A DNA stretch of 63,580 nt, counting the filler, from an uncultured Myxococcia bacterium (GTDB taxonomy: Bacteria; CAZTWC01), in NCBI GenBank assembly GCA_964617105.1. It is 4 parts of 4 records of this genome, joined end to end, with 100 filler letters (N's around TTAATTAATTAA, not from the genome) between each part and the next. Parts side by side here need not be neighbours in the genome. Positions count along the whole stretch, not along the records: positions 1 to 15,989 come from CAZTWC010000061.1; 3 more parts are not named here. One strand, 5' to 3'. A model generated the notes under the pieces. That model had not been told where the DNA came from and did no database searches. It saw only the letters and a list, made by a program, of their open reading frames with translations. Made by a program: the position numbers and the translations under genes. Positions 1 through 63,580 of this stretch are shown here, piece by piece (the first letter of the stretch is position 1; each line of letters begins with the position of its first letter).

Positions 1-173
1 ACTGTGAAGATTGCAACAACGAACAACATTTTTTATTAGAACCAGGCAACAATTTAGATATCTCTGACCCCGCCAATATACATGCCCCCGAATTTACCTG
101 CACTTGCGGTCAAACTTTTGAGTTTGACGATGATGAAAATGAATTCTTTTTGTTTTTCACCGCGAAACGCTAA
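1..173 (+). CDS. 3' end of a small Cys-rich (zinc-ribbon-like) protein, truncated by the window start
   Basis: Frame starting at nt 3 reads CEDCNNEQHFLLEPGNNLDISDPANIHAPEFTCTCGQTFEFDDDENEFFLFFTAKR-stop (TAA 171-173), with CxxC...CxC spacing. Not in the ORF track because it lacks a start. Confidence 0.5.
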   Translation, partial: CEDCNNEQHFLLEPGNNLDISDPANIHAPEFTCTCGQTFEFDDDENEFFLFFTAKR

Positions 174-213
174 CAATTCTCGCAACAAAATGAATTCTCG
201 GACGGGAGACAAA

Positions 214-1851
214 CTACTTTCCAGATGGGAACTCTTTATCTTTTTGCATCAAAGAATTGCACAAATAGTTGTCGTCATCCTGCTGTTGATAGTTCAAGTT
301 ATAGTGGAGCCCACGACTCTCCTGACGCCACATGGCACTCTTGATGATCAAATGAGCCAACTGGGCTATATTCCGCAACTCAATCAAGTCTGAAGTAATT
401 TTAAAATCCCAGTAATACTCGTAGATCTCTGCGCGTAGAAGTTCAATGCGTCTCTCGGCTCTGGCCAATCTTTTGTCGGAACGGAAAATGCCTACATAGT
501 TCCACATCAGACGACGAATTTCATCCCAGTTGTGACTTACCACCACGCTCTCATCGCTATCAACTGCTCTACCCGGGTCCCAGGGCGGAACTTGATCGGC
601 CTGAATATGGATCTCCTTAAGTAATTCCCGGGTATAGCGGGCTGCCCTGGAGGAAAATACTACCGCTTCCAGCAAAGAGTTGGAGGCCAGACGATTGGCG
701 CCGTGCAAACCGGTACAGGCCACTTCACCGCAGGCCAAAAGTCCGGGGAAAGAGGTAGCACCATTGGTATCGGTGAGCACGCCGCCGCAGCAGTAATGGG
801 CAGCCGGAACTACCGGTATGGGCGATTCAGTTATGTCTAGCCCAACTGAAAGACATTTTTCAAATATATTAGGAAATCTCCGTTGAATAAAATCTTTCTT
901 CATTGCACTCAGGTCCAGATGCACGAAATCATCACCGCTGATTTTCATCTGGTTGTCAATGGCCCGAGCCACGATATCTCTGGGGGCCAGGCACCCCATA
1001 GGGTGATAATCTTCCATAAAGGATTTGCCGGACAGGTTTTTCAGTATCGCCCCTTCGCCACGCACAGTTTCTGAAATCAAAAAAGACTTGGCCTGAGGAT
1101 GGTAGAGGCAAGTAGGATGAAACTGAAAAAATTCCAGATTGGACACCTGCGCTCCGGCCCGGTAGGCCATGGCAATCCCGTCACCAGTGGCGATATCCGG
1201 GTTAGAGGTATAGAGATAGACTTTTCCGGCGCCGCCACTGGCCAATATCACAAATTTGGCAATAAAAGTGTTAACCAGGTTTTTCTCACGATCCAAAACA
1301 TAGGCGCCCAGGCACCTGTTCTCTCCCGGCAAACCAAATTTCCCGCTGGTGATGAGGTCTATGGCAATATGGTCCTCAAACAATCTTATATTGTTATGCT
1401 TTGATATGGTGGCAAAGAGAGCACGATGGATCTCCTGCCCGGTGATATCATCGGCGTGAAGGATCCGTCTTCTGGAATGCCCGCCTTCACGAGCCAGGTC
1501 ATACTGAGGGGATTTCTCATCCTTGGAATTTTCATCCTGTTGGTAAACAGAAAATTTTACCCCATAATCTATCAGGGACTGAATGGCTTTGGGTCCCTGC
1601 TTTACGCAAAATTCCACAATCTCTTTGGAGCATAAACCAGCCCCGGTTTTTAAGGTGTCTTCAATATGATTCTGATAGGAATCTCCAGGACTTATCACCG
1701 AGGCTATACCGCCCTGAGCATGAAAAGTATTGGATTGGGTAACATCTTTTTTGGTTAAAATGTTTACACTGCCAAAGTCACAAACTTCCAGAGCAAAATT
1801 CATGCCCGCCAAACCGCTGCCAATAACTAAAAAATCACTTATGTAAAACAT
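214..1851 (-). CDS. nadB: L-aspartate oxidase
   Basis: GSGLAG FAD motif, AQGGIA, REGGHSRRRILH, QFHPT, LAPRDIVARAI, TGLHGANRLASNSLLE, ESRGLH; GAGGAG RBS upstream. Confidence 0.95.
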   Translation of the reverse strand: MFYISDFLVIGSGLAGMNFALEVCDFGSVNILTKKDVTQSNTFHAQGGIASVISPGDSYQNHIEDTLKTGAGLCSKEIVEFCVKQGPKAIQSLIDYGVKFSVYQQDENSKDEKSPQYDLAREGGHSRRRILHADDITGQEIHRALFATISKHNNIRLFEDHIAIDLITSGKFGLPGENRCLGAYVLDREKNLVNTFIAKFVILASGGAGKVYLYTSNPDIATGDGIAMAYRAGAQVSNLEFFQFHPTCLYHPQAKSFLISETVRGEGAILKNLSGKSFMEDYHPMGCLAPRDIVARAIDNQMKISGDDFVHLDLSAMKKDFIQRRFPNIFEKCLSVGLDITESPIPVVPAAHYCCGGVLTDTNGATSFPGLLACGEVACTGLHGANRLASNSLLEAVVFSSRAARYTRELLKEIHIQADQVPPWDPGRAVDSDESVVVSHNWDEIRRLMWNYVGIFRSDKRLARAERRIELLRAEIYEYYWDFKITSDLIELRNIAQLAHLIIKSAMWRQESRGLHYNLNYQQQDDDNYLCNSLMQKDKEFPSGK

Positions 1852-1991
1852 TGATTAGGCTCCTCATGTAAAAACGAAAAGAATTCCCGGGATTTCAATT
1901 CCGGGTTATTTATTTCCGCTTTTTAATGCCGGGTTGACATCGCCTATTAAAAGTATACCAAAAACCGGTTGAAAGGTAGTTTTTTTTACTT

Positions 1992-2046
1992 TAACCTGAA
2001 ATCAGCAACTACCTCTGTCCGCGAGCCAGTTGCTGATTTCAGGTTA
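1992..2046. repeat. Perfect 19-bp inverted repeat with 17-nt loop
   Basis: TAACCTGAAATCAGCAACT (1992-2010) and AGTTGCTGATTTCAGGTTA (2028-2046) are exact reverse complements. Confidence 0.9.
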
Positions 2047-2213
2047 TAATTTGGAGCATTATTATACCTTGCTCAAAACCATATCATCTGATATTAAATA
2101 ATAATAATAGTATAGTTGTCATCCGAAAACCCCCTTTGGCAACGATATGAATTCTCGGACGGTAACTAATATCGTTTTTGTAATCTAAAAATTCTCAAAT
2201 GACTAGAGGGCCA

Positions 2214-3068
2214 ATGAAACCACTAAAAAATCTAACTATTACATTTTTAGTTTTGCTAATTCTGCTTTTTTCCGCCGGAACTCTCTGGGCCAAAGACTAT
2301 GGAGAACGGTCAGATCCACTGGATCCACTCACTTTTCCCTCTTCGCGGGCCACGAATCTGGTCGAGGTAGGTGTCCGCTCTTTAAACGATTCCAGCCCGG
2401 AAAACTACTTTGGCCTGGAATTTTTAACTCCTGGTGAAAGAAGCGCTCAATTGTTCTATTCCTTTATAAATTATGGAGAGGACAAAAAATTCAAAATGCA
2501 CCGCCCCATGGTTACTATTAAAACCGTGCTTTCCCAAAAAAAGAAGTTCACCAGCACCTTTATCTGGCAAAACTGCTCCCAAATCGTTCAGGAATTTGAC
2601 CAAATTAATTCGTACCAGTACGATACCTCGTTGTTGTTCTCCTTTTTTTATAACTTACAGCAACAAACCAATCTGCCCCTCTCCTTTGAACTCTATTTAG
2701 GTCCGCGCTTGGACATTTTTAAATTCAAAGAAGTATATGAAATATTTTTAAATACCACAGGCAGACTGGGAGGGAGAACCGCTTTTGCCCTGTTGAAACC
2801 TGGAGATTTTGGCGCCCTGTATATCGACTTTGAAGCCAACTCCCGGTTCGGTATTTATAACCGAACTTTTGAGTTCGACGATGATAAAATTGTTGGCCTG
2901 AATTATGATTATCCTAAAGATGTGTCAAAAACCAATATTGTTCTGGGAATATCTTACTATTACTCGGTATTCAGACTACAAATTGGTTATTACCGGGAAA
3001 TCAAAGATCAACAAGACAATAACGCCAACAGCGGATTCTTGTTAAACCTGGGGGCAGTGTATTTTTAA
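2214..3068 (+). CDS. Putative outer-membrane beta-barrel protein
   Basis: Signal peptide ending LWA-K, aromatic-rich alternating strands, C-terminal FLLNLGAVYF (BAM-type terminal Phe). ATG 2214 follows AGAGGG; the track starts at 2199. Confidence 0.6.
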   Translation: MKPLKNLTITFLVLLILLFSAGTLWAKDYGERSDPLDPLTFPSSRATNLVEVGVRSLNDSSPENYFGLEFLTPGERSAQLFYSFINYGEDKKFKMHRPMVTIKTVLSQKKKFTSTFIWQNCSQIVQEFDQINSYQYDTSLLFSFFYNLQQQTNLPLSFELYLGPRLDIFKFKEVYEIFLNTTGRLGGRTAFALLKPGDFGALYIDFEANSRFGIYNRTFEFDDDKIVGLNYDYPKDVSKTNIVLGISYYYSVFRLQIGYYREIKDQQDNNANSGFLLNLGAVYF

Positions 3069-3115
3069 TGGGGTCAAGGTTTTCGAACGGCAACTAATTT
3101 AAGAGGACATACATT

Positions 3116-4087
3116 ATGTTAAGCAGTTATCGGTTATGTTTCCTGGTGGCAGTGTTTTCCGGGCTTTTTGCCATTGGTGGCTGTGTTCGCTCAGGTTACC
3201 TGGGAGATGTGGCTGCACCTAAAAAAGAAAAAATGGCAGACTCGGCGGCAACCCAGAAAGAGCAAAAAACTAGTGTGAATAAAGGAGCTGCGTCAAAAGG
3301 AAAGAAAAAAAATCTGGTGGCGGCCAAACCAACTGCCCTGGACATAGAGCAACTTTTCCGCCAGGGGGAAAAAGGGTTTGAAGATCTGCTCAAAAAACAC
3401 CAGCAAAAAGAGATTAGTGTAGAAACCCAAAGTCCAGGCAGCAAAAATATTGTCCAGGACGAAAGGGGCAAATTTTACCATCAATACTACCTGGATTTCT
3501 ATCCAGTAAAAGAGATCGAAAATCTGGAGAACCTCTATAAAAAATATTTGCACCACCGGCCAGGACATATTGGGGCTAAAATTAGGCTGGCCAACCTGAT
3601 GCTCCTGAGAGCGACCAACTCTCTTAACCGAATTTCTGAACTACAGGCTGAAGAGACTAAAATTGCCAATGAAATCAACAACAGTTTGTTCGTGGAAAAA
3701 AGAGAGGAAAAAACTGTCAGAATAGCCTCTATCAAACAAGAGGTAGCCAACCTGAAAAAAGAGGCTGATTTAAGTCTGAGCGATTCCCATACAAAGTGTT
3801 CGGAGGTAATCACAATAGACCGCCTTAACTCATCCGCCCTGCTGGGAGTTGGCATGACCCTGACCTTGCAGAAAAAATACCCGGAAGCGGTGAGAAAATT
3901 TAAACTCTTAGAAGAGGCACAAATAAATGTCGAAAGAAACCGCTCTATTCTTTATCTTTGGTACGGTTTTGCCCTTGAAAACCAGGGACAAAAAGACCAG
4001 GCTAAAGTTTATTACCAAAAAGCAGCCGAATTAAACGAGCCGGTGGGCAGCCTAAAATGGGTAAAAAACAGGATAGAATTAAAATAG
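3116..4087 (+). CDS. TPR-containing lipoprotein
   Basis: Lipobox-like FAIGG-C, Lys-rich linker, C-terminal TPR-like helices (ALLGVGMTL...YPEAV; YLWYGFALENQGQKDQAKVYYQKA). Confidence 0.65.
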   Translation: MLSSYRLCFLVAVFSGLFAIGGCVRSGYLGDVAAPKKEKMADSAATQKEQKTSVNKGAASKGKKKNLVAAKPTALDIEQLFRQGEKGFEDLLKKHQQKEISVETQSPGSKNIVQDERGKFYHQYYLDFYPVKEIENLENLYKKYLHHRPGHIGAKIRLANLMLLRATNSLNRISELQAEETKIANEINNSLFVEKREEKTVRIASIKQEVANLKKEADLSLSDSHTKCSEVITIDRLNSSALLGVGMTLTLQKKYPEAVRKFKLLEEAQINVERNRSILYLWYGFALENQGQKDQAKVYYQKAAELNEPVGSLKWVKNRIELK

Positions 4088-4186
4088 TTCTTGTCCACGC
4101 CCCTTCTTATGTGAATTTTCAGATGCTAACTAAAATAGTGTCCATATAAGGATGCTACTCTTAACATAATGAAACCTGGAGGTTTT

Positions 4187-5515
4187 ATGAATTTGTATGG
4201 CAAAAGTTTTTTTGTTTTGCTTGGTTTATCGACTTTATTACTAGTGGCCGCCTGCACCAGAAAAATTATCGAAACAGATATTATCCAGTACCCAGCCCAG
4301 ATTATCCCATTTCACCCTGAGAGGCAGAGGATTACTCCCCTCAATATCAAGTTCGGTCTGACTCTGGAAGAGGTGCGTGACCATACCGGACAGGCCACCT
4401 CAATAGCCCCGCTAATCACCTATAAACTGAAAAAGCAATTACAAAAGTTAGATCGATTCAACCTCTATCAGGGTGTTCCAACAGGAGATAAAAAGGTCAA
4501 AACTGGCCACCAAAAAAGCCCGGCAAAACTGAAAAAAACCAACGATGCCGTCCAGAAAACCGTACCAAACGATGGGAACAAAAATGAGGGTGATAAAAAT
4601 AAAACCAAGGTTAAACCCAAAAAAACAAAGCAAAAGAGAGAGCATAAAAAGAAACAGTCTGCCGCCATCAATTTAAAAGATTTTGATTTCAGCCTCCAGG
4701 GAGATATTAAAAGTATAGACGATAACAGCATTAATTTTTCTTATAACCTGGTAAATGCCAAATCGGGACAAATATTTTTTGCCGGGGCCCAAAAAATAAG
4801 TTATCAAAAAGTTGGGCAAGAACCAAAACCGATTAAAAAAACCGGGCCCGGCCAAAAAAAATCCCTGACCGAAACCGCCCCGGACACAAAATCAGAGATA
4901 AAAACACCGGAGCAAAAGGATGGAGAAAACCCTCAAACTAATAAAAAGAGAGAGCGTAAAAAACCAGGCAAAAGGCGCAAGGGAAAAATCAATCGCCTGC
5001 AAGAGGAGATGAAGGCTGTCAAATCCGATATAAGAAACCTTTCGAATGAATTGAAGACGGATTTGGTTAAAGTCGGTCTGGAACTTAACAATGTCAAAGA
5101 GTGGATGACCAAAAAAATGGCGCAAGTAGAACAAAAATTAACCTCCGAAATAGCCAAACAGAGGAAAGCAAAAAAAGTCCGTTTCACCATCTCTGACTCA
5201 GATATCGATAAAATTGCCAACACTATCACCTCAGCCCTTCCTAACCGGAATAAATTCAAACAGGGCAAGGTTCTCAAGCGTCAAGGAAACTCACTGGTAA
5301 TCAATTTGGGAAGTCAAGACCAATTAACCCAGGGTCTCAATCTGCTGGTGGTTTCTCCCCAGGAGGTTGTGGTGGACATAAAGGATGGGAAAACTGTAAG
5401 AAACAAGGTGTACCTGGCTGAAATTTATGTAACCAATGTTTCAAAGCAGAATGCCGATTGCATTATCTATAAAGGTAGTGACGTCAAGGCTGGTGACCTG
5501 GTGCTGGTCAAGTAG
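4187..5515 (+). CDS. Lipoprotein with Lys-rich insertions, coiled coil and FlgT-C-like C-terminal beta domain
   Basis: GGAGG RBS before ATG 4187; lipobox LVAA-C; C-terminal GKVLKRQGNSLVINLGSQD...IYVTNVS...VKAGDLV resembles FlgT/CsgG-associated C-terminal domains (recognised by eye). Confidence 0.55.
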   Translation: MNLYGKSFFVLLGLSTLLLVAACTRKIIETDIIQYPAQIIPFHPERQRITPLNIKFGLTLEEVRDHTGQATSIAPLITYKLKKQLQKLDRFNLYQGVPTGDKKVKTGHQKSPAKLKKTNDAVQKTVPNDGNKNEGDKNKTKVKPKKTKQKREHKKKQSAAINLKDFDFSLQGDIKSIDDNSINFSYNLVNAKSGQIFFAGAQKISYQKVGQEPKPIKKTGPGQKKSLTETAPDTKSEIKTPEQKDGENPQTNKKRERKKPGKRRKGKINRLQEEMKAVKSDIRNLSNELKTDLVKVGLELNNVKEWMTKKMAQVEQKLTSEIAKQRKAKKVRFTISDSDIDKIANTITSALPNRNKFKQGKVLKRQGNSLVINLGSQDQLTQGLNLLVVSPQEVVVDIKDGKTVRNKVYLAEIYVTNVSKQNADCIIYKGSDVKAGDLVLVK

Positions 5516-5674
5516 TTTCCATTATTAACTCCCAATAAACAAGGCATCCCTAAAGGGATGACCTCCTACGTCGGCCTTCCTACTGGTATGAACTTATTTT
5601 TGAGCAAGCCCTTAGTTCAATTCTGCATTGAAATCCTGGGAATTCTTTTCGTTCTTAAATTTTAGGAGTATAGC

Positions 5675-7156
5675 ATGAAAGTGAATGAATACGATTTTGT
5701 CTCTTTAGAGGCGATTAAAAACTGGATAGGAGGCAAATGGGTTAATCCGGTGGAAGGCCAAAGCATGGAGGTTATTAATCCCCGTTATGGCAAATCCTTC
5801 TGCCAACTGGCGGCCAGTGACGCTCAAGACGTGGAGATGGCTGTCCAGGCAGCCAAAGAAGCCTTTCCTGGTTGGCGGAATACCCCTATCAAAGAACGGG
5901 CCCAGGTGCTCTACCAGTTCAAATATTTGATTCAGCGAGACGCTGAAGAATTGGCCTGGCTGATCTCCCACGAAAACGGTAAAACTTTTGCCGAAGCGCA
6001 GGCCAGCGTAGCCAAAACAGTGGAATGCCTGGAGTTGGGATGCTCTATTCCTAATATTCAAACTAACCACACTCTCTATGTCAGCCGGGGGGTATCCTGT
6101 TCGGTGAATCACGAACCTCTGGGAGTGTGCGCCGGCGTTACCCCTTTCAATTTCCCCCTGATGGTGCCCATGTGGATGCTACCACAGGCGCTGGTGGCGG
6201 GTAACACCTTTATCCTCAAACCTTCCGAGCAGGTGCCGGTATCGATTGCCCGCCTGGCCGAACTGCTGGATGAAGCGGGTTTGCCCAAAGGAGTTTTCAA
6301 CATTGTCAACGGAGCCCGCCCGCCGGTGGAAGCCCTGGTGGACCATCCTGAAATCAAAGCCATGGCCTTTGTTGGATCTACACCGGTAGCCCAATCTCTC
6401 TATGCCCGGGGGGCAAAACTAGGCCGGCCCATGCTCTGCCTGGGCAGCGCCAAAAATCACTTGATCATGGTACCTGACGCTGATCCGGATATGACTGCTA
6501 ACGATGTGGTGCGCTCCTTTTTCGGCATGTCTGGTCAACGCTGCATGGCTGCAACTGTGCTGGTGGGTGTAGGTAATATTGATCATATCCTGGAAAAAAT
6601 CCTCCAGGAAACTAAAAAGATTAAACTCGGTGTTGATATGGGACCATTGATCAATGAAGCGGCAATCTCCCGCATCAACACTATTGTGGAAAATACCCTC
6701 AATGCAGGCGCCACCCTGCTTTTAGACGGTAGAGGAACACAGGTTGAGAGTGCTGCCCAGGGCTATTGGACCGGTCCCACTATCCTGGACAATGTAACTC
6801 CCCAAATGCCCGCCTATACCGATGAAGTGTTCGGTCCAGTAATGAGTATCGTGCGGGTAAAAACTCTGGATGAAGCAATTGAGATCGAAAACAATAACAT
6901 TTTTGGCAACGGCGGTTCTATCTACACCTCTTCCGGCGCCACCGCCAACTATGCGGCCCAGCGGATAAACTCCGGCATGGTAGGGATCAACATCGGCATC
7001 CCGGTGCCCCGCGAACCTTTTGCCTTTGGGGGCTGGGAACTCAGTAAATTTGGACATGGCGATATTACCGGCGAAGACGGTTACCGTTTTTGGACCCGGC
7101 CCCGCAAATTGACAACCAAGTGGGCGCTGCAACCAGATGCAACCTGGATGAGTTAA
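5675..7156 (+). CDS. mmsA: CoA-acylating (methyl)malonate-semialdehyde dehydrogenase
   Basis: ALDH fold: TPFNFPLMVPMW, LKPSEQ, FVGST, GQRCMA (catalytic Cys), EVFGPV, GMVGINIGIPVP. Confidence 0.9.
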   Translation: MKVNEYDFVSLEAIKNWIGGKWVNPVEGQSMEVINPRYGKSFCQLAASDAQDVEMAVQAAKEAFPGWRNTPIKERAQVLYQFKYLIQRDAEELAWLISHENGKTFAEAQASVAKTVECLELGCSIPNIQTNHTLYVSRGVSCSVNHEPLGVCAGVTPFNFPLMVPMWMLPQALVAGNTFILKPSEQVPVSIARLAELLDEAGLPKGVFNIVNGARPPVEALVDHPEIKAMAFVGSTPVAQSLYARGAKLGRPMLCLGSAKNHLIMVPDADPDMTANDVVRSFFGMSGQRCMAATVLVGVGNIDHILEKILQETKKIKLGVDMGPLINEAAISRINTIVENTLNAGATLLLDGRGTQVESAAQGYWTGPTILDNVTPQMPAYTDEVFGPVMSIVRVKTLDEAIEIENNNIFGNGGSIYTSSGATANYAAQRINSGMVGINIGIPVPREPFAFGGWELSKFGHGDITGEDGYRFWTRPRKLTTKWALQPDATWMS

Positions 7157-7176
7157 TAGAGAATTTGGAGGATATA

Positions 7177-8049
7177 ATGGCAAACAAAGTTATCTGTGGC
7201 ATGATTCAATGTAAAAACGTGATCAACGACAATACCACGCCGGTAAAGCAAGTAAAAAAGGCGATGTTTGAGGCCCACGTCCCTTTTATCGAAGAGGCTG
7301 GTAAAAAGGGAGTGCAGATTTTGGGATTGCAAGAGATTTTCGATGGCCCCTATTTCTGCCCCAGCCAGGATGCTCGCTGGTACGAAGCGGCCGAGCCGGT
7401 GCCAGGCCCTACGGTTGAGCGCTGCGCTGAATTCGCCAAAAAATATTCAATGGTGATGGTGGTGCCCATCTACGAAAAAGTGATGAGCGGGGTTTATTAC
7501 AACACCGCCGCAGTGCTGGATGCTGATGGCACCTATTTGGGCAAATACCGTAAAATCCATATCCCTCAGGTGGCTGGTTTTTGGGAAAAATTCTTTTTTA
7601 AACCTGGCAACCTGGGTTACCCGATTTTCAAAACCAGGTACGCCAAAGTTGGAGTCTATATCTGTTACGACCGCCACTTTCCCGAAGGCACCCGTTTGTT
7701 AGGCTTAAACGGTGCTGAAATCGTATTTAATCCTTCCGCCACTGTGGCCGGGCTCTCTCAATACCTATGGCAACTGGAGCAACCCGCTCATGCAGTTGCC
7801 AACGGCTATTTCATGGGCTGTTCCAACCGGGTGGGAGAGGAAGCACCCTGGAATATCGGCAAATTTTACGGCACCAGTTACTTTGTCAATCCCAGAGGCG
7901 AAATAATCGCCAAAGCCAGCGAGGATGAAAGTGAACTGGTAACCACCGAGGTTGACCTGGATATGATCGACCAGGTACGCAATACCTGGCAGTTTTATCG
8001 TGACAGGCGGCCAGAGACTTACGAAAATATGACCAAACTTTTACCGTAG
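7177..8049 (+). CDS. pydC: Beta-ureidopropionase (nitrilase superfamily)
   Basis: Glu-Lys-Cys triad (LQEIF, YRKIHIP, ICYDRHFPE), FWEKFFFKPGN, WQFYRDRRPE; GGAGG RBS before ATG 7177; pyd operon context. Confidence 0.88.
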   Translation: MANKVICGMIQCKNVINDNTTPVKQVKKAMFEAHVPFIEEAGKKGVQILGLQEIFDGPYFCPSQDARWYEAAEPVPGPTVERCAEFAKKYSMVMVVPIYEKVMSGVYYNTAAVLDADGTYLGKYRKIHIPQVAGFWEKFFFKPGNLGYPIFKTRYAKVGVYICYDRHFPEGTRLLGLNGAEIVFNPSATVAGLSQYLWQLEQPAHAVANGYFMGCSNRVGEEAPWNIGKFYGTSYFVNPRGEIIAKASEDESELVTTEVDLDMIDQVRNTWQFYRDRRPETYENMTKLLP

Positions 8050-8065
8050 CGTTGGGAGGAGTTAA

Positions 8066-9448
8066 ATGAGCATTTTAATTAAAAATGGTCAAATCATTAC
8101 CGCGTTTAAAAAATATCGGGCCGATATTCTGGTGGATGGAGAAAAAATAGTTAAAATAGGTCAAAACCTGCCCTCCACCGGGGTGGAGAGGGTCATAGAC
8201 GCAGAGGATAAACTGGTGATCCCTGGCGGCGTGGATCCACACACCCATCTGGACCTGCCATTTATGGGCACTGTTACCCGGGACGACTTTGCCAGCGGCA
8301 CTATTGCCGCAGCAGCCGGCGGTACCACCACTATCATCGATTTCGCCATACCTGCCAAAGAGGAGCCTCTTGGTAGTGCAGCGGACACCTGGCGCCAAAA
8401 GGCAGACGGAAAAGTGGCCACCGACTATTCCCTCCATATGGCAGTTACCTGGTGGAATGATGCTGTGGCCGAGGAGTTGCCCTCCATGATGGAGCGGGGC
8501 ATCTCCAGTTTCAAGGTATTTTTAGCCTACAAGGGAGCCATTGGCATTGATGACGCCCAGATGTACGAAATCATGGCCGCAGCCAAGAAATTGGGCGCCC
8601 TGGTAATGGTGCACGCTGAAAACGCCGAATTGGTCTGGCAACTGCAACAAAAACTGCTCAAAGAGGGCAAAACCGAGCCTATATTTCATGCACGCTCCCG
8701 CCCACCATTTGTGGAAGGAGAGGGGACCCACCGCTCAATTACCATGGCCCGGGTTCACGATATGCCGGTCTATTTTGTCCATATGAGCGCTGCCGATGCC
8801 CTGGAAAAAGTGCGGGATTCCTTCTTTCGGGGAGAGAAAGCCATTGCTGAAACCTGTCCCCAGTACCTGCTGCTGGACGAGAGTTACTATCAGCGTTCCG
8901 GCTGGCAAGGCGCCAAGTGGGTAATGTCGCCGCCTCTTCGCTCCCGCGAACACTGCAAGGCTTTGTGGGCCGGCATCAAAGGTGGACTGATAAAAACCAT
9001 TGGCACTGACCATTGCTCCTTTGACTTCAAAGGACAAAAAGATATGTTCGGCAAAAAAGATTTCTCGGTAATCCCTAACGGCATCCCCGCCATCCAGGAC
9101 CGGCTTAGTTTAATATACACCTATGGCGTACTGGCCGGTCAAATCGATGTGTGCCGTTGGGTAGAGTTATGCTGTTCCAATCCCGCCCGTATATTTGGCC
9201 TATATCCACGCAAAGGGATCATTAAAAAAGGCTCTGATGCCGATATAGTGATTTGGGATCCAGATTGGGAAGGAGTTTTGAGTGCTGAAACCCAGTTTCA
9301 TAAAAACGACTACAATGCTTTTGAAGGCTTCAAGGTTAAAGGACGGCCCCATATTGTTACCCTACGGGGAAAAGTTATCTGCGAGCAGGGCCAATATACT
9401 GGCCAGACCGGTGACGGTAAATTTTTATCCCGAGGACCATTATACTGA
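8066..9448 (+). CDS. hydA: Dihydropyrimidinase
   Basis: PGGVDPHTH metal motif, GGTTTIIDF, SFKVFLAY, HAEN, ETCPQYL, SPPLR, GTDHC, GSDADIVIWDP. Confidence 0.93.
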   Translation: MSILIKNGQIITAFKKYRADILVDGEKIVKIGQNLPSTGVERVIDAEDKLVIPGGVDPHTHLDLPFMGTVTRDDFASGTIAAAAGGTTTIIDFAIPAKEEPLGSAADTWRQKADGKVATDYSLHMAVTWWNDAVAEELPSMMERGISSFKVFLAYKGAIGIDDAQMYEIMAAAKKLGALVMVHAENAELVWQLQQKLLKEGKTEPIFHARSRPPFVEGEGTHRSITMARVHDMPVYFVHMSAADALEKVRDSFFRGEKAIAETCPQYLLLDESYYQRSGWQGAKWVMSPPLRSREHCKALWAGIKGGLIKTIGTDHCSFDFKGQKDMFGKKDFSVIPNGIPAIQDRLSLIYTYGVLAGQIDVCRWVELCCSNPARIFGLYPRKGIIKKGSDADIVIWDPDWEGVLSAETQFHKNDYNAFEGFKVKGRPHIVTLRGKVICEQGQYTGQTGDGKFLSRGPLY

Positions 9449-9553
9449 ATCTAAAATTGCAAGTTGACCCACCAATATCGGTTGTGGAATCCTGGAAAGA
9501 TTGCCGATTTTTTGGTCAAATATCCTTGGCAATTTGAGATAGGGAGAGAAAAA

Positions 9554-10852
9554 ATGAATAACCACCAATTGACGGCCAACCAGGTTCGCCAACTTCATGA
9601 CCAATACACCTTTAGTACCATTAACTATTACCAGGAACCCCTGGTTATTACCGAAGGGAATGGGGTCTATGTCAAAGACCTGACCGGACAAGAGTACCTT
9701 GATTTTTTTGGAGGTATCCTCACGGTTTCTATAGGTCACTGTCACCCAAAAATCACCAGATCTATCAAGGAACAGACCGACAAACTGCACCACATATCTA
9801 CGCTGTACCCAACCCTGCCTATGGTCCAGTTGGCAGAGAAACTAGCCCAAATTACTCCGGGCAAACTGAAAAAAACTTTCTTTACCGCATCCGGCACCGA
9901 AGCCGATGAAACCGCGGTTATGCTGGCTTTCAGCCATACTGGCAGCAATGAACTTATTGCTTTGCGCCACGGTTATTCAGGACGTTCAGCTCTGGCCCAG
10001 TCGCTGATGGGACACGCTTCCTGGCGCTGCCTTCCCACCCAAATCCCGGGAATTAAGCATGCCCACAATCCTTACTGTTACCGCTGCGCTATGGGATTGA
10101 CCTATCCCAACTGCGACCTGAAATGCGCCACCGATATAGAGGAGTTGATCCAAACTACCACCACTGGCAAAATTGCTGGTATGCTGGCCGAACCTATTCA
10201 GGGAGTGGGTGGATTTATTGTTCCTCCTCCCGATTACTTTAAAGTGGCCGTGGATATTGTTCGGAAATATGGTGGCATTTTTATCTGTGACGAAGTGCAG
10301 ACCGGCTTTGGCCGCACCGGAGAAAAGATGTTCGGCATCGAACACTGGCAGGTGGAACCAGAAATTATCACCATGGCCAAAGGGATTGCCAACGGACTCC
10401 CCTTAGGCGCTACTATTGCCAACGAAGAGGTAGCCGGGGCCATTCAAGGCTTAACTATCTCCACCTTTGGCGGCAATCCTCTAAGTTGTGCCTCAGCCAA
10501 TGCCACTATCCAGGTTATTCAGCAGGAGAATATCCTCACTCACGTGGCTCAGATGGGCAAACTTTTAAAGGATGGACTGATGGAGTTGCAGGAGAAATAT
10601 CCGGTTATCGGTGATGTCCGGGGCAAAGGACTGATGCTGGCGGTGGAGATTGTAACCGATGAACCAGGCGGAGATCGGACTCCCAATCTGGAAGAAACCG
10701 GACGGATTTTTGAAAAAGCCAGAAAAGAGGGTCTGCTGGTGGGTAAAGGCGGGCTGTACGGCAACGTATTGCGCATAGCTCCGCCCATGAGTATAGACCA
10801 GGCTGGCATCGAATCAGGATTAAAATTGCTGGACCAGGCTTTTGCCTCATAA
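9554..10852 (+). CDS. Class III aminotransferase, probable beta-alanine/beta-aminoisobutyrate aminotransferase (PydD-like)
   Basis: SGTEADE, EPIQGVGG, DEVQTGFGRTG, MAKGIANG (PLP Lys), TFGGNP. ATG 9554 follows GGGAGAG. Substrate inferred from operon context. Confidence 0.85.
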   Translation: MNNHQLTANQVRQLHDQYTFSTINYYQEPLVITEGNGVYVKDLTGQEYLDFFGGILTVSIGHCHPKITRSIKEQTDKLHHISTLYPTLPMVQLAEKLAQITPGKLKKTFFTASGTEADETAVMLAFSHTGSNELIALRHGYSGRSALAQSLMGHASWRCLPTQIPGIKHAHNPYCYRCAMGLTYPNCDLKCATDIEELIQTTTTGKIAGMLAEPIQGVGGFIVPPPDYFKVAVDIVRKYGGIFICDEVQTGFGRTGEKMFGIEHWQVEPEIITMAKGIANGLPLGATIANEEVAGAIQGLTISTFGGNPLSCASANATIQVIQQENILTHVAQMGKLLKDGLMELQEKYPVIGDVRGKGLMLAVEIVTDEPGGDRTPNLEETGRIFEKARKEGLLVGKGGLYGNVLRIAPPMSIDQAGIESGLKLLDQAFAS

Positions 10853-10928
10853 AACTACGATTTACAAGTAAGGGGCCATTCTGGCATCCATCTGATTTGC
10901 TATATTTTTGAGTACGACATAAGGCTTT

Positions 10929-12305
10929 ATGAAAGGTAATCAAATGAGTATCTCATCTAGTAATGAAAACAGTGTTAACGGGTTAAAAAAGAACCTCAAC
11001 CTGCAGTCGGCTATGGATGAAGCCTCCAGGTGCCTGCTCTGTCACGATGCCCCCTGCAGCCAGCAATGCCCGGCCGGAACTGACCCGGCTAAATTTATCC
11101 GGAAAATCCATTTGCTAAATTTTAAAGGAGCGGCTCGCACTATTCTTACCAACAACCCCTTGGGCGGAGTTTGCGGACTGGTATGCCCCACCGATAAACT
11201 CTGCGCCCAGGGCTGCTCCCGGGCCGGCCTGGACAAGCCTATCAAAATTGGTGCTCTGCAAAAATTTGCCGTTGATTACGGCCGTTCAAGAGGATTTAAA
11301 ATTCCTCTGCCAAATATAGATAAAAACTCTGGCAAAAAAGTAGCCATTATCGGCGCCGGACCCTGCGGCCTGTCGGCAGCCAGGGAGTTAGCGCTTTTAG
11401 GACACCAGGTGACCATATTTGAAACTAAAGAACAGGCCGGAGGGATCTTGCGCTATGGAGTTCCCGAGTTTCGTTGCCAGACGGTTGACCTGGACCAGGA
11501 TCTGGCCGATATTTTGACCAAAGAGATCTGCTTAAAGACCAATCACCCTATCCAGGGAGAAAATGCGGTAACAGGACTGTTAGAGCAAGGTTTTCAGGCA
11601 GTATTAGTGGCCGTGGGGCTCCAAAAGCAACATAACCTGAACCTCCCTGGCTCTGACCTGGAGGGGGTGACAGATTCCGCCAATTTCCTCTGCTCCGCCA
11701 AAATAGATGGGGCAAACGGGGAAGCGGCAAAAATGGTAGCCAATAAAAACGTGGCCATTATCGGCGGCGGCTCGGTGGCTATGGATGCAGCCTGCACTGC
11801 CAGATATCTGGGCGCCAAAAAAATTTACGCCATCAGCCTGGAGGCTTTGCAAGAGTTGCCAGCCGCTGAAACCGACCTGGAATTAGCCCGGGCCAACCAT
11901 ATTATCTTCAAAAGCCAGTGTATAGTGGAAAATATTAAAGGTGAAAACAATATAGTCACCCAAATAGATGGGGTTGAATGTGAGTGGATAGAGCCGGGAA
12001 TATTACTTCCGCACAACGCTCGTCCCATCCCGGATACTAATTTTAGCATTAAGGTGGGAGCGGTAATCCAGGCTATTGGCGCCGGTGTGGATGAAATAAA
12101 TCAGGAGATTTTCGCTTCACTTAATAAACTTAATATATTTAATAAACAAGGCAACTTAATAGAAACCGATGATGACAGTTTAGCCACCTCAAGTCCCGGG
12201 ATCTTCGCTGGCGGCGACATCTCCAGAGGAGCATCCACAGTGGTGGAAGCGGTAAGAGACGGTAAAAATGCTGCTGTGGCGATCAACAAGTATCTTCAAG
12301 ATTGA
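10929..12305 (+). CDS. preT: Dihydropyrimidine dehydrogenase subunit PreT (GltD-like flavoprotein)
   Basis: EASRCLLCHDAPCSQQCP and CGLVCPTDKLC Fe-S motifs; GAGPCG and GGGSVAMD dinucleotide motifs; FAGGD; directly upstream of preA. Alternative start 10944. Confidence 0.9.
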   Translation: MKGNQMSISSSNENSVNGLKKNLNLQSAMDEASRCLLCHDAPCSQQCPAGTDPAKFIRKIHLLNFKGAARTILTNNPLGGVCGLVCPTDKLCAQGCSRAGLDKPIKIGALQKFAVDYGRSRGFKIPLPNIDKNSGKKVAIIGAGPCGLSAARELALLGHQVTIFETKEQAGGILRYGVPEFRCQTVDLDQDLADILTKEICLKTNHPIQGENAVTGLLEQGFQAVLVAVGLQKQHNLNLPGSDLEGVTDSANFLCSAKIDGANGEAAKMVANKNVAIIGGGSVAMDAACTARYLGAKKIYAISLEALQELPAAETDLELARANHIIFKSQCIVENIKGENNIVTQIDGVECEWIEPGILLPHNARPIPDTNFSIKVGAVIQAIGAGVDEINQEIFASLNKLNIFNKQGNLIETDDDSLATSSPGIFAGGDISRGASTVVEAVRDGKNAAVAINKYLQD

Positions 12306-12325
12306 TTTATGAAGGAGTTGAGATA

Positions 12326-13534
12326 ATGAAAAACAACAATCGTCTGGCAATTAACTTTTGCGGCGTAGAATTTGAAAATCCTTTTTGTCTGTCTTCATCA
12401 CCTGTATCCAACACCGCTGAAATGGTAGAACGGGCCTATGATGCCGGCTGGGGCGGAGTGGTGTTTAAAACCGTGGGCCGGGATTTACGGATCACCCATC
12501 CTTCGCCAAGATTGAACGCCTACCATTACCAGGAAAAACGGGTGGTGGGATTACAAAACGTAGAGATGATCAGCGACCGCACCCTGGAAGAAAACCTTAA
12601 AGATATCACCTATTTGAAAAAGAAATATCCCAACCGGGTGCTGATTGTCAGCATAATGGGGCTAAAAGAGGACGACTGGTCAGACCTGGCCCATCGTTGC
12701 CAGGATGCCGGCGGCGACCTGCTGGAGTTAAACTTTTCCTGCCCGCAGATGGCCTATGAAGGTACCGGTTCCGATGTGGGCAAAGACGAAGACCTGATTG
12801 AAAAATTTACTGTGGCCTGTAAAAAGGTGACCAGCATACCGATTATCGCCAAGATGACCCCTAATGTCACCGACATGACCCTGCCGGCTCTGGCGGCTAA
12901 ACGGGGCGGAGCAGATGCTATCTCCGCTATCAATACCATCAAATGTATATCTGGCATAGATATCGACAAATTTATTCCCCTGCCCAACGTGGATGGCAAA
13001 TCCACGGTCAGCGGTTTTTCCGGCCCTTCGGCCAAACCCATAGGGCTCCGATTTATCTCTGATTTGGCCAGGGAACAGCAACTAAATCTTCCCCTGTCAG
13101 GCATGGGCGGCATTGTCACCTGGATAGATGCGCTGCACTATATTCTGCTGGGCGCCTCCACCATACAGGTAACTACCAGTATTATGCGCTACGGATACAG
13201 AATAGTGGAAGAGATGATCGAAGGGCTGTCAGACTACATGGAAGAAAAAGGGTTTGACTCTATCGATCAGGTGTGCGGTAAAGCGCTGGAAAACCTGGTC
13301 ACCCCCGACCTGCTTAACCACGGAGTAGAAGCCCGCAGTCAAATAGATAGGGATCTCTGCCTGGGTTGCGGCCAGTGTTACATCACCTGCCAGGATGCTG
13401 GAAACCAGGCCATTACCCTGGGAGAAGACCGTAAACCCACAGTAGATGAAGATCGCTGTTTCGGCTGCCTGATGTGTAAACATATCTGCCCGGTTTGGGA
13501 CTGCATCTCCTATAAAATGGTGGCGCGACAATAA
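12326..13534 (+). CDS. preA: Dihydropyrimidine dehydrogenase subunit PreA
   Basis: ELNFSCPQ active site, KMTPNVT, AINTI, SGMGGI, two C-terminal CxxCxxCxxxC 4Fe-4S motifs; AAGGAG RBS before ATG 12326. Confidence 0.93.
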   Translation: MKNNNRLAINFCGVEFENPFCLSSSPVSNTAEMVERAYDAGWGGVVFKTVGRDLRITHPSPRLNAYHYQEKRVVGLQNVEMISDRTLEENLKDITYLKKKYPNRVLIVSIMGLKEDDWSDLAHRCQDAGGDLLELNFSCPQMAYEGTGSDVGKDEDLIEKFTVACKKVTSIPIIAKMTPNVTDMTLPALAAKRGGADAISAINTIKCISGIDIDKFIPLPNVDGKSTVSGFSGPSAKPIGLRFISDLAREQQLNLPLSGMGGIVTWIDALHYILLGASTIQVTTSIMRYGYRIVEEMIEGLSDYMEEKGFDSIDQVCGKALENLVTPDLLNHGVEARSQIDRDLCLGCGQCYITCQDAGNQAITLGEDRKPTVDEDRCFGCLMCKHICPVWDCISYKMVARQ

Positions 13535-13572
13535 TACCAACTTCCCGTACATTGATTAAAAAAGGTAAACCG

Positions 13573-14601
13573 ATGAAAGCAATGGTATTGCCTGCGATTT
13601 GTAATTTGGCAGAAAACCCCACTCCCTTAAAATTGCAGGATATCCCTATGCCGCAACCTGGAAAAGGGGAAATTCTGGTCAAAATTTCCGCCTGCGGAGT
13701 CTGCCATACAGAATTGGACGAAATAGAAGGCCGAACCCCGCCGCCATCTCTGCCCATAGTACTGGGACACCAGGCGGTTGGTAAAGTAGAAAAAATCGGC
13801 CCTGAATGTGGAGACTTTTCCCTTGGAGACCGGGTGGGAATTGCCTGGATCTATTCTGCCTGTGGTCAATGCCAACTCTGCCGGGAGGGTAAAGAGAACC
13901 TGTGCTCCCAATTCACCGCCACCGGGCGGGATGTCAATGGTGGGTATAGCCAATATATGAAGGTAAAGGAAAAATTTGCCTATCCTATCCCCCCTTTTTT
14001 CTCAAACAGTGAAGCCGCCCCCCTGTTGTGTGCCGGCGCTATCGGGTACCGCTCTTTGCGTCTCAGCAACCTGGCCGCTGAAAAAACCCTGGGCTTGACC
14101 GGTTTTGGCGCCTCTGGACACCTGGTAATGAAAATTGTGATGCATAAGTACCCAGGTAGTGATATATTTGTCTTTGCCCGCAGCCCTAAAGAGCGGGAAT
14201 TCGCTCTGGAATTGGGAGCTGTCTGGGCTGGAGATATTGGTGCGAGAGCCCCGGAACTATTGGACACCATTATCGACACTACTCCAGCGTGGAAGCCGGT
14301 GGTAGAAGCCCTGGCCAATCTAACCCCCGGCGGCAGGCTGGTAATCAACGCTATCCGCAAAGAAGAGATCGACAAGGATTATCTACTCAATCTGGACTAT
14401 CCCGCCCATTTGTGGATGGAAAAAGAGATTAAAAGCGTAGCCAATGTTGAACGGCATGATGTAAGGGAATTTCTCCAAATAGCCGCAGAGATGAAAATCA
14501 AGCCGGAGTTGCAGGAATACCCCCTCCAGGATGCCAACCAGGCTCTTATGGAACTGAAGGAAAGAAAAATCCGCGGCGCAAAAGTGCTGGTTTTAGATTA
14601 A
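13573..14601 (+). CDS. Zinc-dependent alcohol dehydrogenase family protein
   Basis: CGVCHTELD, GHQAVG, structural Zn CGQCQLC...C, APLLCAGAIG, GFGASGH. Confidence 0.9.
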   Translation: MKAMVLPAICNLAENPTPLKLQDIPMPQPGKGEILVKISACGVCHTELDEIEGRTPPPSLPIVLGHQAVGKVEKIGPECGDFSLGDRVGIAWIYSACGQCQLCREGKENLCSQFTATGRDVNGGYSQYMKVKEKFAYPIPPFFSNSEAAPLLCAGAIGYRSLRLSNLAAEKTLGLTGFGASGHLVMKIVMHKYPGSDIFVFARSPKEREFALELGAVWAGDIGARAPELLDTIIDTTPAWKPVVEALANLTPGGRLVINAIRKEEIDKDYLLNLDYPAHLWMEKEIKSVANVERHDVREFLQIAAEMKIKPELQEYPLQDANQALMELKERKIRGAKVLVLD

Positions 14602-14623
14602 CAAGTGATTAAGGAGAAGAACT

Positions 14624-15607
14624 ATGAATACCAATTTATCGGGCAAAGATTATATTTCTACCCAGGACTGGACCAGAGAAGAGTTGGATACTGCCCTGGA
14701 CGTTTCTTTTGACCTCAAACGCCGGTTTGCCCTGGGAGAACCACACCGGCTGCTGCAGGACAAGACCCTGTTTATGCTCTTTTTTGACAAATCCACCCGC
14801 ACCCGTAATTCCTTTGAAGCCGGTATAACCCAACTAGGCGGTCATGCTCACGACCTGACCCCGGAAGTGATGCAGATATCTCACGGTGAATCCCCCAAGG
14901 ATACCGGCATCATTCTTTCCCGTTACGGTCACGGCATTGCTATCCGCCACGATTTGGTTCCCGGTGAGGGCAACGCCTATATGCGGGAGGTGGCAAAATA
15001 CGCCAACCGGCCAGTGCTCAACATGCAGTGCGACATCGATCATCCCTGCCAGACCCTGGCTGACATTATGACCATCAAAGAAAAATTTCCCGGTGATCTG
15101 CGGGGTAGAAAAATTGTAGTAAGTTGGGCCTTTACCAAGAGTTATGCCAAACCTCTCTCAGTGCCTCAGGGACTGATCATGTTGATGCCCCGGTTTGGCC
15201 TGGATGTGACCCTGGTGCATCCACCAGAGTTTAGGTTGATGCCCGAGATCATGGAGCAGGCCAAGCAAAATGCCCAGGAAAACGGAGTGAAATTCGAAGT
15301 GGCAGACAACATGGACGATGCTTTTGAAGATGCCGATATAGTCTATCCCAAGAGTTGGGGAGTTTTGGAACTTTTTAAACAGCCCGAAGAGGCGCTAAAA
15401 CTGGCCTGCAAATATGAAGACTGGATCTGCGACCAGCGCCGCATGGATTTGACCAAAAAGAAGAGCATCTACATGCACTGCCTGCCGGCTGAGCGGGGAA
15501 AAGAAGTTACCGATGAAGTAATTGACGGCCCCCATTCAGTTATTTACGATGAAGCGGAAAACCGTCTCCACACTGCCAAAGCACTAATGGCCCTGACCAT
15601 GCAATAG
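14624..15607 (+). CDS. YgeW-like (knotted) carbamoyltransferase
   Basis: Carbamoyl-phosphate motifs STRTR and HPCQ plus MHCLP. Has SYAKPLSVPQG and YPKSW, typical of YgeW-type enzymes, and lacks the OTC DxxxSMG loop. Confidence 0.75.
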   Translation: MNTNLSGKDYISTQDWTREELDTALDVSFDLKRRFALGEPHRLLQDKTLFMLFFDKSTRTRNSFEAGITQLGGHAHDLTPEVMQISHGESPKDTGIILSRYGHGIAIRHDLVPGEGNAYMREVAKYANRPVLNMQCDIDHPCQTLADIMTIKEKFPGDLRGRKIVVSWAFTKSYAKPLSVPQGLIMLMPRFGLDVTLVHPPEFRLMPEIMEQAKQNAQENGVKFEVADNMDDAFEDADIVYPKSWGVLELFKQPEEALKLACKYEDWICDQRRMDLTKKKSIYMHCLPAERGKEVTDEVIDGPHSVIYDEAENRLHTAKALMALTMQ

Positions 15608-15663
15608 AAAGCCAGGCAACAAAATATATCCCGTCCAATGACCAAACCGGGCCAATTATACTT

Positions 15664-15989
15664 ATGGAGAAAAACGCCAGATATCTACTTATAGCCTGCT
15701 CTCTTTTTATTGCTTTGGCTATCACCATTCAATTTTTTCAGGAGGCGTTTTATCCTTTTGAAGTGGAACAAGATGAGGGATATCTGCTCAATTCAGCGGT
15801 GCGGCTGAAAGACGGCAAACCGATCTATACCCCTATAGATCAAGAGCCGAAACTGTTCGTAACCGACTATCCACCGGTTTATATTGCCTTGATGGCTTTT
15901 TTTGTAAAAATCTTCGGTCCCTCTTTTACTCCCGCCCGCATGTTCTCCTTTTTCAGCCTGGTGTTATCTACGCTGATAATCTGGCTGGC
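15664..15989 (+). CDS. Membrane protein, 5' fragment (GT-C/ArnT-like N-terminus), truncated at contig end
   Basis: TM helix, then DEG and YPP motifs and a second TM (ARMFSFFSLV); this order is typical of GT-C fold proteins. Runs into Ns. Confidence 0.5.
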
Positions 15990-16089
15990 NNNNNNNNNNN
16001 NNNNNNNNNNNNNNNNNNNNNNNNNNNNNNNNNTTAATTAATTAANNNNNNNNNNNNNNNNNNNNNNNNNNNNNNNNNNNNNNNNNNNN
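15990..16089. other. Artificial contig spacer
   Basis: N44-TTAATTAATTAA-N44, giving stops in all six frames. Confidence 0.98.
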
Positions 16090-17750
16090 GTTTCTGGCTG
16101 CGACTCGGCCTGAGTTTCAGTCTCCTCAGCCGAGGTTTCCGTTGGTGCCATTTCAGATGGGGTTGATTCTTCCGCTGCCGTATCTTCGGCGGGGACAGTT
16201 TCCACTGGAGTAGATTCGTCTACTTCCGGGGCAACACCCTCTTCTGACGGAGGTTGAACATCTTCAGTTGGCTCAAATTCACCCTCTTCCGGTGCCGCAG
16301 TTTCAGTTTCTGGCTGCAATTCACCAGGGGTTTCGGAAGCCACACCTGGTGCCTCAGTTTCCTGTTGTTGTTGTAACTCTAACTCTCTCTTTTGCTGCTC
16401 TTCTAACTCTTTGGCTTTACGGACCTCTTCTGCCTTTCTTATTACTTCCTGTTCTTGTTGACGCTCAAGTTCACGCGCTTTTTTCTTAGCCGCCCTCTCC
16501 CGTCTCTTTCTCTCCCGTTTCTTTTCTCTCTTGGCCAGTTTGATAAACCCTTCCACCCTCTCCTTTTCCTCTTCCGTCATCTCCAAAGATTTTTGGTACT
16601 TCTCAAAATAGTCCAAAGATTTTTGAAACTTATCGACTTTATCTACTCCGGGAATATCTTCATCTAAATAGAGAATAGCCAAATTATATAACACCTGAGA
16701 TTGATACTGAAATTTTTGGTCCTCCATCAATTGCAGGTATATTTCTTCCGACTTTTTATACTGTTTATTGGCTCGATAGGCATTGGCCAGCGGTAGATAG
16801 GCTTGTTTGTATTTCGGATAACTCTTGGTGACGATTTCCAACTGTTCCACCGCCAGTTTATACTCCATCTGCTCTATTAAAATTATGCCGTAATTTAATC
16901 TCAATTCAGGAAAGTTCTTAGTATATTTCAAGGCATTTTCAGTGTGTTTTCTGGCTTCTTTTATTTTGTCGTCTTTTAAATATATTCGCACCAGACCATA
17001 TTCGGCCTCACTACTTTTATTGTCAATCTCCAATATATTCTTATATATAGCCTGGGCCAATTCGTATTTACCATCTGCGAAAAAAATGGGTGCCAATTGC
17101 AACTGAGCTCCGGTATTTTTCTCATCATCACGCAAAACCGCCCTGATCTCTTTAATGGCGTCATCATTACGTCCAGTTCGCCGGTAAAAATAGGCTAACT
17201 GATTTCTTATTTCCAAATTTTTGGGAAAAGCTTTAACTTTACTATTAACTAACTCGTCCGCCTGGTCGCGATTGTCAGAGTTTAAGTAGATATTCAACAG
17301 GTTATTGATTGCAGGAATAAATTCCGGATTTTTCTCCAATGCCTGGTTATAATACCCAACCGCTTTTTCTATCTCTTCATATTGTTCGTTTAAAACCCCC
17401 AGGTTGAAATAAGCCAAAACATAATCAGGATCTGCTTTAATCGCCTCCTGGTATTTTGACATGGCTCCTTGGTAATCCACAAAGGCAAGTCGTGTTCCTT
17501 CCATGAACAACTCGTCACTGGGAGAAAAAACTGGCTCCTTGGGTTTTGATTCTTCCTCTTCTGCTACCTCTTCTTCAGACGCAGAGGCATCTACAGTCTC
17601 TTTTGATTCATCCTGTTGTTGTTGCTCTTCGACGGCCATGGGTTGAGCCGAGGCGGTTTCATCTGGTTTTGGTGGAGCAGAACTGCAACCATAAACCAGT
17701 AATAGCATGGTCATTACCGAAAAAACTTTTGTTTTTATTTTCTCTAACAT
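16090..17750 (-). CDS. TPR lipoprotein, GltE/AglT-like, with acidic tail; 3' end truncated by spacer
   Basis: Lipobox LVYG-C, many TPRs, VLYNLAILYLD near the end of the TPR array, then a Glu/Pro/Thr-rich tail; follows the GltD-like gene. Confidence 0.65.
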
Positions 17751-17858
17751 ATACCTTTGATTCTAAATTCACCCTATATATTAATATTATTATCCGGATA
17801 ATAAAAGATGAAATTAATTATCATCCTACAGCCTAAATAGCAAGTTAAAATTGGGTTT

Positions 17859-20800
17859 TTACTCTGTAGACTCCTCTTCACCACTCTCTTCATCCGAAGA
17901 ACTCTCTTCGGTTTCCCCTTCATTTTCAGAGGGTGCTTCAGACTCTCCCTCTTCTTCCGAAGTAGTTTCCTCAGTCTCTTTTTGCACGGCTTCTTCTTCT
18001 GAATTGACCTCTTCTGAAGATTCAGTCTTACCATCTTCTTGAGAACTATCCTCTTCCTGGTTCGCAGTTTCTTCTGCCTCAGATTGTTGTTCACCTTCAG
18101 CAGGTGGCTGTTCACCCAGTTCTTCTGTATTTTCTGCCGGAGCAGGCGGGGCGGTTTCCTCTCCTGTTCCCTCTTCGGTTGACGGAGCGGCTGGAGGCGT
18201 TTCAACCTCAGGCAGCTTCTCTTTGTCGATCCCCTTCACCTTTATCTCCTCCACCTTCTCCCCTTTTTTCAAATAATAAACCAATCCCTTACCCGAAAAC
18301 CGCTTCTCTTCAAAAACATATTTTGGTTTTTTCTTCAGGGGGAATTCCACCGGTCGGTAGCGGTTTAAATTCTCTTTGGCCTTTTCCACCCAATCATTAC
18401 TAACTTTGAATTTCTCCGACTCCTGGATAACTTTCTGATATGCTGCCACAGCCCTCTCTTCAATAGGCATGGCAAAATCCTCCAGTTGCATACGGTACAT
18501 ATCCGCCTCTTCCATGCTAAAACCTTTGGGAACAGGCGCATCAAACAGTGCTCTGGAAAATTCTTCATCTACATACCCGAGGCGATAAAATGAGGCCAGA
18601 GTCCACTCAACAATCTTAAAGGGAAATACCTCCTTGTACACATCTTTTAGAGATTTGTTCAACTCTGCCTTTTTCTCCAACAACTTCTTATCTTTTTTGG
18701 GCCGGCCGGTAAACTTTACCCTGGCATAAGGCTCAAACTGTCTATCCATCAGGATAAATTTGGCTTTGGCAGCAAAATAGGCGGAATGATCCTTTGGGGT
18801 TTTTCCCCGTCGATAAAATTCATCTATGGTTTTGGTGTAAAATTTATCCGCCAGTTTTCTATTTTTCTGTTTTTCGTAGACATCGGCTATTTTAAGATAG
18901 GCTTCCACCACCCGATCCGCCTGCTCTTTTTCCGCTCCATAACGACGAATAAAGCGTTGCAGGGACTTTATCATCCCCCGATAATCCTTTTTCTTTTCCA
19001 TCACCAGAGCCGAACGATAAAACATGTCGGCAGCGTCTTTTTGCTCTGGAAACATAATGGCATAACGCTGAAAATTGGAAGCAGCCCGAGAATAATCCTG
19101 TAAATACTCCAGAATAAGGGCGGCGTTGTACATGGCGTTGGCCCGGTTTTTAGAGTTAGTGTATTGATCAACCAACCGCAAGTAACTGTTGACCGCTTTT
19201 TCGTATTCAAAGTTTTTATCAGCAGCATTGGCTACATAAAAAAGCGACTCATCAGCCAATTCCGATTGAGGATACTCATTGGGGATCCGCTCATAGGTCT
19301 TCATAGCAGAGTTAAATCGATTTACCTTCATGTAAGCCTGAGCTGCATTAAAAAGCGCCTTATCTGCAAAACGATTGGTTGGAAAGCGATCTACTAGTTC
19401 AATATATAAATTGGATGCCTCATCATACTCTTTTTTATTAAAAAGCAAGGTGGCCTTTTTAAACAGAGCCCCGACCCGATTGATCTTTAGTCCTTCAACA
19501 AAAACACTATCATGGGCAGATAGACCAGATTCCAGGAAGTGACTGGCTATCTTGGCAATATTGTCATAGTCATTTTCAATTAAATAACTGTTAACAATCA
19601 AATTGGCGGACCAATTGGCCAACTGTTCCCGGGGAAATCTTTTAATGATGTCTAAAAAGCGAGTGCGCGCTTCATTAAAATGGCGGTAACTATAGTATCT
19701 TTCGGCAGTCTGATATATGATCTTCGAAGCCTGTTCGTGATCTGGGGTCATCTTAAGTAGCATATCACCAGCACTGACTAGTTTTAAAAAGTCCTCCGGG
19801 ATCTCTTCCGGTTCAACCGGGATAATTTCTTTAGGAGTAACATCCGCAGGATCGGGAACCGGTTTCTCCTTTATCTCAAGTTTACCCTCTCGAATCAACT
19901 GTTCCACTAGCATCCGGTAAGAATCAAAGGCCCCGAAAGTGGAGTCTTGCAAATATTTCTGATTAGTCTTGGTATCTCTTACCAAAACATACTGTTCAGC
20001 CGCCATTTCATATTGAAAAGAAAAATAGAGAGCGTCCGCATACAGATAGGTCAAATCGTAAATGTTTTTAGCAAAAGGATATCTCTTTAAATACTCAGAA
20101 TAAGAGTTAGCAGCGATTTTGTATTCCTCTACCGCCTCAGAAAATCGCCCTTCTTCGGTTAACTTTTGGGCCTGTCGATGATGAAAACCAGATGCCGATA
20201 AAAGCGATCTTTTAGTTAACTCCTCCGCTTTTTTCATCACCTCAGCCTTGGTCAGGTTGGCCTTATACCACTTGGTTCCTGGACTGTAGGTCGCAACTAG
20301 CCTTTCCTCTTCTTCCGCCACCCGAACAAAATTCCGCAGTTGCTGAAAAGCCTTAATGATTTTAACCTGTAACTCCGGTGCATCTTCTGCCAAAGGCTCC
20401 TTGTCCAAAATTATCTTATAACCTTTTATTGCTTCATCATACCTGGTCTGTTCAAAAAAAGCCTTGGACAAACGGCGGTAAATATCAACCTCGTAGGTTC
20501 TCCCTCCCAGGGAGTGATAATATTTATTCAGATTATCAATGCCACCCCAACCCTCTTCAGCATAACATACCGCAATATATTGCAAGGCTTCTTCTTTCAT
20601 GTCAGCCGATGCGTCTTTTCCCTTTTTTTCATAAAAATCTACCAGTTTGGTAAAATAATCAACCGATTTTTGAAAATACTCCTGAGTATCGGGGCCCGCC
20701 ATCCTATAATATGTCCAGGCCATTTTGTACAAAACCTTATCGTACAGAGGATGTTGTTCATTTTTCATCGCCTGGCTGTATGCGTGTAATGCCTTGGTCA

Positions 20801-21533
20801 GTTCTGCCTCGTCAAAATTGAATTCACCGATACGAATCCAAGCCTCAGTGATAAATTTACTATCCGGGGATTTTTCAATTAGTTCTCTAAAGGTTTCTGC
20901 CGCCTGGGTCAACTCTCCCTGCTGATCCAAACAATAGGCTAGCAGATAATAGGCACCATCTACCAGTGGATATTCTGGAAAGCGGGAAACAATTTTCTGT
21001 TCTAAGGCGATGGTCCGTTCAAAATGTTGCCTTGGAGGAGCTGGTTCCTTTTTAATCAAGCCTTTGTCAAACTTTTCCAAATCTTTTTGATATGTTTCCT
21101 CCGCCTCAAAATAATCTTCTTTCGATTTTTCAAAATGAAGTTCCGCTAATCGATAAAGGGCATGAGGGGTATAGATTTTATGGTTGGGATAACGGCTGAC
21201 AAACTCTTCAAACTTCTTTATCGCCTCGTCTCTGCGCGCCCGCTCCTCTGCTTCCAACTCTTGGATATGTTTGGCGTATTTATTTCTAATCCTTTTCCGC
21301 TTACGGTTATACTTTTTCTCGATCAACAACTGGATCTCTTTTCTGAAATCTCTGATTTGTTCTTCGTAAGCCTTTATCTCTTGGATTAATTCATTCAAGA
21401 TGGCATGCTGAGCCGCCTTATTTTTATCTTGTATTTTTTCCTGCGCTTTTGCCGACGCCATAGACGATACACAAAAAAGCACCAGGCAGGCTGCCATCAA
21501 GACGATTGCAGATTTATAGAAGATTTTTCCCAT
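17859..21533 (-). CDS. Large periplasmic TPR protein, GltD/AgmU-like
   Basis: Signal peptide and long TPR array. C-terminal YRLG...ALFDAPVPKGF...YRMQLEDFAMPIEERAVAAY...SNDW resembles the AgmU/GltD C-terminus; ends in an acidic tail. Confidence 0.7.
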   Translation of the reverse strand: MGKIFYKSAIVLMAACLVLFCVSSMASAKAQEKIQDKNKAAQHAILNELIQEIKAYEEQIRDFRKEIQLLIEKKYNRKRKRIRNKYAKHIQELEAEERARRDEAIKKFEEFVSRYPNHKIYTPHALYRLAELHFEKSKEDYFEAEETYQKDLEKFDKGLIKKEPAPPRQHFERTIALEQKIVSRFPEYPLVDGAYYLLAYCLDQQGELTQAAETFRELIEKSPDSKFITEAWIRIGEFNFDEAELTKALHAYSQAMKNEQHPLYDKVLYKMAWTYYRMAGPDTQEYFQKSVDYFTKLVDFYEKKGKDASADMKEEALQYIAVCYAEEGWGGIDNLNKYYHSLGGRTYEVDIYRRLSKAFFEQTRYDEAIKGYKIILDKEPLAEDAPELQVKIIKAFQQLRNFVRVAEEEERLVATYSPGTKWYKANLTKAEVMKKAEELTKRSLLSASGFHHRQAQKLTEEGRFSEAVEEYKIAANSYSEYLKRYPFAKNIYDLTYLYADALYFSFQYEMAAEQYVLVRDTKTNQKYLQDSTFGAFDSYRMLVEQLIREGKLEIKEKPVPDPADVTPKEIIPVEPEEIPEDFLKLVSAGDMLLKMTPDHEQASKIIYQTAERYYSYRHFNEARTRFLDIIKRFPREQLANWSANLIVNSYLIENDYDNIAKIASHFLESGLSAHDSVFVEGLKINRVGALFKKATLLFNKKEYDEASNLYIELVDRFPTNRFADKALFNAAQAYMKVNRFNSAMKTYERIPNEYPQSELADESLFYVANAADKNFEYEKAVNSYLRLVDQYTNSKNRANAMYNAALILEYLQDYSRAASNFQRYAIMFPEQKDAADMFYRSALVMEKKKDYRGMIKSLQRFIRRYGAEKEQADRVVEAYLKIADVYEKQKNRKLADKFYTKTIDEFYRRGKTPKDHSAYFAAKAKFILMDRQFEPYARVKFTGRPKKDKKLLEKKAELNKSLKDVYKEVFPFKIVEWTLASFYRLGYVDEEFSRALFDAPVPKGFSMEEADMYRMQLEDFAMPIEERAVAAYQKVIQESEKFKVSNDWVEKAKENLNRYRPVEFPLKKKPKYVFEEKRFSGKGLVYYLKKGEKVEEIKVKGIDKEKLPEVETPPAAPSTEEGTGEETAPPAPAENTEELGEQPPAEGEQQSEAEETANQEEDSSQEDGKTESSEEVNSEEEAVQKETEETTSEEEGESEAPSENEGETEESSSDEESGEEESTE

Positions 21534-21542
21534 AATCTCTTA

Positions 21543-24215
21543 CTACTCCAACTCTTTTAATATCTCACCAAACTCACCGTCAAACACCTGTAAAGTGCTA
21601 CCCTCTTTGATGCTCAACTTTTTGTATTTTTCGGCGATATTTTTCTTTTCTTGCCAAGCCACATCGATTAGACCCAAATTGGCTTTTAAAATAATATGAT
21701 CCAGTTTTTCATTAACCTGTTTAAAAGAATTTGACGCCACTTCACCCACTATATTGGCGGCCCGATTTTCTATCTTATCTATATTTCGCTGATAACTAGC
21801 CAGGGCCCGTTTTTGAGTTCCCAACTCTTTTTTATAGTACTTTATCTTATTGCCTACCATTTTTTCCAGGCTGGCATAAAATCCCCTAACATCTTTGCTC
21901 AATCGCCTCTCTTTGGTCCGTAACCTCTCTATCGAATCCATCAGACCCGATGCTCGGATATCCAATTTTTTCCTAATCTTCTTATAAATTGTCCTCTCTT
22001 CAGTAAGAGCCTCTTTAAACTGCAGACGGATCTGATCTTCGTGGGTCAAAGTAGCGCCTCCAATCCCTAAAAGGGTCTTCTCCTTTTGTACCTCAGAGAA
22101 CAGTTTGGAATAGTCAGTGTCCAGGCGTTTGATCTCTTTTTCTCCCCTGGCGATATTCTTTCCTAGACGGTTGTAGGCTTTCCGGTCTTCGGTCTGGTCA
22201 CCCACCTCAATCATCCACTTTTTTACCGCCCCCATTTGGGCTTTCATCCCATCAATATGATATTTTAGCTTAACACAAGTTTTTTCCAGGTTTCCTATCT
22301 TGGAGGACATTTTTTTACTCCGCCGTTTAAACCCTGTGCTATTCTTGGGCAAAGCATTAAACAGTTTCTGCAACCGTTTTCTCTCGCCCTTAACCGTTTT
22401 TAATCGAGCCAAATCAGAAGTTTTTAACCGATCGGAAGACTTGTTGTCGCGCATCTCGATTAGTTTTAATCCCAATTTGGTTCTCTCCTTATAAACTTCT
22501 TTCATAACCTTATTGTATTCTGACTCCAACTGGCTGAGATTACGCTCCTCTTTTATCATCTCGGTTTTTATGTAGTTTCTCAATTCAGGATTGTTAACCT
22601 TTTTCTCCATGCGGGATCTTTTTTTCTTCAACTCCTGAAAACGTTTACCCAAATCTTCCAGGACAAATTTAAGTTGCGGAGCATCTTTGTCTATCCCGTT
22701 AAATACATCGATATATTTATCCCGGTGCTCTCTTTTTTGGGTCATAGCGCTCTTGGGCATAGCACTAAGCACCTCTTCCTCTATGGTATTCAAGCGGTCC
22801 TGGAGTTCAATGAGTTTGTGTTCCAACTCAACCCCCTGAGCCCTGCCCTGTTTCAACCGGGGAAAGATATCTACATTGTTACCTACATTCATGGCTACGT
22901 TTAGTTTTTCGATAACCCGTATTGACTCATCGATATACTTTTTACTACTGCGTAATTCTTGAATCAAGGCATAGGTCATCTCAATATTGGTCTCAGCTTC
23001 CGCCATTTTTAAAACCAGCGGCGGCAGAATACCAGCGGCATCAAATTTCTTTTTATCGTACTTCATCAATTCATCAAAATATTTTTTTCTTTGCCCCCTC
23101 TTTCTAATCAAGGCCTCTAACTGCTTTTTATCTTTTCCGTATTTAGCCAATAATTCGCTGTATTGCTCAGATGCCTCATCATAACGCTTCATTTTCATCA
23201 ACAAATCACCGCGTAAAGAAAGTGCTTCCAAGGTATTTATTCCTTTGGCATCGGTCATCACCAGCATATCCAGAGTATGAAGAGCTTTGTCATAGTTCTT
23301 TAACTGGATATAGGCCCAGGCGGTTTCAAACAAAAATTCGGAAAAAAATTCACTCTCCTTGCGAATATTTTGATATTCGTTTAAAGCCTTATAAAAATCG
23401 CCCTGTTCATAATGCAGGCGGCCCAGGGCCAATTTTGCCAACTCCCGGATATACTTTTGATTTTCAGTTTGGGCATTGTAACTCTTGATGGCTTCATAAG
23501 ACTTAATGGCCTTTTTAATGTCACCTAAATGTACAAGTATGGTTCCGATAAAATACCGGCTCTGAAAAAAGAAAATGTTGTTGGCATTAATATTGGAAAA
23601 ATATTTCAACGCTTTTTTATATTTTCTCTGCCTATATAGCGATTTAGCGTATAGATATGGTATATGAGGCTCAATTTTATCAGCAGGGACACTTTTGAAC
23701 AATTGACGATAGTATTTCTCAAAATCCTCGTATTTATTTAAATCCAGGGAGAGTTCTACCAGCCTGGCCATGGCGGTTTGAAAATATTTGGGGCTGCCGG
23801 TTTTGATCAATTTCTTAAAATATTTTCGGGCCGACAAATTATTTTTTATTTGATGTAGAGACTCGGCCAGATGGTAGAGGACATCTTCCCGGGATAAATG
23901 TTTGGCCAATTTGGGGTCTTCTATAATTTCAAAAAAAAGTATGGAGGCACTGAGGTAGTCTTTAGTTAAAAAAAGAACCTGTCCGTCATTCATTCTGCGG
24001 TAGGCCCGCTCCTTTACCGGTTCGTTGTACACACTTTTATACATTCCCCGGGTATCGGATAGTTGCTTGGTGATTTTATTTAACTGCATCTCCACATTTT
24101 GTAATTTACTCCCAAATTTGGACGCATCCATGGCATGGGACCAGGTGGATATCAGCGCTAAAAGCAACGCGGCAAGACCATATGGGATAAATCTATATCG
24201 ATTGTATTTATCCAC
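21543..24215 (-). CDS. Periplasmic TPR plus coiled-coil protein, GltC-like
   Basis: GTG start with GGAGAGG RBS, signal peptide, TPR block LALGRLHYE...LFETAWAY...ALHTL, long C-terminal coiled coil. Confidence 0.6.
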   Translation of the reverse strand: MDKYNRYRFIPYGLAALLLALISTWSHAMDASKFGSKLQNVEMQLNKITKQLSDTRGMYKSVYNEPVKERAYRRMNDGQVLFLTKDYLSASILFFEIIEDPKLAKHLSREDVLYHLAESLHQIKNNLSARKYFKKLIKTGSPKYFQTAMARLVELSLDLNKYEDFEKYYRQLFKSVPADKIEPHIPYLYAKSLYRQRKYKKALKYFSNINANNIFFFQSRYFIGTILVHLGDIKKAIKSYEAIKSYNAQTENQKYIRELAKLALGRLHYEQGDFYKALNEYQNIRKESEFFSEFLFETAWAYIQLKNYDKALHTLDMLVMTDAKGINTLEALSLRGDLLMKMKRYDEASEQYSELLAKYGKDKKQLEALIRKRGQRKKYFDELMKYDKKKFDAAGILPPLVLKMAEAETNIEMTYALIQELRSSKKYIDESIRVIEKLNVAMNVGNNVDIFPRLKQGRAQGVELEHKLIELQDRLNTIEEEVLSAMPKSAMTQKREHRDKYIDVFNGIDKDAPQLKFVLEDLGKRFQELKKKRSRMEKKVNNPELRNYIKTEMIKEERNLSQLESEYNKVMKEVYKERTKLGLKLIEMRDNKSSDRLKTSDLARLKTVKGERKRLQKLFNALPKNSTGFKRRSKKMSSKIGNLEKTCVKLKYHIDGMKAQMGAVKKWMIEVGDQTEDRKAYNRLGKNIARGEKEIKRLDTDYSKLFSEVQKEKTLLGIGGATLTHEDQIRLQFKEALTEERTIYKKIRKKLDIRASGLMDSIERLRTKERRLSKDVRGFYASLEKMVGNKIKYYKKELGTQKRALASYQRNIDKIENRAANIVGEVASNSFKQVNEKLDHIILKANLGLIDVAWQEKKNIAEKYKKLSIKEGSTLQVFDGEFGEILKELE

Positions 24216-24316
24216 GACCTCTCCTTTTGTCTATAACCTTATATAAAACCTTATAAAATTAGGAAACTACTACGGAGTTCCCTTCTTGGCCAACTACTGA
24301 ATCGGGTATAAAGTGC

Positions 24317-24341
24317 AAAACCCCGCGGGCAGCGGGGGCTT
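24317..24341 (-). terminator. Possible intrinsic terminator/attenuator between the first two genes of the TPR cluster
   Basis: On the - strand a CCCCGC-N5-GCGGGG hairpin is followed by TTTTG. Confidence 0.35.
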
Positions 24342-24400
24342 AATAATTGAGAAAATATCTCTTACCAGTAGTGATGGCTAAAATATAGTTTCCCTTTTTA

Positions 24401-25036
24401 CTAATTTTTTTTGGCCTTTGAGGCTTTTACTTTTTTAACTTCTACATCGTATTTTATAGCAGGCCGATCCTTTAGCGGGGTTGTAACACCGCCTTTTTCA
24501 TGCCCAACTATATTGATTTTAGTTACCTTGCCCTCTTCAGCAGAAAAAGTGTAACTAGATCTGACCCGAAACTTATATCCTTCCAAATAGGAAAAAAGGC
24601 CGAAACCTCCTCCCTTTAGAGTCATTGAAATCGCAACGTTGTGATTGCCGGGAACAATGCTGCCGTTGAAAATTTCTATCTCTTTTTTTAGGTTCAACTC
24701 CCCATCCATATCAGTTTTGGTAAATATGGGTGCACCATCAAGGGAATAACTGACAGTATCCAACAGAAAGTTGCCTCCCAAATCATTTTTATGGGTTAAA
24801 ACAGCCCTGGCGCCTGCAATTACACCATGTAATACCGTTTCCTGCAAGAGGATCAACCTGGCTTTTGACCGGAATATTTTTTCCTTCAACTCATTAACTT
24901 TTTCTTCCAGGGTTTTAATTTTAATGTTGTAGGTATCGTCTGAACTCTTCAAGCCGATGCCCGTCTGGGCGCAAACAAGACTGCCGGCCAATACAATTAG
25001 CAGAGCCACTACAAACGAGCAGGTCCTGAGATACAT
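24401..25036 (-). CDS. Conserved secreted hypothetical protein leading the TPR cluster
   Basis: Signal peptide, short coiled coil KIKTLEEKVNELKEKIFRSKARL, beta-rich domain. Recalled from myxobacterial TPR clusters, not searched. GGAGG RBS. Confidence 0.65.
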   Translation of the reverse strand: MYLRTCSFVVALLIVLAGSLVCAQTGIGLKSSDDTYNIKIKTLEEKVNELKEKIFRSKARLILLQETVLHGVIAGARAVLTHKNDLGGNFLLDTVSYSLDGAPIFTKTDMDGELNLKKEIEIFNGSIVPGNHNVAISMTLKGGGFGLFSYLEGYKFRVRSSYTFSAEEGKVTKINIVGHEKGGVTTPLKDRPAIKYDVEVKKVKASKAKKN

Positions 25037-25143
25037 CTATTTATCCTCCCTTAAACGGTTTACTATTTCATAAAATTTACAAAGTGTTCTTAAACTTAAC
25101 CGAATCTTAATTATATGTCAATAAAGTTGGTATCTTTTGTTCT

Positions 25144-28100
25144 TTACTGATCAAGGCAATGTGAATAATCAATTTGAGATAACTGTTTGTAGAGATTATA
25201 CCTATGTACAGCATCTTTTTGTGACTGCCTCAAAAAAGTAGCCGCTGCTTCAGGATTACGTTTTTTCAGCACTCTGAACCGGTTTTCCCCCATAGTGTAC
25301 TCTTCCATGGATATTGACGGCTCTTTGCTTTCCAATACCAGTGGGTTTTTACCCTGTTTGGCTAGATCCGGGTTGTAACGATAAAGAGGCCAGTGACCAG
25401 ATAGCACTGCTTTTTTCTGCTCATCCATCCCTGTAGTCATATTGATACCGTGGGCAATACAGTTGGAATAGGCTAATATCAGGGAGGGGCCGTCGTAAGC
25501 CTCTGCCTCGGCAAAAGCCTTTACCGTCTGGTTCCGGTTGGCGCCCATAGCTATGCTGGCAATATAAACATTGCCATAAGACATAAAAATCAGGCCCATA
25601 TCTTTTTTCTGGAGCGGCTTTCCGCCGGCGGCAAACTGTGCCACCGCACCGCGGGGAGTCGCTTTAGATTGCTGGCCGCCGGTATTGGAGTAAACTTCAG
25701 TATCCAAAACCAAAAGGTTAACATTTTTACCTGAGGCCAGGACATGATCCAAGCCGCCGTAGCCAATGTCGTAGGCCCAGCCATCTCCACCAATACCCCA
25801 TACTGACTTGCTGATCAGATAATCAGACACGCTTGTCAAATGCTGGCCCAGGTCAAAGGTGTTGGCCAATAAATAATCTTTCAGTTTAGATACCCGCTGC
25901 CTCTGCGCTTCGATTCCATCCAAAGTAGTTTGATCGGCGTTCTTTATGCTTTGCAGCAGATCGGCAATCTCTTTCCCCTCATCCATGGCCATAACTCTAT
26001 CGACCAACTCCAGGGCAAATTGGTTAAACTTATCTACCGTAAGCCTCATTCCCATGGCTACCTCTGCAGTATCTTCAAACAGGGAATTGTTCCAGGTAGG
26101 ACCACGGCCATCATCTCTGGTGCAGTATGGGGTGGTGGGAAGATTACCTCCATAAATAGAGGAGCAGCCGGTGGCATTGGCAATGATGGCCCGATCGCCA
26201 AACAACTGAGTCATCAGTTTGACGTAGGGGGTTTCGCCGCAACCGGAGCAAGCACCGGAGAACTCAAATAGGGGCCTGATCAACTGGCTCCCCCGGACCG
26301 TAGCCGGCTTGACCAATTTGCTGTCTACTTCGGGCAGGTTGAGAAAAAACTTCCAGTTTTCTGCCTCGCTGGCCCGCAGAGGAGTCTGGTGCTCCAATAA
26401 AATAGCATCTTTTTTCTTGGAAGTACAGGTTTCTATACAAACTCCACAACCAGTGCAATCTTCCGGCGCCACCTGCAGTGTACAGGCCATGGTCTTAAAC
26501 TCTTTTCCTCTTGCCTGAATCGATTTAAAAGTTTCCGGTTTTCCTTCCAGTTTGGATGGATCGTAAATTTTCATCCGGATGGCAGCGTGAGGACAATAGA
26601 GGGAGCAAGCTCCGCACTGGATGCAACTTTCAGGATTCCAAACCGGAATACTGAGGGCGATATTGCGCTTTTCATATTGGGTAGTAGAAACCGGCCAGGT
26701 GCCATCAACAGGCATCTGGGAAACTTTCATATCATCGCCTTCCTGTCGCAGCATAATGGCGGTTACATCTTTAACAAAGTCGGGAGCATGCTCTGGAACC
26801 ACGTCTGGACGGGTAATGGAACTGGTTACCTGGCTGGGAATTTCCACCTCTTCGATCCCTTCGATAGCCCGGTCTATGGCGGACACATTCATCTGCACCA
26901 CTTTTTCGCCTTTACTGCCATAAGTTTTTTGTATCGCATCCCTGATAGCCTTAATTGCCACTCCCTGGTCAATAACCCCGGAAATCTTAAAAAATGCGGT
27001 TTGCATAATAACATTGATCCTGGCTCCCAGGCCGATCTCTTCTCCGATTTTTATGGCATCGATAACGAAAAGTTTCATTTTTTTATCGATCAGTTGCTGT
27101 TGGATCTCACGAGGCATCTTGTCCCAAACCTCTTTGGCATTGTATTCAGAGGTCAACAAGAAAGTTGAACCAGGTTTGGCATACTTTAAAATATCAAATT
27201 TCTCCAGAAAGGTAAAATTGTGGCAACCCACGAAATCGGCATTATATACCAGGTAGCGGCTGCGAATCGGTTCATCGGCAATACGCAAATGGGAAACCGT
27301 TACCGCGCCCGCTTTTTTAGAATCGTAGACAAAATAGGCCTGAGTGTATTTGTCGCTGTTGTCAGCGATTATTTTTACCGAGTTTTTGTTCGCGCCAACG
27401 GTGCCATCAGAACCAAGACCATAGAAAAGCGCGCCATAAGTGTCACCTTCGGCAGAGAAATCAGTTTGAAAATCTAAACTGGTGTTGGCAACATCATCGT
27501 TGATGCCTATAGTAAAATGGTCCTTGGGATTATCGGAATTCAAGTTATCCAGCACTCCCTTGACCATGGCTGCGGTAAACTCTTTTGAGCCCAAACCGTA
27601 CCGGCCGCCAATTACCTGAGGTAGTTGCTGAAATTTAGTCATATTCTTGGCATGACCCTCATAGAGAGCAGAGCAAACATCCTGGTAAAGCGGCTCTCCG
27701 GGTGCACCCGGCTCCTTGGTGCGATCGAGGACGGCTATCTTTTTGACTGTAGGCGGTAAAGTGTTAATAAAGGCTTCTACGTTAAAAGGCCTATAAAGGT
27801 TGACCTTTACCATTCCAAAATTGCCGCCGTCCTTATTTACATAGTCGATGGTTTCGTTTACAGTTTCCGCTCCAGAACCCATAACCACCACCAAATTTTC
27901 AGCCTCCGGCATGCCGGCATAATCAAACAAGTGGTATTGCCGGCCGGTAAGGCTGGCAAACTTGTCCATCTGGTTTTGGACAATCTGGGGACATTGGAGG
28001 TAATACTTGTTCACTGTTTCCCGACCCTGGAAATAGACATCAGGATTTTGGGAAGTCCCTCGTAAAATCGGCTTTTCGGGGTTCATCCCCCTGCTTTTAT

Positions 28101-28707
28101 GGGCTCTGACCAAGTCATCGTCCATCATGGTTTTCATATCGTCATAAGTTAATTCCTCTATCTTTTGAATCTCGTGAGAACCGCGAAAACCTTCGAAAAA
28201 ATGGACAAAGGGGATGCGTGATTCCAGAGTGACTGCCTGAGAAATAAGAGCGAAATCCATTATCTCCTGCATGGTGCCGGAGCCTAAAAGCCCAAAGCCG
28301 GTGGACCTTACCGCCATGATATCGGAGTGATCACCAAAAATCGATAGAGCCTGGCAAGCCAAAGATCTGGCTGAAACATGAAAAACCGTGGGGCATAACT
28401 CCCCGGCAATTTTATACATCGAGGGAATCATCAGCAACAGCCCTTGAGATGCGGTAAAGGTGGTGGTCAGGGCGCCACTGGTCAGAGCGCCATGCACTGC
28501 AGCGGAAGCACCGCCCTCGGATTGCATCTCCGTGACTGTAGGAATTGTACCCCAGATATTTTTCTCGCCCCCGGCCGATTTCTCATCGGCCATCTCTCCC
28601 ATTCCCGAAGATGGAGTTATCGGATATATTGCAATAATTTCGTTGGTAGCATGGGCAACATAAGCCACTGCTGTATTTCCATCGTAAGGTACCATCTTCC
28701 TTGCCAT
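25144..28707 (-). CDS. nifJ: Pyruvate:ferredoxin (flavodoxin) oxidoreductase, homodimeric type
   Basis: YPITPSS, EMQSEGG, TASQGLLLM, GLGSDGTVGANKN, two 4Fe-4S motifs, FSGACSGCGE, GGDGWAYDIG (TPP-binding). Confidence 0.96.
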   Translation of the reverse strand: MARKMVPYDGNTAVAYVAHATNEIIAIYPITPSSGMGEMADEKSAGGEKNIWGTIPTVTEMQSEGGASAAVHGALTSGALTTTFTASQGLLLMIPSMYKIAGELCPTVFHVSARSLACQALSIFGDHSDIMAVRSTGFGLLGSGTMQEIMDFALISQAVTLESRIPFVHFFEGFRGSHEIQKIEELTYDDMKTMMDDDLVRAHKSRGMNPEKPILRGTSQNPDVYFQGRETVNKYYLQCPQIVQNQMDKFASLTGRQYHLFDYAGMPEAENLVVVMGSGAETVNETIDYVNKDGGNFGMVKVNLYRPFNVEAFINTLPPTVKKIAVLDRTKEPGAPGEPLYQDVCSALYEGHAKNMTKFQQLPQVIGGRYGLGSKEFTAAMVKGVLDNLNSDNPKDHFTIGINDDVANTSLDFQTDFSAEGDTYGALFYGLGSDGTVGANKNSVKIIADNSDKYTQAYFVYDSKKAGAVTVSHLRIADEPIRSRYLVYNADFVGCHNFTFLEKFDILKYAKPGSTFLLTSEYNAKEVWDKMPREIQQQLIDKKMKLFVIDAIKIGEEIGLGARINVIMQTAFFKISGVIDQGVAIKAIRDAIQKTYGSKGEKVVQMNVSAIDRAIEGIEEVEIPSQVTSSITRPDVVPEHAPDFVKDVTAIMLRQEGDDMKVSQMPVDGTWPVSTTQYEKRNIALSIPVWNPESCIQCGACSLYCPHAAIRMKIYDPSKLEGKPETFKSIQARGKEFKTMACTLQVAPEDCTGCGVCIETCTSKKKDAILLEHQTPLRASEAENWKFFLNLPEVDSKLVKPATVRGSQLIRPLFEFSGACSGCGETPYVKLMTQLFGDRAIIANATGCSSIYGGNLPTTPYCTRDDGRGPTWNNSLFEDTAEVAMGMRLTVDKFNQFALELVDRVMAMDEGKEIADLLQSIKNADQTTLDGIEAQRQRVSKLKDYLLANTFDLGQHLTSVSDYLISKSVWGIGGDGWAYDIGYGGLDHVLASGKNVNLLVLDTEVYSNTGGQQSKATPRGAVAQFAAGGKPLQKKDMGLIFMSYGNVYIASIAMGANRNQTVKAFAEAEAYDGPSLILAYSNCIAHGINMTTGMDEQKKAVLSGHWPLYRYNPDLAKQGKNPLVLESKEPSISMEEYTMGENRFRVLKKRNPEAAATFLRQSQKDAVHRYNLYKQLSQIDYSHCLDQ

Positions 28708-28797
28708 AACAAAACTCCTTGTGGTTTTAAATTTTTATCCCTATTTTTCTAGATCTACCGAGTATATTTGATTCTTTAAAAAAAAACAAACAATAAA

Positions 28798-29391
28798 TCA
28801 ATACTTTTTTCTCTCCTCCAATGCCCTGCTCAGAGTCATTTGATCAATATATTCCAACTCTCCCCCCATTGGTACACCAGAAGCAATTCTAGACACCGTA
28901 ACCCGGTAAGAGTTTAACAGTTTGGCAATATACATAGCGGTCAATTCACCATCAGTGTCGGTATCAGTTGCCAGAATAACCTCTCTTACCCCACCCTCAA
29001 TTCTTTTTAGCAAGGCGGTTATTTTCAATTTTTCCGGATCCAACTCGCCCAAAGAGGTAAGAGCGCCATGCAAAACGTGGTACTTTCCTTGAAAATCTCC
29101 CAAAGCCTCAATAGCCCAGAGGTGTTGAACCTCTTCAACCACGCAAATTGTGCTGTCGCTTCTGGATGGATTACGGCAAATATCGCATACCTCCCCTTCA
29201 GTTAAATTGAAACACACTTGACACAGTTTGATTTTATCGCGGATATCTACTATCGCTTCGGAGAGATTGGTCAAATAATCGGCATCTGCCTTAATTAAAA
29301 ATAGAGATAATCTGGCAGCGCTTTTTTCGCCAATTCCAGGCATGCGGGTTAAATTTGAGATCAAGTTGGCGACCGGGACTGAGTGTCTCAT
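28798..29391 (-). CDS. recR: Recombination mediator RecR
   Basis: PGIGEKSAARL, CxxC...CxxC zinc finger, ICVVE, YHVLHG, GVPMGGELEYID; dnaX-ybaB-recR synteny. Confidence 0.96.
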   Translation of the reverse strand: MRHSVPVANLISNLTRMPGIGEKSAARLSLFLIKADADYLTNLSEAIVDIRDKIKLCQVCFNLTEGEVCDICRNPSRSDSTICVVEEVQHLWAIEALGDFQGKYHVLHGALTSLGELDPEKLKITALLKRIEGGVREVILATDTDTDGELTAMYIAKLLNSYRVTVSRIASGVPMGGELEYIDQMTLSRALEERKKY

Positions 29392-29427
29392 CTATTTCGG
29401 CTCATAGAAAGGTGGTTTAGGAGGGAT

Positions 29428-29751
29428 CTAGAGAGGAAGATTGCCCATAAAATTGGGCATGGGTAATCCGCCGGTAAGTTTTTTCAACTCCTCTTGCAAC
29501 AATTGCTTCGATTGCTCAAGGGCATTATTGGCAGCAGCAATAATCAAGTCCTCTAACATCTCCTTGTCTTCAGAAGCGTATATCTCCGGCTCTATGGTCA
29601 AAGAAATAATCTGCTGCCGGCCGTTTACCACCACTTTTACCATGCCGCCACCCGATACGCCTTCCACTTTTTTTTGGGCGACTTCTTGTTGAATTTCATT
29701 AAACTTGGTCTGCATGGACTGGGCCTGTTTCATTATATCGGTAAGGTCCAT
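29428..29751 (-). CDS. ybaB: Nucleoid-associated protein YbaB/EbfC
   Basis: MKQAQSMQ, GVSGGGMVKV, DKEMLEDLIIAAAN; synteny. Confidence 0.95.
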   Translation of the reverse strand: MDLTDIMKQAQSMQTKFNEIQQEVAQKKVEGVSGGGMVKVVVNGRQQIISLTIEPEIYASEDKEMLEDLIIAAANNALEQSKQLLQEELKKLTGGLPMPNFMGNLPL

Positions 29752-29801
29752 TTAATCCTCCTTGCTATTTTTGTTACCTTTTACTAACGTATAGAAGCAA
29801 T

Positions 29802-31559
29802 TTAGGGCTCCAACTTTTTACCTTCAGGAGTTACTATTTTGGAAACTTCTCCTCCAAATACTTTTTGCAACTCCTTTATAAAGGGATTATTATGGGCCTG
29901 GTTAAATAATTCTGCCCGATATTTACGCCTATCCCGCTCAAATTTCTCGGTCAAAGAAAACCCCTGTTTCTCCAGATTATTATCCTCGCTCTCAATAAAA
30001 TTGAAAACATATCTTCCCTTAAAATTATCCTCAATTATCTTTTCCAGGCAAGTTTTTTGTTCCAAAATTTTACTTAGTGCGTATGCCTCCCGAGGAAAAC
30101 CTATATTTATACAACATTTATCATTTTTTAACTCAAAACCCAACACTCGTGAATCATCCAAAAGGCCGGCAAGAAAATCATTGTGTTGGCGAACACAATT
30201 AACAATCTCTTCCCACTCTTTAATCTCCTTTTCTGGGTAATACTCATTATGCTCTTCACCATCAACAACATCACCCCTTTGGCTATTATCACTCAAGTTG
30301 GGTTGATGATGACGGGATGATTCTTTTTTTTTTATTTTTAGTTCATTACTTTTCCGGTCAACCGCTTTTACTGAAGGTAAATCTCTCGCATCTTTTGTCC
30401 TGGCGGTGTTGGCGGAAATAGGTTTATGCCTGCCTATCTCCTCCTGCAACTCTGAAACCACCTTGTCAAGAGAACTAAACCCCCTGAAGGTCACCATTTT
30501 TACCAAAGCCATCTCCGCTACCACCTGAGGAAAGGGAGAGTTGCTAAATTGAGGAAAAGTTTTGCACAGAATATCGAACCAGGCAATTAAATGATCCAGT
30601 TCCACCTGAAGATTAAAATCAGTGTCTGGACTTTTGACCGGAGATACACCCTCAGACTGCATCATTTTGACCACAGTAGCATCTTTTAAATAGCGGGCCA
30701 TCTCCTGAAAAAGCAATTTCAAGTCCGCCCCTTTGTCTATGGCAGTGTTTAACTGGGCCAGGGCTTTTTCTATTCCGCCGCTGGCGATATTACTCAGCAT
30801 CTCCCCAATAAACCGCCTATCTACCAGCCCAAATATTTTAATAATATCTTCAGCGTTTATCTCCTCGCTACAATAGGCTATTGCTTGATCCAGCAAACTA
30901 AGCGCGTCCCTCATGCTTCCCGCCGCCATCTGGGCTATGAGTTCAGCAGCGCGTTGATTGAAATTCAACTCCTCTTCACTCATTATCCTCTTCAGATGGG
31001 CGGTAATCTTATCGGATGGTATCCGGTAAAAATCGTAGCGCTGGCACCGGGAAAGAATGGTGGCAGGAATTTTATGCGGTTCGGTGGTGGCAAAGATAAA
31101 CTTGACGTGGCCAGGCGGTTCTTCCAGAGTCTTGAGCAAAGCATTAAAAGCATTGTTGCTCAACATGTGGACTTCATCGATAATATAAATTTTTATTTTT
31201 CCCAGAGTGGGCAGAAACCTTACATTTTCTCTCAACTCCCGGATATCATCCACACTGGTGTTAGAAGCACCGTCAATCTCGTGAACATCCATAAAGGTAC
31301 TATCGGATATGGCTTGACAGTTACTGCAGTGGTTACAAGGCTCAACCGTATCGTCTTTTGCCTCCTGGCAATTGAGGGTTTTAGCCAATATTCGAGCGGC
31401 AGAGGTTTTTCCCACTCCTCTGGAACCGGTGAACAGATAGGCGTGAGCCACTCTTTTCAATTTAATGGCATTTTGCAAAGACCTGGAAACAAATTCCTGT
31501 CCCAACAGTTGGGAAAAAGTCTGAGGACGCCATTTTCTCGCTAAAACCAGGTATGCCAT
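29802..31559 (-). CDS. dnaX: DNA polymerase III subunit gamma/tau
   Basis: LARKWRPQTF, GSRGVGKTS (Walker A), IIDEVHML, NALLKTLEEPP, TILSRCQ, GSMRDALSLLDQ. Confidence 0.97.
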   Translation of the reverse strand: MAYLVLARKWRPQTFSQLLGQEFVSRSLQNAIKLKRVAHAYLFTGSRGVGKTSAARILAKTLNCQEAKDDTVEPCNHCSNCQAISDSTFMDVHEIDGASNTSVDDIRELRENVRFLPTLGKIKIYIIDEVHMLSNNAFNALLKTLEEPPGHVKFIFATTEPHKIPATILSRCQRYDFYRIPSDKITAHLKRIMSEEELNFNQRAAELIAQMAAGSMRDALSLLDQAIAYCSEEINAEDIIKIFGLVDRRFIGEMLSNIASGGIEKALAQLNTAIDKGADLKLLFQEMARYLKDATVVKMMQSEGVSPVKSPDTDFNLQVELDHLIAWFDILCKTFPQFSNSPFPQVVAEMALVKMVTFRGFSSLDKVVSELQEEIGRHKPISANTARTKDARDLPSVKAVDRKSNELKIKKKESSRHHQPNLSDNSQRGDVVDGEEHNEYYPEKEIKEWEEIVNCVRQHNDFLAGLLDDSRVLGFELKNDKCCINIGFPREAYALSKILEQKTCLEKIIEDNFKGRYVFNFIESEDNNLEKQGFSLTEKFERDRRKYRAELFNQAHNNPFIKELQKVFGGEVSKIVTPEGKKLEP

Positions 31560-31681
31560 GTTAATTCGCAGGAACCCTCTTTACCGTGGGGAAGATGTCC
31601 AGTTTGTCTGGACAGAGGGGATAAACATTCCCGTAGGGAAGAGGTGGGTTAAGATCTCCGAAGGGACACTTAATATTTTGG

Positions 31682-31782
31682 TGATAGCCAGGAAACCTGC
31701 ATCACACAAAGGGATTGCTACCGCTGCTCCCTTCCAGGCCTGACGGAATTCGCAATATACGTTGCGCAGAACCCGGCTATCA
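31682..31782 (-). ncRNA. ffs: Signal recognition particle RNA (small bacterial type)
   Basis: The - strand contains TCAGGCCTGGAAGGGAGCAGC (SRP helix-8 signature), closed by a TGATAGCC/GGCTATCA terminal stem; canonical position upstream of dnaX. Confidence 0.93.
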
Positions 31783-31792
31783 TAATAAACTC

Positions 31793-31883
<91 letters not shown>

Positions 31884-32001
31884 GCTCAATTCAGTAGGGC
31901 AATATATCATAAAAGAAATTGGTGTGCAAGTGGTTTAACCATCGAGGAAGACTTGATCTGTGTGGAAATTGACTACACTATCCTACATCACCGAAAAAGC
32001 C

Positions 32002-32101
32002 NNNNNNNNNNNNNNNNNNNNNNNNNNNNNNNNNNNNNNNNNNNNTTAATTAATTAANNNNNNNNNNNNNNNNNNNNNNNNNNNNNNNNNNNNNNNNNNN
32101 N
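32002..32101. other. Artificial contig spacer
   Basis: N44-TTAATTAATTAA-N44. Confidence 0.98.
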
Positions 32102-32139
32102 TATTTTTATTCTGAGTATATTGTAGTTGGAGTTAAAAA

Positions 32140-33276
32140 ATGAATACTGTTTTAGTAGTAGTGGCACATCCAGATGATGAAGCCTTGATAACCTTTACCT
32201 CCGGCAGCACCGGTATGCCCAAGGGAGTAAACCGCACTCACGCTTTGCTTACTGCCCAGCACTTAGCCTTAAAGGAACATTTTCCTTATAATCCCCAGGA
32301 GGTCAACATGACCTGTTTTCCGGTGGTGGCCCTGCATAATCTTTGCTGCGGTGTGCCCACCGTGTTCCCTCCCGTGGATCTCAAAGCACCGGCCGCCATC
32401 GATCCAGCCACCTTCCTGAATCAGGTCGAGCGTCACCAGGTTACCAGCCTTAGTTGCGCCCCCGCTTTTATCTCCAAAATAACCGCTTTTCTCCTGCAGC
32501 CTGGGGCAGCATCAAAATCTGCTGATCATATAAACACCATTGTGGTGGGAGGTGCACCAGTATCACGAGAGTTATGCCAAAACATATTAACCTCTTTTCC
32601 CAAAGCCCAATCCCAGGTAGCCTACGGCTCCTCCGAGGCAGAACCGATTGCCAGCAACCCCATGGAAGAGGTGGCAGTCGAGCCGGGACCAGGATTTTTA
32701 GTGGGCCGGCCGGCAGCCTGCGTAAAAGTGGTTTTGCTAAACATCCCGCCGGGAGAGATGCCCGAAGGTAAAGGGGAAATTGAGCCCTTTCTGGTAAAAG
32801 ATGAACAGGAGGGTGAAATCGTAGTCAGCGGCCCTCACGTCAACCAAAGATATGTCAACAATCCCCAGGCAGAAGCAAAAAACAAGATATTTACACCTCA
32901 GGGTACCGTATGGCACCGCACCGGCGATGTGGGCCGTTTTGATCAAAAGGGACGGCTGTGGATTATGGGCCGAAGGGCTGATACCATTTTCATCAATAAA
33001 CGCCTTATCCACCCTATCATGGTGGAGGCGGCTATAAATGAGATACCAGGCGTAAAAGCCAGCGCCCTTATAGACAATGGCCACCACTGCAGCGGCAGAT
33101 TAGTCTTGCAACTGGAGACTAATGCTGATTGGAAAAAAGTAAAAAAAGATGTAATAGAAGGGCTAAAAGTCATGGGGTTGCCCGAAATCCCGGTAGGTCA
33201 GATCGAACATATCCCAGTGGACAGCCGCCACAACAGCAAGATCGATCGGATCACCTTGCGGAAGAAGGTGAGTTAG
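32140..33276 (+). CDS. AMP-binding acyl-adenylate enzyme (OleC-like), N-terminally incomplete and probably chimeric
   Basis: FTSGSTGMPKG P-loop, YGSSEAEP, WHRTGD, GR, DSRHNSKIDR. The P-loop starts at residue ~19, so the N-terminal subdomain is missing; the first residues look PIG-L-like. Confidence 0.75.
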   Translation: MNTVLVVVAHPDDEALITFTSGSTGMPKGVNRTHALLTAQHLALKEHFPYNPQEVNMTCFPVVALHNLCCGVPTVFPPVDLKAPAAIDPATFLNQVERHQVTSLSCAPAFISKITAFLLQPGAASKSADHINTIVVGGAPVSRELCQNILTSFPKAQSQVAYGSSEAEPIASNPMEEVAVEPGPGFLVGRPAACVKVVLLNIPPGEMPEGKGEIEPFLVKDEQEGEIVVSGPHVNQRYVNNPQAEAKNKIFTPQGTVWHRTGDVGRFDQKGRLWIMGRRADTIFINKRLIHPIMVEAAINEIPGVKASALIDNGHHCSGRLVLQLETNADWKKVKKDVIEGLKVMGLPEIPVGQIEHIPVDSRHNSKIDRITLRKKVS

Positions 33277-35015
33277 CGCTTACCTTTAAACTTCTTGTGC
33301 TTTGCGTATTTTTTGCGAAATCTCTTTTCTGAAGATTGTTCTTCATTGGCTACCTCGACCACCAGTTCCCGGTGGTTGTAGTCTATCCCCTCAAAACCTT
33401 CGAGAATTAAGGAAGTATAATGCTCGTCAACTTCAAAAAAGGAGAACGATTTTCCCAGATCGATCTTGCCGATCTCTATATTTCGATTTCTGGTGCAACG
33501 GTTTATTAGACCGATTAATTCTCTGGGAGATACACTGTCTCTGAATCCCAAATTAATGAAAAAACGGGCGTACCCGACTTCGGGAAAATTGCTGTCGCGC
33601 CGTTTCCCAAACTTGCCAAACTTACCTGGCTTTCCGGGTTTTCCTGCCTTGCCCCCTCTCCGCCAAGATTTTTCCTCTCTCTCTTTGGGCAGGTTCAAAT
33701 CTTTATGATCCCGGTAATAATCGAGGAACCGGTTGAATTCCAGAGAGACAATATTTTTAATCAATTGTTCGCGGCTCAACCACTCCAGTTTTTCATACAC
33801 CACTGGAAGAAACTTATCGATGGTTTTGTGATCAACCTCTATCGTCTGCATTTTATCAACCAGGGTGAGCAGTTGTTTCTCGCAGATCTCTTTGCCGCTG
33901 GGAACCAGTACCTGTTCAAAGGTTTTCTTGAGTTTCCTCTCTATTTTTTTTATTTTATACTTCTCTTTCAAGTTGATCAGGGCGATGGATATACCGGTTT
34001 TTCCTGCGCGGCCGGTCCGGCCACTGCGGTGGGTATAGATATCGTCATCATCTGGGAGAGTATAATTAATAATGTGGGTTAAATCTTTGATATCAAGCCC
34101 TCTGGCGGCTACATCGGTGGCCACCAGCATCTGCAAGTTCCTAATCTTGAACTTGTGCATAGTATGTTCACGTTGGGCCTGTGATAATTCACCGTGGAGT
34201 GCATCGGCATTATAACCGTCGCGGATCAACTTTTCAGCGATCTCTTTGGTCTCCATTCGAGTCCGGCAAAAAATAATGCCGTAGATGTTGGGATTATAAT
34301 CCGCTATACGCTTGAGGGCCGGATACCGATCCTTCTCCCGGATCACATAACATAAGTGCTGGACATTCTCGGCTCCGGCATTTTTAATACCAATGGTTAT
34401 TTCCCGGGGATTTTCCATGTATCTCTTGGAAATTTGCAACACCTCTCTCGGCATGGTGGCTGAAAACAACAGAGTCCTCTTCTCCTCTGGGGTCTGCTCC
34501 AGTATCTCGTCCAACTCCTCTTTAAAACCCATGTTCAACATCTCATCAGCCTCATCCAGCACCAGGGTTTTTAGGGTTGAAAGGTCAATTTTTTTACGTC
34601 TGTTCAACAGGTCATTCATTCTGCCCGGGGTGGCCACAATAATGTGAGCGCCTTTTTGCAGGGCTTTAATTTGCCGATACATGTCAGCCCCACCATAAAC
34701 AGTGACAACCTGTATCCCTTCAAAATGTTTGGCAAAACACCTCATATCTCTGGAAATTTGCAAACAGAGTTCTCGGGTAGGTGCCAAAATGAGGACCTGG
34801 GTTCTTCTATCTTTTGCATCGGTGCGTTGCACCAGAGGTAAACCGTAGGCCGCTGTTTTTCCGGTGCCGGTCTGGGCCAGGCCGATAAGATCGTCATCAG
34901 TTTCCAGCAATACAGGAATAACCTCTTCTTGAATAGGCATTGGATATTCAAAGCCCAATTCCTGAATGCCTGCCAATGCTGGAGATAAAATTCCCAATTT
35001 TTTAAAAGTTGTCAT
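33273..35015 (-). CDS. DEAD-box RNA helicase (CsdA/DeaD-like with DbpA-type C-terminal domain)
   Basis: AQTGTGKT, PTREL, DEADEML, SAT, ARGLD, HRSGRTGRAG; C-terminal RFFINLG...IGKID. The track starts at 35033. Confidence 0.92.
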   Translation of the reverse strand: MTTFKKLGILSPALAGIQELGFEYPMPIQEEVIPVLLETDDDLIGLAQTGTGKTAAYGLPLVQRTDAKDRRTQVLILAPTRELCLQISRDMRCFAKHFEGIQVVTVYGGADMYRQIKALQKGAHIIVATPGRMNDLLNRRKKIDLSTLKTLVLDEADEMLNMGFKEELDEILEQTPEEKRTLLFSATMPREVLQISKRYMENPREITIGIKNAGAENVQHLCYVIREKDRYPALKRIADYNPNIYGIIFCRTRMETKEIAEKLIRDGYNADALHGELSQAQREHTMHKFKIRNLQMLVATDVAARGLDIKDLTHIINYTLPDDDDIYTHRSGRTGRAGKTGISIALINLKEKYKIKKIERKLKKTFEQVLVPSGKEICEKQLLTLVDKMQTIEVDHKTIDKFLPVVYEKLEWLSREQLIKNIVSLEFNRFLDYYRDHKDLNLPKEREEKSWRRGGKAGKPGKPGKFGKFGKRRDSNFPEVGYARFFINLGFRDSVSPRELIGLINRCTRNRNIEIGKIDLGKSFSFFEVDEHYTSLILEGFEGIDYNHRELVVEVANEEQSSEKRFRKKYAKHKKFKGKR

Positions 35016-35249
35016 ACGTTGTTCCTGCTCCAATGATCAAATATAATCGCCATATAGAAAACCTTAGGGCTCCCTCAAAAAAAACTTAATACGCGCATGC
35101 ATATTAGCATACTTAATTAAATAAAAGGATAAAATAGGGATGCCATCTACAAAAGGGTGGAAAATTTAGTCACAAAAGAGTAATATCTCGTCACTTCAAT
35201 TAGATTACAACTACCTGATTTCGAGAATTGATATAATTGATATATAAAA

Positions 35250-37358
35250 ATGGAAAAAAAATATCTCAGAAATATTGGTATCTCAGCGCATATTGACAGT
35301 GGTAAAACTACGCTTACCGAGAGGATACTCTTCTACACCAAACGGATCCATGCTATGCATGAGGTTAAAGGCCGGGATGGGGTGGGAGCCACCCTGGATT
35401 CTATGGAGTTAGAGCGGGAGCGAGGGATCACCATTGCCAGCGCTGCTACACACTGTGTTTGGTCCGACCATCACATTAATATTATAGACACTCCAGGACA
35501 TATAGATTTTACCATCGAGGTGGAGCGTTCTTTGCGGGTTCTAGATGGAGCTATTTTGGTACTCTGTGCCGTGGGAGGCGTTCAAAGTCAGTCATTGGCA
35601 GTTGATCGCCAAATGCGCCGCTACCAGGTACCCCGAATAGCCTTTATCAATAAATGTGACCGCAGAGGGGCCAATCCCCTGGAAGTCTGTGAACAATTGG
35701 CCGAAAAACTAGGCCACACTCCAGTGCTGCTCCAGTTACCTATCGGCCTGGAACACTCCTTTGAAGGGCTCATCGACCTTATAACCATGACGGCCATGGT
35801 TTTTAGTGGGGATTGTGGAGAAACCGTTCAGCAAATTCCTATTCCTGACTCCATGAAGGCAAAGGCGGAAACAGCCAGAGAAAAGATGCTCGATAAAATT
35901 TCCCTGGTTTCCGATCAACTCACTGAGGCTATTTTAGAGGAGCAGGTAACTCCCCAACAGATTATTCAGGCCATTCGAGAAGGCACCCTTTCCAGGCAAA
36001 TAACTCCGGTTTTGATGGGATCTGCTTATAAAAATAAAGGGGTTCAGCCCCTTTTGGATGCGGTGACCAACTATTTGCCTAATCCCATGGAGAGGAAGAT
36101 TTCAGCTATATCCCAAGAGCAGATGGAATCTTATGAAGAGGATGACCCGCTCCTGGTAGAATTGGCCTGTGACGACCATCTTCCTACAGTAGCATTGGCC
36201 TTTAAGTTGGAAGACGGTAAATATGGCCAATTGACCTATTTGAGGATATACCAGGGCTCCCTGGTGCGAGGAAATACTCTCATCAATATGCGGACCAGGC
36301 AGAAGCATAAAACTGGACGAATTATACGAATGCACGCCAATGAGATGGAGGAGATCCAGCAGGCTGACGCCGGGGATATCGTGGCCATCTTTGGCATCGA
36401 TTGCCAGAGCGGCGATACCTTTACCGATGGCAGGCTGGAAGTAACCATGACCGGCATGTATGTGCCCGAACCGGTTATCTCCCTTTCTCTGAAAGCAGAA
36501 GACACCCCTTCTGAGACCAAGTTAGCCAAGGCTTTGAATCGTTTTACCAAGGAGGACCCTACCTTTAGGGTGCATGTGGATCCCGATAGCCATGAAACCG
36601 TAATCAGCGGAATGGGGGAGTTGCAACTTGAAGTTTACCTGGAGCGGATCCGTAGAGAATATCAGGCAACAGTTACCACTTCGCCCCCCAGAGTGGCCTT
36701 TCGGGAAACTATCTCCAAACGGGTTAAATTTAATTATACTCACAAAAAACAAACCGGCGGCGCCGGCCAATACGCCAGAGTCGCTGGATATCTGGAGCCA
36801 AATTCCGACCAGGATTTCGAGTTCCAAGACAGTATTGTGGGCGGTGCTATCCCACGCCAATTTATAGCCTCGGTGGAGAAAGGGTTTACCTCCATGCTGG
36901 AAAAAGGTAGGCGGATTGGGGCAAAAGTGGTGAATGTCCGGGTGGTGATAAACGATGGAAAATCCCATTCGGTAGATTCCAGCGAAATGGCTTTTCAAGA
37001 AGCCGCCCGGGGAGCATGGCGGCAGGTGTATTCAAAAGCTGTGCCAAAGATCTTAGAGCCGATTATGCAGGTGTCGGTAGAGGTGCCAAAGGAGTATGCT
37101 GGAAATGTGATGGGAAATCTGATGCAGCGGCGAGGGAATATTATTGGTTCACAGGAGGAGATCACCTGTTCAAAGGTGGAAGCTGAGGTGCCCCTGGCCG
37201 AGATGTTTGGCTACTCTACCTCTCTTCGATCCTCTACCCAGGGGATGGGAAATTTTACCATGGAGTTCTCCCGCTACCAGAGAGTTCCTTCAGAAGTTGC
37301 CAAAAAAATAGAAGCGGAGATTCAGGAGAAATTGCCCAGAAAAAACCGGAAAGGATAA
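35250..37358 (+). CDS. fusA: Elongation factor G (spirochete/delta-type EF-G1), outside the str operon
   Basis: [56 protein letters not shown]. Confidence 0.93.
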
Positions 37359-37376
37359 TTACGAAAGGATAAAAAG

Positions 37377-38093
37377 ATGGATTTAGGCAAAGCAGACAAA
37401 ATAAATCCTCTGAATATACTCAATAAAAGCGGGAAATTACCGCTAAAAAAAGGGGATATGGGCGTGCTGCTGTCCAATGCTGGGGTTGGCAAAAGCGCCT
37501 GTCTGGTGCAAATAGGACTCAATGAGCTTCTCCATGAAAAACGGCTGTTGCATATTGCTACTAATAATGTTCAGGATGTCCAGGCCCTTTACAAAACCCA
37601 ATTTTCCCAATTGACTAACCGGTTGTCTTGGAATAATCCGAATGAGACTTATGGTTTTGCCACCAAATTTAGGATGATAAAAACCTATCCATACGGACAG
37701 ATCACCCCGGACAGGCTGGAGGATACCATTAAAACTTGCCGGCAACTACATTTTGAACCTGACCTGATTATTTTGGATGGGGTTAAATGGGAAAACACCC
37801 AGGGAGCCATCCAGGAAGTTATGGGCCAATTTAAAAAACTTGCTGAGCGCTTTCAGACCGGTTTGTGGTTTACTGCCAGGACCCGCCAGATTATAACCGG
37901 AGAGAGCCCCACCAAATTGCCTTCTCCTTGCAATGAATGTGCTGATTTGATATCAATTGCCCTTTTTTTGCAGCCTGAGGAAAATAGTGTCATTTTGAAC
38001 TTACTCGAAATAGAGGAGAAAGAGATGGGTTCAAATTTTCGGGTAAATCTCAGTGTCCCAGATATGCTGATTCAAGAAGTTGTACAACCTTGA
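37377..38093 (+). CDS. RecA/KaiC-like P-loop protein of unknown function
   Basis: Walker A-like NAGVGKS and Walker B-like LIILDG; 18 nt downstream of fusA. Confidence 0.65.
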   Translation: MDLGKADKINPLNILNKSGKLPLKKGDMGVLLSNAGVGKSACLVQIGLNELLHEKRLLHIATNNVQDVQALYKTQFSQLTNRLSWNNPNETYGFATKFRMIKTYPYGQITPDRLEDTIKTCRQLHFEPDLIILDGVKWENTQGAIQEVMGQFKKLAERFQTGLWFTARTRQIITGESPTKLPSPCNECADLISIALFLQPEENSVILNLLEIEEKEMGSNFRVNLSVPDMLIQEVVQP

Positions 38094-38106
38094 GCGGGGT
38101 GATTAA

Positions 38107-39141
38107 ATGCGATTGATTATTTTTTTGCTTTTCTGGCTAATCATTTTTTCTCTGCCAGATCCAGGATTTTGCACTCAACCCCCAATTGACAACTCTAATC
38201 AATTGGAGCCTATTTTTCAGCAATTATTCTCTGCTCCTAAAAAGGCTAAAATCCCCTCTAATCTTTTACGGCCCAAGAGTTGGCAAGACGCCGTGAATAT
38301 TCTCAAAAAGGACAATATCGCCCTTTTCAGCCTGGCGGATACGATATTTCTCCAACACCTCAAAAAGCATCCCCAGGCCATAAAAGTTCTAGCCTGGCGG
38401 GCGCAACTCTATCTGACCTGGGCTGATTCCGCTCTGCTTACATCCTATACTTTAGTCAATTTAAATAAACATGCGGCCAAAAGTGCCGCGCGGAAAAATA
38501 AAAATGGTAAACAGACTGAAAAAGCCATAGAGATCTTAAATAAAATTGGGATTGACAAATTGAAAGCCGTCCAAAAAATGGTGCACATCTTAAAGCAAAA
38601 TGGACCGGATCTGTATGAAACCTGGCGAGTAGCCGCCGATTACCACCGGCTTCGGGGTGAATGGAAACAATTCAACCTGGCCATGTTTAAAGTGGAGCAA
38701 CTTAATCCTGGCAGTAATGGTCTGGTTTTTCTAAAAGGAGCAGCCGCTTTTCATCGCGATAACGACTGGCAAACCGCTATCAACTATTATACGCAGGCTA
38801 CTAAAATTGATCCTCAATTTACCAAAGCCTGGTATTTCCTGGCTAACTCCTATATGTCGCTGATTCAAATCAAACAGGCCATTGATACGCTTCAACAGAC
38901 AATAATAAGCAGTCCAGCCCATCCGCTAGCCCACTATCTGTTGGGCAAATTGCAGCAACTAAATAAAGTGGACCTAATCGAGCAGCCAAAACTTCAGCCA
39001 AAACAGTTGAAACGGGACACTCTGGCCGACCTTTTTTACGGAGATTTAAAAGGGCCCATGCCCTATATTTTGCATCTGCAGAAAATCAAAGGAAATGAAG
39101 AACAGAACCCTAGCCGTCAAATATCTCCCTATTCAAAGTGA
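38107..39141 (+). CDS. Secreted TPR protein
   Basis: Hydrophobic N-terminus; TPRs AINYYTQATKIDPQFTKAWYFLANSY and PAHPLAHYLLG. Confidence 0.7.
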   Translation: MRLIIFLLFWLIIFSLPDPGFCTQPPIDNSNQLEPIFQQLFSAPKKAKIPSNLLRPKSWQDAVNILKKDNIALFSLADTIFLQHLKKHPQAIKVLAWRAQLYLTWADSALLTSYTLVNLNKHAAKSAARKNKNGKQTEKAIEILNKIGIDKLKAVQKMVHILKQNGPDLYETWRVAADYHRLRGEWKQFNLAMFKVEQLNPGSNGLVFLKGAAAFHRDNDWQTAINYYTQATKIDPQFTKAWYFLANSYMSLIQIKQAIDTLQQTIISSPAHPLAHYLLGKLQQLNKVDLIEQPKLQPKQLKRDTLADLFYGDLKGPMPYILHLQKIKGNEEQNPSRQISPYSK

Positions 39142-39277
39142 TCCTTCACGCACACGAACACGCCCCTAACCGAACCGGCAGCAAATTTTCGGTTAAAATA
39201 ATCCCGCTGTAATGGCAAAATACTTTCGATATTGCGTTTGATTTGTTGCAAAAATTTAAACCCATGATAAAATAATA

Positions 39278-39889
39278 ATGCTGACTCTAAATACGTTTGC
39301 TTTTTGGCAATTGATAAAATGGTTTACCGTGAATCATATTAGGATTATACTTCTAACACTTTTGCTGTTGATTATCTTTTCAACCGTTAAGCAATCTAAT
39401 GCTGTCCAGGCAGAGAAAAAAAACCGGGCGGAATATTGGCTCAAGGCCGCCTTGATGAGAAAATTTATCCGCCACATCGACTGGCCCGCCGATTCAAAAG
39501 TGGCGGATATATCCATCCCGTTCAAGATTTGCACCATTGGCAAGGATCCCTTTGGCTCTCACCTGGAATCGGTGTTTAAAAAAGTGAACATCAAAAAAAA
39601 ATCCGCCGAAATAAACCGCTCTATCAAACTGAATAAAGTGATAAACTGCGACCTGCTCTATATCTCCCATTCGGAACGAAAAAATTTGGATGAAATCCTC
39701 AAACTAATCAGAGGAAAGTCAATCCTCACCATTAGCGACACCAAAGGTTATACCGATCGAGGCGTGATGATCAATATTTATAATTACAAAAAATCTCTGC
39801 GCTTCCAGATAAATTACGAGGTAGTCAAGCAAAACCCGCTCCACTTCAGTTACAGAATTTTACACCTGGCGAAAATAGTGAACAAGTGA
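39278..39889 (+). CDS. YfiR family periplasmic protein
   Basis: EYWLKAALMRKFIRHIDWP, ICTIGKDPFG, CDLLYI, ILTISD, LRFQIN, ILHLAKIV match the YfiR/DUF4154 pattern. Confidence 0.85.
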   Translation: MLTLNTFAFWQLIKWFTVNHIRIILLTLLLLIIFSTVKQSNAVQAEKKNRAEYWLKAALMRKFIRHIDWPADSKVADISIPFKICTIGKDPFGSHLESVFKKVNIKKKSAEINRSIKLNKVINCDLLYISHSERKNLDEILKLIRGKSILTISDTKGYTDRGVMINIYNYKKSLRFQINYEVVKQNPLHFSYRILHLAKIVNK

Positions 39890-39972
39890 ATATTTTCTTA
39901 TGGGGGCAGGATTTTGTCCAAGGCAACGCTTTGGGATGAAAGAGGAGAAAGAAAAAGTTAGACAGGAACACT

Positions 39973-40923
39973 ATGAAATTAACCAAAAATGACTGGTGGA
40001 TAAAACGATTTTGGGCTTACTTAGAGGAGCGCTTCCCCGTGGCACAGGGGATACTGTTTCTCATCCTCTACTTAACCGCTATTTTATATGGCCGATTTTT
40101 ATCCTCTCCTGGCGAACTGGTTATCTCGCTTGAAGATATTCCTGGTTTTATTGCCTTTTATCTGTTTTTCTTTTTGCTCAGGGTTTTTGATGAACACAAG
40201 GACTATAAAGAAGATTGCATCAACTACCCCAACCGGGTGCTGCAAAGAGGACTTATCACTCTCAACCAGTTGAGAATTCTCGGTCTGTTCTCTATTTTAA
40301 TTCAGGCGGGAATCTCTTTGACCCTGGACCGGGGAGTAGGAATGGTCACCATCTCCTGGCTGATGGCTTTGGGATGGAGCCTGTTGATGGCAAAAGAGTT
40401 TTTTTGCCCCGACTGGCTCAAACCGCGTTTGGTTTTGTACGCCTTTTCCCACATGCTAATTATGCCTTTGCTGCTTATTTGGGCCATGACCATGGGAAAC
40501 AATGAGTTGGTGGAGCCCCTGGGTGTCCTTCTGCTGGGACTAATGTCTTTTTTCTGTGGATTTACCTTTGAGATCACCCGCAAACTCAGGGCGCCGGAAG
40601 ATGAGATAGATGGAGTGGACAGTTACACCAAAGTCTTCGGCGCCCACCGGGCCCCCCTGGTGGTGTTGGGCGTTATGCTGGCAGGAACCATATTTTTGCT
40701 ATTATTATTGGCCCCATTTTTCGGAAGCAAATTTGGGGCAGTATGGTTTGTTTTACCTTGCCTGCTGTTTTTCATAGCTTGCCCGCCCTTTTGGCAATTT
40801 GCCCATCAGCCCTCCAGAGAAGGGGTTAAAAAGATGACTGGCGGAGCGACAATTTTTATGTTGTTTGCCTATATCATTCTTAACTGTGCTCTGATCATAT
40901 CCCGCGGAGTGGCTTTAAATTAA
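39973..40923 (+). CDS. UbiA-like membrane prenyltransferase-family protein
   Basis: About 8 TM helices; acidic motifs LRVFDEHKDYKED...PNRVLQRG and EITRK...EDEIDGVDSY. Confidence 0.7.
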   Translation: MKLTKNDWWIKRFWAYLEERFPVAQGILFLILYLTAILYGRFLSSPGELVISLEDIPGFIAFYLFFFLLRVFDEHKDYKEDCINYPNRVLQRGLITLNQLRILGLFSILIQAGISLTLDRGVGMVTISWLMALGWSLLMAKEFFCPDWLKPRLVLYAFSHMLIMPLLLIWAMTMGNNELVEPLGVLLLGLMSFFCGFTFEITRKLRAPEDEIDGVDSYTKVFGAHRAPLVVLGVMLAGTIFLLLLLAPFFGSKFGAVWFVLPCLLFFIACPPFWQFAHQPSREGVKKMTGGATIFMLFAYIILNCALIISRGVALN

Positions 40924-40959
40924 AATTGTGATCGTCTAAGGTTACTGAGAAAATTGGCT

Positions 40960-43692
40960 ATGGAAATTTTAACTCCCAAAAATATTGTGGCCGCTGATCA
41001 GAAAAACCTGGAAAGCCGCATTGGAGGAAAAGCGCTGGGATTGGCCAAACTGGAAAAAGCCAGATCTAAAGTGCCTTCCTGGCTGGTTATCCCCACTGAA
41101 TATTTTTTAGACCACCTGGTTAAAGGAGAATTCCCCCAACAATTTTTTGCCCTGTTAGCCAGGCTGGAAAGTTCTCCCAAAAAAAATCACCGAAAACTGG
41201 TAGAGAAAAAAGCCCAACTGCTTCGCCAGACCGTAGAAGCGGTGAATCTGAGTAATGATTTGCTCGAACAACTTCCGGATCTACTTAAAAATATAGGGAG
41301 TGGGCCTTTTTCGGTGCGCAGTTCCATGGTAGGAGAAGACTCTGCTACCCACTCTTTTGCCGGGCAGTGTGACTCTTTTCTGTTTAGAAACAACCTGGAC
41401 GAAGTGGCCCAGGCTATTGTGCAATGCTGGGGTTCAGCCTATACATCCCGTTCTCTGATCTACCGAATCAATGCTGGGCTATCTTTGGCGGATATCAAGA
41501 TGGCCGTGGTAGTTCAACAGATGGTAGAGGGCGAAATATCTGGAGTTTTGTTTACCGCCAACCCCTCAAATGGCGACCGCAGCCAGTCACTGCTTACCGC
41601 AGCCTGGGGAATTGGCGAGGGAGTGGTATCAGGAGAGTGTGATACTGATGAATATATCTGGTCTCTGCAAAAAGAGGAAATATCCTGCCGGGTGGCAGAC
41701 AAAGATATAAAGATAGTTCGCCACCCAATATCGGGAGTGGTCAAAGAGGAAGTTCCCAAAGCCCAAAGAGATATCCGTTGTCTGAACCCGGCCCAGGTAG
41801 AGCAGATATGCCGCGAGGGAAACCGAATAGCAAAAATGATGGGTACTCCTCAGGATATAGAATGGACCCTCTGTAATAATGTTTTCTACCTGCTCCAATC
41901 CCGTCCCATCACTGCCCTGCCAACCGCTAAAAACCGATACGGCTCGCGGGTAGTGTGGGATAACAGCAATATCCAGGAATCCTATTGCGGAGTCACTACC
42001 CCTTTGACTTTCTCTTTTGCTTCCAAGGCCTATGCCACGGTTTACCGCCAGACCATGCGGGTTTTAGGTTTGCCGGAACAGGTGGTTGAGGCGCACCGGG
42101 ATATGCTGGACAATATGCTGGGAATAATCGGCGGCCAGGTTTATTATAACATTAATAATTGGTATAAAGGGCTGTTGCTTTTGCCCTCCTTTGGCCAAAA
42201 CAAAGATGATATGGAAAAAATGATGGGCCTGGAAGAACCTGTGGACCTGGTCCAGGACCAGGTATTGACCTTCTGGGAAAAAGTTTGCAGACTTCCCCGA
42301 CTGTTTTTAACCCTGCTAAACCTGATCTTTCGTTTTTTCTGTCTGAAAAAAGATGTGGCCAATTTTTTAGCCCATTTCCAACAGATCTATTCCCGGATAG
42401 ACCGCAAGAGCCTGAAAGAGAAAACCTATTCCCAACTGCTAGAAACCATCCAAATGCTGGATCAGGAACTGTTGCAAAAATGGCACACTCCTATTGTCAA
42501 TGACTTTTACGTTATGATGATGGTGGGCAAGTTACGGCGGCAGGTGGAAAAAAGTGATCTCCCTGAACCAGAGGCCATTACCATCCGGTTGCTCAGCGGC
42601 GGCGAAGGGATTGAGTCCACTGAACCTACCCGGGTTTTAATGAGGATGGCAGCCCTGGCCCGCAGCGATGAGCATTTGCATAATACTCTGAAACAGGGCG
42701 AACCGCTCCAGGTATTGGAAACAATATCCACCCATTTTCCCCGCTTCATGAAAAACATTGATGATTACATCGAAAAATACGGTGACCGAACCATGGGGGA
42801 GTTGAAACTGGAAACCGTATCGTTGCGCCAAGATCCCGGTTTTGTAATTAAAATTTTGCGTAATTTTCTGGATCGACCAGACCTGGATCCGGACAAATTG
42901 GCCCAAAAGGAGAAAGGGGAACAGCAAAAGGCGCTGGTCAAAGTTAAGAGGGCTTTGAGTTTCTTCCAAGGTATGGGGCTGCAAAAAAACCTGAAGAGGG
43001 CACGTCAGGCGGTCAAAAACCGGGAAAATATGCGCCTGGCCAGAACCCGTATGTTCGGCCTATATCGAGACATCTACCTGGCGCTGGGCGCAATCTTACA
43101 CCGGGCTGGACGTTTGCAGCAGCAACGGGATATCTTTTACCTGACGATTGATGAGATAAAGACCTATGGCCAGGGCCGCAGTGTATCGGCTAATCTACAG
43201 GAAACGGCGCTCATGCGGAGGGCGGAATACCTGGCCTATCAAAAGATGGAGTTGCCTAATCACTTTGAAACTCTGGGACCGGTGTATCACGGCAATGATT
43301 TTAAAAACCATAAAGAAAGCGAAATTGATACCAGTTTGGAAACCCTTAAAGGCACTGGTTGCTATCCAGGTCAGGTAAAAGAACAGGTCCGCCTGCTTTT
43401 CAATGCTGACCAGGATCTTAATTTGGATGGCAAAATACTCACCACCTTGCGTACCGATCCTGGTTGGGCACCACTCTTTCCTTCGGCTGGCGGTATTTTG
43501 GTAGAAAGAGGCTCAACCCTATCCCACTCTGCGGTTCTGGCCCGGGAATTAGGCATCCCTGCCATTGTGGGCATCAAGGGTCTGACCAAAATAGTACAGG
43601 ATGGCGAAAAGGTGAGGATAGACGGCGAAAAAGGAATTATCCAACGGCTGGAAGGGCCATTGGCGCAACCCCCAAATAAAGAAACGAAGTAG
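40960..43692 (+). CDS. Rifampin-phosphotransferase-like dikinase (ATP-grasp, large middle domain, C-terminal His-swivel)
   Basis: GGKA, VRSS...ED...SFAGQ, QDIEW, LQSRPIT; C-terminal TDPGW...GSTLSHSAVLARELGIPA; no PEP-binding barrel. Confidence 0.85.
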   Translation: MEILTPKNIVAADQKNLESRIGGKALGLAKLEKARSKVPSWLVIPTEYFLDHLVKGEFPQQFFALLARLESSPKKNHRKLVEKKAQLLRQTVEAVNLSNDLLEQLPDLLKNIGSGPFSVRSSMVGEDSATHSFAGQCDSFLFRNNLDEVAQAIVQCWGSAYTSRSLIYRINAGLSLADIKMAVVVQQMVEGEISGVLFTANPSNGDRSQSLLTAAWGIGEGVVSGECDTDEYIWSLQKEEISCRVADKDIKIVRHPISGVVKEEVPKAQRDIRCLNPAQVEQICREGNRIAKMMGTPQDIEWTLCNNVFYLLQSRPITALPTAKNRYGSRVVWDNSNIQESYCGVTTPLTFSFASKAYATVYRQTMRVLGLPEQVVEAHRDMLDNMLGIIGGQVYYNINNWYKGLLLLPSFGQNKDDMEKMMGLEEPVDLVQDQVLTFWEKVCRLPRLFLTLLNLIFRFFCLKKDVANFLAHFQQIYSRIDRKSLKEKTYSQLLETIQMLDQELLQKWHTPIVNDFYVMMMVGKLRRQVEKSDLPEPEAITIRLLSGGEGIESTEPTRVLMRMAALARSDEHLHNTLKQGEPLQVLETISTHFPRFMKNIDDYIEKYGDRTMGELKLETVSLRQDPGFVIKILRNFLDRPDLDPDKLAQKEKGEQQKALVKVKRALSFFQGMGLQKNLKRARQAVKNRENMRLARTRMFGLYRDIYLALGAILHRAGRLQQQRDIFYLTIDEIKTYGQGRSVSANLQETALMRRAEYLAYQKMELPNHFETLGPVYHGNDFKNHKESEIDTSLETLKGTGCYPGQVKEQVRLLFNADQDLNLDGKILTTLRTDPGWAPLFPSAGGILVERGSTLSHSAVLARELGIPAIVGIKGLTKIVQDGEKVRIDGEKGIIQRLEGPLAQPPNKETK

Positions 43693-43696
43693 AAAG

Positions 43697-44818
43697 ATGA
43701 CCCCTTTGAATGAAGGTAAAAAAGGATTATTACCGAACGGTTTCCTGGAAATTCCAACTCTGATTTATGGGAATGATCCCCTTTGGATTCCGGAGGATAG
43801 CCTGGCGGTGACCAATAGTTTTTCACCGCACAACCCCTGGTTCGAGCAGGGATTGGCAAAAACCTGGTGCATCCCCGGAAAAGTCCGGGCAGCCGCTTTT
43901 CATGATCCAAAAGCCAGAATCCAGGACCGCAAAGCGGTTTTTTTCGGGTATTGGGAAACTATGCCCGAGGAAGAGGAGAGCAATTTGCAACTCTTCCAGG
44001 CCATTAAAGAGTGGACCAGGTCCCTGGGTGCTAAAGATATTTATGGCCCCATCAATTTTACCACTTTTGGCCCCTACCGCTTGAGGCTAACAGCAGAGGA
44101 GAAGGCGATCCCCTTTCCTGGCGAGCCCTACAACCACCCTTACTACCCCGAGTTGATGTCCAAAATGGGTTTTCAATTGCAGCAAAAATATATCACACAG
44201 GTATTTTCTCCAGCCCAACAACAAATAGGCTATAAACATTTTTTACCTATACAGGAGAAGTTGATCAACCAGGGTTTTGTTTTTTCTCCCCTGGGCCAAG
44301 ATCTTTGGATGGAAAACCTGGCTGAACTTCACCTGCTGGTTGATTCCATCTTTGCCGATAATTTTGCCTATACTCCTATCTCTTATCAATCCTTTATTAA
44401 AGCCTGCGGCCAATCTTTTATCCGCAAGGCCTGCCCCCAGACCAGCATGATGGTCTTTGCTCCGGATAATAGTATCGCCGGCTTTTTTCTCTGTTACCCT
44501 CATTACGGCCCTATCACCAATCTTGGCGCCGGAAATTCCCGAGTCAAAATGTCAGACCTGGAGTATGAAAAACATATCCCCTGGTTGCGCCAAGATAAGA
44601 AGAAACCGGATATGGTGGCAAAAACAGTGGGCGTAGATAATAAATACCGCCGGCTGGGAGTAATGCAGGGCCTGTCTGCAGCAGTGCTTCAAGGTGGAGC
44701 CGGCAGATGGAATCGCTGGTACGGCGCCCTGATCAGAGAGGATAATCCTTCCCTCCGTCCTGGTAAATCACATACTTTATATCAGAGAGAATACGGTCTT
44801 TACCAATTGGTATCGTAA
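43697..44818 (+). CDS. GNAT-like hypothetical protein
   Basis: AVFFGYWE, IYGPINFTT, FPGEPYN, KTVGVDNKYRRLG (acyl-CoA-binding-like); 4 nt after the dikinase. Confidence 0.65.
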   Translation: MTPLNEGKKGLLPNGFLEIPTLIYGNDPLWIPEDSLAVTNSFSPHNPWFEQGLAKTWCIPGKVRAAAFHDPKARIQDRKAVFFGYWETMPEEEESNLQLFQAIKEWTRSLGAKDIYGPINFTTFGPYRLRLTAEEKAIPFPGEPYNHPYYPELMSKMGFQLQQKYITQVFSPAQQQIGYKHFLPIQEKLINQGFVFSPLGQDLWMENLAELHLLVDSIFADNFAYTPISYQSFIKACGQSFIRKACPQTSMMVFAPDNSIAGFFLCYPHYGPITNLGAGNSRVKMSDLEYEKHIPWLRQDKKKPDMVAKTVGVDNKYRRLGVMQGLSAAVLQGGAGRWNRWYGALIREDNPSLRPGKSHTLYQREYGLYQLVS

Positions 44819-45081
44819 ATTGACACTCCCCATACCGGATAACTTTTGCCACACCGGTGTAACACACTTGCAACAACCTAATTTATGACATCCCCAAACT
44901 ACAAATCAGTATCTCTTTTAATATCATACTGTTAGCGCATAATAAGTGATATAACTACAACAATCACCCCGGTCCTGTAGCGCCAAGGCAACACACACAC
45001 CTTAAAATAAAGTTTATTCGCCAGTCTATTTTAGTCAATTATTTCAGTATGTTATATTTTATATAACAAATATCTGAAACT

Positions 45082-45097
45082 TGGCACACAATATGCA
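45082..45097 (+). promoter_or_regulatory. Sigma-54 (-24/-12) promoter
   Basis: TGGCACACAATATGCA has GG-N10-GC spacing, 57 nt upstream of ATG 45155. TGT-N12-ACA boxes lie at 44858-44875 and 44976-44993. Confidence 0.7.
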
Positions 45098-45154
45098 CTC
45101 CAAAAGAATAAATATTTGATATTAAATAAAATAAAATAAATAAAGGAGTTCAAA

Positions 45155-45421
45155 ATGAAAAATTTAACCGCATTATTAGTTGCACTGGCTATGATTTTGG
45201 CTGTTTCCATCACTTTTACTCAAACTGCTGATGCCGCTGTTTTAGATAGCGATGCCCAACTGTTTGAGAACTTGGTTGATTTCGACTTAGATAAAGCCGC
45301 CCAGGTAATTCTGACTGACAGTTCCATCAAGGATTATCAAGGTCTTAGCCAGAATGAGTTTAATGAGTTCTTAGATAGCATCCGCACCACGGTAAAAAGT
45401 GCTATCCAAGAAACCAAATAG
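45155..45421 (+). CDS. Small secreted acidic protein (88 aa)
   Basis: AAGGAG RBS, signal peptide ending ADA-A, own promoter and terminator. Confidence 0.8.
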   Translation: MKNLTALLVALAMILAVSITFTQTADAAVLDSDAQLFENLVDFDLDKAAQVILTDSSIKDYQGLSQNEFNEFLDSIRTTVKSAIQETK

Positions 45422-45475
45422 CAATATTTGCCCCCCTCGACAATTCCACTAAAATTGTGGAATTGTTTATATATA

Positions 45476-45507
45476 AAAAGCCAGGTATAATAACCTGGCT
45501 TTTTTTT
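45476..45507 (+). terminator. Rho-independent terminator
   Basis: AAAAGCCAGGT-loop-ACCTGGCTTTTTTTT. Confidence 0.85.
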
Positions 45508-45577
45508 GCTCGAAATAAGTGAATTCTCTGACAACAACTGCTAAGGGCTCGCTTAAAAATATACCTGGAGGTTTAAT

Positions 45578-46423
45578 TTGTCTGCATCCTTTCCCAACCA
45601 AAGTACTACCAGGCCGGAATTGGAGAAAATCTGCCAACAAATCCGGCAATTGATAATTAAAATGACCTTTGAAGCTGGCTCTGGTCACCCAGGCGGCTCT
45701 CTCTCCTGTGTCGAAATAATGGCTGTGCTATATTTTCAAACCATGAAGCATTGGCCTCAGGAGCCGCTATGGGATGAACGGGATCGGTTTATCCTGTCTA
45801 AAGGGCATGTGTGCCCCACTTTGTATGCTATACTATCTTTATGCGGATATTTTCCTGAATCTGAGTTAACCAGTTTACGCAAATTTGGCAGCCGCCTTCA
45901 GGGACACCCCTCAACTAGTAGTAAATTGCCCGGTATCGAAGTTTCAAGCGGTTCATTGGGACAGGGTTTGGCTGTGGCTAACGGCATCGCTCTGGCGGCT
46001 AAAATGGATAGACGCCAGATCAACTGTTTTTGCCTGATGGGAGATGGTGAGATCCAAGAGGGTTCGGTTTGGGAAGCAGCCATGTTTGCCGCTCACCATC
46101 AAATTGACAATATCTGCGCCATAGTTGACCTCAACGGACTGCAAATCGATGGCGCCACTAAAAATATTATGAATATTGAACCGCTGGCCCAAAAGTGGAG
46201 CAGTTTTGGCTGGCATACGGAAACCATTGATGGTCACCAGATAAATGAACTCCAAGAAGCCTTTAAACGGTGTATTGAAATCAAGGGAAAGCCCTCCATA
46301 ATCCTGGCCAAAACTATAAAGGGCAAAGGGATCTCTTTTATGGAAAACCAGGCCAAATGGCATGGACTGGCCCCTTCTGAGGCAGAGATGAAATTGGCAC
46401 TTAAAGAGTTGGGGGTTGGATAA
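45578..46423 (+). CDS. Transketolase, N-terminal (TPP-binding) subunit
   Basis: SGHPGGSLS, RDRFILSKGH, GSLGQG, GDGEIQEG, KTIKGKG; TTG start after GGAGG. Confidence 0.93.
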   Translation: MSASFPNQSTTRPELEKICQQIRQLIIKMTFEAGSGHPGGSLSCVEIMAVLYFQTMKHWPQEPLWDERDRFILSKGHVCPTLYAILSLCGYFPESELTSLRKFGSRLQGHPSTSSKLPGIEVSSGSLGQGLAVANGIALAAKMDRRQINCFCLMGDGEIQEGSVWEAAMFAAHHQIDNICAIVDLNGLQIDGATKNIMNIEPLAQKWSSFGWHTETIDGHQINELQEAFKRCIEIKGKPSIILAKTIKGKGISFMENQAKWHGLAPSEAEMKLALKELGVG

Positions 46424-46424
46424 A

Positions 46425-47399
46425 ATGGATATCAATTTGAAACATACCAAGGCTGGTTACGGTGAAGCCCTACTTGAGTTGGGTGAAAAAGATGAAAACC
46501 TGGTGGTTTTGGGCGGTGACATTACCGAGTCCACCAACGTCCACCTGTTCAGAGACAAATTTCCTCAACGCTTTTTCTCCACTGGCATTGCCGAGCAAAA
46601 CATGGCAGCCACTGCTGCTGGTTTATCTCTCATGGGCAAAATTCCCTTTATCTGCTCCTACGGAGTTTTTATCAGTGGTCGCTGCTGGGACCAAATTCGC
46701 ACTACCATCTGTTACAGCAATTTGAATGTAAAAATCGGCGTAGGTCACGGCGGCATCTCGGTGGGGCCTGACGGAGCCACTCACCAGGCCCTGGAGGATA
46801 TATCTCTGTTGAGGTGCCTGCCCAACATGACGGTGTTGACTCCCAGCGACTACCTGGAAACCAAAAAAGCCACTTTGGCCGCTTACCGCCTGAATGGTCC
46901 CTGCAGCATCAGATTTGGGCGGGAACCAACCCCGCAGTTCACCCAAAAAGATGACCCCTTTGAGATAGGTAAAGCCAATACCCTAAAACCCGGAACTGAT
47001 GCCTTCATTATCGCCTGTGGAAGCATGGTTTACCAAGCCCTGCAGGCATCGGAAAGATTGTCAGAAGAAAAAGGGTTCAAAGTTGGAGTTATCAACCTTC
47101 ACACCATTAAACCTCTTGACCGGCATACAATTGTAGCCGCTGCCAAGCAGAGTGGCGCCCTGGTAACCGCGGAGGAACATCAACTCGCCGGCGGTATGGG
47201 CAGTGCGGTGCTGGAAGTTTTGGCTGGATACCCAGTACCAGTTGAGATGGTGGGGGTAAAAGACAGTTTTGGCGAGTCCGGCCATCCGGATGAGTTGCTA
47301 AGAGCCTACAATCTTACCTGCCCCGACATAATAACTGCGGTTGAAAAAGTTATTGCCATTAAGAAAAAAACAGGCTTGATCTGTAAGGAAACTGACTAA
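46425..47399 (+). CDS. Transketolase, C-terminal subunit
   Basis: GIAEQNM, GPDGATHQALED, IKPLD, TAEEH...GGMGSAV, FGESG. Confidence 0.93.
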   Translation: MDINLKHTKAGYGEALLELGEKDENLVVLGGDITESTNVHLFRDKFPQRFFSTGIAEQNMAATAAGLSLMGKIPFICSYGVFISGRCWDQIRTTICYSNLNVKIGVGHGGISVGPDGATHQALEDISLLRCLPNMTVLTPSDYLETKKATLAAYRLNGPCSIRFGREPTPQFTQKDDPFEIGKANTLKPGTDAFIIACGSMVYQALQASERLSEEKGFKVGVINLHTIKPLDRHTIVAAAKQSGALVTAEEHQLAGGMGSAVLEVLAGYPVPVEMVGVKDSFGESGHPDELLRAYNLTCPDIITAVEKVIAIKKKTGLICKETD

Positions 47400-47415
47400 C
47401 CCCAGGATTTTTAAT

Positions 47416-47989
47416 ATGCCCTTTCCTCTTGGAAACCTCTCTATATCACCGCCAACTTTCCTGGCTCCAATTGCCGGTTTTACCGACAATGCCTGCCGTT
47501 GCCTATGCCATTATGCTGGGGCCGGTATGGTATTCACCGAGATGGTGAGCGCGGTAGGAATATCCTACAACTCCAAAGGCAGCCTGGACTACTTGGATAT
47601 TCGCGGCCAACAAGGATTAGTGAGCCTGCAACTCTTTGGTCCTCAGCCAAAGATCCTGGCCCTGGCGGCTCAACGGGCGGTGCAAGATGCAAAAAACAAA
47701 TTTCATGCTCTCAATATTAACATGGGCTGCCCGGCAAAAAAGGTAGTCAAAAACGGCTCTGGCGTGGCTTTAATGAAAAATCCTGGCCAGGTCGAGAAAA
47801 TAGTAAAAACCATCAAATCAAAAGTAAATTTGCCCCTGTCAGTAAAATTCCGTTCCGGCTGGGACGCCGCAACCATAAACGCGGTGGAGGTGGCCAGGGC
47901 GGCTGAAGCCGGCGGCGCCGATGCCGTAATAGTACATCCGCGGCTTCGCACCCAACCCTATTACCAACCAGCCCATTGGCCAGTAATCA
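47416..47989 (+). CDS. dusB: tRNA-dihydrouridine synthase (DusB-like), truncated at contig end
   Basis: LAPIAGFTD, FTEMVS, QLFG, NINMGCP (catalytic Cys), VKFRSGWD, VHPR. Confidence 0.85.
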
Positions 47990-48089
47990 NNNNNNNNNNN
48001 NNNNNNNNNNNNNNNNNNNNNNNNNNNNNNNNNTTAATTAATTAANNNNNNNNNNNNNNNNNNNNNNNNNNNNNNNNNNNNNNNNNNNN
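47990..48089. other. Artificial contig spacer
   Basis: N44-TTAATTAATTAA-N44. Confidence 0.98.
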
Positions 48090-48158
48090 GCCCTCGCAAC
48101 AGGTAAAATCAAAAACCGCTACCTTTGGTTTATCAGGCACAAAGCCCAGATATTTCAT
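48090..48158 (-). CDS. First 23 codons of a [NiFe]-hydrogenase small (delta) subunit
   Basis: Reads MKYLGFVPDKPKVAVFDFTCCEG with an AGAGAGG RBS; this is the start of the small-subunit Fe-S motif. Not in the ORF track. Confidence 0.75.
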
Positions 48159-48191
48159 CTACTGTCCTCTCTTATTTAACGAGCACTTAAA

Positions 48192-49106
48192 TCAAATAGC
48201 CTCTTTGAGGTTTAACACGTTCCAGTAATCAAAGACCGGTCCATCAATACAGGTATAGGTGGAGCCAATATTGCAACGGCAGCATTTTCCCATACCGCAA
48301 TGCATCCGCCGCTCCAGAGACACAAACATCCGCTGCATTGGTGTCCCCATCTGGTAAAGACGGTCACAGACAAATTTAAACATCACCGGCGGGCCGCAAA
48401 CAATAGCATAGTTTTTTTCCGCATTTACTTTAACATCATTCAGCAGTTGGGTAATTCTGCCCACCGGCCCATTCCATGCCTGATCAGGCTCATCCACTAT
48501 CACTTTAAGGTTAATGTCATCGATACGCCGCCACTCCTCATATTGGTAATCAAAAAGGAGTTGGTCCGGCCGTCTGGCGCCATAAATAATATACACTCTA
48601 TCGAATTCGGAACGGTTTTCTATCACGTAGGAAAGCGGCGCTCGCAGAGGAGCCAATCCCAGTCCGCCGGCAATCAGCAAAACACTGCTGCCCTTCATCC
48701 TCTCCATGGGAAAACTGGTTCCAAAAGGCCCCCGGATTCCAACTTTTGCTCCACGACGAGCCTTGTGGAGAGCACCGGTAACCACCCCGGCCTTACGAAT
48801 ACACAACTCCAGATAACCGCGGGCTGATGGGGAACTGGAGATAGAGATGGGAATTTCTCCATATCCAGGCACTTCCAGCATAACAAACTGTCCGGGTAAA
48901 AAGCTAAAACGCTCTCTCTCCTCCTGGTCGATAATGCGAATCAGGAAAAGTTTTTCCATCTTTGTCAGGTGAACTATGTTGGTGATCTCGGCCTTAAAAA
49001 CCTTATCCATATGGGACAACCTGCTGCGGCGGTTGTAATCCAAAGGCAGCTGCATCTCGGTCTCTCTGGTAATGTCGTATGGTCGAAGAATTCTATTAAC
49101 GTTCAT
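48192..49106 (-). CDS. Group 3b hydrogenase gamma subunit (FAD/NAD(P)-binding, 2Fe-2S)
   Basis: [53 protein letters not shown]...CIDGPVF. Confidence 0.85.
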
Positions 49107-50175
49107 AGCCGACCCTCCATTTGGCAGGAGTTCCCTGATCTTTCTTAAGATCCTTGATTACATCCACCGGGTTTATTCCAGCCAGGCATACTTTACCGCA
49201 CCGGTTGCAGCCAACGCACATAGGCTCCCCAAAACTTTCTACAAAACCGCGGTGTTGGTGATAGAACCTGTATTTCAGCCTGGTGGCCTGGTTGGGGCGA
49301 AAATTGTGGTCACCCGCCACTGATGCAAAATCAAGGATATTGCATGAGTACAATTTTTTTACTTTGGTACTAGCCGAGTGATCCATGGCTACTTCTTCCT
49401 GTACACCATAGCAATAGCAAGTGGGACACACCATGGAGCAGCTGCCGCAACTGAGGCATTTATCGCCCCATTTTTTCCAGTCTTCCGACTCAAATTCCAG
49501 ATCCAGAAGGATTGGTAACTCCTCCAGGTTAACAATATTTTGGTAATCCTTCTCAAACTTATTTAGAACTTCGACGTAATCCTGGCTGTCCTGGTCGGTA
49601 ACTTCAAGAGTTTCTACCTGTTTGAGGAGATTAAACCCTCGTTCTGAGCCTATTTTTACAAAATATCGATCTTGCAAGTCGGTTAGATAGAGATCAAAAC
49701 CATGGGTTAGAGTATCTGCACCAACTGCCCGACAAAATCCGGATGAGCAGGGCGAATCGCTAATTCCAATGGTAAAAGTGTTTTTTCTTCTGGAAAGATA
49801 ATAGGGATTTGGATAAAAATCTTTGGCAAAGACTTTGTCCAGTTTCAGCAAAGCGGCAATATCACAAGTATGGAGACCCAGCATCACCCTTGGTTGAATG
49901 CGGTAACGGATATCTTGTTCCCAACTGTTATCAGTATACTTGAAAGTAGATAGTTTTTCATTAAAAGGGAGGAAATAGGTTTTGGCCGAGTACTCGGTGG
50001 TTTCATACTCCAGGTCTATCTGACTTTTATCCAGAATAGGGAGAAATTGATGGATTGGCTGGCCATCTACATTCTGGCCAACTTTCCTGGGAGCGATAAC
50101 CTCAATAGACTCGATGAGGATATTAATAAGAACACCAAACTCTTTTTTACCGATTACCCTGAATAACATTCGCAA
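49096..50175 (-). CDS. Group 3b hydrogenase beta subunit (4Fe-4S dicluster)
   Basis: [16 protein letters not shown] and [25 protein letters not shown]; overlaps the gamma subunit start. Confidence 0.82.
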
Positions 50176-50220
50176 TCCCGCTATTAGTTAAAATATTAGT
50201 ATCCATCCAATAAACCACCC

Positions 50221-52254
50221 CTAATTTGTTAGGATAAAGAGGTCGTTTGCTTTTCTGATGACAGCGGCTGGGCCAATAAAAATTACCCGATCGTCTGTCT
50301 CGATTTTAGTATGCCCGCGGGGGACTACAAATTTATTTTCCCTGATGATAGCGGCAATTACACACTCTTTAGGAATATCGAGGTTGCGGATCAATTGACC
50401 AGAAACCTGGGCTTTTTCTGGCACTGTTACGTCCAAAAGACTGGCGGCTCCCAAACCAAATTCATAGAGTTGGGCTAAACCTGGGCGATCGAGCAGATTT
50501 TCGACCATGGTCGCTGTGGCCCAGGGAGCGCTTATAGCCACTACGTTATTTTGCTCGAGCAATTCTGTGTATTCTGGTTCCTGGACAATGGCGAACACTT
50601 TTTTGTGTCCCAATTGCCTGGCCTGAAGAGCAGCAATTACGTTCCGGCCATCGTCATCGTAGGCTGCGATGACAACGTCTATATTATCCAGGCCAACCTG
50701 CTCTAACAATTCTTTTTTAGTGCCGTCGCCTTGATAAATTGGTACATTGTAGTGCTGCTCCAATTCCTGACAGAGCGCTTCTTCGTCCTCAATAAAGGTT
50801 ACCTGATGTTCTGCAGAACGAAACATCATCCGGTACTTGTCTTTGGCCACCAGCCGATTGGCAATATTTTGCCCCTGTCTTTTTCCGCTTATGATAAGCA
50901 CTTGCATACATTTCCTCCCGAGTCTGTATATCAGCCATTTAATTTTTTGGATAAATAAACCTGGTAATTTAGAAATTTCAGCCCTATTGTCAGGCCTGAT
51001 TAAATAGATTGCGCCGCCAACAACAGTAAGTATTCCACCCAAAATAAACGACCTAAATTCTAAGGCTGGCACAAATATCCAGGTAGTTGTGACGCCTAAA
51101 ATTGGGATTAAGGGAAAAAATCTGCATTGATAGGGACGCCTTAGATTGGGCATGCGTTTGTGAAGAGGAATGACGGCGTAATTGATAATTCCAAGCCCCA
51201 TCAAATAGCCGAAATCACTAAGTGATGCTACAAATTTTACAATACCTGTGGCACTGAAGACAACCACGATAAGCGAACAGATAATAAGGGCAATATGGGG
51301 TGTCTGGAATCTTGGATGTAATCTGGCTAAAAAACCGGGGAAATGTCGATCTCGACCTAGGGCGAAGAGGATACGGGCGCTGGCGCCCAGGGTAACACTG
51401 AAAGCGGAGAGGCTAGCCATAATAGTTGCGGTAATGCCGGCCCAGCGGCCCCAGGGACCGAATAATTGATCGGCGGTATGAATAAAGGGAATTTCGCTAT
51501 GGGCCAGGTCTTTATAGTTAGTAACCCCCATCATCACGCCTACTACAAGAACGTAGAATACCGTGCTGATGCCTAAGGTGATCAGAATAGCGCGCGGGAT
51601 GGTTTTAGCCGGGGCAATGATTTCTTCGGAGGCATTGGAAATCAACTCAAATCCTACATAGGAAATATAGATAAGCGCCATGGCCGGGATAAAAGGTTTC
51701 CAGCCCATAGGCGCCAGAGGCTCTAGATTGGCTGGTTCAATATCGGTTAAGCCAAGAAGGGCCACTCCTAGAAGCACGGCCAGCTCTATCAGGTTCATTA
51801 CCGTGATGATGATAATTGCTTTCTTCATACCCCAAAAGTTGACCAGAGTAAAAACTAAGGTGGTAATACAGGTTATAATAGCAATATTGGCGTTTGGTAG
51901 AAAATAGGTACGGATGGTTAAGGCAAAGATAAGCGCGTACATAGCGCAGGCCAGGGTATTGCCAATCCAAAAAAACCAGCCTGTAAAAAAGGCCACCGGG
52001 CGGCTCATAGTCCTACTAACAAAGGAATAACCGCCACCAGCCAGGGGAATAGCCGCTCCAAGTTCACTATAATTCAAAGCGGTAAAAATAGTCATAAATC
52101 CCATGGCTAGATAAACTAGAATACCTAAGGGGCCAACCATTTCCGCCAATTCACCGGGTAGGGCAAAAATCCCCGGTCCCATAGTGGCACCGATGCCTAT
52201 CATCACTGCCATAAACAGGCCCATATTTCGTCTGAAACCTACCTGGTTCGACAT
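50221..52254 (-). CDS. APC-family amino acid permease fused to TrkA-N and TrkA-C (RCK) domains
   Basis: GATMGPGIF, YSELGAAIPLAGGGY, YVGFE, RILFALGRD...LHPRFQTPH; then GDGT...L...G...IDVVIA, DDGRN and IIRENKFVVPRGHTKIETDDRV. Track GTG start is 52260. Confidence 0.85.
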   Translation of the reverse strand: MSNQVGFRRNMGLFMAVMIGIGATMGPGIFALPGELAEMVGPLGILVYLAMGFMTIFTALNYSELGAAIPLAGGGYSFVSRTMSRPVAFFTGWFFWIGNTLACAMYALIFALTIRTYFLPNANIAIITCITTLVFTLVNFWGMKKAIIIITVMNLIELAVLLGVALLGLTDIEPANLEPLAPMGWKPFIPAMALIYISYVGFELISNASEEIIAPAKTIPRAILITLGISTVFYVLVVGVMMGVTNYKDLAHSEIPFIHTADQLFGPWGRWAGITATIMASLSAFSVTLGASARILFALGRDRHFPGFLARLHPRFQTPHIALIICSLIVVVFSATGIVKFVASLSDFGYLMGLGIINYAVIPLHKRMPNLRRPYQCRFFPLIPILGVTTTWIFVPALEFRSFILGGILTVVGGAIYLIRPDNRAEISKLPGLFIQKIKWLIYRLGRKCMQVLIISGKRQGQNIANRLVAKDKYRMMFRSAEHQVTFIEDEEALCQELEQHYNVPIYQGDGTKKELLEQVGLDNIDVVIAAYDDDGRNVIAALQARQLGHKKVFAIVQEPEYTELLEQNNVVAISAPWATATMVENLLDRPGLAQLYEFGLGAASLLDVTVPEKAQVSGQLIRNLDIPKECVIAAIIRENKFVVPRGHTKIETDDRVIFIGPAAVIRKANDLFILTN

Positions 52255-52498
52255 AAACACCAGTTCCCGAAATTTAAAGGCATTTCACCCGAAATTGCCT
52301 TCTGATTTATAAAATACCAACACTGGATATTAGCAATGAGTGTTTGAATTGTCAATTGTTGTAGAAATCAAAAGATGGCTCTGAAAAATGATCTCAGATC
52401 TGTAATATTTGAGATTCCCGCTTTCCAGATTGGGTCGCATATGGTCATTGTTGCTAATTTTGATTGACAATCAATAATAACCATGATAATTGTTATGC

Positions 52499-53833
52499 AT
52501 GGTTGCTTTATTGTCAGAAATCAATAATAGACTGCTTAGATTCAATCCCTGGATAGTTAAACCAGATGCCTATCAAAAATATATTTCTCCTTTCTTGCCG
52601 GAGAAATACATCCCCAGGCAACTCGATCGAGTAAAAATTTCTTCAAAACAAGCCTTGGTCATTATCGGACCGCGTCAATCGGGCAAATCCACTATCGCCT
52701 GGCATCTTTTGAAACCATTTTTCCCCAATCTCCTTTTTTTCAACATGGAAGATCCATTGTTAAAAACAGGATGCGTTTCAGCAATAGAAATGATTTCTCT
52801 TATTCGTTCAGATTTTCCTTTTATAAAGGCTATTTTTATTGACGAAATCCAGCACCTGGAAGAGGCAGGATTATTCGTGAAAATGATGGTGGATGCCAGG
52901 TTTAATTTACCTATTATCGTTACTGGTTCTTCCTCTTTTCATTTAAGGAGCAAAACAAGGGAGTCCCTGGCGGGCCGGGCAATCCGCAGAATGCTTCTAC
53001 CCTTTTCCTTGCAGGAACTGCTTGACGATATTCAGCCTTCAAATGATCTGGCCATGAAAGAAGTTTGTAATGAGATAGTCGGTCATCAATTGATAATCGG
53101 TTCCTATCCTTCAGTATATTTAGAAAAAAAAATAGAGGACAAAAAGATCATATTGAGTGACCTGGTCGAGGCGCTAATATTAAGAGATGCATCCGATATT
53201 TTTAAAATTAAAAGAATCGATGCCTTTCGAAAACTTATGACTCTGTTGGCAGGTCAAATAGGCAATTTGATAAATGTTTCGGAATTAGCCGCGCACTGTA
53301 ATGTCAATGTGGGTTCAGTCAATGCCTACATCGAGATAATGGAGGAAAGTCATATCATAAAAAGGCTCAGACCTTTTGTCGGTGGTAAACGCCATGAAAT
53401 AACCGGCGCTCCAAAAATATTCTTTATTGACAATGGTATTCGGAATCAGCTTTTGAATAGTTTTTCAACGAACATAGATTTGAGGACAGACCGGGGACCA
53501 CTTTTTGAAAATTGGCTTTTTAGCGAAATATACAAAGCCTTGCCCTTTCAGGCTACAATTAAATATTGGCGCAGCAAATCAGGAGCGGAAGTCGATTTTA
53601 TCATTGAATTTGCCAATCAGTTAATAGGCATAGAAGCCAAGGCAAGTAAATTAACAAAAACCAGGTTGAGTAAATCGGCAACCAGTTTTGTCAAAGCCTA
53701 TAAACCCTTGAAACTTGCCATCGTAAACCTATCTCTGGACATGCAGGCAGAATATGGAGGAACACAGATAGATTTTATCACACCCCCAGGGTTGTTGAAA
53801 TGGCTCGACTCGATTCACACTCTGTCCGGCTGA
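52499..53833 (+). CDS. AAA+ ATPase with DUF4143 and C-terminal PD-(D/E)xK-like motif
   Basis: GPRQSGKS, IFIDEIQ, TGSSS, ESLAGR, KIFFIDNG, LFEN, EVDF...IEAK. Confidence 0.88.
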   Translation: MVALLSEINNRLLRFNPWIVKPDAYQKYISPFLPEKYIPRQLDRVKISSKQALVIIGPRQSGKSTIAWHLLKPFFPNLLFFNMEDPLLKTGCVSAIEMISLIRSDFPFIKAIFIDEIQHLEEAGLFVKMMVDARFNLPIIVTGSSSFHLRSKTRESLAGRAIRRMLLPFSLQELLDDIQPSNDLAMKEVCNEIVGHQLIIGSYPSVYLEKKIEDKKIILSDLVEALILRDASDIFKIKRIDAFRKLMTLLAGQIGNLINVSELAAHCNVNVGSVNAYIEIMEESHIIKRLRPFVGGKRHEITGAPKIFFIDNGIRNQLLNSFSTNIDLRTDRGPLFENWLFSEIYKALPFQATIKYWRSKSGAEVDFIIEFANQLIGIEAKASKLTKTRLSKSATSFVKAYKPLKLAIVNLSLDMQAEYGGTQIDFITPPGLLKWLDSIHTLSG

Positions 53834-53916
53834 AATGGTAGTCAACACCCAGCGGAAAATGGGTTTGACCTCCGGCCTTCCAGAATCGGTAAATTTCCCC
53901 TCCATTTCCTATCCCT

Positions 53917-56900
53917 CTATCCCGAATAGTTATGCTGAAGTTTTCTCAGGGAACTGAAGACCAAATCCAATTCTCCTTTGAATTGCTCTAGAAGCAGAGA
54001 CAATTTATCACTCTCACCATTTTTGAGTTCAGACTCCAGGCTGGTGGCCAGGTCGGCCAATTTTTCAGCGCCAATATAGATTGCCGAACTTCTCATGGAA
54101 TGGGAAAGCCGCTGGGCCTGCCTAAAGTTACCATCTTTATTGGCCGTTATCTCTGTAAAAACATTCTGGTAACAATCAAGGAAATTGGCAACGAGTTCCA
54201 TGTATAACTCCTGGTCGCCGCCAATATTTTTAATAGCCCTGTTCGCCAGCACCGCTGGTAACTGCTCCCCGGTCAACTCCGTTTTCATTTGCGGATCAGT
54301 TATCTCCGCATTTGTAGGCTCCTGTTTTATCCATTTTTTCAAGGTGGAAAAGAGTACGTTTTCTGAAAATGGCTTGTTGATATGATCATTCATACCGGCC
54401 TTCAGGCTCTTCTCCCGGTGCTCAGCCATGGCATGGGCGGTCATAGCGATTATGGGAACATCTTGATAGCGAGGTTCAGACCTGATAATTTTTGTAACCT
54501 CTAAACCATCCATTTCCGGCATTTCAATATCCATTAAAATCAGATCAAAATCCTGCTCCTTTAAAGCCTCTATAGCCTGTCGGCCATCGGCTGCAACAGT
54601 AATCTTAAAACAGGCCTGCTTCAGAAACTCAGTGGCCACCAGTTGATTGATTTTGTCATCTTCCACCAGGAGCACTTTTTTGTTTTTAAAGTAAAACAAG
54701 GGAATTTCCTCTATGTTCTTTGAGGTCGATTTTTGTGCCTGCGGACCAACTGCCCCATCGATCTCGTAGTTTACCGCCTCAAATAACGTATTGATTACCA
54801 TGGAAGAACTAAAGGGTTTTGCTAAAAATAACTGGCGAATACTATCCTCTGTTTCAGCCTGAATCTGCTCCTGTTCGTAGGGTGAACAGATAATTACGAT
54901 GGGAATATTTAGCAGTTTTAATTTGTTCATGACAATTTTAGTTTCTATTCCATCATTATTATCCCTCTGGTAGTCAATAAAAATCAAATCGTATCGATTC
55001 TGTTCAAGTTCTCTCCTAACTTCTTCAATGGATGACCTCTCATCCGCCTCTATGGACAAGGAGGATAAAATACTCTTTAGAATTATTCTGGCTGAGTTAT
55101 TTCCCTCAACGATCAATGGGTGAAGTTTTTTAATCTGGTCAGGTATAATCAACCCTTCCAAATGATTATCATCAACTCCCAAAATAACTGAAAAGTAAAA
55201 ACAACTCCCTTCCCCCACTTCGCTTTCCACCCAAATATTTCCACCCATCTTTTCAACCAGGCTCTTACATATAGCCAAACCCAGACCGGTGCCGCCGTAC
55301 TTCCGTGTAGTTGAACTATCAGCCTGACTAAAGGATTGAAATACCTTGCCCATTTGTTCTTTGGGGATACCGGAACCCATGTCTTTTACAGAAAATAGCA
55401 GTTTCAATTTTCGAAGGGAGGGATCACTTTTTTCCTGCTCAGAGAACAATTCCACCTTGATCACCACTTCACCTTTTGCCGTGAACTTGATGGCATTGTT
55501 GGTCAGATTAATCAGCACCTGTCCCAACCGCAGCGGGTCTCCCTGCAGACATAGTGGAACAGCGTCCTCGATATGATAGAGGAACTCAATCCCTTTCTGG
55601 TGGGCCCGCAGGGTAATCAAATCGGCCAAACTGGAAAAAGTCTCCTCCAGATTGAAGGGTATATGCTCTATCAGCAGCTTCCCGGCCTCTATTTTGGAAA
55701 TGTCTAAAATGTCGTTGATAATTCCAAGCAACGAATTCGCCGCCCCCAATACCTTGTCCAAAAAATCGGCCTGCTCAGAAGTCAAATCAGTTTTCAGAGT
55801 AAGTTCGGTCAAACCTACAATGGCATTCATGGGCGTGCGGATCTCATGGCTCATGTTAGCCAAAAAATCACTCTTTACTTTCACCTTGGCTTCTGCCGCC
55901 TCTTTGGCAATGATGGCCCGCTCTTTCTCCTTTCTCTCAGTAATATCCACCATGGTTCCTTCATAGGTTTTCTGGCCGGAAATCTCTTTAATCAATCTGG
56001 CGCTTATGGTGGCCCAAAACACTGTTCCATCAATTTTATCAATTTGAACCTCAAGTTGGTTAATCTCGCCCTGCTCCTCAAGAGTCTTTAGAATAGAAAT
56101 AGCATCTTTTTTAAAATGGTAATGTCTGACCATAGGAATCTGAGCAGCCATTATGTCCGCTTTTGATTTATAACCAAGGAGTTTGATAAAGGCGGGATTG
56201 GCGGTTAGAATCTTCCCTTCGTTATTAACCTGATAGATCCCTTCAAATGCCTCCTCAAATATTCTGCGATAGTTCTCCTCCTTTATTTTAATTTCTTCTG
56301 CCATCGCTTTGACAGCGGCAAAAGATTTGGAAAACCGTTGGGAAATAATATAGGATTGGACAAAAATAAACACAAAGAGGCCATACTGGAGCAGACTCTG
56401 ATAACCGGTAATAAAAAAGTGCTGGGCATAAAGAATATCATTGATAATAGTGGATATCAGCACTAAAAGACCGCCAATTACCCAGATAGCGCCGTCTCTT
56501 TTATTGATAACTCCTTTGACTAAAACCATAACTAAATAGATAACAGCAAAAAGGATGATCAACTGGTAAAAGAGTTCAGTCTGACAGAATATTTTCGGGG
56601 GCGTGACCAGGACAATCAAACTGAATATAGCCCCAATAACTTGAAAAAATCTGAGCACAGAGAGGGAAAACTCCCGGGGATAAAGTTTGTAGATAAAGGT
56701 AGTAAACACTGGCAGGGCTAGATAGTATCCCAGCACGATAATGGTCACATTGAGCCGCCAAGTAAGACTGGGGAACAGGGTGGAAAAATAAACATCGCCA
56801 GTAGCGGGAATCCGCAAGGCGATTATTAAGCAGAAAAGGCCAAACAGCAGGTTAGAGGCATCGTCCCGCCGTAAAAGAAAGAGGGCAAAATGGTAAAAGG

Positions 56901-57567
56901 CCATTATCAGGATGGCACCAAATAGGATAAAATTTAATACCAGGGAGAGTTCCCGTTGTTGATGCAACTGGGAGGACAGACCAAACTCAATTGAATCACG
57001 GACACCGCCGTCTTTGTGGGCAAAATTGGTCACCTGCAGTATCAATTCCACTTTTGTCTGTTTTAACGCAAAGGAGGTCACATTGGGAGAATACTTTGGT
57101 GTCGACTCCTTTTCGCTCTTACCCACCTTGCCACTGGAGAAGATGGGCTTGCCATTTATCCATATTTTATAAGCAGTATATATTTCACCCGTTTTAACGG
57201 CAAATATCTTTGGAGAGCCGTTCAAAACAACAGTCAACCGGTAGGTGCCGAACCCTTCATGGGGCAGGGCTTTATCGCGCCATTGTGCGTCATTCCAAAT
57301 CTCGGGTACTTTGAAATAGTCTAATCCTTCTGAGGAGATTGGGGCGGTAAAATCCCGGGGAGATAAAAGTTGCCGCCAATAGAACTCCCATTGGCCATCC
57401 AGTTTGACTGTACCATCCTGCTGGAAATTCCACTGGCTGAGGTCGAGAATACCATTGCGGACTTTTGGAGGGGTTTTTTGGGGATATTCCGGGCCGCAGG
57501 CAGTAAAAATCAATACTATGGCCACTATTAGCCATAACATTTTGTTATTGTCCAGAATATTAATCAT
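53917..57567 (-). CDS. Hybrid sensor histidine kinase (extracellular domain, 7TM-DISM, PAS, HisKA, HATPase, two REC, Hpt)
   Basis: LDGQWEFYW, 7 TM helices, PAS-like region, [41 protein letters not shown] (Hpt). Start uncertain; the track gives 57600. Confidence 0.92.
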
Positions 57568-57719
57568 AATTGTTGGTGAAACTCTTGGAAAAAAAACCAA
57601 AAAGTGTATTATATATTACAATAGAATCGTTCAATCTGGAAGGAAAAACTGACACTCGATGTTAGGAAATGTCCTACATCTGTGAGTCGGATGGGTTTTT
57701 GGGAGGTACAAGGAAATAC

Positions 57720-57780
57720 TTGCCAAATATTCGTTGGTGCTTTACAGTTAACTTAAAAATGTCAGCTGGATTTTTTAAGT
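57720..57780 (+). promoter_or_regulatory. Sigma-70 promoter and adjacent inverted repeat upstream of the second AAA/DUF4143 gene
   Basis: TTGCCA-N17-TACAGT (57720-57748), then ACTTAAAAA-N12-TTTTTAAGT (57751-57780). Confidence 0.5.
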
Positions 57781-57790
57781 ATGGTTAAAA

Positions 57791-58927
57791 ATGAATGAGT
57801 TAACTCGCTATAGTGAATCGGTGATTACCAATGACTTGGCCAAAAAAATGGTTTTTTTGGCTGGCTCAAGACAAAGTGGCAAAACAACCCTAGCCAAAAA
57901 GTTACTGAGAACATTTAATCAAAGTATTAAAGCAAGATATTTAAACTGGGATTCTGGCCGGGACAGAGAAAAAATCATCAGGGAGAGTTTTCCCGCCGGC
58001 CGGGGTTTGCTGGTATTGGACGAAATTCACAAATACACCCGTTGGCGCCAGGCAGTCAAAGGCCTTTACGATAAACGGGGTGATGACTTACAAATCCTGG
58101 TTACCGGAAGTGCCAAACTCGATCATTATCGCCATGGCGGTGACTCGCTTCAGGGCAGGTATCATTTTTATCGGCTCCATCCACTCTCATTTGCCGAAAT
58201 TGGTGGACAATCTATCTCTGACCTTAAAGACCTGCTAACTTTCAGCGGTTTTCCCCAACCATTTTGCCTGGCCTCGGAAAGGGAGACAAAACGGTGGAGC
58301 CGCGAATACCGCACCCGGCTGATTGGCGATGAATTGCAAGACCTGGAAAAAGTCAAAGATATCGCACTGGTCCAGCAACTTGTCCTCAGGCTTCCAGATT
58401 TGGTTGGTTCTCCATTGTCTATCAACAATCTTCGCGAAGACCTCCAGGTAGCCCACCAAACCGTGGCCCGATGGATTCAGATTCTTGAAAATCTTTATAT
58501 GATCTTTAGGGTCTATCCATTTGGCAGCCCACTCATAAGAGCCGTTAAAAAAGAGGCAAAACATTACCATGCTGATTGGACGGTAATTTCTGATCCGGGG
58601 GCGCGCTTTGAAAACCTGGTGGCCTGCCATCTCCTCAAATGGTGTCATTTTCTTCAGGATACCGAAGGCAGGGAGATGGAACTCCGCTATTTTCGCGATG
58701 TGGAACGCCGGGAAGTGGACTTTGTGATCATGGAAGACAATACTCCAATTCAGTTGATTGAATGCAAAACATCACGCCGGGATTCAACCCGGTCACTCCG
58801 CTATCTAAAACAACGTTTTCCTCAGGCGTCCGCTTTTCAGGTAGACCTTAACGGCCAACAAGATGTTGTTGACAAAGATAATATACATCAAATCCCGGCA
58901 ATAAAATTTTTAGCAGGGTTGGTTTAA
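57791..58927 (+). CDS. AAA+ ATPase with DUF4143 and C-terminal PD-(D/E)xK-like motif
   Basis: GSRQSGKT, LVLDEIHK, VTGSA, GDSLQGR, RFENLVA, EVDF...IECK. Confidence 0.88.
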   Translation: MNELTRYSESVITNDLAKKMVFLAGSRQSGKTTLAKKLLRTFNQSIKARYLNWDSGRDREKIIRESFPAGRGLLVLDEIHKYTRWRQAVKGLYDKRGDDLQILVTGSAKLDHYRHGGDSLQGRYHFYRLHPLSFAEIGGQSISDLKDLLTFSGFPQPFCLASERETKRWSREYRTRLIGDELQDLEKVKDIALVQQLVLRLPDLVGSPLSINNLREDLQVAHQTVARWIQILENLYMIFRVYPFGSPLIRAVKKEAKHYHADWTVISDPGARFENLVACHLLKWCHFLQDTEGREMELRYFRDVERREVDFVIMEDNTPIQLIECKTSRRDSTRSLRYLKQRFPQASAFQVDLNGQQDVVDKDNIHQIPAIKFLAGLV

Positions 58928-58955
58928 GTTTTTCCGAAAAAGTAATTTATCAGAA

Positions 58956-60218
58956 TCAAATACTTGCCAGAACTTTGTCTAGTGCCCTGATTAGATCGCT
59001 CTCATCTTCGATTCCCACTGAGATACGTACCAAACCATCGGTTACTCCGGCTTTCTCCCGTTTATCCTTGGGAACACAGGCATGGGTCATTGAGGCTGGG
59101 TGTTGAATTAGAGAATCTACGCAACCAAGCGATACCGCCAGGGTAAAGATCTTGATGTTGTCCATCAACTTCCGACCTGCTTCGATACCGCCTTTAACAT
59201 CAAAAGAGACCATTCCGCCAAAATTTGCCATTTGACGTTTAGCCAATTGATAATCGCGATTACTCTCTAAACCAGGATAATAAACCCGCTCCACTTGGGG
59301 ATGATTCTCCAAATATTGAGCGATAGCGATAGCATTAGCACAGTGTTTATCCATGCGAACAGGCAAAGTTTTGAGTCCCATGTTTACCAGCCAACAATCA
59401 AAGGGACTGGGAGAAGTACCCACATCTTTTAGTGCATTGTAGGTATTTGCTTTAATCTCATCATCAATGGTGGTCATAATTCCGCCAACCACCGTTCCAT
59501 GGCCGCCAAGATACTTGGTGGTAGAATGGATCACTACATCGGCACCCATGGAGAGCGGTCGTTGAAGATATGGGGTAGCAAAAGTATTATCCACAATTAC
59601 TTTCATATTGGCATTAACATTTTTTACGATTTTCACCAGGGCAGGAATGTCCGTGATGGTCAGCATGGGATTGGTTGGTGTTTCAAACAGAATTGCCCTG
59701 GCACCGGGATTAGCCTCTACCACTTTTTCCACCGCCTTTAGATCGGAGGTATCTACTTCTATTACATTGATTCCTAAACGGGATAAAATTGTTTGAGATA
59801 GATGCTCTGTCGCACCATAAACAACATCTCCCATAATCAGGGTATCACCCTGACTGCATATGGCCAAAATGGTTGAACTTATAGCCGACATACCAGAGGA
59901 AAATGCCATTGAGGAAACACAAATATCGGGATTGGCAATCTTTACCTCTTTTCCTTCCAGAGCGTTCATTTTGGCCTCCAGAAGTAAAACGGTCGGGTTG
60001 CCCAGGCGGGTATAAACATATCCGGGTTGTTTGCCGGCAAAAATATCAGCCCCCTCCTGTGCACTTTGAAAAACAAAAGTTGATGTTTGATAAATGGCCC
60101 CAGAGTGAGAAGTCTGTTGGGGCTGGCCAATGTGTTCACCAGAATGAAGTGTCCTGGTAGCAAAGCCGCAGTCAAGATAAAATTTTTCTAAAAAATCTGG
60201 TGCTTTTGAGTCTTCCAT
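58956..60218 (-). CDS. Cys/Met-metabolism PLP enzyme, methionine gamma-lyase-like
   Basis: IYQTSTF, YTRLGNPT, SGMSAI, ETPTNP, DNTFATP, HSTTKY (PLP Lys), LAVSLG, HPASMTH, RISVGIE. Confidence 0.85.
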   Translation of the reverse strand: MEDSKAPDFLEKFYLDCGFATRTLHSGEHIGQPQQTSHSGAIYQTSTFVFQSAQEGADIFAGKQPGYVYTRLGNPTVLLLEAKMNALEGKEVKIANPDICVSSMAFSSGMSAISSTILAICSQGDTLIMGDVVYGATEHLSQTILSRLGINVIEVDTSDLKAVEKVVEANPGARAILFETPTNPMLTITDIPALVKIVKNVNANMKVIVDNTFATPYLQRPLSMGADVVIHSTTKYLGGHGTVVGGIMTTIDDEIKANTYNALKDVGTSPSPFDCWLVNMGLKTLPVRMDKHCANAIAIAQYLENHPQVERVYYPGLESNRDYQLAKRQMANFGGMVSFDVKGGIEAGRKLMDNIKIFTLAVSLGCVDSLIQHPASMTHACVPKDKREKAGVTDGLVRISVGIEDESDLIRALDKVLASI

Positions 60219-60480
60219 TAAATTAATCTCCCTTGTCCTACTGTGTCATATAATTATTGTTTCTATAGCGGTTATTATTACCATTAACGACAAATGTTCT
60301 GTAATACCCGCACCCTATTTTCTTTTTTAACGTCCAATATTATGATATCTAATTTAACGAAGTCTATACATATAAAACAATAACTAGTGCCCTGTCAATC
60401 ATCAGTTGTATCTGACTGGTTTGTCAAAGGCTAAAAAGCCCCCACTGGCAGTTTCATTTGTTCGGCCGTTTTTTGGAGAG

Positions 60481-60594
60481 TTATCCCCGATTTATATTAT
60501 AGTAGATCGAATAGTATTTATCAGCTTGACCGTTAAATCGTCTTGTGCTATGTTTCCGGAATCTGACTCCGGAATCTTGGGTTTTATACCACAT
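60481..60594 (-). pseudogene. Integrase N-terminal remnant (older copy)
   Basis: MWYKTQDSGVRFRKHSTRRFNGQADKYYSIYYNINRG-stop is homologous to the remnant at 61990-62230. Confidence 0.7.
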
Positions 60595-60636
60595 TATTCG
60601 GGGATCGTCTAACGGCAGGACAGCAGACTCTGGATC
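60491..60636 (+). repeat. Left copy of a ~146-bp imperfect direct repeat (other copy 62127-62272)
   Basis: Constant offset of 1636 nt; includes promoter, leader and tRNA 5' half. Confidence 0.92.
60598..60636 (+). pseudogene. Displaced 5' half of tRNA-Gln(CTG) (att site)
   Basis: TCGGGGATCGTCTAACGGCAGGACAGCAGACTCTGGATC covers the acceptor 5' strand, D arm and anticodon loop, then unrelated sequence follows. Confidence 0.88.
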
Positions 60637-60670
60637 AGATTCCCCCGCAAAACACATAATGAATGATAAC

Positions 60671-60700
60671 AAAGGGTTGGCGAAATTGCCAGCCCTTTTT
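60671..60700 (+). terminator. Rho-independent terminator just inside the element's left end
   Basis: AAAGGGTTGGC-GAAATT-GCCAGCCCTTTTT. Confidence 0.75.
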
Positions 60701-60853
60701 GGTTTCTTGAAGTCGTTTAGTCCCACTATAGTCCCACCTTTTCTGGGAATTGGGGGGAAGGTTGACAGTAACAGGGTACCTATACTGGACCAGAACACTT
60801 TTTTTGAGTATATTAAATGTTCTTTAAATTGTATGCAATAAGGTGCCATCTTT

Positions 60854-60900
60854 ATTGTAATTACAATATGATTGACAAATGAGCAAAATGTAGTTACAAT
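60854..60900 (+). promoter_or_regulatory. brnTA promoter with operator palindromes
   Basis: TTGACA (60872-60877)-N17-TACAAT (60895-60900); palindrome ATTGTAATTACAAT (60854-60867) and a near-copy overlapping the -10. Confidence 0.75.
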
Positions 60901-60905
60901 TTAAT

Positions 60906-61175
60906 ATGGAATATGAGTGGGACGAAAATAAAAGAATTGCAAATATAGCCAAGCACAATGTTGATTTTTCTGAGGCTGAAAATTTTGATTGGTCTTCAGC
61001 CCTGGCAACAGTTGATGATCGGTTCGAATATCAAGAAGAGAGGTGGGTGGCTTTAGGTTTGATAAATAACCGCCTTCATGTTCTTGTTTATGCTTTTCGG
61101 AATGATAATATACGCATTATCAGTCTCCGGCGGGCCAATAAAAGGGAGCAGGATTATTATGAAAAAAAAACCTGA
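60906..61175 (+). CDS. brnT: BrnT family toxin (RNase)
   Basis: MEYEWDENKRIANIAKHNVDF, DDRFEYQEERW, IRIISLRRANKRE. Confidence 0.92.
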   Translation: MEYEWDENKRIANIAKHNVDFSEAENFDWSSALATVDDRFEYQEERWVALGLINNRLHVLVYAFRNDNIRIISLRRANKREQDYYEKKT

Positions 61176-61452
61176 GCACATAAGTCAAAAAGATTGGGAT
61201 GATGTGGCGTCACCTCCTCTTTCAAACGATATGCTGCAAAAATTAAAATCTGTGGGTAAACTACATCCCCAGATACCTGCCAGGGTTAGAGGGCCACAAA
61301 AATTACCGGTGAAAAAACAGCTTACTATTCGGTTGAATCAGGAAATTGTTGACTATTTTAAAAACCAGGGAAAAAGCTGGCAAACACAGATCAATGACGT
61401 CCTGATTGAATATGTAAAGTCGCAAAAATCTGACCGTTCTCGAATCGGATAA
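61159..61452 (+). CDS. brnA: BrnA family antitoxin
   Basis: RGPQKLPVKKQLTIRLNQEIVDYFKNQGKSWQTQINDVL (RHH-type C-terminus); overlaps the brnT stop. Confidence 0.9.
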   Translation: MKKKPEHISQKDWDDVASPPLSNDMLQKLKSVGKLHPQIPARVRGPQKLPVKKQLTIRLNQEIVDYFKNQGKSWQTQINDVLIEYVKSQKSDRSRIG

Positions 61453-61671
61453 ATTTTTTAATGTAAGGTTGTCCACAAGTATCAGCACCATCTCTGCACG
61501 TAGTGCCAGTAAATGATCATCTCCTCTCCATAAATCTCATATTATCAACAAATAAACGGTCGTTAAAACATCAATCATATCAACACGAAAACCTTGACTT
61601 AAGTATTGATATATTATAATATTTAATCCTTAATGTCGGTTTGCTTATTGAACAACTATCTTGAGGTTAAA

Positions 61672-61964
61672 ATGGCTAAAAATAGGTCAAATAAAAAAAT
61701 CATTGGTTATCTTCGAATATCAACCGGCCAGCAGGATTTAGAAAATCAGAGATTCGGAATTTTACGATTAGCAAACCAGCACAATTGGGGGTAAAATTAG
61801 GCCGACCTAAAGGACCCGGAAAGTCTAAACTAGATGGTAAAGAGAAAGAGATAAAGTCTCTTCTGGATAAGGGGGTTGGCATCGCCTCAATAGCTAAGAT
61901 TTACGATTGCTCCTGGCCCTGTGTGAAAAATTTTATTGCCAAAAAAATTAAATTGTCCCCATGA
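61672..61964 (+). pseudogene. Serine recombinase (resolvase) with internal deletion and frameshift
   Basis: MAKNRSNKKIIGYLRISTGQQDLENQ...NWG-stop (61792-61794), joined out of frame to GVKLGRPKG...IASIAKIYDCSWPCVKNFI (HTH). GAGG RBS. Confidence 0.85.
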
Positions 61965-61989
61965 GCCTTTGGTTTCAGTAGCAGTACCA

Positions 61990-62230
61990 ACTCTCTTGTT
62001 TCAGCCAAGGTTTGGGCACCGTCTCCGGTTCTATAGGCTTCCCGCAACTCACTTCTCTTATTCATTGCCTTTTGGGCATTCATCCCTTCAGATGCCCAGC
62101 CTAACCCTTCCTCTTTGAGTTTGTTGTTTATTTTATAGCGAATGGCAAAGTATTTATCAGCTTGACCGTTAAATCGTCTTATGCTATGTTTCCGGTATCC
62201 GACACCGGGATATCGGGTTTTATACCACAT
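61990..62230 (-). pseudogene. Tyrosine integrase N-terminal fragment; catalytic domain deleted
   Basis: MWYKTRYPGVGYRKH...DKYFAIRYKINNKLKEEGLGWASEGMNAQKA...RTGDGAQTLAE matches the N-terminus of deltaproteobacterial site-specific integrases as recalled; adjacent to the att site. Confidence 0.75.
62162..62190 (+). promoter_or_regulatory. Predicted tRNA-Gln promoter embedded antisense in the integrase CDS
   Basis: TTGACC-N17-TATGTT with extended -10 TG; same hexamers at 60526-60554. Confidence 0.65.
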
Positions 62231-62233
62231 TAT

Positions 62234-62307
62234 TCGGGGATCGTATAACGGCAATACGGTAGACTCTGGATCTGCTTATCTAGGTTCGAATCCTAGTCCC
62301 CGAGCCA
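62234..62307 (+). tRNA. tRNA-Gln(CTG)
   Basis: TCGGGGA/TCCCCGA acceptor stem, anticodon arm GTAGA-CTCTGGA-TCTGC, CTAGG-TTCGAAT-CCTAG T arm, encoded CCA. Confidence 0.95.
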
Positions 62308-62317
62308 GCATTATTTC

Positions 62318-62352
62318 AAGGGCTTAGCCAGTTTTGGTTGAGTCCTTTTTTT
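62318..62352 (+). terminator. Rho-independent terminator after tRNA-Gln
   Basis: AAGGGCTTAGCCA-GTTT-TGGTTGAGTCCTT followed by a T-run. Confidence 0.75.
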
Positions 62353-62483
62353 GTTGGTGGATAAGATGTTGCCTCCCACCCCTGCCCCTGTCCAAATATT
62401 TTTTAACTCAAAATAAAGCAGCGTGGTAAAATAATTGATGGCTGGATTTTACGGCGCATTTGATAAATTTGGAGGAACCATTC

Positions 62484-63521
62484 ATGTCTTATCAAGGAAT
62501 AATTGACTTTAGATCCGATACTGTAACCAGGCCGTCAAAAGCGATGATTGAGATGATGGCATCGGCAAAATTGGGCGATGATGTGCTGGGTGATGATCCA
62601 ACCGTAAAATTGTTGGAGGAGAAAACCGCTCAACTTTTTGGCAAAGAGGCGGCCATATTTGTCCCCACGGGGACCCAGGGCAATGTGATTGCCTGCAAAC
62701 TGTGGACCCGGGAGGGGGAGAGAGTGCTTCTGGAGGATCGTTGCCACATCTACAATTTTGAAACTTCTCAACTGGCCATGATCTGTCGACTTATGCCCCG
62801 GCCCCTGGCCTCCAACCTGGGAAAAATTCCTCTGGAGAGGCTGGAGGCGGAGATGGTGATTCCGGAAGATATTCACCTGGCCCGCACCACTCTTTTGGTC
62901 CTGGAAAATACCCATAATTTCTGGAGCGGCGCCATCTTGTCGCCAGATTATCTGGAATCTGCCTACAAACTGGCCCACCAACACGGTTTGAAACTGCACT
63001 TGGACGGAGCCCGCCTTTGGAATGCCGCAGCGGAAACAGATATCCCCCTAAAAAGCTTCACTCAATGGACCGATTCGGTTATGGCTTGCTTCTCTAAGGG
63101 GCTAGGTGCGCCCATTGGCTCTATCTTGGCCGGGCCCGCCGATTTTATCCTGGAAGCCCGGCGAATCCGAAAAATGCTGGGTGGAGGCATGAGGCAGGTG
63201 GGGGGACTGGCGGCGGCAGCCCTCTACGCACTGGAGCACAACCGGGCCCGATTGGTAGAGGATAATCGGCGAGCCAAAAAGATGGCGGAGTTTCTGGCCC
63301 AAATACCGACCCTGGAGGTGAACTTAGAGGCGGTGCAGACAAATATAGTTTTTGTGCGGGTAAAGGAAGAGGGGATGGTGGATAAGTGGTTAGCTTCCCT
63401 GCAAGAGAACGGCGTGTTGACCGAGATCGTGGAAAAAGACACCATCCGCCTGGTAACTCACCTGGATATCGATGATGATGATGTGGAGAGATTTATCAAA
63501 CTGGCAGCAAAGTTTTTTTAA
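62484..63521 (+). CDS. ltaE: Low-specificity L-threonine aldolase
   Basis: DFRSDTVT, GDDVLGDDPT, PTGTQGN, LENTHN, HLDGARL, FSKGLGAP (PLP Lys), GGGMRQ; GGAGG RBS before ATG 62484. Confidence 0.92.
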   Translation: MSYQGIIDFRSDTVTRPSKAMIEMMASAKLGDDVLGDDPTVKLLEEKTAQLFGKEAAIFVPTGTQGNVIACKLWTREGERVLLEDRCHIYNFETSQLAMICRLMPRPLASNLGKIPLERLEAEMVIPEDIHLARTTLLVLENTHNFWSGAILSPDYLESAYKLAHQHGLKLHLDGARLWNAAAETDIPLKSFTQWTDSVMACFSKGLGAPIGSILAGPADFILEARRIRKMLGGGMRQVGGLAAAALYALEHNRARLVEDNRRAKKMAEFLAQIPTLEVNLEAVQTNIVFVRVKEEGMVDKWLASLQENGVLTEIVEKDTIRLVTHLDIDDDDVERFIKLAAKFF

Positions 63522-63580
63522 CAGCCCGTTCTCTAAAATGTGTACAAATCTGTACACGGCTTAGTTCCTGCTTCATCGAG

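Follow-up and report, generated by a model that had tools for sequence, protein, structure and literature searches.

A short-form YgeW-clade carbamoyltransferase in a marine pyrimidine-degradation operon and its probable role in reductive uric-acid breakdown

Introduction

Two studies from 2025 describe YgeW of Escherichia coli as an enzyme that phosphorolyses 2,3-diureidopropionate (PMC12507026; bioRxiv 10.1101/2025.04.24.650524), and one of the two shows ATP formation together with YqeA. In these accounts the reaction is demonstrated for E. coli YgeW only, and the role of the shorter relatives described below is predicted from sequence. The arginine deiminase pathway, with its catabolic ornithine carbamoyltransferase (OTC) and carbamate kinase, follows the same energy logic: a ureido group is cleaved by phosphate to carbamoyl phosphate, from which ATP is made. 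This comparison is drawn in bioRxiv 10.1101/2025.04.24.650524. Likewise, the ureidoglycine carbamoyltransferase Rxyl_2847 of Rubrobacter, as outlined in PMC4016543, stands in for a hydrolase during purine catabolism, and its gene adjoins that of a carbamate kinase. The N-acetylornithine carbamoyltransferase (AOTCase) of Xanthomonas (PDB 3KZK and related) is an anabolic enzyme found in arginine clusters. In reductive pyrimidine degradation the third step is hydrolytic: beta-ureidopropionase acts on N-carbamoyl-beta-alanine and conserves no energy.

The carbamoyltransferase (CTase) described here is encoded by an uncultured Myxococcia bacterium, known from a metagenome-assembled genome (MAG) that is 96.5% complete. 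The analysed stretch of 63,580 nucleotides, hereafter the window, consists of contigs C61, C62, C63 and C65 joined by N spacers, and the CTase gene (P0001; 14624..15607, plus strand) lies on C61, which ends at 15989. The 327-aa product belongs to the same clade as E. coli YgeW (YTCase, PDB 3Q98), which is its best PDB sequence match (1.1e-65). The two proteins share the STRTR, HPxQ, HCLP and YPKSW motifs, the YgeW-type proline-rich loop and the residues proposed to bind the second substrate, and the orthologues of the window CTase share the YgeW-like neighbourhood of YgeY, SsnA, HyuA and carbamate kinase. However, identity to the 396-aa YgeW is only 38%. Alignment gaps, set against the structural features given for YgeW in PMC4581275, show that the window CTase has neither the additional helices that YgeW carries at its N- and C-termini nor the two that are inserted in its 240's loop. 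Unlike YgeW, it is encoded in a pyrimidine operon and carries the substitutions P172K and D290E. The other systems are more distant. The window CTase resembles the Xanthomonas AOTCase in size and in its knotted-type proline-rich loop (sequence match about 1e-58), whereas AOTCase falls in a separate clade. It differs from the OTC of the arginine deiminase pathway in clade and in the lack of the DxxxSMG ornithine loop, and arginine deiminase was not found in the genome. Rxyl_2847 is ATCase-like rather than YgeW-like and, according to its description, acts on allantoate in an oxidative route. A candidate beta-ureidopropionase is encoded in the same operon as the window CTase, but this is a hydrolase of unrelated fold.

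The carbamoyltransferase gene ends a pyrimidine-degradation operon

The sequence-only reading had attached this gene to a pyrimidine-degradation operon, and it does follow, as the final gene, a complete reductive set that lies upstream on the same (plus) strand. The set begins with a CoA-acylating (methyl)malonate-semialdehyde dehydrogenase (MMSDH; 5675..7156; TIGR01722 513 bits, cut-off 448.5), followed by a CN_hydrolase that is the candidate beta-ureidopropionase (7090..8049; Pfam CN_hydrolase 5e-63), a dihydropyrimidinase/hydantoinase (DHPase; 8066..9448; TIGR02033 578 bits, cut-off 393) and a class-III aminotransferase that is a candidate beta-alanine aminotransferase (9464..10852; Aminotran_3 1.8e-100). 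Next come the two dihydropyrimidine dehydrogenase subunits, PreT-like (10929..12305; Fer4_20 and Pyr_redox_2) and PreA (12302..13534; DHO_dh and Fer4_21; NF006183 550 bits, cut-off 335), and a gene of the Zn-dependent alcohol dehydrogenase family (Zn-ADH; 13552..14601; Pfam ADH_N; TIGR02822 270 bits, below the cut-off of 283.5). The top NCBIfam match of the CN_hydrolase is N-carbamoylputrescine amidase, at 239 bits and thus below the cut-off of 410; its true start is probably later than the listed TTG, because the latter makes it overlap the MMSDH gene. Since the PreA-like protein of a urate cluster (locus L060) also passes NF006183 (414 bits), this model cannot separate pyrimidine from urate roles of PreA.

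The Zn-ADH gene stops with TAA at 14599-14601, and the 22-nt spacer to the CTase start (14602..14623) holds an AAGGAG ribosome-binding site at 14611-14616, separated from the ATG by 7 nt. The operon stands out in GC content, which steps up from 0.41 to 0.52 with the MMSDH gene and returns to 0.44 in the open reading frame (ORF) at 15664..15989, and the CTase gene shares the raised GC content of the operon. We infer that the CTase gene is co-transcribed with the pyrimidine genes. A promoter and terminator scan of the region was uninformative, with counts like those of shuffled sequences (15 terminator-like sites versus 13.4 expected).

Downstream, after a gap of 56 nt, a membrane protein gene begins (15664..15989, plus strand; weak Pfam PMT_2 match, 1.9e-4); the contig end leaves only its 5' portion, and it stands outside the system. 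A carbamate kinase gene directly downstream of the CTase gene is thereby ruled out. The possibility that an M20/YgeY gene begins within the 382-nt tail after the CTase gene was also considered and rejected, the best blastx match having an E-value of only 0.07. It is true, as had been remarked, that the window holds no carbamate kinase, but this says little because the window is made of joined contigs of which C61 ends at 15989, and the kinase is encoded on C209.

The junction between the Zn-ADH and CTase genes is bridged with 0 differences by contigs from 4 public marine or seawater runs of 2 studies, some of which may be source samples of the MAG itself, and is therefore not a binning artefact. 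One further run (X5) gave a single, partly fitting contig with a 123-nt skip at 15445-15569 and a 27-letter side, which probably derives from another organism. Among 40 genomes checked for close relatives sharing the junction, all were kin at the domain level only; 4 of these distant genomes had family-level CTase matches (60-71% identity). A search of metagenomes for closer CTase orthologues found none above 73% identity.

The carbamoyltransferase belongs to a large short-form family in the YgeW clade

The reading frame is free of stops and its translation contains both Pfam transcarbamylase domains, OTCace_N (5.9e-41, 140 bits, cut-off 29.9) and OTCace (5.9e-40, 137 bits, cut-off 29.4), as well as the SxRT, HPxQ and HxLP motifs that together define the transcarbamylase superfamily. 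The individual motifs are STRT (57-60), HPCQ (140-143), SYAKPLSVPQG (173-183), YPKSW (241-245) and HCLP (285-288); a motif scan of the 327 aa showed neither SMG nor DxxxSMG. The sequence-only reading had thus described the motifs, the missing ornithine loop and the 22-nt distance to the Zn-ADH gene correctly. [quoted passage not shown] The C-terminal third is OTC-like.

The window CTase scores below every NCBIfam carbamoyltransferase cut-off. On the YgeW models it reaches 234 bits (TIGR03316, cut-off 500) and 251 bits (NF005538, cut-off 453), where true YgeW representatives score 557-709 bits; on the models for OTC (TIGR00658) and AOTC (NF003384) it reaches 253 bits (cut-off 280.85) and 248 bits (cut-off 288), respectively. 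Its relatives, which are named OTC or AOTC in databases, form a large and conserved family (66-80% identity) found in at least 331 species genomes and at least 405 metagenome stretches; all 8000 of the 8000 scored candidates pass E ≤ 1e-20. In an IQ-TREE analysis of 58 rows, built after removal of four long-branch rows, this family, the NCBIfam-positive YgeW proteins and E. coli YgeW form one clade of 21 rows with a support of 100/98 (ultrafast bootstrap/SH-aLRT). OTC and AOTC fall outside this clade, and the NCBIfam-positive AOTCs form a clade of their own. A quick tree of 62 rows was concordant (SH-aLRT 98 for the same clade). The phylogeny thereby bears out the proposal that the protein is YgeW-like and neither ArgF nor AOTC, and we regard the family as the short-form counterpart of YgeW on the strength of these sequence relationships.

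The nearest relatives in the tree are the proteins of loci L005 and L006 (support 99/91), and the branch of the window CTase is not long (0.13 versus 0.10 and 0.15 in these relatives). Nevertheless, the protein departs from the consensus at 6 of the 151 positions with a conservation of 95% or more, where the median member departs at 1 and only 6 of 120 members at 6 or more. Structure did not separate the subfamilies: with an AF2 model of mean pLDDT 96.6, TM-scores were 0.85-0.90 for YgeW, AOTC and OTC alike, and knotted and unknotted transcarbamylases scored alike in Foldseek. AOTCase had the highest query-normalised TM-score among the listed matches (0.90), and its E-value of 2.2e-31 was second to that of the Pyrococcus furiosus OTCase 1a1s.

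Two unique substitutions map to the putative second-substrate pocket

Codons 170-172 (15131..15139, plus strand), at the start of the proline-rich loop, encode F-T-K, where the family has Y-A-P and E. coli YgeW has Y197-S198-P199. These codons are covered by contigs from 3 runs with 0 differences. Among 281 family sequences, position 172 is proline in all but two distinct ones, namely the window CTase (Lys) and the protein of locus L111 (Asn); a 245-aa entry (P0027) that is 100% identical to the window CTase is its own fragment. The second substitution is Glu290 (codon at 15491..15493, plus strand) in HCLPAERG, which corresponds to D334 of YgeW and is Asp in each of the 119 other aligned family members. 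Consistently, HCLPAD occurs in 244 of the 281 sequences and HCLPAE in 2, the window CTase and its fragment, with no motif match in the remaining 35.

Table 1 of PMC4581275 proposes Q160, K270, D124, S200, K203, L331 and E344 as second-substrate residues of E. coli YgeW, partly from modelling. The equivalents of all seven are kept in the window CTase and in at least 118 of the 119 family members. Position 172 maps beside S200, and the nearby D334 is the sole exception among the YgeW pocket positions, being replaced (by Glu290) in the window CTase only. Both unique substitutions thus map to the putative second-substrate pocket. A link between a non-proline residue at position 172 and CN_hydrolase genes was dropped as coincidence, the CN_hydrolase of locus L111 (65% identical to that of the window) lying 9 kb off, past unrelated genes.

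Orthologues lie among uric-acid-type genes, and the genome encodes the partners

To compare gene neighbourhoods we used 160 orthologous CTase loci (80 from genomes and 80 from metagenomes; identity 66-78%), with labels taken from Pfam and NCBIfam. The neighbours included a YgeY-type M20 peptidase at 96 loci, the PLP enzyme PALP_a at 58, an SsnA-like protein at 49, the molybdenum subunit of xanthine dehydrogenase (XDH) at 46 and carbamate kinase at 35. At least one of these was present at 119 of the 160 loci. Flanks of 5 kb or more were available both upstream and downstream at 71 loci, of which 56 had at least one of these neighbours and 13 had no uric-acid-type neighbour. Carbamate kinase is the next gene to the CTase gene in 11 of the 80 genome loci. 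Against the E. coli proteins, the neighbours show 46-52% identity to YgeY and 39-45% to YqeA; the SsnA-like ones are 32-40% identical to E. coli SsnA in three of four cluster representatives, the fourth matching GuaD best. Of five genomes whose CTase gene lacks such a neighbour, four had SsnA over the cut-off of 444 bits and one fell short of it at 386 bits; among 14 control genomes, just 1 passed.

The Zn-ADH gene is present at 0 of the 160 loci, and any pyrimidine-specific neighbour was seen at 6, in five cases at 28-31% identity and in the sixth as a CN_hydrolase at a distance of 9 kb. Among the 161 family loci examined, only that of the window is placed in a pyrimidine operon. A DHPase-type gene does occur within the stored flanks at 21 of the 160 loci, and at three Acidobacteriota-type loci (L041, L123 and L134) the CTase and carbamate kinase genes adjoin a divergent PreT-PreA-DHPase-aminotransferase set. 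The only arginine-type neighbour, in scans that had no specific probe for arginine-biosynthesis genes, was an OTC-like gene at locus L072.

The window CTase gene itself sits in the pyrimidine operon, and its potential partners are on other contigs. Both genes for which a genome search had been suggested are present: carbamate kinase on C209 (arcC model 380 bits, cut-off 358) and a separate true OTC (ArgF) on C5 (420 bits, cut-off 281). An ATCase (PyrB) is also encoded on another contig. SsnA is found on C38 (542 bits, cut-off 444) beside XDH, XdhC and PreT/PreA-like genes, YgeY on C459 (351 bits, cut-off 321.5; the gene is truncated by the contig start) and PALP_a on C78 (62% identity). The window CTase is the sole YgeW-type gene found, and the genome search for a full-length Amidohydro_3 or UacY-type alternative found none. 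A second DHPase-like gene, on C202, scores 327 bits on TIGR02033 and so stays below the cut-off (393), which only the window DHPase passes of the two DHPase-type genes scanned. Its mean identity to a reference set of 13 DHPases, made up of E. coli HyuA and 12 proteins from CTase-linked loci, is 40% versus 33% for the C202 copy, and the window DHPase is the best HyuA candidate of the genome.

Function of the window carbamoyltransferase

In the reductive uric-acid (2,8-dioxopurine) pathway, the window CTase probably fills the place of YgeW, with 2,3-diureidopropionate as its presumed substrate. We favour this assignment on account of its clade, the kept second-substrate residues, the neighbourhoods of its orthologues and the published function of E. 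coli YgeW, and because SsnA, XDH, YgeY and carbamate kinase are encoded elsewhere in the genome and no second YgeW-type gene was found there. Phosphate would attack one ureido group of 2,3-diureidopropionate to give amino-ureidopropionate and carbamoyl phosphate, from which the carbamate kinase encoded on C209 would form ATP, CO2 and NH3. Most genomes carry the gene within the uric-acid cluster; in this marine bacterium the cluster is dispersed, and the CTase gene has come to close the pyrimidine operon instead. Being the genome's best HyuA-type hydantoinase, the operon DHPase may make the substrate of the CTase and would then have a dual role. The placement in a pyrimidine operon whose raised GC content the gene shares, the six departures from consensus, P172K and D290E, the low scores on the YgeW models, the lack of the extra helices and the 13 well-flanked loci without uric-acid-type neighbours all speak against the YgeW step, and the structure comparison lends it no support over AOTC or OTC.

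The sequence-only reading had proposed that the enzyme instead phosphorolyses N-carbamoyl-beta-alanine, yielding beta-alanine and carbamoyl phosphate. In the form considered here, N-carbamoyl-beta-aminoisobutyrate would be a further substrate, the operon DHPase would supply both, and carbamate kinase would therefore recover the ATP that a hydrolytic beta-ureidopropionase wastes. The position as last operon gene, the short spacer with its good ribosome-binding site and the GC content shared with the operon fit this proposal, as do the uniqueness of the arrangement, the two pocket substitutions and the presence of carbamate kinase in a genome where arginine deiminase was not found. It also gains from the assignment of YgeW cleavage to the 3-(beta-)ureido group in bioRxiv 10.1101/2025.04.24.650524, by which the natural YgeW substrate is a 2-substituted N-carbamoyl-beta-alanine, but PMC12507026 assigns cleavage to the 2-(alpha-)ureido group and PMC12990295 still calls the regiochemistry open. 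We nevertheless consider it unlikely and a minority possibility, since the operon already encodes a hydrolytic candidate for the step. Moreover, the orthologues are unlinked to pyrimidine genes, as the Zn-ADH and pyrimidine-neighbour counts above show, a result that the sequence-only reading had itself named as one that would refute it. The genome's uric-acid pathway also needs this CTase, there being no other YgeW-type or UacY-type gene; the other non-Pro172 protein (L111) is still encoded beside SsnA-like and PLP genes; and the branch of the window CTase is not long. Our literature search for N-carbamoyl-beta-alanine phosphorolysis found no paper describing such an activity. It is possible, though doubtful, that the K172/E290 variant was recruited to the operon as a beta-ureido-acid phosphorylase, alone or besides cleaving 2,3-diureidopropionate.

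A shared use of the operon is likewise improbable in our view. Here the CTase would take both 2,3-diureidopropionate and pyrimidine-derived beta-ureido acids, and the DHPase and CN_hydrolase would also accept ureidomethyl-hydantoin or 5-ureido-dihydrouracil and albizziin, so that one operon would serve the lower part of both pathways. The closeness of the window DHPase to the HyuA-type references, its TIGR02033 score, the DHPase-type neighbours at 21 loci and the combined sets at L041, L123 and L134 agree with such sharing, and the pathway schemes in PMC12507026 suggest that the substrates are close chemical analogues. On the other hand, a YgeY gene and another DHPase-like gene are present elsewhere in the genome, and the suggestion draws on one genome. 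Finally, the database names of the relatives, the scores on the OTC and AOTC models and the OTC-like C-terminal third might suggest an anabolic ornithine or N-acetylornithine carbamoyltransferase. This is very improbable: both scores are below the cut-offs (281 and 288), the DxxxSMG loop is absent, the tree unites the protein with YgeW to the exclusion of OTC and AOTC, a true OTC is encoded elsewhere in the genome, and the neighbour scans, although not aimed at arginine-biosynthesis genes, brought out catabolic neighbours and a single arginine-type one (at L072).

As the only examined copy in a pyrimidine operon, and one with two unique pocket substitutions, the window CTase is a natural test case for whether energy conservation at the level of carbamoyl phosphate extends to pyrimidine breakdown, and for the position of ureido cleavage by YgeW-type enzymes. 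If it were a beta-ureido-acid phosphorylase, reductive pyrimidine degradation would yield ATP through carbamate kinase, and attack on the 3-(beta-)ureido group by YgeW-type enzymes would be favoured. Should it do no more than the YgeW reaction, the outcome would be an annotation correction and an example of one operon that holds catabolic genes for both purines and pyrimidines. More broadly, the short-form YgeW family would mark the recently described ATP-yielding reductive uric-acid pathway beyond the gut taxa that defined it, in lineages that include Calditrichota, KSB1, Zixibacteria, Ignavibacteria, Bacteroidota, Acidobacteriota, Sumerlaeota and others.

A separate arrangement was seen at the 8 loci of the T171 subgroup, several of which belong to Sumerlaeota MAGs. 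There, the CTase gene is preceded by a gene that we take to be QueH-like and by a 469-aa gene without a Pfam family. This arrangement was set aside, as it looks like lineage synteny; the 469-aa protein is unrelated to the 448-aa ORF of the window at E ≤ 1e-15.

The carbamoyltransferase gene and its operon

The carbamoyltransferase gene (CTase; positions 14624-15607, + strand, contig C61) spans 327 codons without a stop and has both transcarbamylase Pfam domains. Its product carries the motifs STRT (residues 57-60), HPCQ (140-143), SYAKPLSVPQG (173-183), YPKSW (241-245) and HCLP (285-288), and DxxxSMG is absent according to a motif scan of the protein. A 22-nt spacer separates the gene from the end of the Zn-ADH gene at 14601, with AAGGAG 7 nt before the ATG. 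The motifs, the missing DxxxSMG and the 22-nt distance had been described in a sequence-only reading, and translation, Pfam matches and motif positions bore them out. The same-strand genes 5' of CTase encode, in order, a CoA-acylating malonate-semialdehyde dehydrogenase, a CN_hydrolase, a dihydropyrimidinase, a class-III aminotransferase, a PreT-like protein, PreA and the Zn-ADH, a set that covers the whole reductive pyrimidine pathway. From the malonate-semialdehyde dehydrogenase gene through CTase the GC content is 0.49-0.52, compared to a genome mean of 0.438 and 0.41-0.44 in flanking genes. Just 5' of the operon, a 448-aa ORF (4169-5515, +) with a lower GC content of 0.41 begins in the manner of a signal peptide or lipoprotein, runs through a long low-complexity middle rich in lysine, and matches no Pfam or NCBIfam family.

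In this unit CTase comes last, with no kinase behind it, because the next ORF is the 5' part of a membrane protein gene and the contig ends at 15989. The window joins four MAG contigs (C61, C62, C63 and C65) by N runs at 15990-16089, 32002-32101 and 47990-48089, so that ORFs across these runs are artefacts and gene order across the joints is meaningless. One such ORF, given at 15664-16041, runs across the spacer, and only its membrane protein portion, with a weak PMT_2 match, is genuine. The Zn-ADH/CTase junction is bridged by contigs from 4 public marine or seawater runs of 2 studies, some of which may be the MAG's own source; contigs from such runs cover codons 170-172 and 290 with 0 differences. 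A contig of run X5 that fits in part (90-95% alike) leaves out 123 nt of the gene (window 15445-15569) and is loose at either end; it probably belongs to a related organism rather than to a variant of the window's genome.

CTase belongs to a short-form family related to YgeW

CTase scored below every curated NCBIfam carbamoyltransferase cut-off, namely those for OTC (253 bits versus 281), AOTC (248 versus 288), PTC (232 versus 500) and the YgeW models NF005538 (251 versus 453) and TIGR03316 (234 versus 500). Among solved structures, E. coli YgeW is the best match (3Q98, 1.1e-65), with P. furiosus OTC and AOTC close behind. The AlphaFold model is confident (pLDDT 96.6), and Foldseek comparison does not tell transcarbamylase subfamilies apart. 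Database searches show that the family is very large and unusually conserved: E <= 1e-20 was reached by all 8000 candidates that were scored, and the top 120 of these are 70-80% identical to CTase, one of them being a 245-aa fragment identical to it. The relatives span many phyla and are named OTC or AOTC in the source databases.

For phylogenetic analysis, the next-nearest subfamilies were taken from a search of 50%-identity representatives and labelled by NCBIfam. In a thorough IQ-TREE analysis with 58 rows, carried out after 4 long-branch rows had been dropped, the CTase family, all NCBIfam-positive YgeW proteins and E. coli YgeW formed one clade (100/98) that left AOTC and OTC outside, which upholds the earlier assignment to a YgeW-like class. 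CTase and its two nearest relatives formed a group with 99/91 support. Long-form YgeW was nested among the short forms in a weakly supported placement. This sharpens the assignment: the family is a short-form group that is sister to YgeW or its stem, and the public names OTC and AOTC are misnomers. The proposed second-substrate residues of E. coli YgeW, as listed in a review (PMC4581275), are kept in CTase and its family, whereas the terminal helices and 240's-loop insertion of YgeW are missing from this short form.

Orthologues are mostly found among genes for reductive uric-acid degradation

To describe the gene neighbourhoods of orthologues (66-78% identical), neighbouring ORFs were clustered and labelled at 80 genome and 80 metagenome loci. 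A YgeY-family M20 hydrolase was found at 96 of these 160 loci, followed by a 480-aa PLP enzyme, PALP_a (58), an SsnA-like amidohydrolase (49), the XDH Mo subunit (46), carbamate kinase (35), a [2Fe-2S] subunit (31), XdhC (29), an FAD subunit (29), a PreA-like protein (27), the threonine-synthase-like PLP enzyme PALP_b (27), MobA-like (24) and YgfK-like (24) proteins, and a HyuA/DHPase-type protein (21). At least one of YgeY, SsnA, XDH, PALP_a and carbamate kinase was present at 119/160 loci, and at 56 of the 71 loci whose flanks reach at least 5 kb in either direction; 13 of these 71 lacked any uric-acid-type neighbour. Of five genomes of this latter kind, four had SsnA above its cut-off elsewhere, and in the fifth it reached 386 versus 444 bits; the cut-off was passed in 1 of 14 control genomes. 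These are the genes of the reductive uric-acid (2,8-dioxopurine) pathway. Phosphorolysis of 2,3-diureidopropionate by E. coli YgeW was demonstrated for this pathway in 2025, with YqeA making ATP from the resulting carbamoyl phosphate (PMC12507026; bioRxiv 10.1101/2025.04.24.650524).

Orthologues showed hardly any linkage to pyrimidine genes, and a lack of such linkage is what the sequence-only reading had named as speaking against its proposal. The Zn-ADH of the window's operon was near an orthologue at 0/160 loci, and any of its CN_hydrolase, malonate-semialdehyde dehydrogenase or aminotransferase at 6/160, five of these matches being at 28-31% identity and the sixth 9 kb away.

The pathway genes in the window's genome

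Transcarbamylases in the genome (96.5% complete, 489 contigs) number three, one being a true OTC (420 bits, cut-off 281), one a true ATCase and the third CTase. SsnA (542 bits, cut-off 444) lies on C38 with XDH subunits, XdhC and PreT/PreA-like genes; YgeY (351 bits, cut-off 321.5) is cut by the start of C459; PALP_a is located at C78:8453-9880 (-) and PALP_b at C70:6287-7453 (-). A search for carbamate kinase and a separate OTC, suggested by the earlier reading, found both, the kinase in an unrelated gene context on C209. No long YgeW, full-length Amidohydro_3 or UacY-type substitute, or arginine deiminase was found in the genome. Because the partners are on scattered contigs and no YgeW- or UacY-type alternative was found, the reductive uric-acid pathway is present in dispersed form, and no gene other than CTase is a candidate for its YgeW step. 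Within this genome, the reference HyuA-type DHPases are best matched by the dihydropyrimidinase of the operon, which would provide a reason for its co-expression with CTase. Adjoining the PreT-like, SsnA and XDH cluster, C38:9524-11344 (-) encodes a 607-aa fusion of acetate kinase (PF00871) and a PTAC phosphate acyltransferase domain (PF06130).

The probable function of CTase

We consider it most likely, albeit with some reserve, that CTase acts as the YgeW enzyme in reductive uric-acid degradation. The gene would have been relocated from a uric-acid cluster to the 3' end of the pyrimidine operon, and its product would act on 2,3-diureidopropionate while the other pathway genes sit dispersed in the genome. 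The sequence-only reading had instead proposed phosphorolysis of N-carbamoyl-beta-alanine to beta-alanine and carbamoyl phosphate, and the placement in a pyrimidine operon, unique among 161 loci, speaks for that route. So do departures from the family consensus at 6 of the 151 positions conserved at >=95% (L148I, Y170F, A171T, P172K, A198V and D290E); the median member has 1, and 6 of 120 members have at least 6. The proline-rich loop opens with Pro172, which adjoins the residue aligned with YgeW S200. Among the 281 family sequences counted, only two distinct ones have another residue here: Lys in CTase with its own database fragment (P0027), and Asn at locus L111, where the gene is still beside SsnA-like and PLP genes. 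Position 290 is aligned with D334 of YgeW, and 119/119 aligned family members have Asp there. A review counts the proline-rich loop among those that determine specificity (PMC4581275). A further point that leaves room for the proposal is that two 2025 studies disagree on which ureido group YgeW removes, a matter treated as open in a commentary (PMC12990295). Were it the 3-ureido group, a 2-substituted N-carbamoyl-beta-alanine would be the natural substrate and N-carbamoyl-beta-alanine its simplest analogue.

However, the CTase branch is not accelerated in the IQ-TREE tree, the operon already has a hydrolase candidate (CN_hydrolase) for the N-carbamoyl-beta-alanine step, and orthologues are almost never near pyrimidine-specific genes. 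A full-text literature search, with most subscription journals and supplements outside its reach, returned no description of phosphorolytic beta-ureidopropionate cleavage or a beta-alanine carbamoyltransferase. Taken together, we regard a phosphorolytic pyrimidine route, whether as the sole or as a second activity of CTase, as rather improbable. An enzymatic test of the CTase substrate would also bear on the regiochemistry of YgeW.

Further features of the orthologous loci

PALP_a lies most often two genes upstream of CTase (L008, L013, L022, L036, L043 and others). Neither an NCBIfam match at 1e-40 nor a BLAST match to E. coli YgeX at 1e-5 was obtained for this enzyme, which may be a non-orthologous diaminopropionate ammonia-lyase of the uric-acid pathway. 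PALP_b (NF006050 at 281-312 bits) is often directly 3' of CTase (L006, L022, L027, L047, L111); we know of no described role for it in this pathway. In Bacteroidota and Ignavibacteria-type MAGs (L035, L059, L069, L072), a BMC-domain shell protein is encoded inside the uric-acid-type cluster just 5' of YgeY and CTase, adjoined in all of these except L059 by an RnfC/Nuo51-like protein, which hints at a microcompartment or electron-transfer link. A 149-aa cytidine/dCMP-deaminase-fold gene stands beside CTase in nine purine-type clusters (L035, L042, L056, L063, L069, L126, L141, L154, L171), in several of them between YgeY and CTase, and could encode a guanine-deaminase-type enzyme.

At L062 (12024-12953) and L072, CTase and carbamate kinase are found beside an ATCase-like gene with an HPLPR motif and 42-43% identity to E. 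coli PyrB; at L072 the kinase lies 4 kb after CTase, between OTC-like and ATCase-like genes (13235-14158, 15007-16026). Purine-derived carbamoyl phosphate may feed biosynthesis at these two loci. At three Acidobacteriota-type loci (L041, L123, L134), a full uric-acid cluster ends in CTase and carbamate kinase and is followed, on the opposite strand, by genes for PreT-like and PreA-like proteins, a DHPase 46% identical to that of the window and a class-III aminotransferase, a second case of purine-type beside pyrimidine-type reductive genes.

Follow-up and report, generated by a model that had tools for sequence, protein, structure and literature searches.

A tRNA-Gln(CTG) gene whose 5' half appears to come from decayed anticodon-loop integrative elements

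The single tRNA-Gln(CTG) gene of an uncultured Myxococcia bacterium appears to have obtained its front half, and probably also its promoter, from integrative elements. We consider it probable that two decayed integrative elements, an older element A and a newer element B, lie in tandem upstream of the gene, and that they belong to one lineage with a tyrosine integrase acting at the anticodon loop and an attachment site (attP) containing a tRNA 5' half. In our reading, elements A and B integrated one after the other and then decayed; each contributed a 5' half together with a motif resembling a promoter inside the first integrase codons. Genomic islands land most commonly in tRNA genes, and nearly all islands repair the tRNA at its 3' end, so that the tRNA retains its own promoter. 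Positions are given along the window, which is the whole stretch of 63,580 nucleotides that was analysed.

The direct repeat and the two tRNA halves

The tRNA-Gln(CTG) gene called by ARAGORN (Table 1) has its anticodon loop at 62264-62270, scores 56.5 bits against the Rfam tRNA model (E 5.7e-11), and is the only one of its kind among the 36 tRNAs of the assembly. A repeat search identified one long direct repeat, 60491-60641 and 62127-62277, with a length of 151 nt, an identity of 86%, and a spacing of 1636. The second copy was recovered with an E value of 1.6e-45 in a BLAST search within the genome, and a third copy is absent. The left copy includes positions 1-39 of the tRNA, with the anticodon loop at 60628-60634, in the same direction as the intact gene. 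The copies have in common the core AGACTCTGGATC (60625-60636 and 62261-62272), which spans the anticodon loop. Homology ends right after the core, so the boundary of the repeat is located 2 nt beyond the 7-nt anticodon loop. The original prediction had described a 39-nt tRNA 5' half 1636 nt upstream of the intact tRNA and a shared core across the loop. The repeat search and BLAST agree on this half, and the core was also correctly placed, but the ~107 nt of the repeat upstream of the tRNA half, which encode the N-terminus of an integrase on the minus strand, had been missed.

The two 5' halves differ at 5 of the 39 positions. The D-stem pairs 12:22 and 13:21 are C-G and T.G in the left half, and A-T and T-A in the resident gene. 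Because this difference is compensatory, both halves were once under tRNA constraint. When paired with the resident 3' half, the left half forms a C-G pair at 27:41 of the anticodon stem and an A-T pair at 25:43, where the resident tRNA has T.G and G.T, respectively. The left 5' half joined to the resident 3' half folds with -25.9 kcal/mol and an anticodon stem that is fully Watson-Crick, compared to -23.0 kcal/mol and a T.G wobble in the anticodon stem of the resident tRNA. Thus, the earlier observations that the displaced half pairs better with the resident 3' anticodon strand, and that the D-stems carry compensatory changes, both hold. Metagenome tRNA-Gln(CTG) genes matching the backbone have the left-copy stem variants in 20 of 20 cases and the resident ones in none, at the four stem positions that were left free by the search pattern and differ between the copies.

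A tRNA 3' fragment was found neither on the contig nor elsewhere in the genome. On contigs C80 and C6, the tRNA core has short exact matches, which are inside coding regions and were taken as chance. Apart from the tRNA, the only Rfam match in 60300-62500 was to SAM-VI (E 0.93), which was likewise attributed to chance.

Table 1. Features of the tRNA-Gln(CTG) locus, in window coordinates
Feature	Position	Strand	Basis
Element A (older) integrase stub, 38 codons	60481-60594	-	Homology to the N-terminus of the right-hand integrase
Sigma-70-like motif TTGACC-17-TATGTT with TG, left copy, within integrase stub	60526-60554	+	Consensus match
Displaced tRNA-Gln(CTG) 5' half, positions 1-39	60598-60636	+	Repeat comparison, pairing
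Terminator-like hairpin with T-run	60671-60698	+	34 nt past the displaced half
Tandem TAGTCCCAC x2, 11-nt spacing, then T-run; putative P' arm of element B	60718-60745	+	Family arm-type signature
BrnT toxin gene, 89 aa	60906-61175	+	PF04365, E 2e-26, 92.5 bits (cut-off 34.5)
BrnA antitoxin gene	61159-61452	+	PF14384, E 2.7e-15, 56.9 bits (cut-off 26.1)
Broken serine recombinase, two fragments	61633-61964	+	Start of Resolvase N-terminal domain; HTH_7 end
Element B truncated integrase, 109-codon ORF	61901-62230	-	First 80-90 residues homologous to ~400-aa tyrosine integrases
Sigma-70-like motif TTGACC-17-TATGTT with TG, right copy	62162-62190	+	Consensus match
Resident tRNA-Gln(CTG), interpreted as a hybrid with a 5' half from element B and a native 3' half	62234-62307	+	ARAGORN, Rfam, pairing
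Terminator-like hairpin past the tRNA	62318-62347	+	Consensus match

Integrase remnants next to both tRNA halves

In element B, the start codon of the integrase remnant (62230-62228) and the tRNA 5' end are 3 nt apart. Ten of 201 candidate proteins matched the ORF of this remnant significantly, with E values from 1.4e-21 to 2.1e-13. These proteins are 381-447 aa long, share 48-66% identity with the ORF over the N-terminus, and all ten contain the tyrosine integrase domain PF00589. The alignment of the ORF to the full-length proteins ends after 80-90 residues. Pfam finds the PF00589 catalytic domain (R...HxxR...Y) in neither of the two integrase ORFs, and the contig contains no remains of an integrase C-terminus. 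The stub of element A, the start codon of which (60594-60592) is 3 nt off the displaced tRNA half, is 69-71% identical to the right-hand integrase across 35-36 residues (tblastn). Between the copies, 3 integrase codons differ synonymously and 13 non-synonymously before the stub reaches a stop. The conservation is at the DNA level and not at the protein level, since the block 62150-62190 is identical in 40/41 positions and 62213-62233 in 20/21. No Shine-Dalgarno sequence precedes the integrase ATG. Judged from these sequences, both integrase genes are pseudogenes of tyrosine integrase ancestry.

The displaced half bears its own 38-codon integrase stub, which is why we propose a tandem array of two related elements. 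The original prediction was right in placing an integrative element upstream of the tRNA, but it assumed a single element, where we find a 1.6-kb remnant, two related elements, and dead integrases. The displaced half had also been considered the native half of the gene. With an integrase stub upstream, it is not a pristine attB half. The native look of the left half, together with this stub, forces the extra assumption that an earlier element carried a canonical half.

Promoter-like and terminator-like signals, arm-type pair, and cargo

Promoters and terminators were called by consensus matches only. The sigma-70-like motif is present in both copies, inside the block that is identical in 40/41 positions. 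In the right copy, it is positioned within the first 25 integrase codons, 44 nt upstream of the tRNA. The region contains 18 promoter-like sites, compared to 6.0 expected, and any single site is therefore weak evidence. A search for sequencing runs containing the region gave none recorded as RNA. The hairpin past the displaced half corresponds to a terminator in four relatives of the integrase family (L027, L077, L157, and L160), where it comes after the tRNA 3' half carried by the element.

The tandem pair with its T-run occurs at one site only, 60717-60745, in 60400-62400, both strands considered. The complete signature (tandem pair, 11-nt spacing, and T-run) was identified at 27 of 77 family loci and in 3 of 1540 shuffles. 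In the same four relatives, which are the integrated ones examined, the pair comes after the element-borne tRNA 3' half and the terminator, downstream of the intact tRNA. The order in the window is core, terminator, and pair, and the tRNA 3' half of the relatives is absent. The pair is confined to the end far from the integrase; none was found on the integrase side.

The 1.6 kb between the repeat copies contain a BrnT/BrnA pair, a broken serine recombinase, and the truncated integrase, a cargo that is typical of mobile DNA. The type II toxin-antitoxin system BrnT/BrnA is recognised from adjacent domain genes, both scoring above the Pfam cut-offs. The BrnA gene is predicted to start at an internal ATG and overlaps the end of brnT. 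The two fragments of the serine recombinase are in different frames and score slightly below the Pfam cut-offs (PF00239 22.4 bits, cut-off 23.3; PF02796 20.6 bits, cut-off 23.8). The GC content is 0.33-0.41 in 60.6-62.0 kb and 0.43-0.56 in the flanks. A neighbouring gene encodes a methionine gamma-lyase-like protein, the named best matches of which are in MAGs labelled as Planctomycetota, Pseudomonadota, Myxococcota, and Bradymonadales, with 68-75% identity.

The integrase family usually rebuilds the tRNA 3' half

In species genomes, 77 family loci had sufficient DNA upstream, and 51 of these show a tRNA-like match. In 44 of the 51, the match is the 3' part only, reads away from the integrase, and lies at a median distance of 196 nt upstream; the others are an intact tRNA (4), a 5' part reading toward the integrase (2), and one other arrangement. 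A second set, from the phylum of a Desulfovibrio genome (G043), contains 29 loci in 26 matching genomes of 401 searched; tRNA-like matches were identified at 17 of these loci, and 15 of the matches are 3' parts. The classical layout of intact tRNA, island, integrase, and 3' fragment beginning at the loop is represented by L027, L077, and G710. In L027 and L077, the 3' fragments begin 0-4 nt ahead of the loop. Given that just the 3' part stands beside the integrase at 44 of 51 loci, the lineage described here rebuilds the other half, with the crossover at an unchanged site. A different arrangement is found in G725, where complete tRNA-SeC copies with 94% identity flank a 9.4-kb element with the integrase beside one copy and arm pairs on both sides.

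Intact elements with this integrase beside the 5' end of tRNA-Gln, which the original prediction had suggested looking for, were not found in the family loci, viral contigs, or the metagenome scan. None of about 106 family loci examined has a tRNA 5' end and the start of the integrase 100 nt or less apart, and no intact element with the layout of the window was found. A degenerate junction pattern had no match in viral contigs, and an 89-aa fragment gave two irrelevant 15-residue matches there. The metagenome scan with the tRNA half returned 20 ordinary tRNA-Gln/tRNA-Glu operons, with an integrase N-terminus upstream in none; one of these operons (L117) has a distant recombinase downstream. 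Searches of 401 genomes from the phylum of a Haliangium genome (G042) gave no match at E 1e-10, and searches for host relatives at the family, order, and phylum levels returned only the genome itself; the set of relatives used has just the domain in common with the host. Several loci that resembled the window were rejected: L065 and L082 have ordinary 3' fragments beside the integrase and neighbouring tRNA genes, L011/L135 is a case of a whole-tRNA attP, and at L134 ARAGORN forced a 5' part onto a 3' fragment to call a tRNA-Gln, whose intact gene is 17 kb off. Four runs showed neither an empty site nor an excised circle or joint, as expected if both integrases are dead.

Proposed assembly of the hybrid tRNA gene

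In the attP of this lineage, the 5' half of tRNA-Gln(CTG) would occupy the place that the 3' half has in the attP of the relatives. Followed in the direction of the tRNA, the attP would consist of the integrase gene (reading away), 3 nt, tRNA positions 1-30, the anticodon-loop core, ~34 nt, the terminator hairpin, and the arm-type pair. Crossover in the loop, presumably catalysed by the integrases of the elements themselves, would leave the element on the upstream side of the point of exchange. The old 5' half and its promoter would be stranded at the left end, where the hairpin of the element could stop their transcript, while the joining of the element-borne 5' half to the native 3' half would produce a hybrid tRNA. 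The hybrid would be transcribed from element DNA, and the best candidate promoter is the motif in the first 25 integrase codons. Element A would have integrated first and been deleted to the 38-codon integrase stub and the tRNA half. Element B would have entered the hybrid tRNA of element A; the greater part of its integrase and serine recombinase would have been lost afterwards, and brnTA kept. The hybrid nature of the present tRNA, with a 5' half from the element, was the central claim of the original prediction; the abutting integrase, the loop boundary, the P'-arm architecture, and the pairing and stem variants all argue for it.

A more far-reaching scenario is possible, but we hold it only tentatively. 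The lineage may have switched, with no change of crossover, from the 3' half to the 5' half as the part that is rebuilt, probably via a whole-tRNA attP such as that of G725. The first ~25 integrase codons may have become a tRNA promoter, and the host may have kept the stubs as drivers of its only tRNA-Gln(CTG). If so, this would explain why, of the older copy, exactly those 38 codons survive that bear the promoter.

Alternative explanations

The attP of element B could have held a complete tRNA-Gln, in which case integration would have made two intact genes and the left one would have lost its 3' half by deletion. The complete tRNA-SeC copies on both sides of the element in G725 show that the family has a member of this kind, and redundant tRNA copies are free to decay. 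However, a random deletion would have to strike the loop boundary by chance, and the end of the left copy, 2 nt past the loop, mirrors L027 and L077, where the 3' fragments are offset by 0-4 nt. An earlier integrase-bearing element would still be needed to account for the stub upstream of the left copy, and we consider this course of events unlikely. Considerably less plausible is that the upstream region of the tRNA and its 5' half were duplicated locally in tandem, with mobile genes inserted later and site-specific integration playing no part. It would be in line with there being just two repeat copies, and with the lack of an intact element or excision product among the data searched. Nevertheless, both copies contain integrase N-terminal coding DNA, the boundary coincides with the crossover site of the integrase family, the arm signature of the family is at the expected place beside the left boundary, the D-stem difference is compensatory, and the copies are merely 86% identical.

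A split integrase gene of the SSV/pTN3 type, the frame of which crosses the attachment site in the circle and loses an N-terminal extension upon integration, is very unlikely. At the left junction, a minus-strand frame (ORF 60481-60849, 122 aa) stays open from the stub across the tRNA half and through 213 nt of the element; the right-hand minus-strand frame is likewise open across its tRNA half, and the attP of pTN3 is described as overlapping the integrase gene. Nine of ten full-length homologues, however, start at the MxKW motif or within 8 residues of it, and P0010 alone is longer, by 23 residues. The 85-residue extension has no Pfam match and no homologues among 52 candidates, and would encode the strong terminator hairpin. 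A long ORF overlaps it on the opposite strand, which indicates that the region is simply poor in stops. An artefact of assembly or binning is the least credible explanation. The MAG is in 489 contigs and the window consists of four contigs joined by N runs, but both repeat copies share a single 15.5-kb contig, and they would not collapse into one because they differ by 14%. Contigs were also assembled per run from public runs of two studies, one of which runs may have given rise to the assembly, and these contigs connect each copy with unique DNA on either side. X3 record 20 (60324-61089) and X1 record 7 (61879-62748) do so with 0 differences; the copies are bridged, too, by X2 records 11, 12, and 14 and, with 1 difference, by X4 record 31. 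The misassembly that the original prediction had named as grounds for abandoning it is contradicted by these contigs.

The tandem array of elements A and B provides a clear bacterial example of mirror-image repair within a family that otherwise obeys the 3' rule, with a whole tRNA in the attP as a plausible intermediate. It bears on how integrases change their target geometry. Integrase coding DNA, the candidate tRNA promoter, and the tRNA half overlap in a compact module, and if the promoter reading is true, dead mobile DNA can turn into essential host regulatory DNA. Island-finding software should seek 5' fragments upstream of tRNA genes. The elements described here are remnants, and they open no long-standing question.

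Comparison with known systems

Crossover in the anticodon loop corresponds to the symmetric sublocation of Williams 2002, as presented in PMC8371274 and 10.1101/2020.11.02.365908. The elements are similar to classical anticodon-loop islands in their integrase family, as judged by N-terminal homology, in the crossover within a 7-nt anticodon loop flanked by its stem, and in the architecture of arm-type pair and terminator; tandem arrays are known among such islands. The classical relatives carry the tRNA 3' half and are located downstream of a tRNA that keeps its own promoter, whereas the present elements carry the 5' half and are located upstream, and the integrase starts 3 nt from the tRNA, compared to the median of 196 nt to the fragment in the relatives. 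The arrangement in the window, with a 5' fragment upstream in the same orientation and the integrase between, is a configuration that is accepted by the filter of Islander, which maps tRNA-targeting islands (PMC4383910).

The pTN3-like integrases of Thermococcales, as described in PMC8371274, use the 5' half of a tRNA gene as attB, and the rebuilt tRNA is parted from its original promoter and expressed from the integrase promoter. The att site of pTN3 is reported to touch the 5' end of the integrase gene (PMC5495485). The locus in the window corresponds to these accounts in the targeting of a tRNA 5' half, the separation of the original promoter, and the att site beside the integrase 5' end. 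In contrast to pTN3, which is archaeal and of the SSV type, so that its integrase gene is split by integration, the integrase and tRNA diverge here, a split is not supported, and the host is bacterial. Islands of Klebsiella pneumoniae with integrases of clade I.d are positioned upstream of arg2, unlike all others in that survey (10.1101/2020.11.02.365908), and share with the present elements the location of a bacterial island upstream of its target tRNA gene. By their published description, they are set apart by a D-loop sublocation and another integrase group.

The 18.5-kb island at tRNA-Arg(TCT) of Chlorobiaceae (G041) has, as in the window, a 5' fragment upstream in the same orientation and the integrase between. 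Unlike here, the integrase is beside the displaced fragment and reads in the direction of the fragment, and it is ~30% identical to the family reference P0003 in the C-terminal part only. On contig C23, the fragment covers most of the tRNA, which indicates a crossover near the T arm. The dusA-specific integrases are likewise described as inserting in the 5' end of their target gene (PMC4482086); the dusA target is protein-coding, and the integrase family is different. The original prediction called 5' replacement rare. Restoration of the 5' end is rare but in print, for archaeal pTN3, for a few bacterial exceptions, and for the islands at Klebsiella arg2, as far as these accounts describe them.

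Two copies of a tRNA-Gln 5′ half and an integrase start

The array is located on contig C65, which spans window positions 48090–63580. The window is a chain of four contigs, and features on opposite sides of its N runs (15989–16089, 32001–32101, and 47989–48089) are not genomic neighbours. Of the 36 tRNAs in the assembly, only the resident one is tRNA-Gln(CTG). A 151-nt direct repeat with 86% identity, present in exactly two copies in the genome, includes tRNA positions 1–39 in its left copy, and the similarity ends after the common AGACTCTGGATC, 2 nt past the 7-nt anticodon loop. The displaced 39-nt 5′ half that the original prediction placed upstream of the intact tRNA is confirmed by the repeat, ARAGORN, and Rfam, and the differences that it described are correct. 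Five of the 39 positions differ. One pair of the D-stem is altered on both sides (C-G in the left half, A-T in the resident one) and another on one side, and in the anticodon stem the left half yields C-G where the resident tRNA has T·G. A tRNA in which the left 5′ half was joined in silico to the 3′ part of the resident gene forms a cloverleaf of −25.9 kcal/mol, compared to −23.0 for the resident tRNA.

The repeat also covers about 107 nt upstream of the tRNA, which had been overlooked and are coding DNA on the opposite strand. The first approximately 80 residues of the encoded truncated protein match proteins of about 400 residues (10 of 201 candidates significant, 48–66% identity), and the similarity fades at residues 80–90. 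All the significant homologues contain a phage-integrase domain. No C-terminal part of the integrase is left on contig C65, and in the left copy a stop comes after just 38 integrase codons, so that both integrases are dead. The DNA between the copies has a GC content of 0.33–0.41, versus 0.43–0.56 in the flanks. It contains an intact-looking BrnT/BrnA pair, both members of which score well over the Pfam cut-offs, and two serine recombinase fragments, each slightly below the cut-off.

Two long open reading frames on opposite strands span the left junction and overlap each other there; Pfam matches neither of them, and no homologue of the minus-strand frame was found. Two genes left of the array, an AAA_14/DUF4143 ATPase gene is flanked by a 1227-aa hybrid histidine kinase and a methionine gamma-lyase-like gene.

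Features of the array and of related loci
Feature	Sequence	Position	Strand	Remark
ATPase gene	window	57791–58927		AAA_14/DUF4143
Direct repeat, left copy	window	60491–60641
Direct repeat, right copy	window	62127–62277
Open reading frame	window	60481–60849	−
Open reading frame	window	60545–60841	+
TTGACC-17-TATGTT, left copy	window	60526–60554		consensus match; TG before −10 hexamer
TTGACC-17-TATGTT, right copy	window	62162–62190		consensus match; TG before −10 hexamer
Hairpin, left copy	window	60554–60574		terminator-like
Hairpin, right copy	window	62191–62217		terminator-like
Terminator-like hairpin	window	60671–60698		precedes TAGTCCCAC pair
TAGTCCCAC ×2 and T-run	window	60718–60745		strict signature search; 81 nt right of left copy's core
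Truncated integrase	window	61901–62230	−	ATG 3 nt from tRNA 5′ end
tRNA-Gln(CTG), resident	window	62234–62307	+	ARAGORN; Rfam 56.5 bits
Second family member	source genome (G000), contig C415, L002	1230–2217		243 aa, cut by contig end
tRNA-SeC element	G725, contig C2	L160 1516–1717; L135 1743–1992
tRNA-Arg(TCT) fragment with integrase	G041, contig C23	L124 1501–2661; L123 1501–1575
tRNA-Arg(TCT) fragment with integrase	G041, contig C10	L085 5700–6843

Attachment sites of the integrase family

The DNA upstream of the integrase in 80 family loci from species genomes was compared with a small set of tRNAs. A tRNA-like match was present in 51 of the 77 loci with sufficient upstream DNA: 44 have only a 3′ part, on the opposite strand and directed away from the integrase, at a median of 196 nt upstream, four an intact tRNA, two a 5′ part reading toward the integrase, and one belongs to another class. 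A search of 401 genomes from the phylum to which a Desulfovibrio genome belongs gave 26 with matches and a second set of 29 loci, in which 15 of 17 tRNA-like matches are 3′ parts. In two loci (L027 and L077) and in genome G710, the order is an intact tRNA, an island of 4–17 kb with the integrase at its far end, and a 3′ fragment that begins 0–4 nt ahead of the anticodon loop. The target in G710 and locus L028 is also tRNA-Gln(CTG). Judging from these fragments, crossover in this family takes place in the anticodon loop, and the 3′ half is the one normally restored. Of about 106 loci, none has its integrase start less than 100 nt from a tRNA 5′ end.

A second family member encoded by the source genome shows the classical layout: the integrase has a 3′ half of tRNA-Leu(TAA) roughly 170 nt upstream. 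This integrase has 47% identity to the window's fragment, and its locus contains four TATCCCA(C/T) repeats and one inverted copy. Among the tRNAs that ARAGORN detected in the assembly, none is an intact tRNA-Leu(TAA).

Adjoining the integrase start, relatives carry a tandem pair of 8–11-nt repeats with 11-nt spacing, followed by a T-run; a strict search detected this signature in 27 of 77 family loci versus 3 of 1540 shuffles. In the four integrated relatives examined (L027, L077, L157, and L160), the pair recurs at the other end of the element, after the element-borne tRNA 3′ half and a terminator hairpin. The same search of positions 60400–62400 on both strands identified exactly one site, which, like the hairpin before it, is located rightward of the left core. 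The left junction thus consists of the family's P′ arm, linked in the anticodon loop with the 5′ half of a tRNA, and lacks the tRNA 3′ half, which is how the attL of a 5′-restoring element should look. In the 300 nt before the integrase, many loci among L008–L087 also have paired GTGAAG-like repeats, located between the tandem pair and the core of the tRNA; these may be binding sites for a second protein.

Proposed order of integration events

Metagenomes were scanned with the tRNA-half backbone, leaving the five differing positions free. The 20 loci recovered (L102–L121) are ordinary tRNA-Gln(CTG) genes with tRNA-Glu(CTC) and their own promoters, and none has an integrase N-terminus upstream of the tRNA-Gln. 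At four stem positions, all 20 have the letters of the left copy and none those of the resident half. These variants, and the fact that the left half pairs better with the resident 3′ part, suggest that the resident 5′ half is the incomer; the argument is not decisive because the 20 loci come from unrelated bacteria that are GC-rich. The predicted hybrid tRNA with a 5′ half from the element is thus supported, but the displaced half is not a pristine native one, since it is immediately preceded by an integrase stub. Most simply, related elements would have integrated twice in succession, and the hybrid half left by element A, the older one, would have been displaced leftward by the newer element B. 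That tandem arrays form at tRNA sites is known from the Islander paper (PMC4383910).

In 19 of the 20 metagenome loci, the tRNA-Glu(CTC) follows about 0–85 nt after the tRNA-Gln(CTG), and the remaining one (L104) ends within the tRNA-Gln. Unlike these pairs, the tRNA-Gln of the window stands alone and is followed by a terminator-like hairpin.

Other origins of the repeat are less probable. An attP with a whole tRNA, followed by deletion of the left 3′ half, is possible but unlikely, since the deletion would need to end exactly at the crossover boundary of the family. 

A possible intermediate on the way to the window's type occurs in genome G725. There a family element of about 9.4 kb sits between two complete tRNA-SeC genes with 94% identity, which differ in the variable arm by a compensatory pair. 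The integrase of the element is 152 nt away from the 5′ end of one of these genes, identical TGTACCCCACA arm pairs are present on both sides, and the attP appears to comprise the entire tRNA together with its −10 region. If a G725-like attP lost its 3′ half, the type found in the window would result.

Plain local duplication as the origin of the repeat is improbable, as it leaves the integrase DNA in both copies, the arm signature, and the compensatory change unexplained. Still less credible is an integrase split across the attachment site: the reading frame is open across the site, but the N-terminal extension has no homologue among 52 candidates, and nine of 10 full-length relatives begin at or within eight residues of the common motif. 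Misassembly, which the original prediction had named as a possible refutation, is the least probable origin. Eight public runs from two studies contain the stretch; their labels are marine or seawater metagenome. In assemblies made separately for individual runs, contigs bridge the left copy (X3 record 20, 60324–61089; X2 records 11 and 12) and the right copy (X1 record 7, 61879–62748; X2 record 14; X4 record 31) with 0–1 differences, and no joints are reported. These contigs exclude misassembly as far as contigs can. One bridging run may itself be the source of the MAG (489 contigs, 96% complete). Searches for host relatives at the family, order, and phylum levels recovered solely the source genome, and the comparison set consists of genomes related to the host at the domain level only.

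Candidate promoter of the hybrid tRNA

Because the integrase start codon is so close to the tRNA, any promoter of the hybrid tRNA must fall within integrase coding DNA. Both copies contain a TTGACC-17-TATGTT motif there, in a region where promoter-like consensus matches are abundant (18 observed versus 6.0 expected). The motif-bearing block is identical at 40 of 41 positions between the copies, and the 21 nt preceding the tRNA at 20. The 38 common integrase codons contain three synonymous and 13 non-synonymous changes. Taken together, this pattern of conservation fits constraint at the DNA level. The older stub terminates about 45 nt past the −35 hexamer, as if a deletion had halted where the candidate promoter starts.

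A hairpin is located between the motif and the tRNA in both copies, and its fifth stem pair is altered on both sides (A-T versus T-A). Codon choice may account for the hairpin, because it overlaps the conserved integrase codons PGV(R/G)(Y/F)R.

Comparison with known 5′-restoring systems

Passages of an archaeal review state that a rebuilt bacterial tRNA gene retains its original promoter with very few exceptions (PMC8371274, citing Williams 2002), and that pTN3-like integrases target a tRNA gene's 5′ half, a situation seldom met in bacteria (PMC8371274); the rarity of 5′ replacement stated in the original prediction agrees with them. In pTN3, the tRNA is reconstituted yet separated from its promoter, according to the S2 figure legend (PMC5495485). 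The configuration filter described for Islander admits 5′ fragments upstream of the tRNA (PMC4383910), and a preprint extract reports Klebsiella islands upstream of arg2 (10.1101/2020.11.02.365908). The Chlorobiaceae MAG G041 contains tRNA-Arg(TCT) 5′ fragments, each followed by an integrase of about 340 aa, and on contig C23 the intact tRNA-Arg(TCT), oriented the same way, lies 18.5 kb downstream. The islands are clean bacterial cases in which the 5′ part of a tRNA is restored. The 5′-restoring kind was thus already known. The original interpretation of an element-donated 5′ half is supported in amended form, with an older stub upstream, both integrases dead, and a known kind of system. Relative to the part of the literature surveyed, what is new here is a 5′-restoring lineage inside a 3′-restoring family that uses the same sublocation, and the packing together of integrase codons, a candidate tRNA promoter, and a tRNA half.

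Follow-up and report, generated by a model that had tools for sequence, protein, structure and literature searches.

Probable remains of two reversed-polarity island insertions in a tRNA-Gln gene, with a candidate tRNA promoter inside the integrase stub

Introduction

Can the first codons of an integrase gene also carry, on their antisense strand, the promoter of the host tRNA gene beside them? The question is raised by a locus of an uncultured Myxococcia bacterium (GCA_964617105.1), at which an integrase reading frame and a tRNA-Gln(CUG) gene diverge with only 3 nt between them. At this spacing any promoter near the tRNA must sit in integrase-derived DNA, and one supplied by an island must lie within the integrase coding sequence itself. 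The initial annotation read the stretch as DNA on triple duty, that is, an integrase coding sequence that bears both the promoter and a leader hairpin of the tRNA on its other strand, and suggested a possible recombination-coupled switch, of a kind that it was not aware of having been described. We have followed up these proposals in the whole stretch of DNA available, 63,580 nucleotides including filler, which is referred to below as the window.

Islands in tRNA genes that have a displaced 5′ fragment were reportedly recognized by Zhao and Williams in 2002, as cases of 'reversed target orientation'. In elements of the SSV and Mx8 types the integrase reading frame crosses the core and is split upon integration. 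The remaining background is taken from portions of the published sources. In the part of Islander considered here, 159 of 3919 islands have a 5′ tDNA fragment, 2083 sites are anticodon-centered and 125 are in tandem arrays, and an overlap of integrase coding sequence with the tDNA-derived att is described as tolerated in SSV- and Mx8-type integrases. Recombination distal to the 5′ side is called 'considerably less frequent' in the section of Krupovic et al. (2019) used here. According to the part of Panis et al. (2010, PLoS Genet 6:e1001149) drawn upon, integrase promoters that lie over att are common among tRNA-associated integrases and give autoregulation, and the OD arrangement (divergent integrase and tRNA) together with the SIT arrangement accounts for <8% of 1273 pairs. 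Islands in dusA take the place of the 5′ end of the target gene and supply putative −35/−10 elements for it, as stated in the portion of Farrugia et al. (2015, NAR 43:4547) that was consulted.

Results

The window is a concatenated metagenome-assembled genome, in which four contigs are joined via N44-TTAATTAATTAA-N44 linkers (15990-16089, 32002-32101 and 47990-48089). Gene order across the linkers carries no meaning, and one of them interrupts a Dus-family ORF (47416-48045). The tRNA-Gln locus lies entirely within the last contig (48090 to the end), flanked by two housekeeping genes (Table 1). The closest named relatives of the left-hand Cys/Met enzyme, with 68-75% identity, are labelled Planctomycetota, Myxococcota (Polyangia among them), Bradymonadales and Pseudomonadota. 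Elsewhere in the window, two AAA_14/DUF4143 ATPase genes (52490-53833 and 57791-58927) stand around a 1227-aa 7TMR-DISM hybrid histidine kinase.

The locus contains a repeat block of integrase codons and tRNA-Gln 5′ half in two copies, A and B, which are about 1.6 kb apart; BLAST aligns 62149-62272 with 60513-60636 at 90% identity over 124 nt. Each of the two junctions is bridged, with no differences, by independent contigs of public DNA runs from two studies (60324-61089 by record 19, 61879-62748 by record 7). In the contigs of four DNA runs, which drop rare variants, no sequence joined the two sides of the island, and neither an excised nor an empty form was seen. The tRNA-Gln genes of other organisms in those runs map onto the tRNA parts, and their upstream DNA is unrelated.

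Table 1. Features of the tRNA-Gln locus and its flanks, in window coordinates
Feature	Position	Strand	Remarks
Cys/Met PLP enzyme	58956-60218		left flank, housekeeping gene
Repeat block, copy A	60497-60636		integrase stub and displaced tRNA-Gln 5′ half; putative attL-like junction
Integrase stub, copy A	ATG 60594, ORF end 60481		37 codons; older stub
Promoter-like site, copy A	60526-60554	+	hexamers and TG identical to copy B
Displaced tRNA-Gln 5′ half	60598-60636	+	tRNA nt 1-39; copy A
Terminator-like hairpin and T-run	60671-60698	+	12 pairs, 6 G-C; just 3′ of the displaced tRNA half
Family-typical arm-type repeat	60719-60742	+	two AGTCCCAC units, 11-nt period, then CTTTT
BrnT/BrnA toxin-antitoxin pair	60906-61452	+	Pfam PF04365 (2e-26), PF14384 (2.7e-15); cargo of the remnant
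Broken serine recombinase	61672-61964	+	~40 N-terminal codons; C-terminal HTH in a separate frame
Integrase stub, copy B	61901-62230	−	109 codons from ATG 62230; cut before the catalytic domain
Repeat block, copy B	62133-62272		integrase codons 1 to ~33, 3-nt spacer, tRNA nt 1-39
Promoter-like TTGACC-N17-(TG)cTATGTT	62162-62190	+	antisense in integrase codons 14-23; 9/12 consensus match
Inverted repeat (hairpin), then T-run	62189-62222	+	7-bp version TTCCGGT/ACCGGGA
Intact tRNA-Gln(CUG)	62234-62307	+	ARAGORN; Rfam RF00005, 56.5 bits, E 6e-11
Threonine-aldolase-type lyase	from 62484		right flank, housekeeping gene

Between the two copies, the BrnT/BrnA pair are seemingly the only intact genes of the remnant island; the two ORFs as listed overlap by ~100 nt, and the start of BrnA is probably a later ATG. 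The N-terminal piece of the serine recombinase matches Pfam PF00239 (7.1e-05, residues 10-39 on profile positions 1-32 of 145), and its HTH piece matches PF02796 at 5.1e-04, under the cut-off of that family. Terminator-like hairpins trail both the displaced half and the intact tRNA (the latter at 62318-62347), with GCCAG and TTTTGGTT common to both, and transcription from the displaced promoter copy would end at the one behind the displaced half.

The reading frame beside the tRNA is integrase-derived, as had been supposed. A protein search restricted to longer proteins found nine PF00589 proteins of 381-411 aa, and the alignment sets the stub at their N-termini, with 56-66% identity over 68-83 residues; by tblastn, residues 1-109 of protein P0004 align to 62230-61913 at 52% identity. 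The minus-strand ORF of copy B begins MWYKTRYPGVGYRKH, and both ARAGORN and the ORF bear out that its in-frame ATG (CAT at 62228-62230) is 3 nt from nucleotide 1 of tRNA-Gln. Copy A has the same 3-nt spacer between the ATG and the tRNA half. The stub corresponds to the N-terminal arm-binding region of tyrosine integrases. No catalytic domain (R..H-x-x-R..Y) was found in the window, where tblastn with the nine relatives finds two N-terminal fragments only, and Pfam gave no match to either integrase fragment. The stub is a dead gene remnant, about a quarter of the gene (109 of ~390 codons). Among the matches listed, 118 of 143 distinct homologues have a Shine-Dalgarno-like 4-mer upstream of the start, and none was found upstream of the stub ATG. 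A fragment that is dead, has no catalytic domain and is not preceded by a Shine-Dalgarno sequence does not perform the triple duty first attributed to it, and because the integrase is dead there is no recombination or switching at the locus now.

In the alignment, the stub ATG falls 1-4 codons within the N-terminus of 132 of the 146 homologues among the matches listed; one homologue (L129) begins at the same aligned residue as the stub, and integrase homology extends right up to the tRNA. A 122-aa ORF (60481-60849) was considered as an N-extended, attP-spanning integrase of the SSV type and was rejected, since the homologues are without such an extension and the reading frame passes through the arm repeats. 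The window also differs from SSV- and Mx8-type elements in that 3 nt separate the integrase ORF from the tRNA.

All 21 stem pairs of the intact tRNA-Gln form, and its anticodon loop is at 62264-62270. Identity between copies A and B runs to tRNA nt 39, 2 nt beyond the 7-nt anticodon loop, and is then lost; BLAST found no duplicate of the tRNA-Gln 3′ half in the whole window. By the end of identity, the att sublocation is the anticodon loop ('A'), and we infer a crossover within this loop. Judged by the Islander definitions, the tDNA is intact and a cognate 5′ fragment, oriented alike, lies upstream of it; the locus falls short as to integrase (a 109-codon stub) and length (an interval of ~1.6 kb, compared to 2-200 kb). 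The two tRNA halves have 5 differences with all 21 pairs kept, an outcome that random changes manage in 3.7% of cases (P=0.037), and one of the changes is a compensatory D-stem pair, A-T to C-G. This pattern suggests that both halves once served in working tRNAs, rather than that one is a decaying duplicate. The tRNA-Gln(CUG) may, for its part, be dispensable or silent.

The proposed promoter TTGACC-N17-TATGTT is found within the integrase codons as described, and it recurs in copy A. Its −10 hexamer ends 43 nt before nucleotide 1 of tRNA-Gln, with a predicted start near 62197; hexamers and spacing agree with the sigma-70 pattern (16-18 nt, suitably placed), as a consensus match only. Ungapped comparison of 62149-62195 with 60513-60559 reproduces the single difference between the copies in these 47 nt (at 62181, inside the spacer) and the 6 differences in the next 19 nt, and the 30 nt beyond have none. 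The clustering of mismatches has P=0.007 within the 85 nt upstream, a span chosen post hoc, and P=0.29 with the tRNA half included. A scan of 2.2 kb gave 18 such promoter-like sites, compared to 6.0 ± 2.6 in shuffled sequence, so that the match is of ordinary grade for an AT-rich stretch; a site of equal grade (9/12, with TG) lies just upstream of the tRNA-Ser of the window. Taken together, the promoter, mismatch and hairpin features exceed chance only weakly, and they stand out more against the relatives. An antisense promoter-like site in the first 105 nt is present in 6 of 146 homologues (~4%) among the matches listed, with 5 and 7 in the controls; the internal −35/−10, whose conservation in homologues had been put forward as a check, is not a trait of the family. 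That the site is a by-product of the amino-acid sequence is unlikely, since ~2% of synonymous recodings of the integrase peptide yield a promoter-like site at that place. We put it at roughly even odds that TTGACC-N17-TGcTATGTT is the tRNA-Gln promoter, inside the integrase stub. As a consensus-based candidate, a promoter in the integrase is plausible but unproven.

The hairpin downstream of this site is real, and so is its compensatory pair. TTCCGGA..TCCGGAA in copy A has become TTCCGGT..ACCGGGA in copy B, by one A-T to T-A swap and one G.U pair. The best fold of copy B is a 10-bp stem (62191-62217) followed by TTTTAT, which is classed as terminator-like. Folding energies are −14.7 kcal/mol for copy B (z −1.7) and −10.3 for copy A (z −1.5), and 14 and 12 of 200 shuffles, respectively, fold as well. 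Among the matches listed, homologues average −5.4 kcal/mol at the same place; 0 of 142 are at ≤−14 and 8% reach −10. We discarded a family-wide feature of the integrase 5′ coding region on that mean, and the hairpin is, as far as these predicted folds tell, a trait of the lineage of the window. Nor can it be the leader of the proposed promoter, as had been suggested, because its 5′ arm (62189-62200) starts at the last base of the −10 hexamer and precedes the predicted start (62196-62198), and the hairpin is not wholly in the transcript. The RNA that would remain (62196-62233) folds at −6.7 kcal/mol (z −0.35), no better than shuffles. The hairpin with its T-run looks more like a terminator against transcripts arriving through the integrase, one that transcripts from the overlapping promoter would escape, and it could also be a protein-binding palindrome in an att arm. 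At 62200 one run (X4) has T for C, a population variant that makes the hairpin loop of copy B identical to that of copy A there.

The family of the integrase was surveyed in 167 loci: from genomes the best 80 of 446 hits, from metagenomes the best 80 of 179, and 7 viral ones. In none of these 167 does a tRNA gene abut the integrase, conservation of the ATG-to-tRNA spacing having been put forward as a check, and the integrase-tRNA junction pattern had 0 matches in viral contigs. Of the first 160 loci (the best 80 of 446 plus the best 80 of 179), 4 have a tRNA of any kind by ARAGORN, and the closest arrangement among the matches listed is a divergent tRNA-Glu 446 nt away (L090).

The relatives do share a regular upstream organization. 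At 5-120 nt before the integrase ATG, 119 of 139 distinct upstream regions among the matches listed have two 8-nt units, 11 nt apart and with a T-run behind them, and such a tandem occurs in 2 of the 139 when shuffled. A tRNA T-loop motif on the opposite strand, 151-315 nt from the ATG, is present in 59 of 124 distinct upstream regions among the matches listed; downstream controls gave 2 matches. These motif sites are tRNA 3′ halves, because ARAGORN finds no whole tRNA there. They are typically ~190 nt upstream of the integrase and, by eye, start at the anticodon stem and belong to tRNAs for Lys, Arg, Leu, Asn, Pro, Thr, Met and Gln, with a tRNA-Gln(CUG) 3′ half in three relatives (L031, L114 and L151). 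The pattern therefore indicates that the family uses the anticodon loop in the usual polarity, with the integrase divergent from the 3′ fragment. The order in the relatives is integrase, Shine-Dalgarno sequence, repeats, ~125 nt, and anticodon loop with 3′ half, whereas the window has the opposite half. Shared by the window and the usual members are the homologous N-terminal domain, the tandem repeat of 11-nt period and the anticodon-loop sublocation.

In the window the repeat AGTCCCAC-TAT-AGTCCCAC-CTTTT occurs once, and its two AGTCCCAC units are the only exact copies. It lies 85 nt beyond the anticodon loop of copy A, at the end of the remnant far from the copy B integrase. Its 24 nt are 100% identical to integrase-upstream DNA of four relatives (L136, L101, L083 and L082), and 30 of 33 BLAST rows place it 10-270 nt upstream of a homologue integrase, all on the strand opposite the integrase. 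With the family repeats beyond the anticodon loop, the claim that the upstream region of the integrase would cross the att site is supported.

Four relatives (L025, L072, L138 and L163) have extra repeat copies 82-107 nt past the T-loop motif, an estimated ~95-120 nt past the anticodon loop, as expected of a second attP arm. In seven others (L136, L101, L089, L097, L142, L161 and L162) a AATCCGTTGGTCT-like stretch lies between the integrase ATG and the tandem repeats, nearer the integrase. Its sequence is similar to that of tRNA-Lys or tRNA-Arg on the 3′ side of the anticodon arm and in the variable loop. It could be a scar left when the att site lay there, or else a binding site of the core type close to the integrase promoter.

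Discussion

We consider it probable that the locus represents the decayed remains of two successive island insertions, in reversed polarity, into the anticodon loop of tRNA-Gln(CUG). The attP of such an island would have carried the tRNA 5′ half, fused directly to the start of a tyrosine integrase, rather than the 3′ half that is usual. Crossover in the anticodon loop would then have placed the integrase start and tRNA nt 1-39 before the 3′ half of the host, and would have pushed the previous 5′ half with its upstream DNA to the far end. Nucleotides 1-39 of the present tRNA-Gln would be island-derived and the remainder host-derived. Copy A would be attL-like, a displaced 5′ half followed by the far arm of the island, and copy B attR-like, composed of integrase, island 5′ half and host 3′ half. 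The integrase stub within copy A itself requires that a similar island had occupied the site before, and this first island would later have been deleted down to 37 integrase codons and the tRNA half. The second island would have decayed to the present 1.6 kb, with its arm-type repeats, BrnTA, broken resolvase and 109-codon integrase stub. In the active ancestor, as the geometry suggests, an integrase control region with tandem repeats would have spanned the att core and would have been separated from the integrase upon integration.

The layout matches what a Campbell-type insertion in reversed polarity predicts, and the repeat beyond the copy A loop is oriented as expected with an integrase to its left. 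Against two reversed-polarity insertions stand several observations. No intact relative with an integrase abutting a tRNA 5′ end was found in the 167 loci (best 80 of 446, best 80 of 179 and 7 viral). Neither an empty site nor an excised form was seen in the four DNA runs. The arm-type repeat is missing from the int side of the inferred attP, and the ability of such an attP to recombine is therefore doubtful. The need for two insertions and at least three deletions also counts against the model. Given two reversed-polarity insertions, the tRNA 5′ half and the upstream DNA are island DNA, and the only intact tRNA-Gln at the site owes both its 5′ half and the entire region upstream to island DNA. 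To that extent, the original proposal that the host tRNA depends on element DNA stands, for the 5′ half and for 1.6 kb upstream; the promoter role within that DNA is the unproven part.

A more far-reaching version is that an ancestral lineage flipped its polarity as a whole, so that the first ~30 codons of its integrase doubled, antisense, as the tRNA promoter, with a hairpin shielding the tRNA and the integrase control lying across the att core. We regard this as possible but doubtful. Such a lineage would have been stable as well as mobile and may persist in uncultured marine bacteria. Its promoter-overlapping hairpin and T-run would shield the tRNA from transcription through the integrase, and integration would disconnect the integrase from its own control region.

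Another explanation, which we consider unlikely, is that the conserved 47 nt and the palindrome are sites for recombination or regulatory proteins in an att arm, the tRNA being read from farther upstream or hardly at all. The conserved stretch is ~70-115 nt from the anticodon loop, and relatives have repeats at similar distances; in attP of the lambda type, the arm sites of tyrosine-integrase att usually lie at such distances. TTCCGGA-N7-TCCGGAA is shaped like a dimer-binding palindrome, and a protein site would agree with a hairpin that cannot be within a transcript starting at 62197. The part of Panis et al. (2010) used here also has binding sites for integrase and RDF overlapping promoters in att regions. 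However, the arm repeat of the family, AGTCCCAC, is absent from the conserved stretch, the −35, −10 and TG are intact in both copies, and the G.U pair of copy B favors pairing of plus-strand RNA (−14.7 vs −11.6 kcal/mol).

The junction might instead have arisen from a one-off rearrangement, for example an aberrant excision that joined integrase codon ~3 to tRNA nucleotide 1, followed by local duplication. In that case the promoter would be fortuitous and no mobile lineage of reversed polarity ever existed. The start 1-4 codons short of that in 132 of 146 homologues, with homology up to the tRNA, would be explained in this way, as would the loss of the Shine-Dalgarno sequence that 118 of 143 homologues have (both counts among the matches listed), the missing repeats on the int-side arm, and the lack of a second example in the 167 loci (best 80 of 446, best 80 of 179 and 7 viral) or in viral contigs. 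On the other hand, the copies are ~10% divergent and the changes in the tRNA halves keep the structure, L129 starts at the same aligned residue, and the boundary of copy A falls exactly at the anticodon loop with family repeats beyond it, which argues for a site-specific crossover rather than duplication. We judge such an accident to be quite improbable. An operating system, with a live integrase whose 5′ DNA is at once coding sequence, tRNA promoter and leader hairpin of a recombination-coupled switch, would suit an ancestral intact element by its geometry and by the integrase-upstream repeats across the att core, but is very hard to credit here given a 109-codon stub with no Shine-Dalgarno sequence, no catalytic domain in the window, a hairpin and predicted start that are mutually exclusive and no excised form in the four DNA runs.

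The locus is a fossil tRNA island of a kind that is rare but known, in which integrase and tRNA are fused unusually tightly. It agrees with the 5′-fragment islands in its intact tDNA, the cognate 5′ fragment upstream in the same orientation, the island between them, the anticodon-centered boundary and the tandem array, and differs from them in the integrase 3 nt from tRNA nucleotide 1 and in an island reduced to a 1.6-kb wreck with a dead integrase. As in the OD pairs, in the part of Panis et al. (2010) considered, integrase and tRNA are divergent and the upstream region of the integrase is the recombination region; predicted autoregulated pairs have a mean intergenic distance of ~208-228 nt there, compared to 3 nt in the window, and a tRNA promoter inside the integrase is not discussed in that part. 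The dusA islands differ from the window in having a protein-gene target and another integrase family, and the portion of Farrugia et al. (2015) used does not report their promoter as lying inside the integrase. The arrangement had initially been thought undescribed, which is not so for the principle: islands with 5′ tDNA fragments, divergent integrase and tRNA genes, and integrase promoters over att are all published. A literature search, with key older papers and supplements outside its coverage, found no report of a tRNA promoter inside an integrase coding sequence; neither an integrase start fused to tRNA nucleotide 1 nor a flip of polarity within a 3′-half family was found in it, and we make no claim of absence.

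If the promoter assignment is right, the locus would be an extreme case of overlapping information, in which an element, to be tolerated, would need to preserve a working promoter of a host gene within the coding sequence of its recombinase. The locus also shows a single integrase family using the same tRNA sublocation in both polarities, which bears on the evolution of attachment sites. A polarity-flipped lineage, if it existed, would provide a compact, built-in coupling of host tRNA expression, integrase expression and recombination state. Remnants of this kind would escape island finders designed around a 3′ fragment and an integrase-tRNA spacer of 150-250 nt. As the locus is a fossil, its value lies in pointing to intact relatives. 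Many metagenome loci of the family (L081-L160) are on contigs that end 20-470 nt upstream of the integrase start, a pattern consistent with assemblies breaking at an att site that is present in both integrated and empty form.
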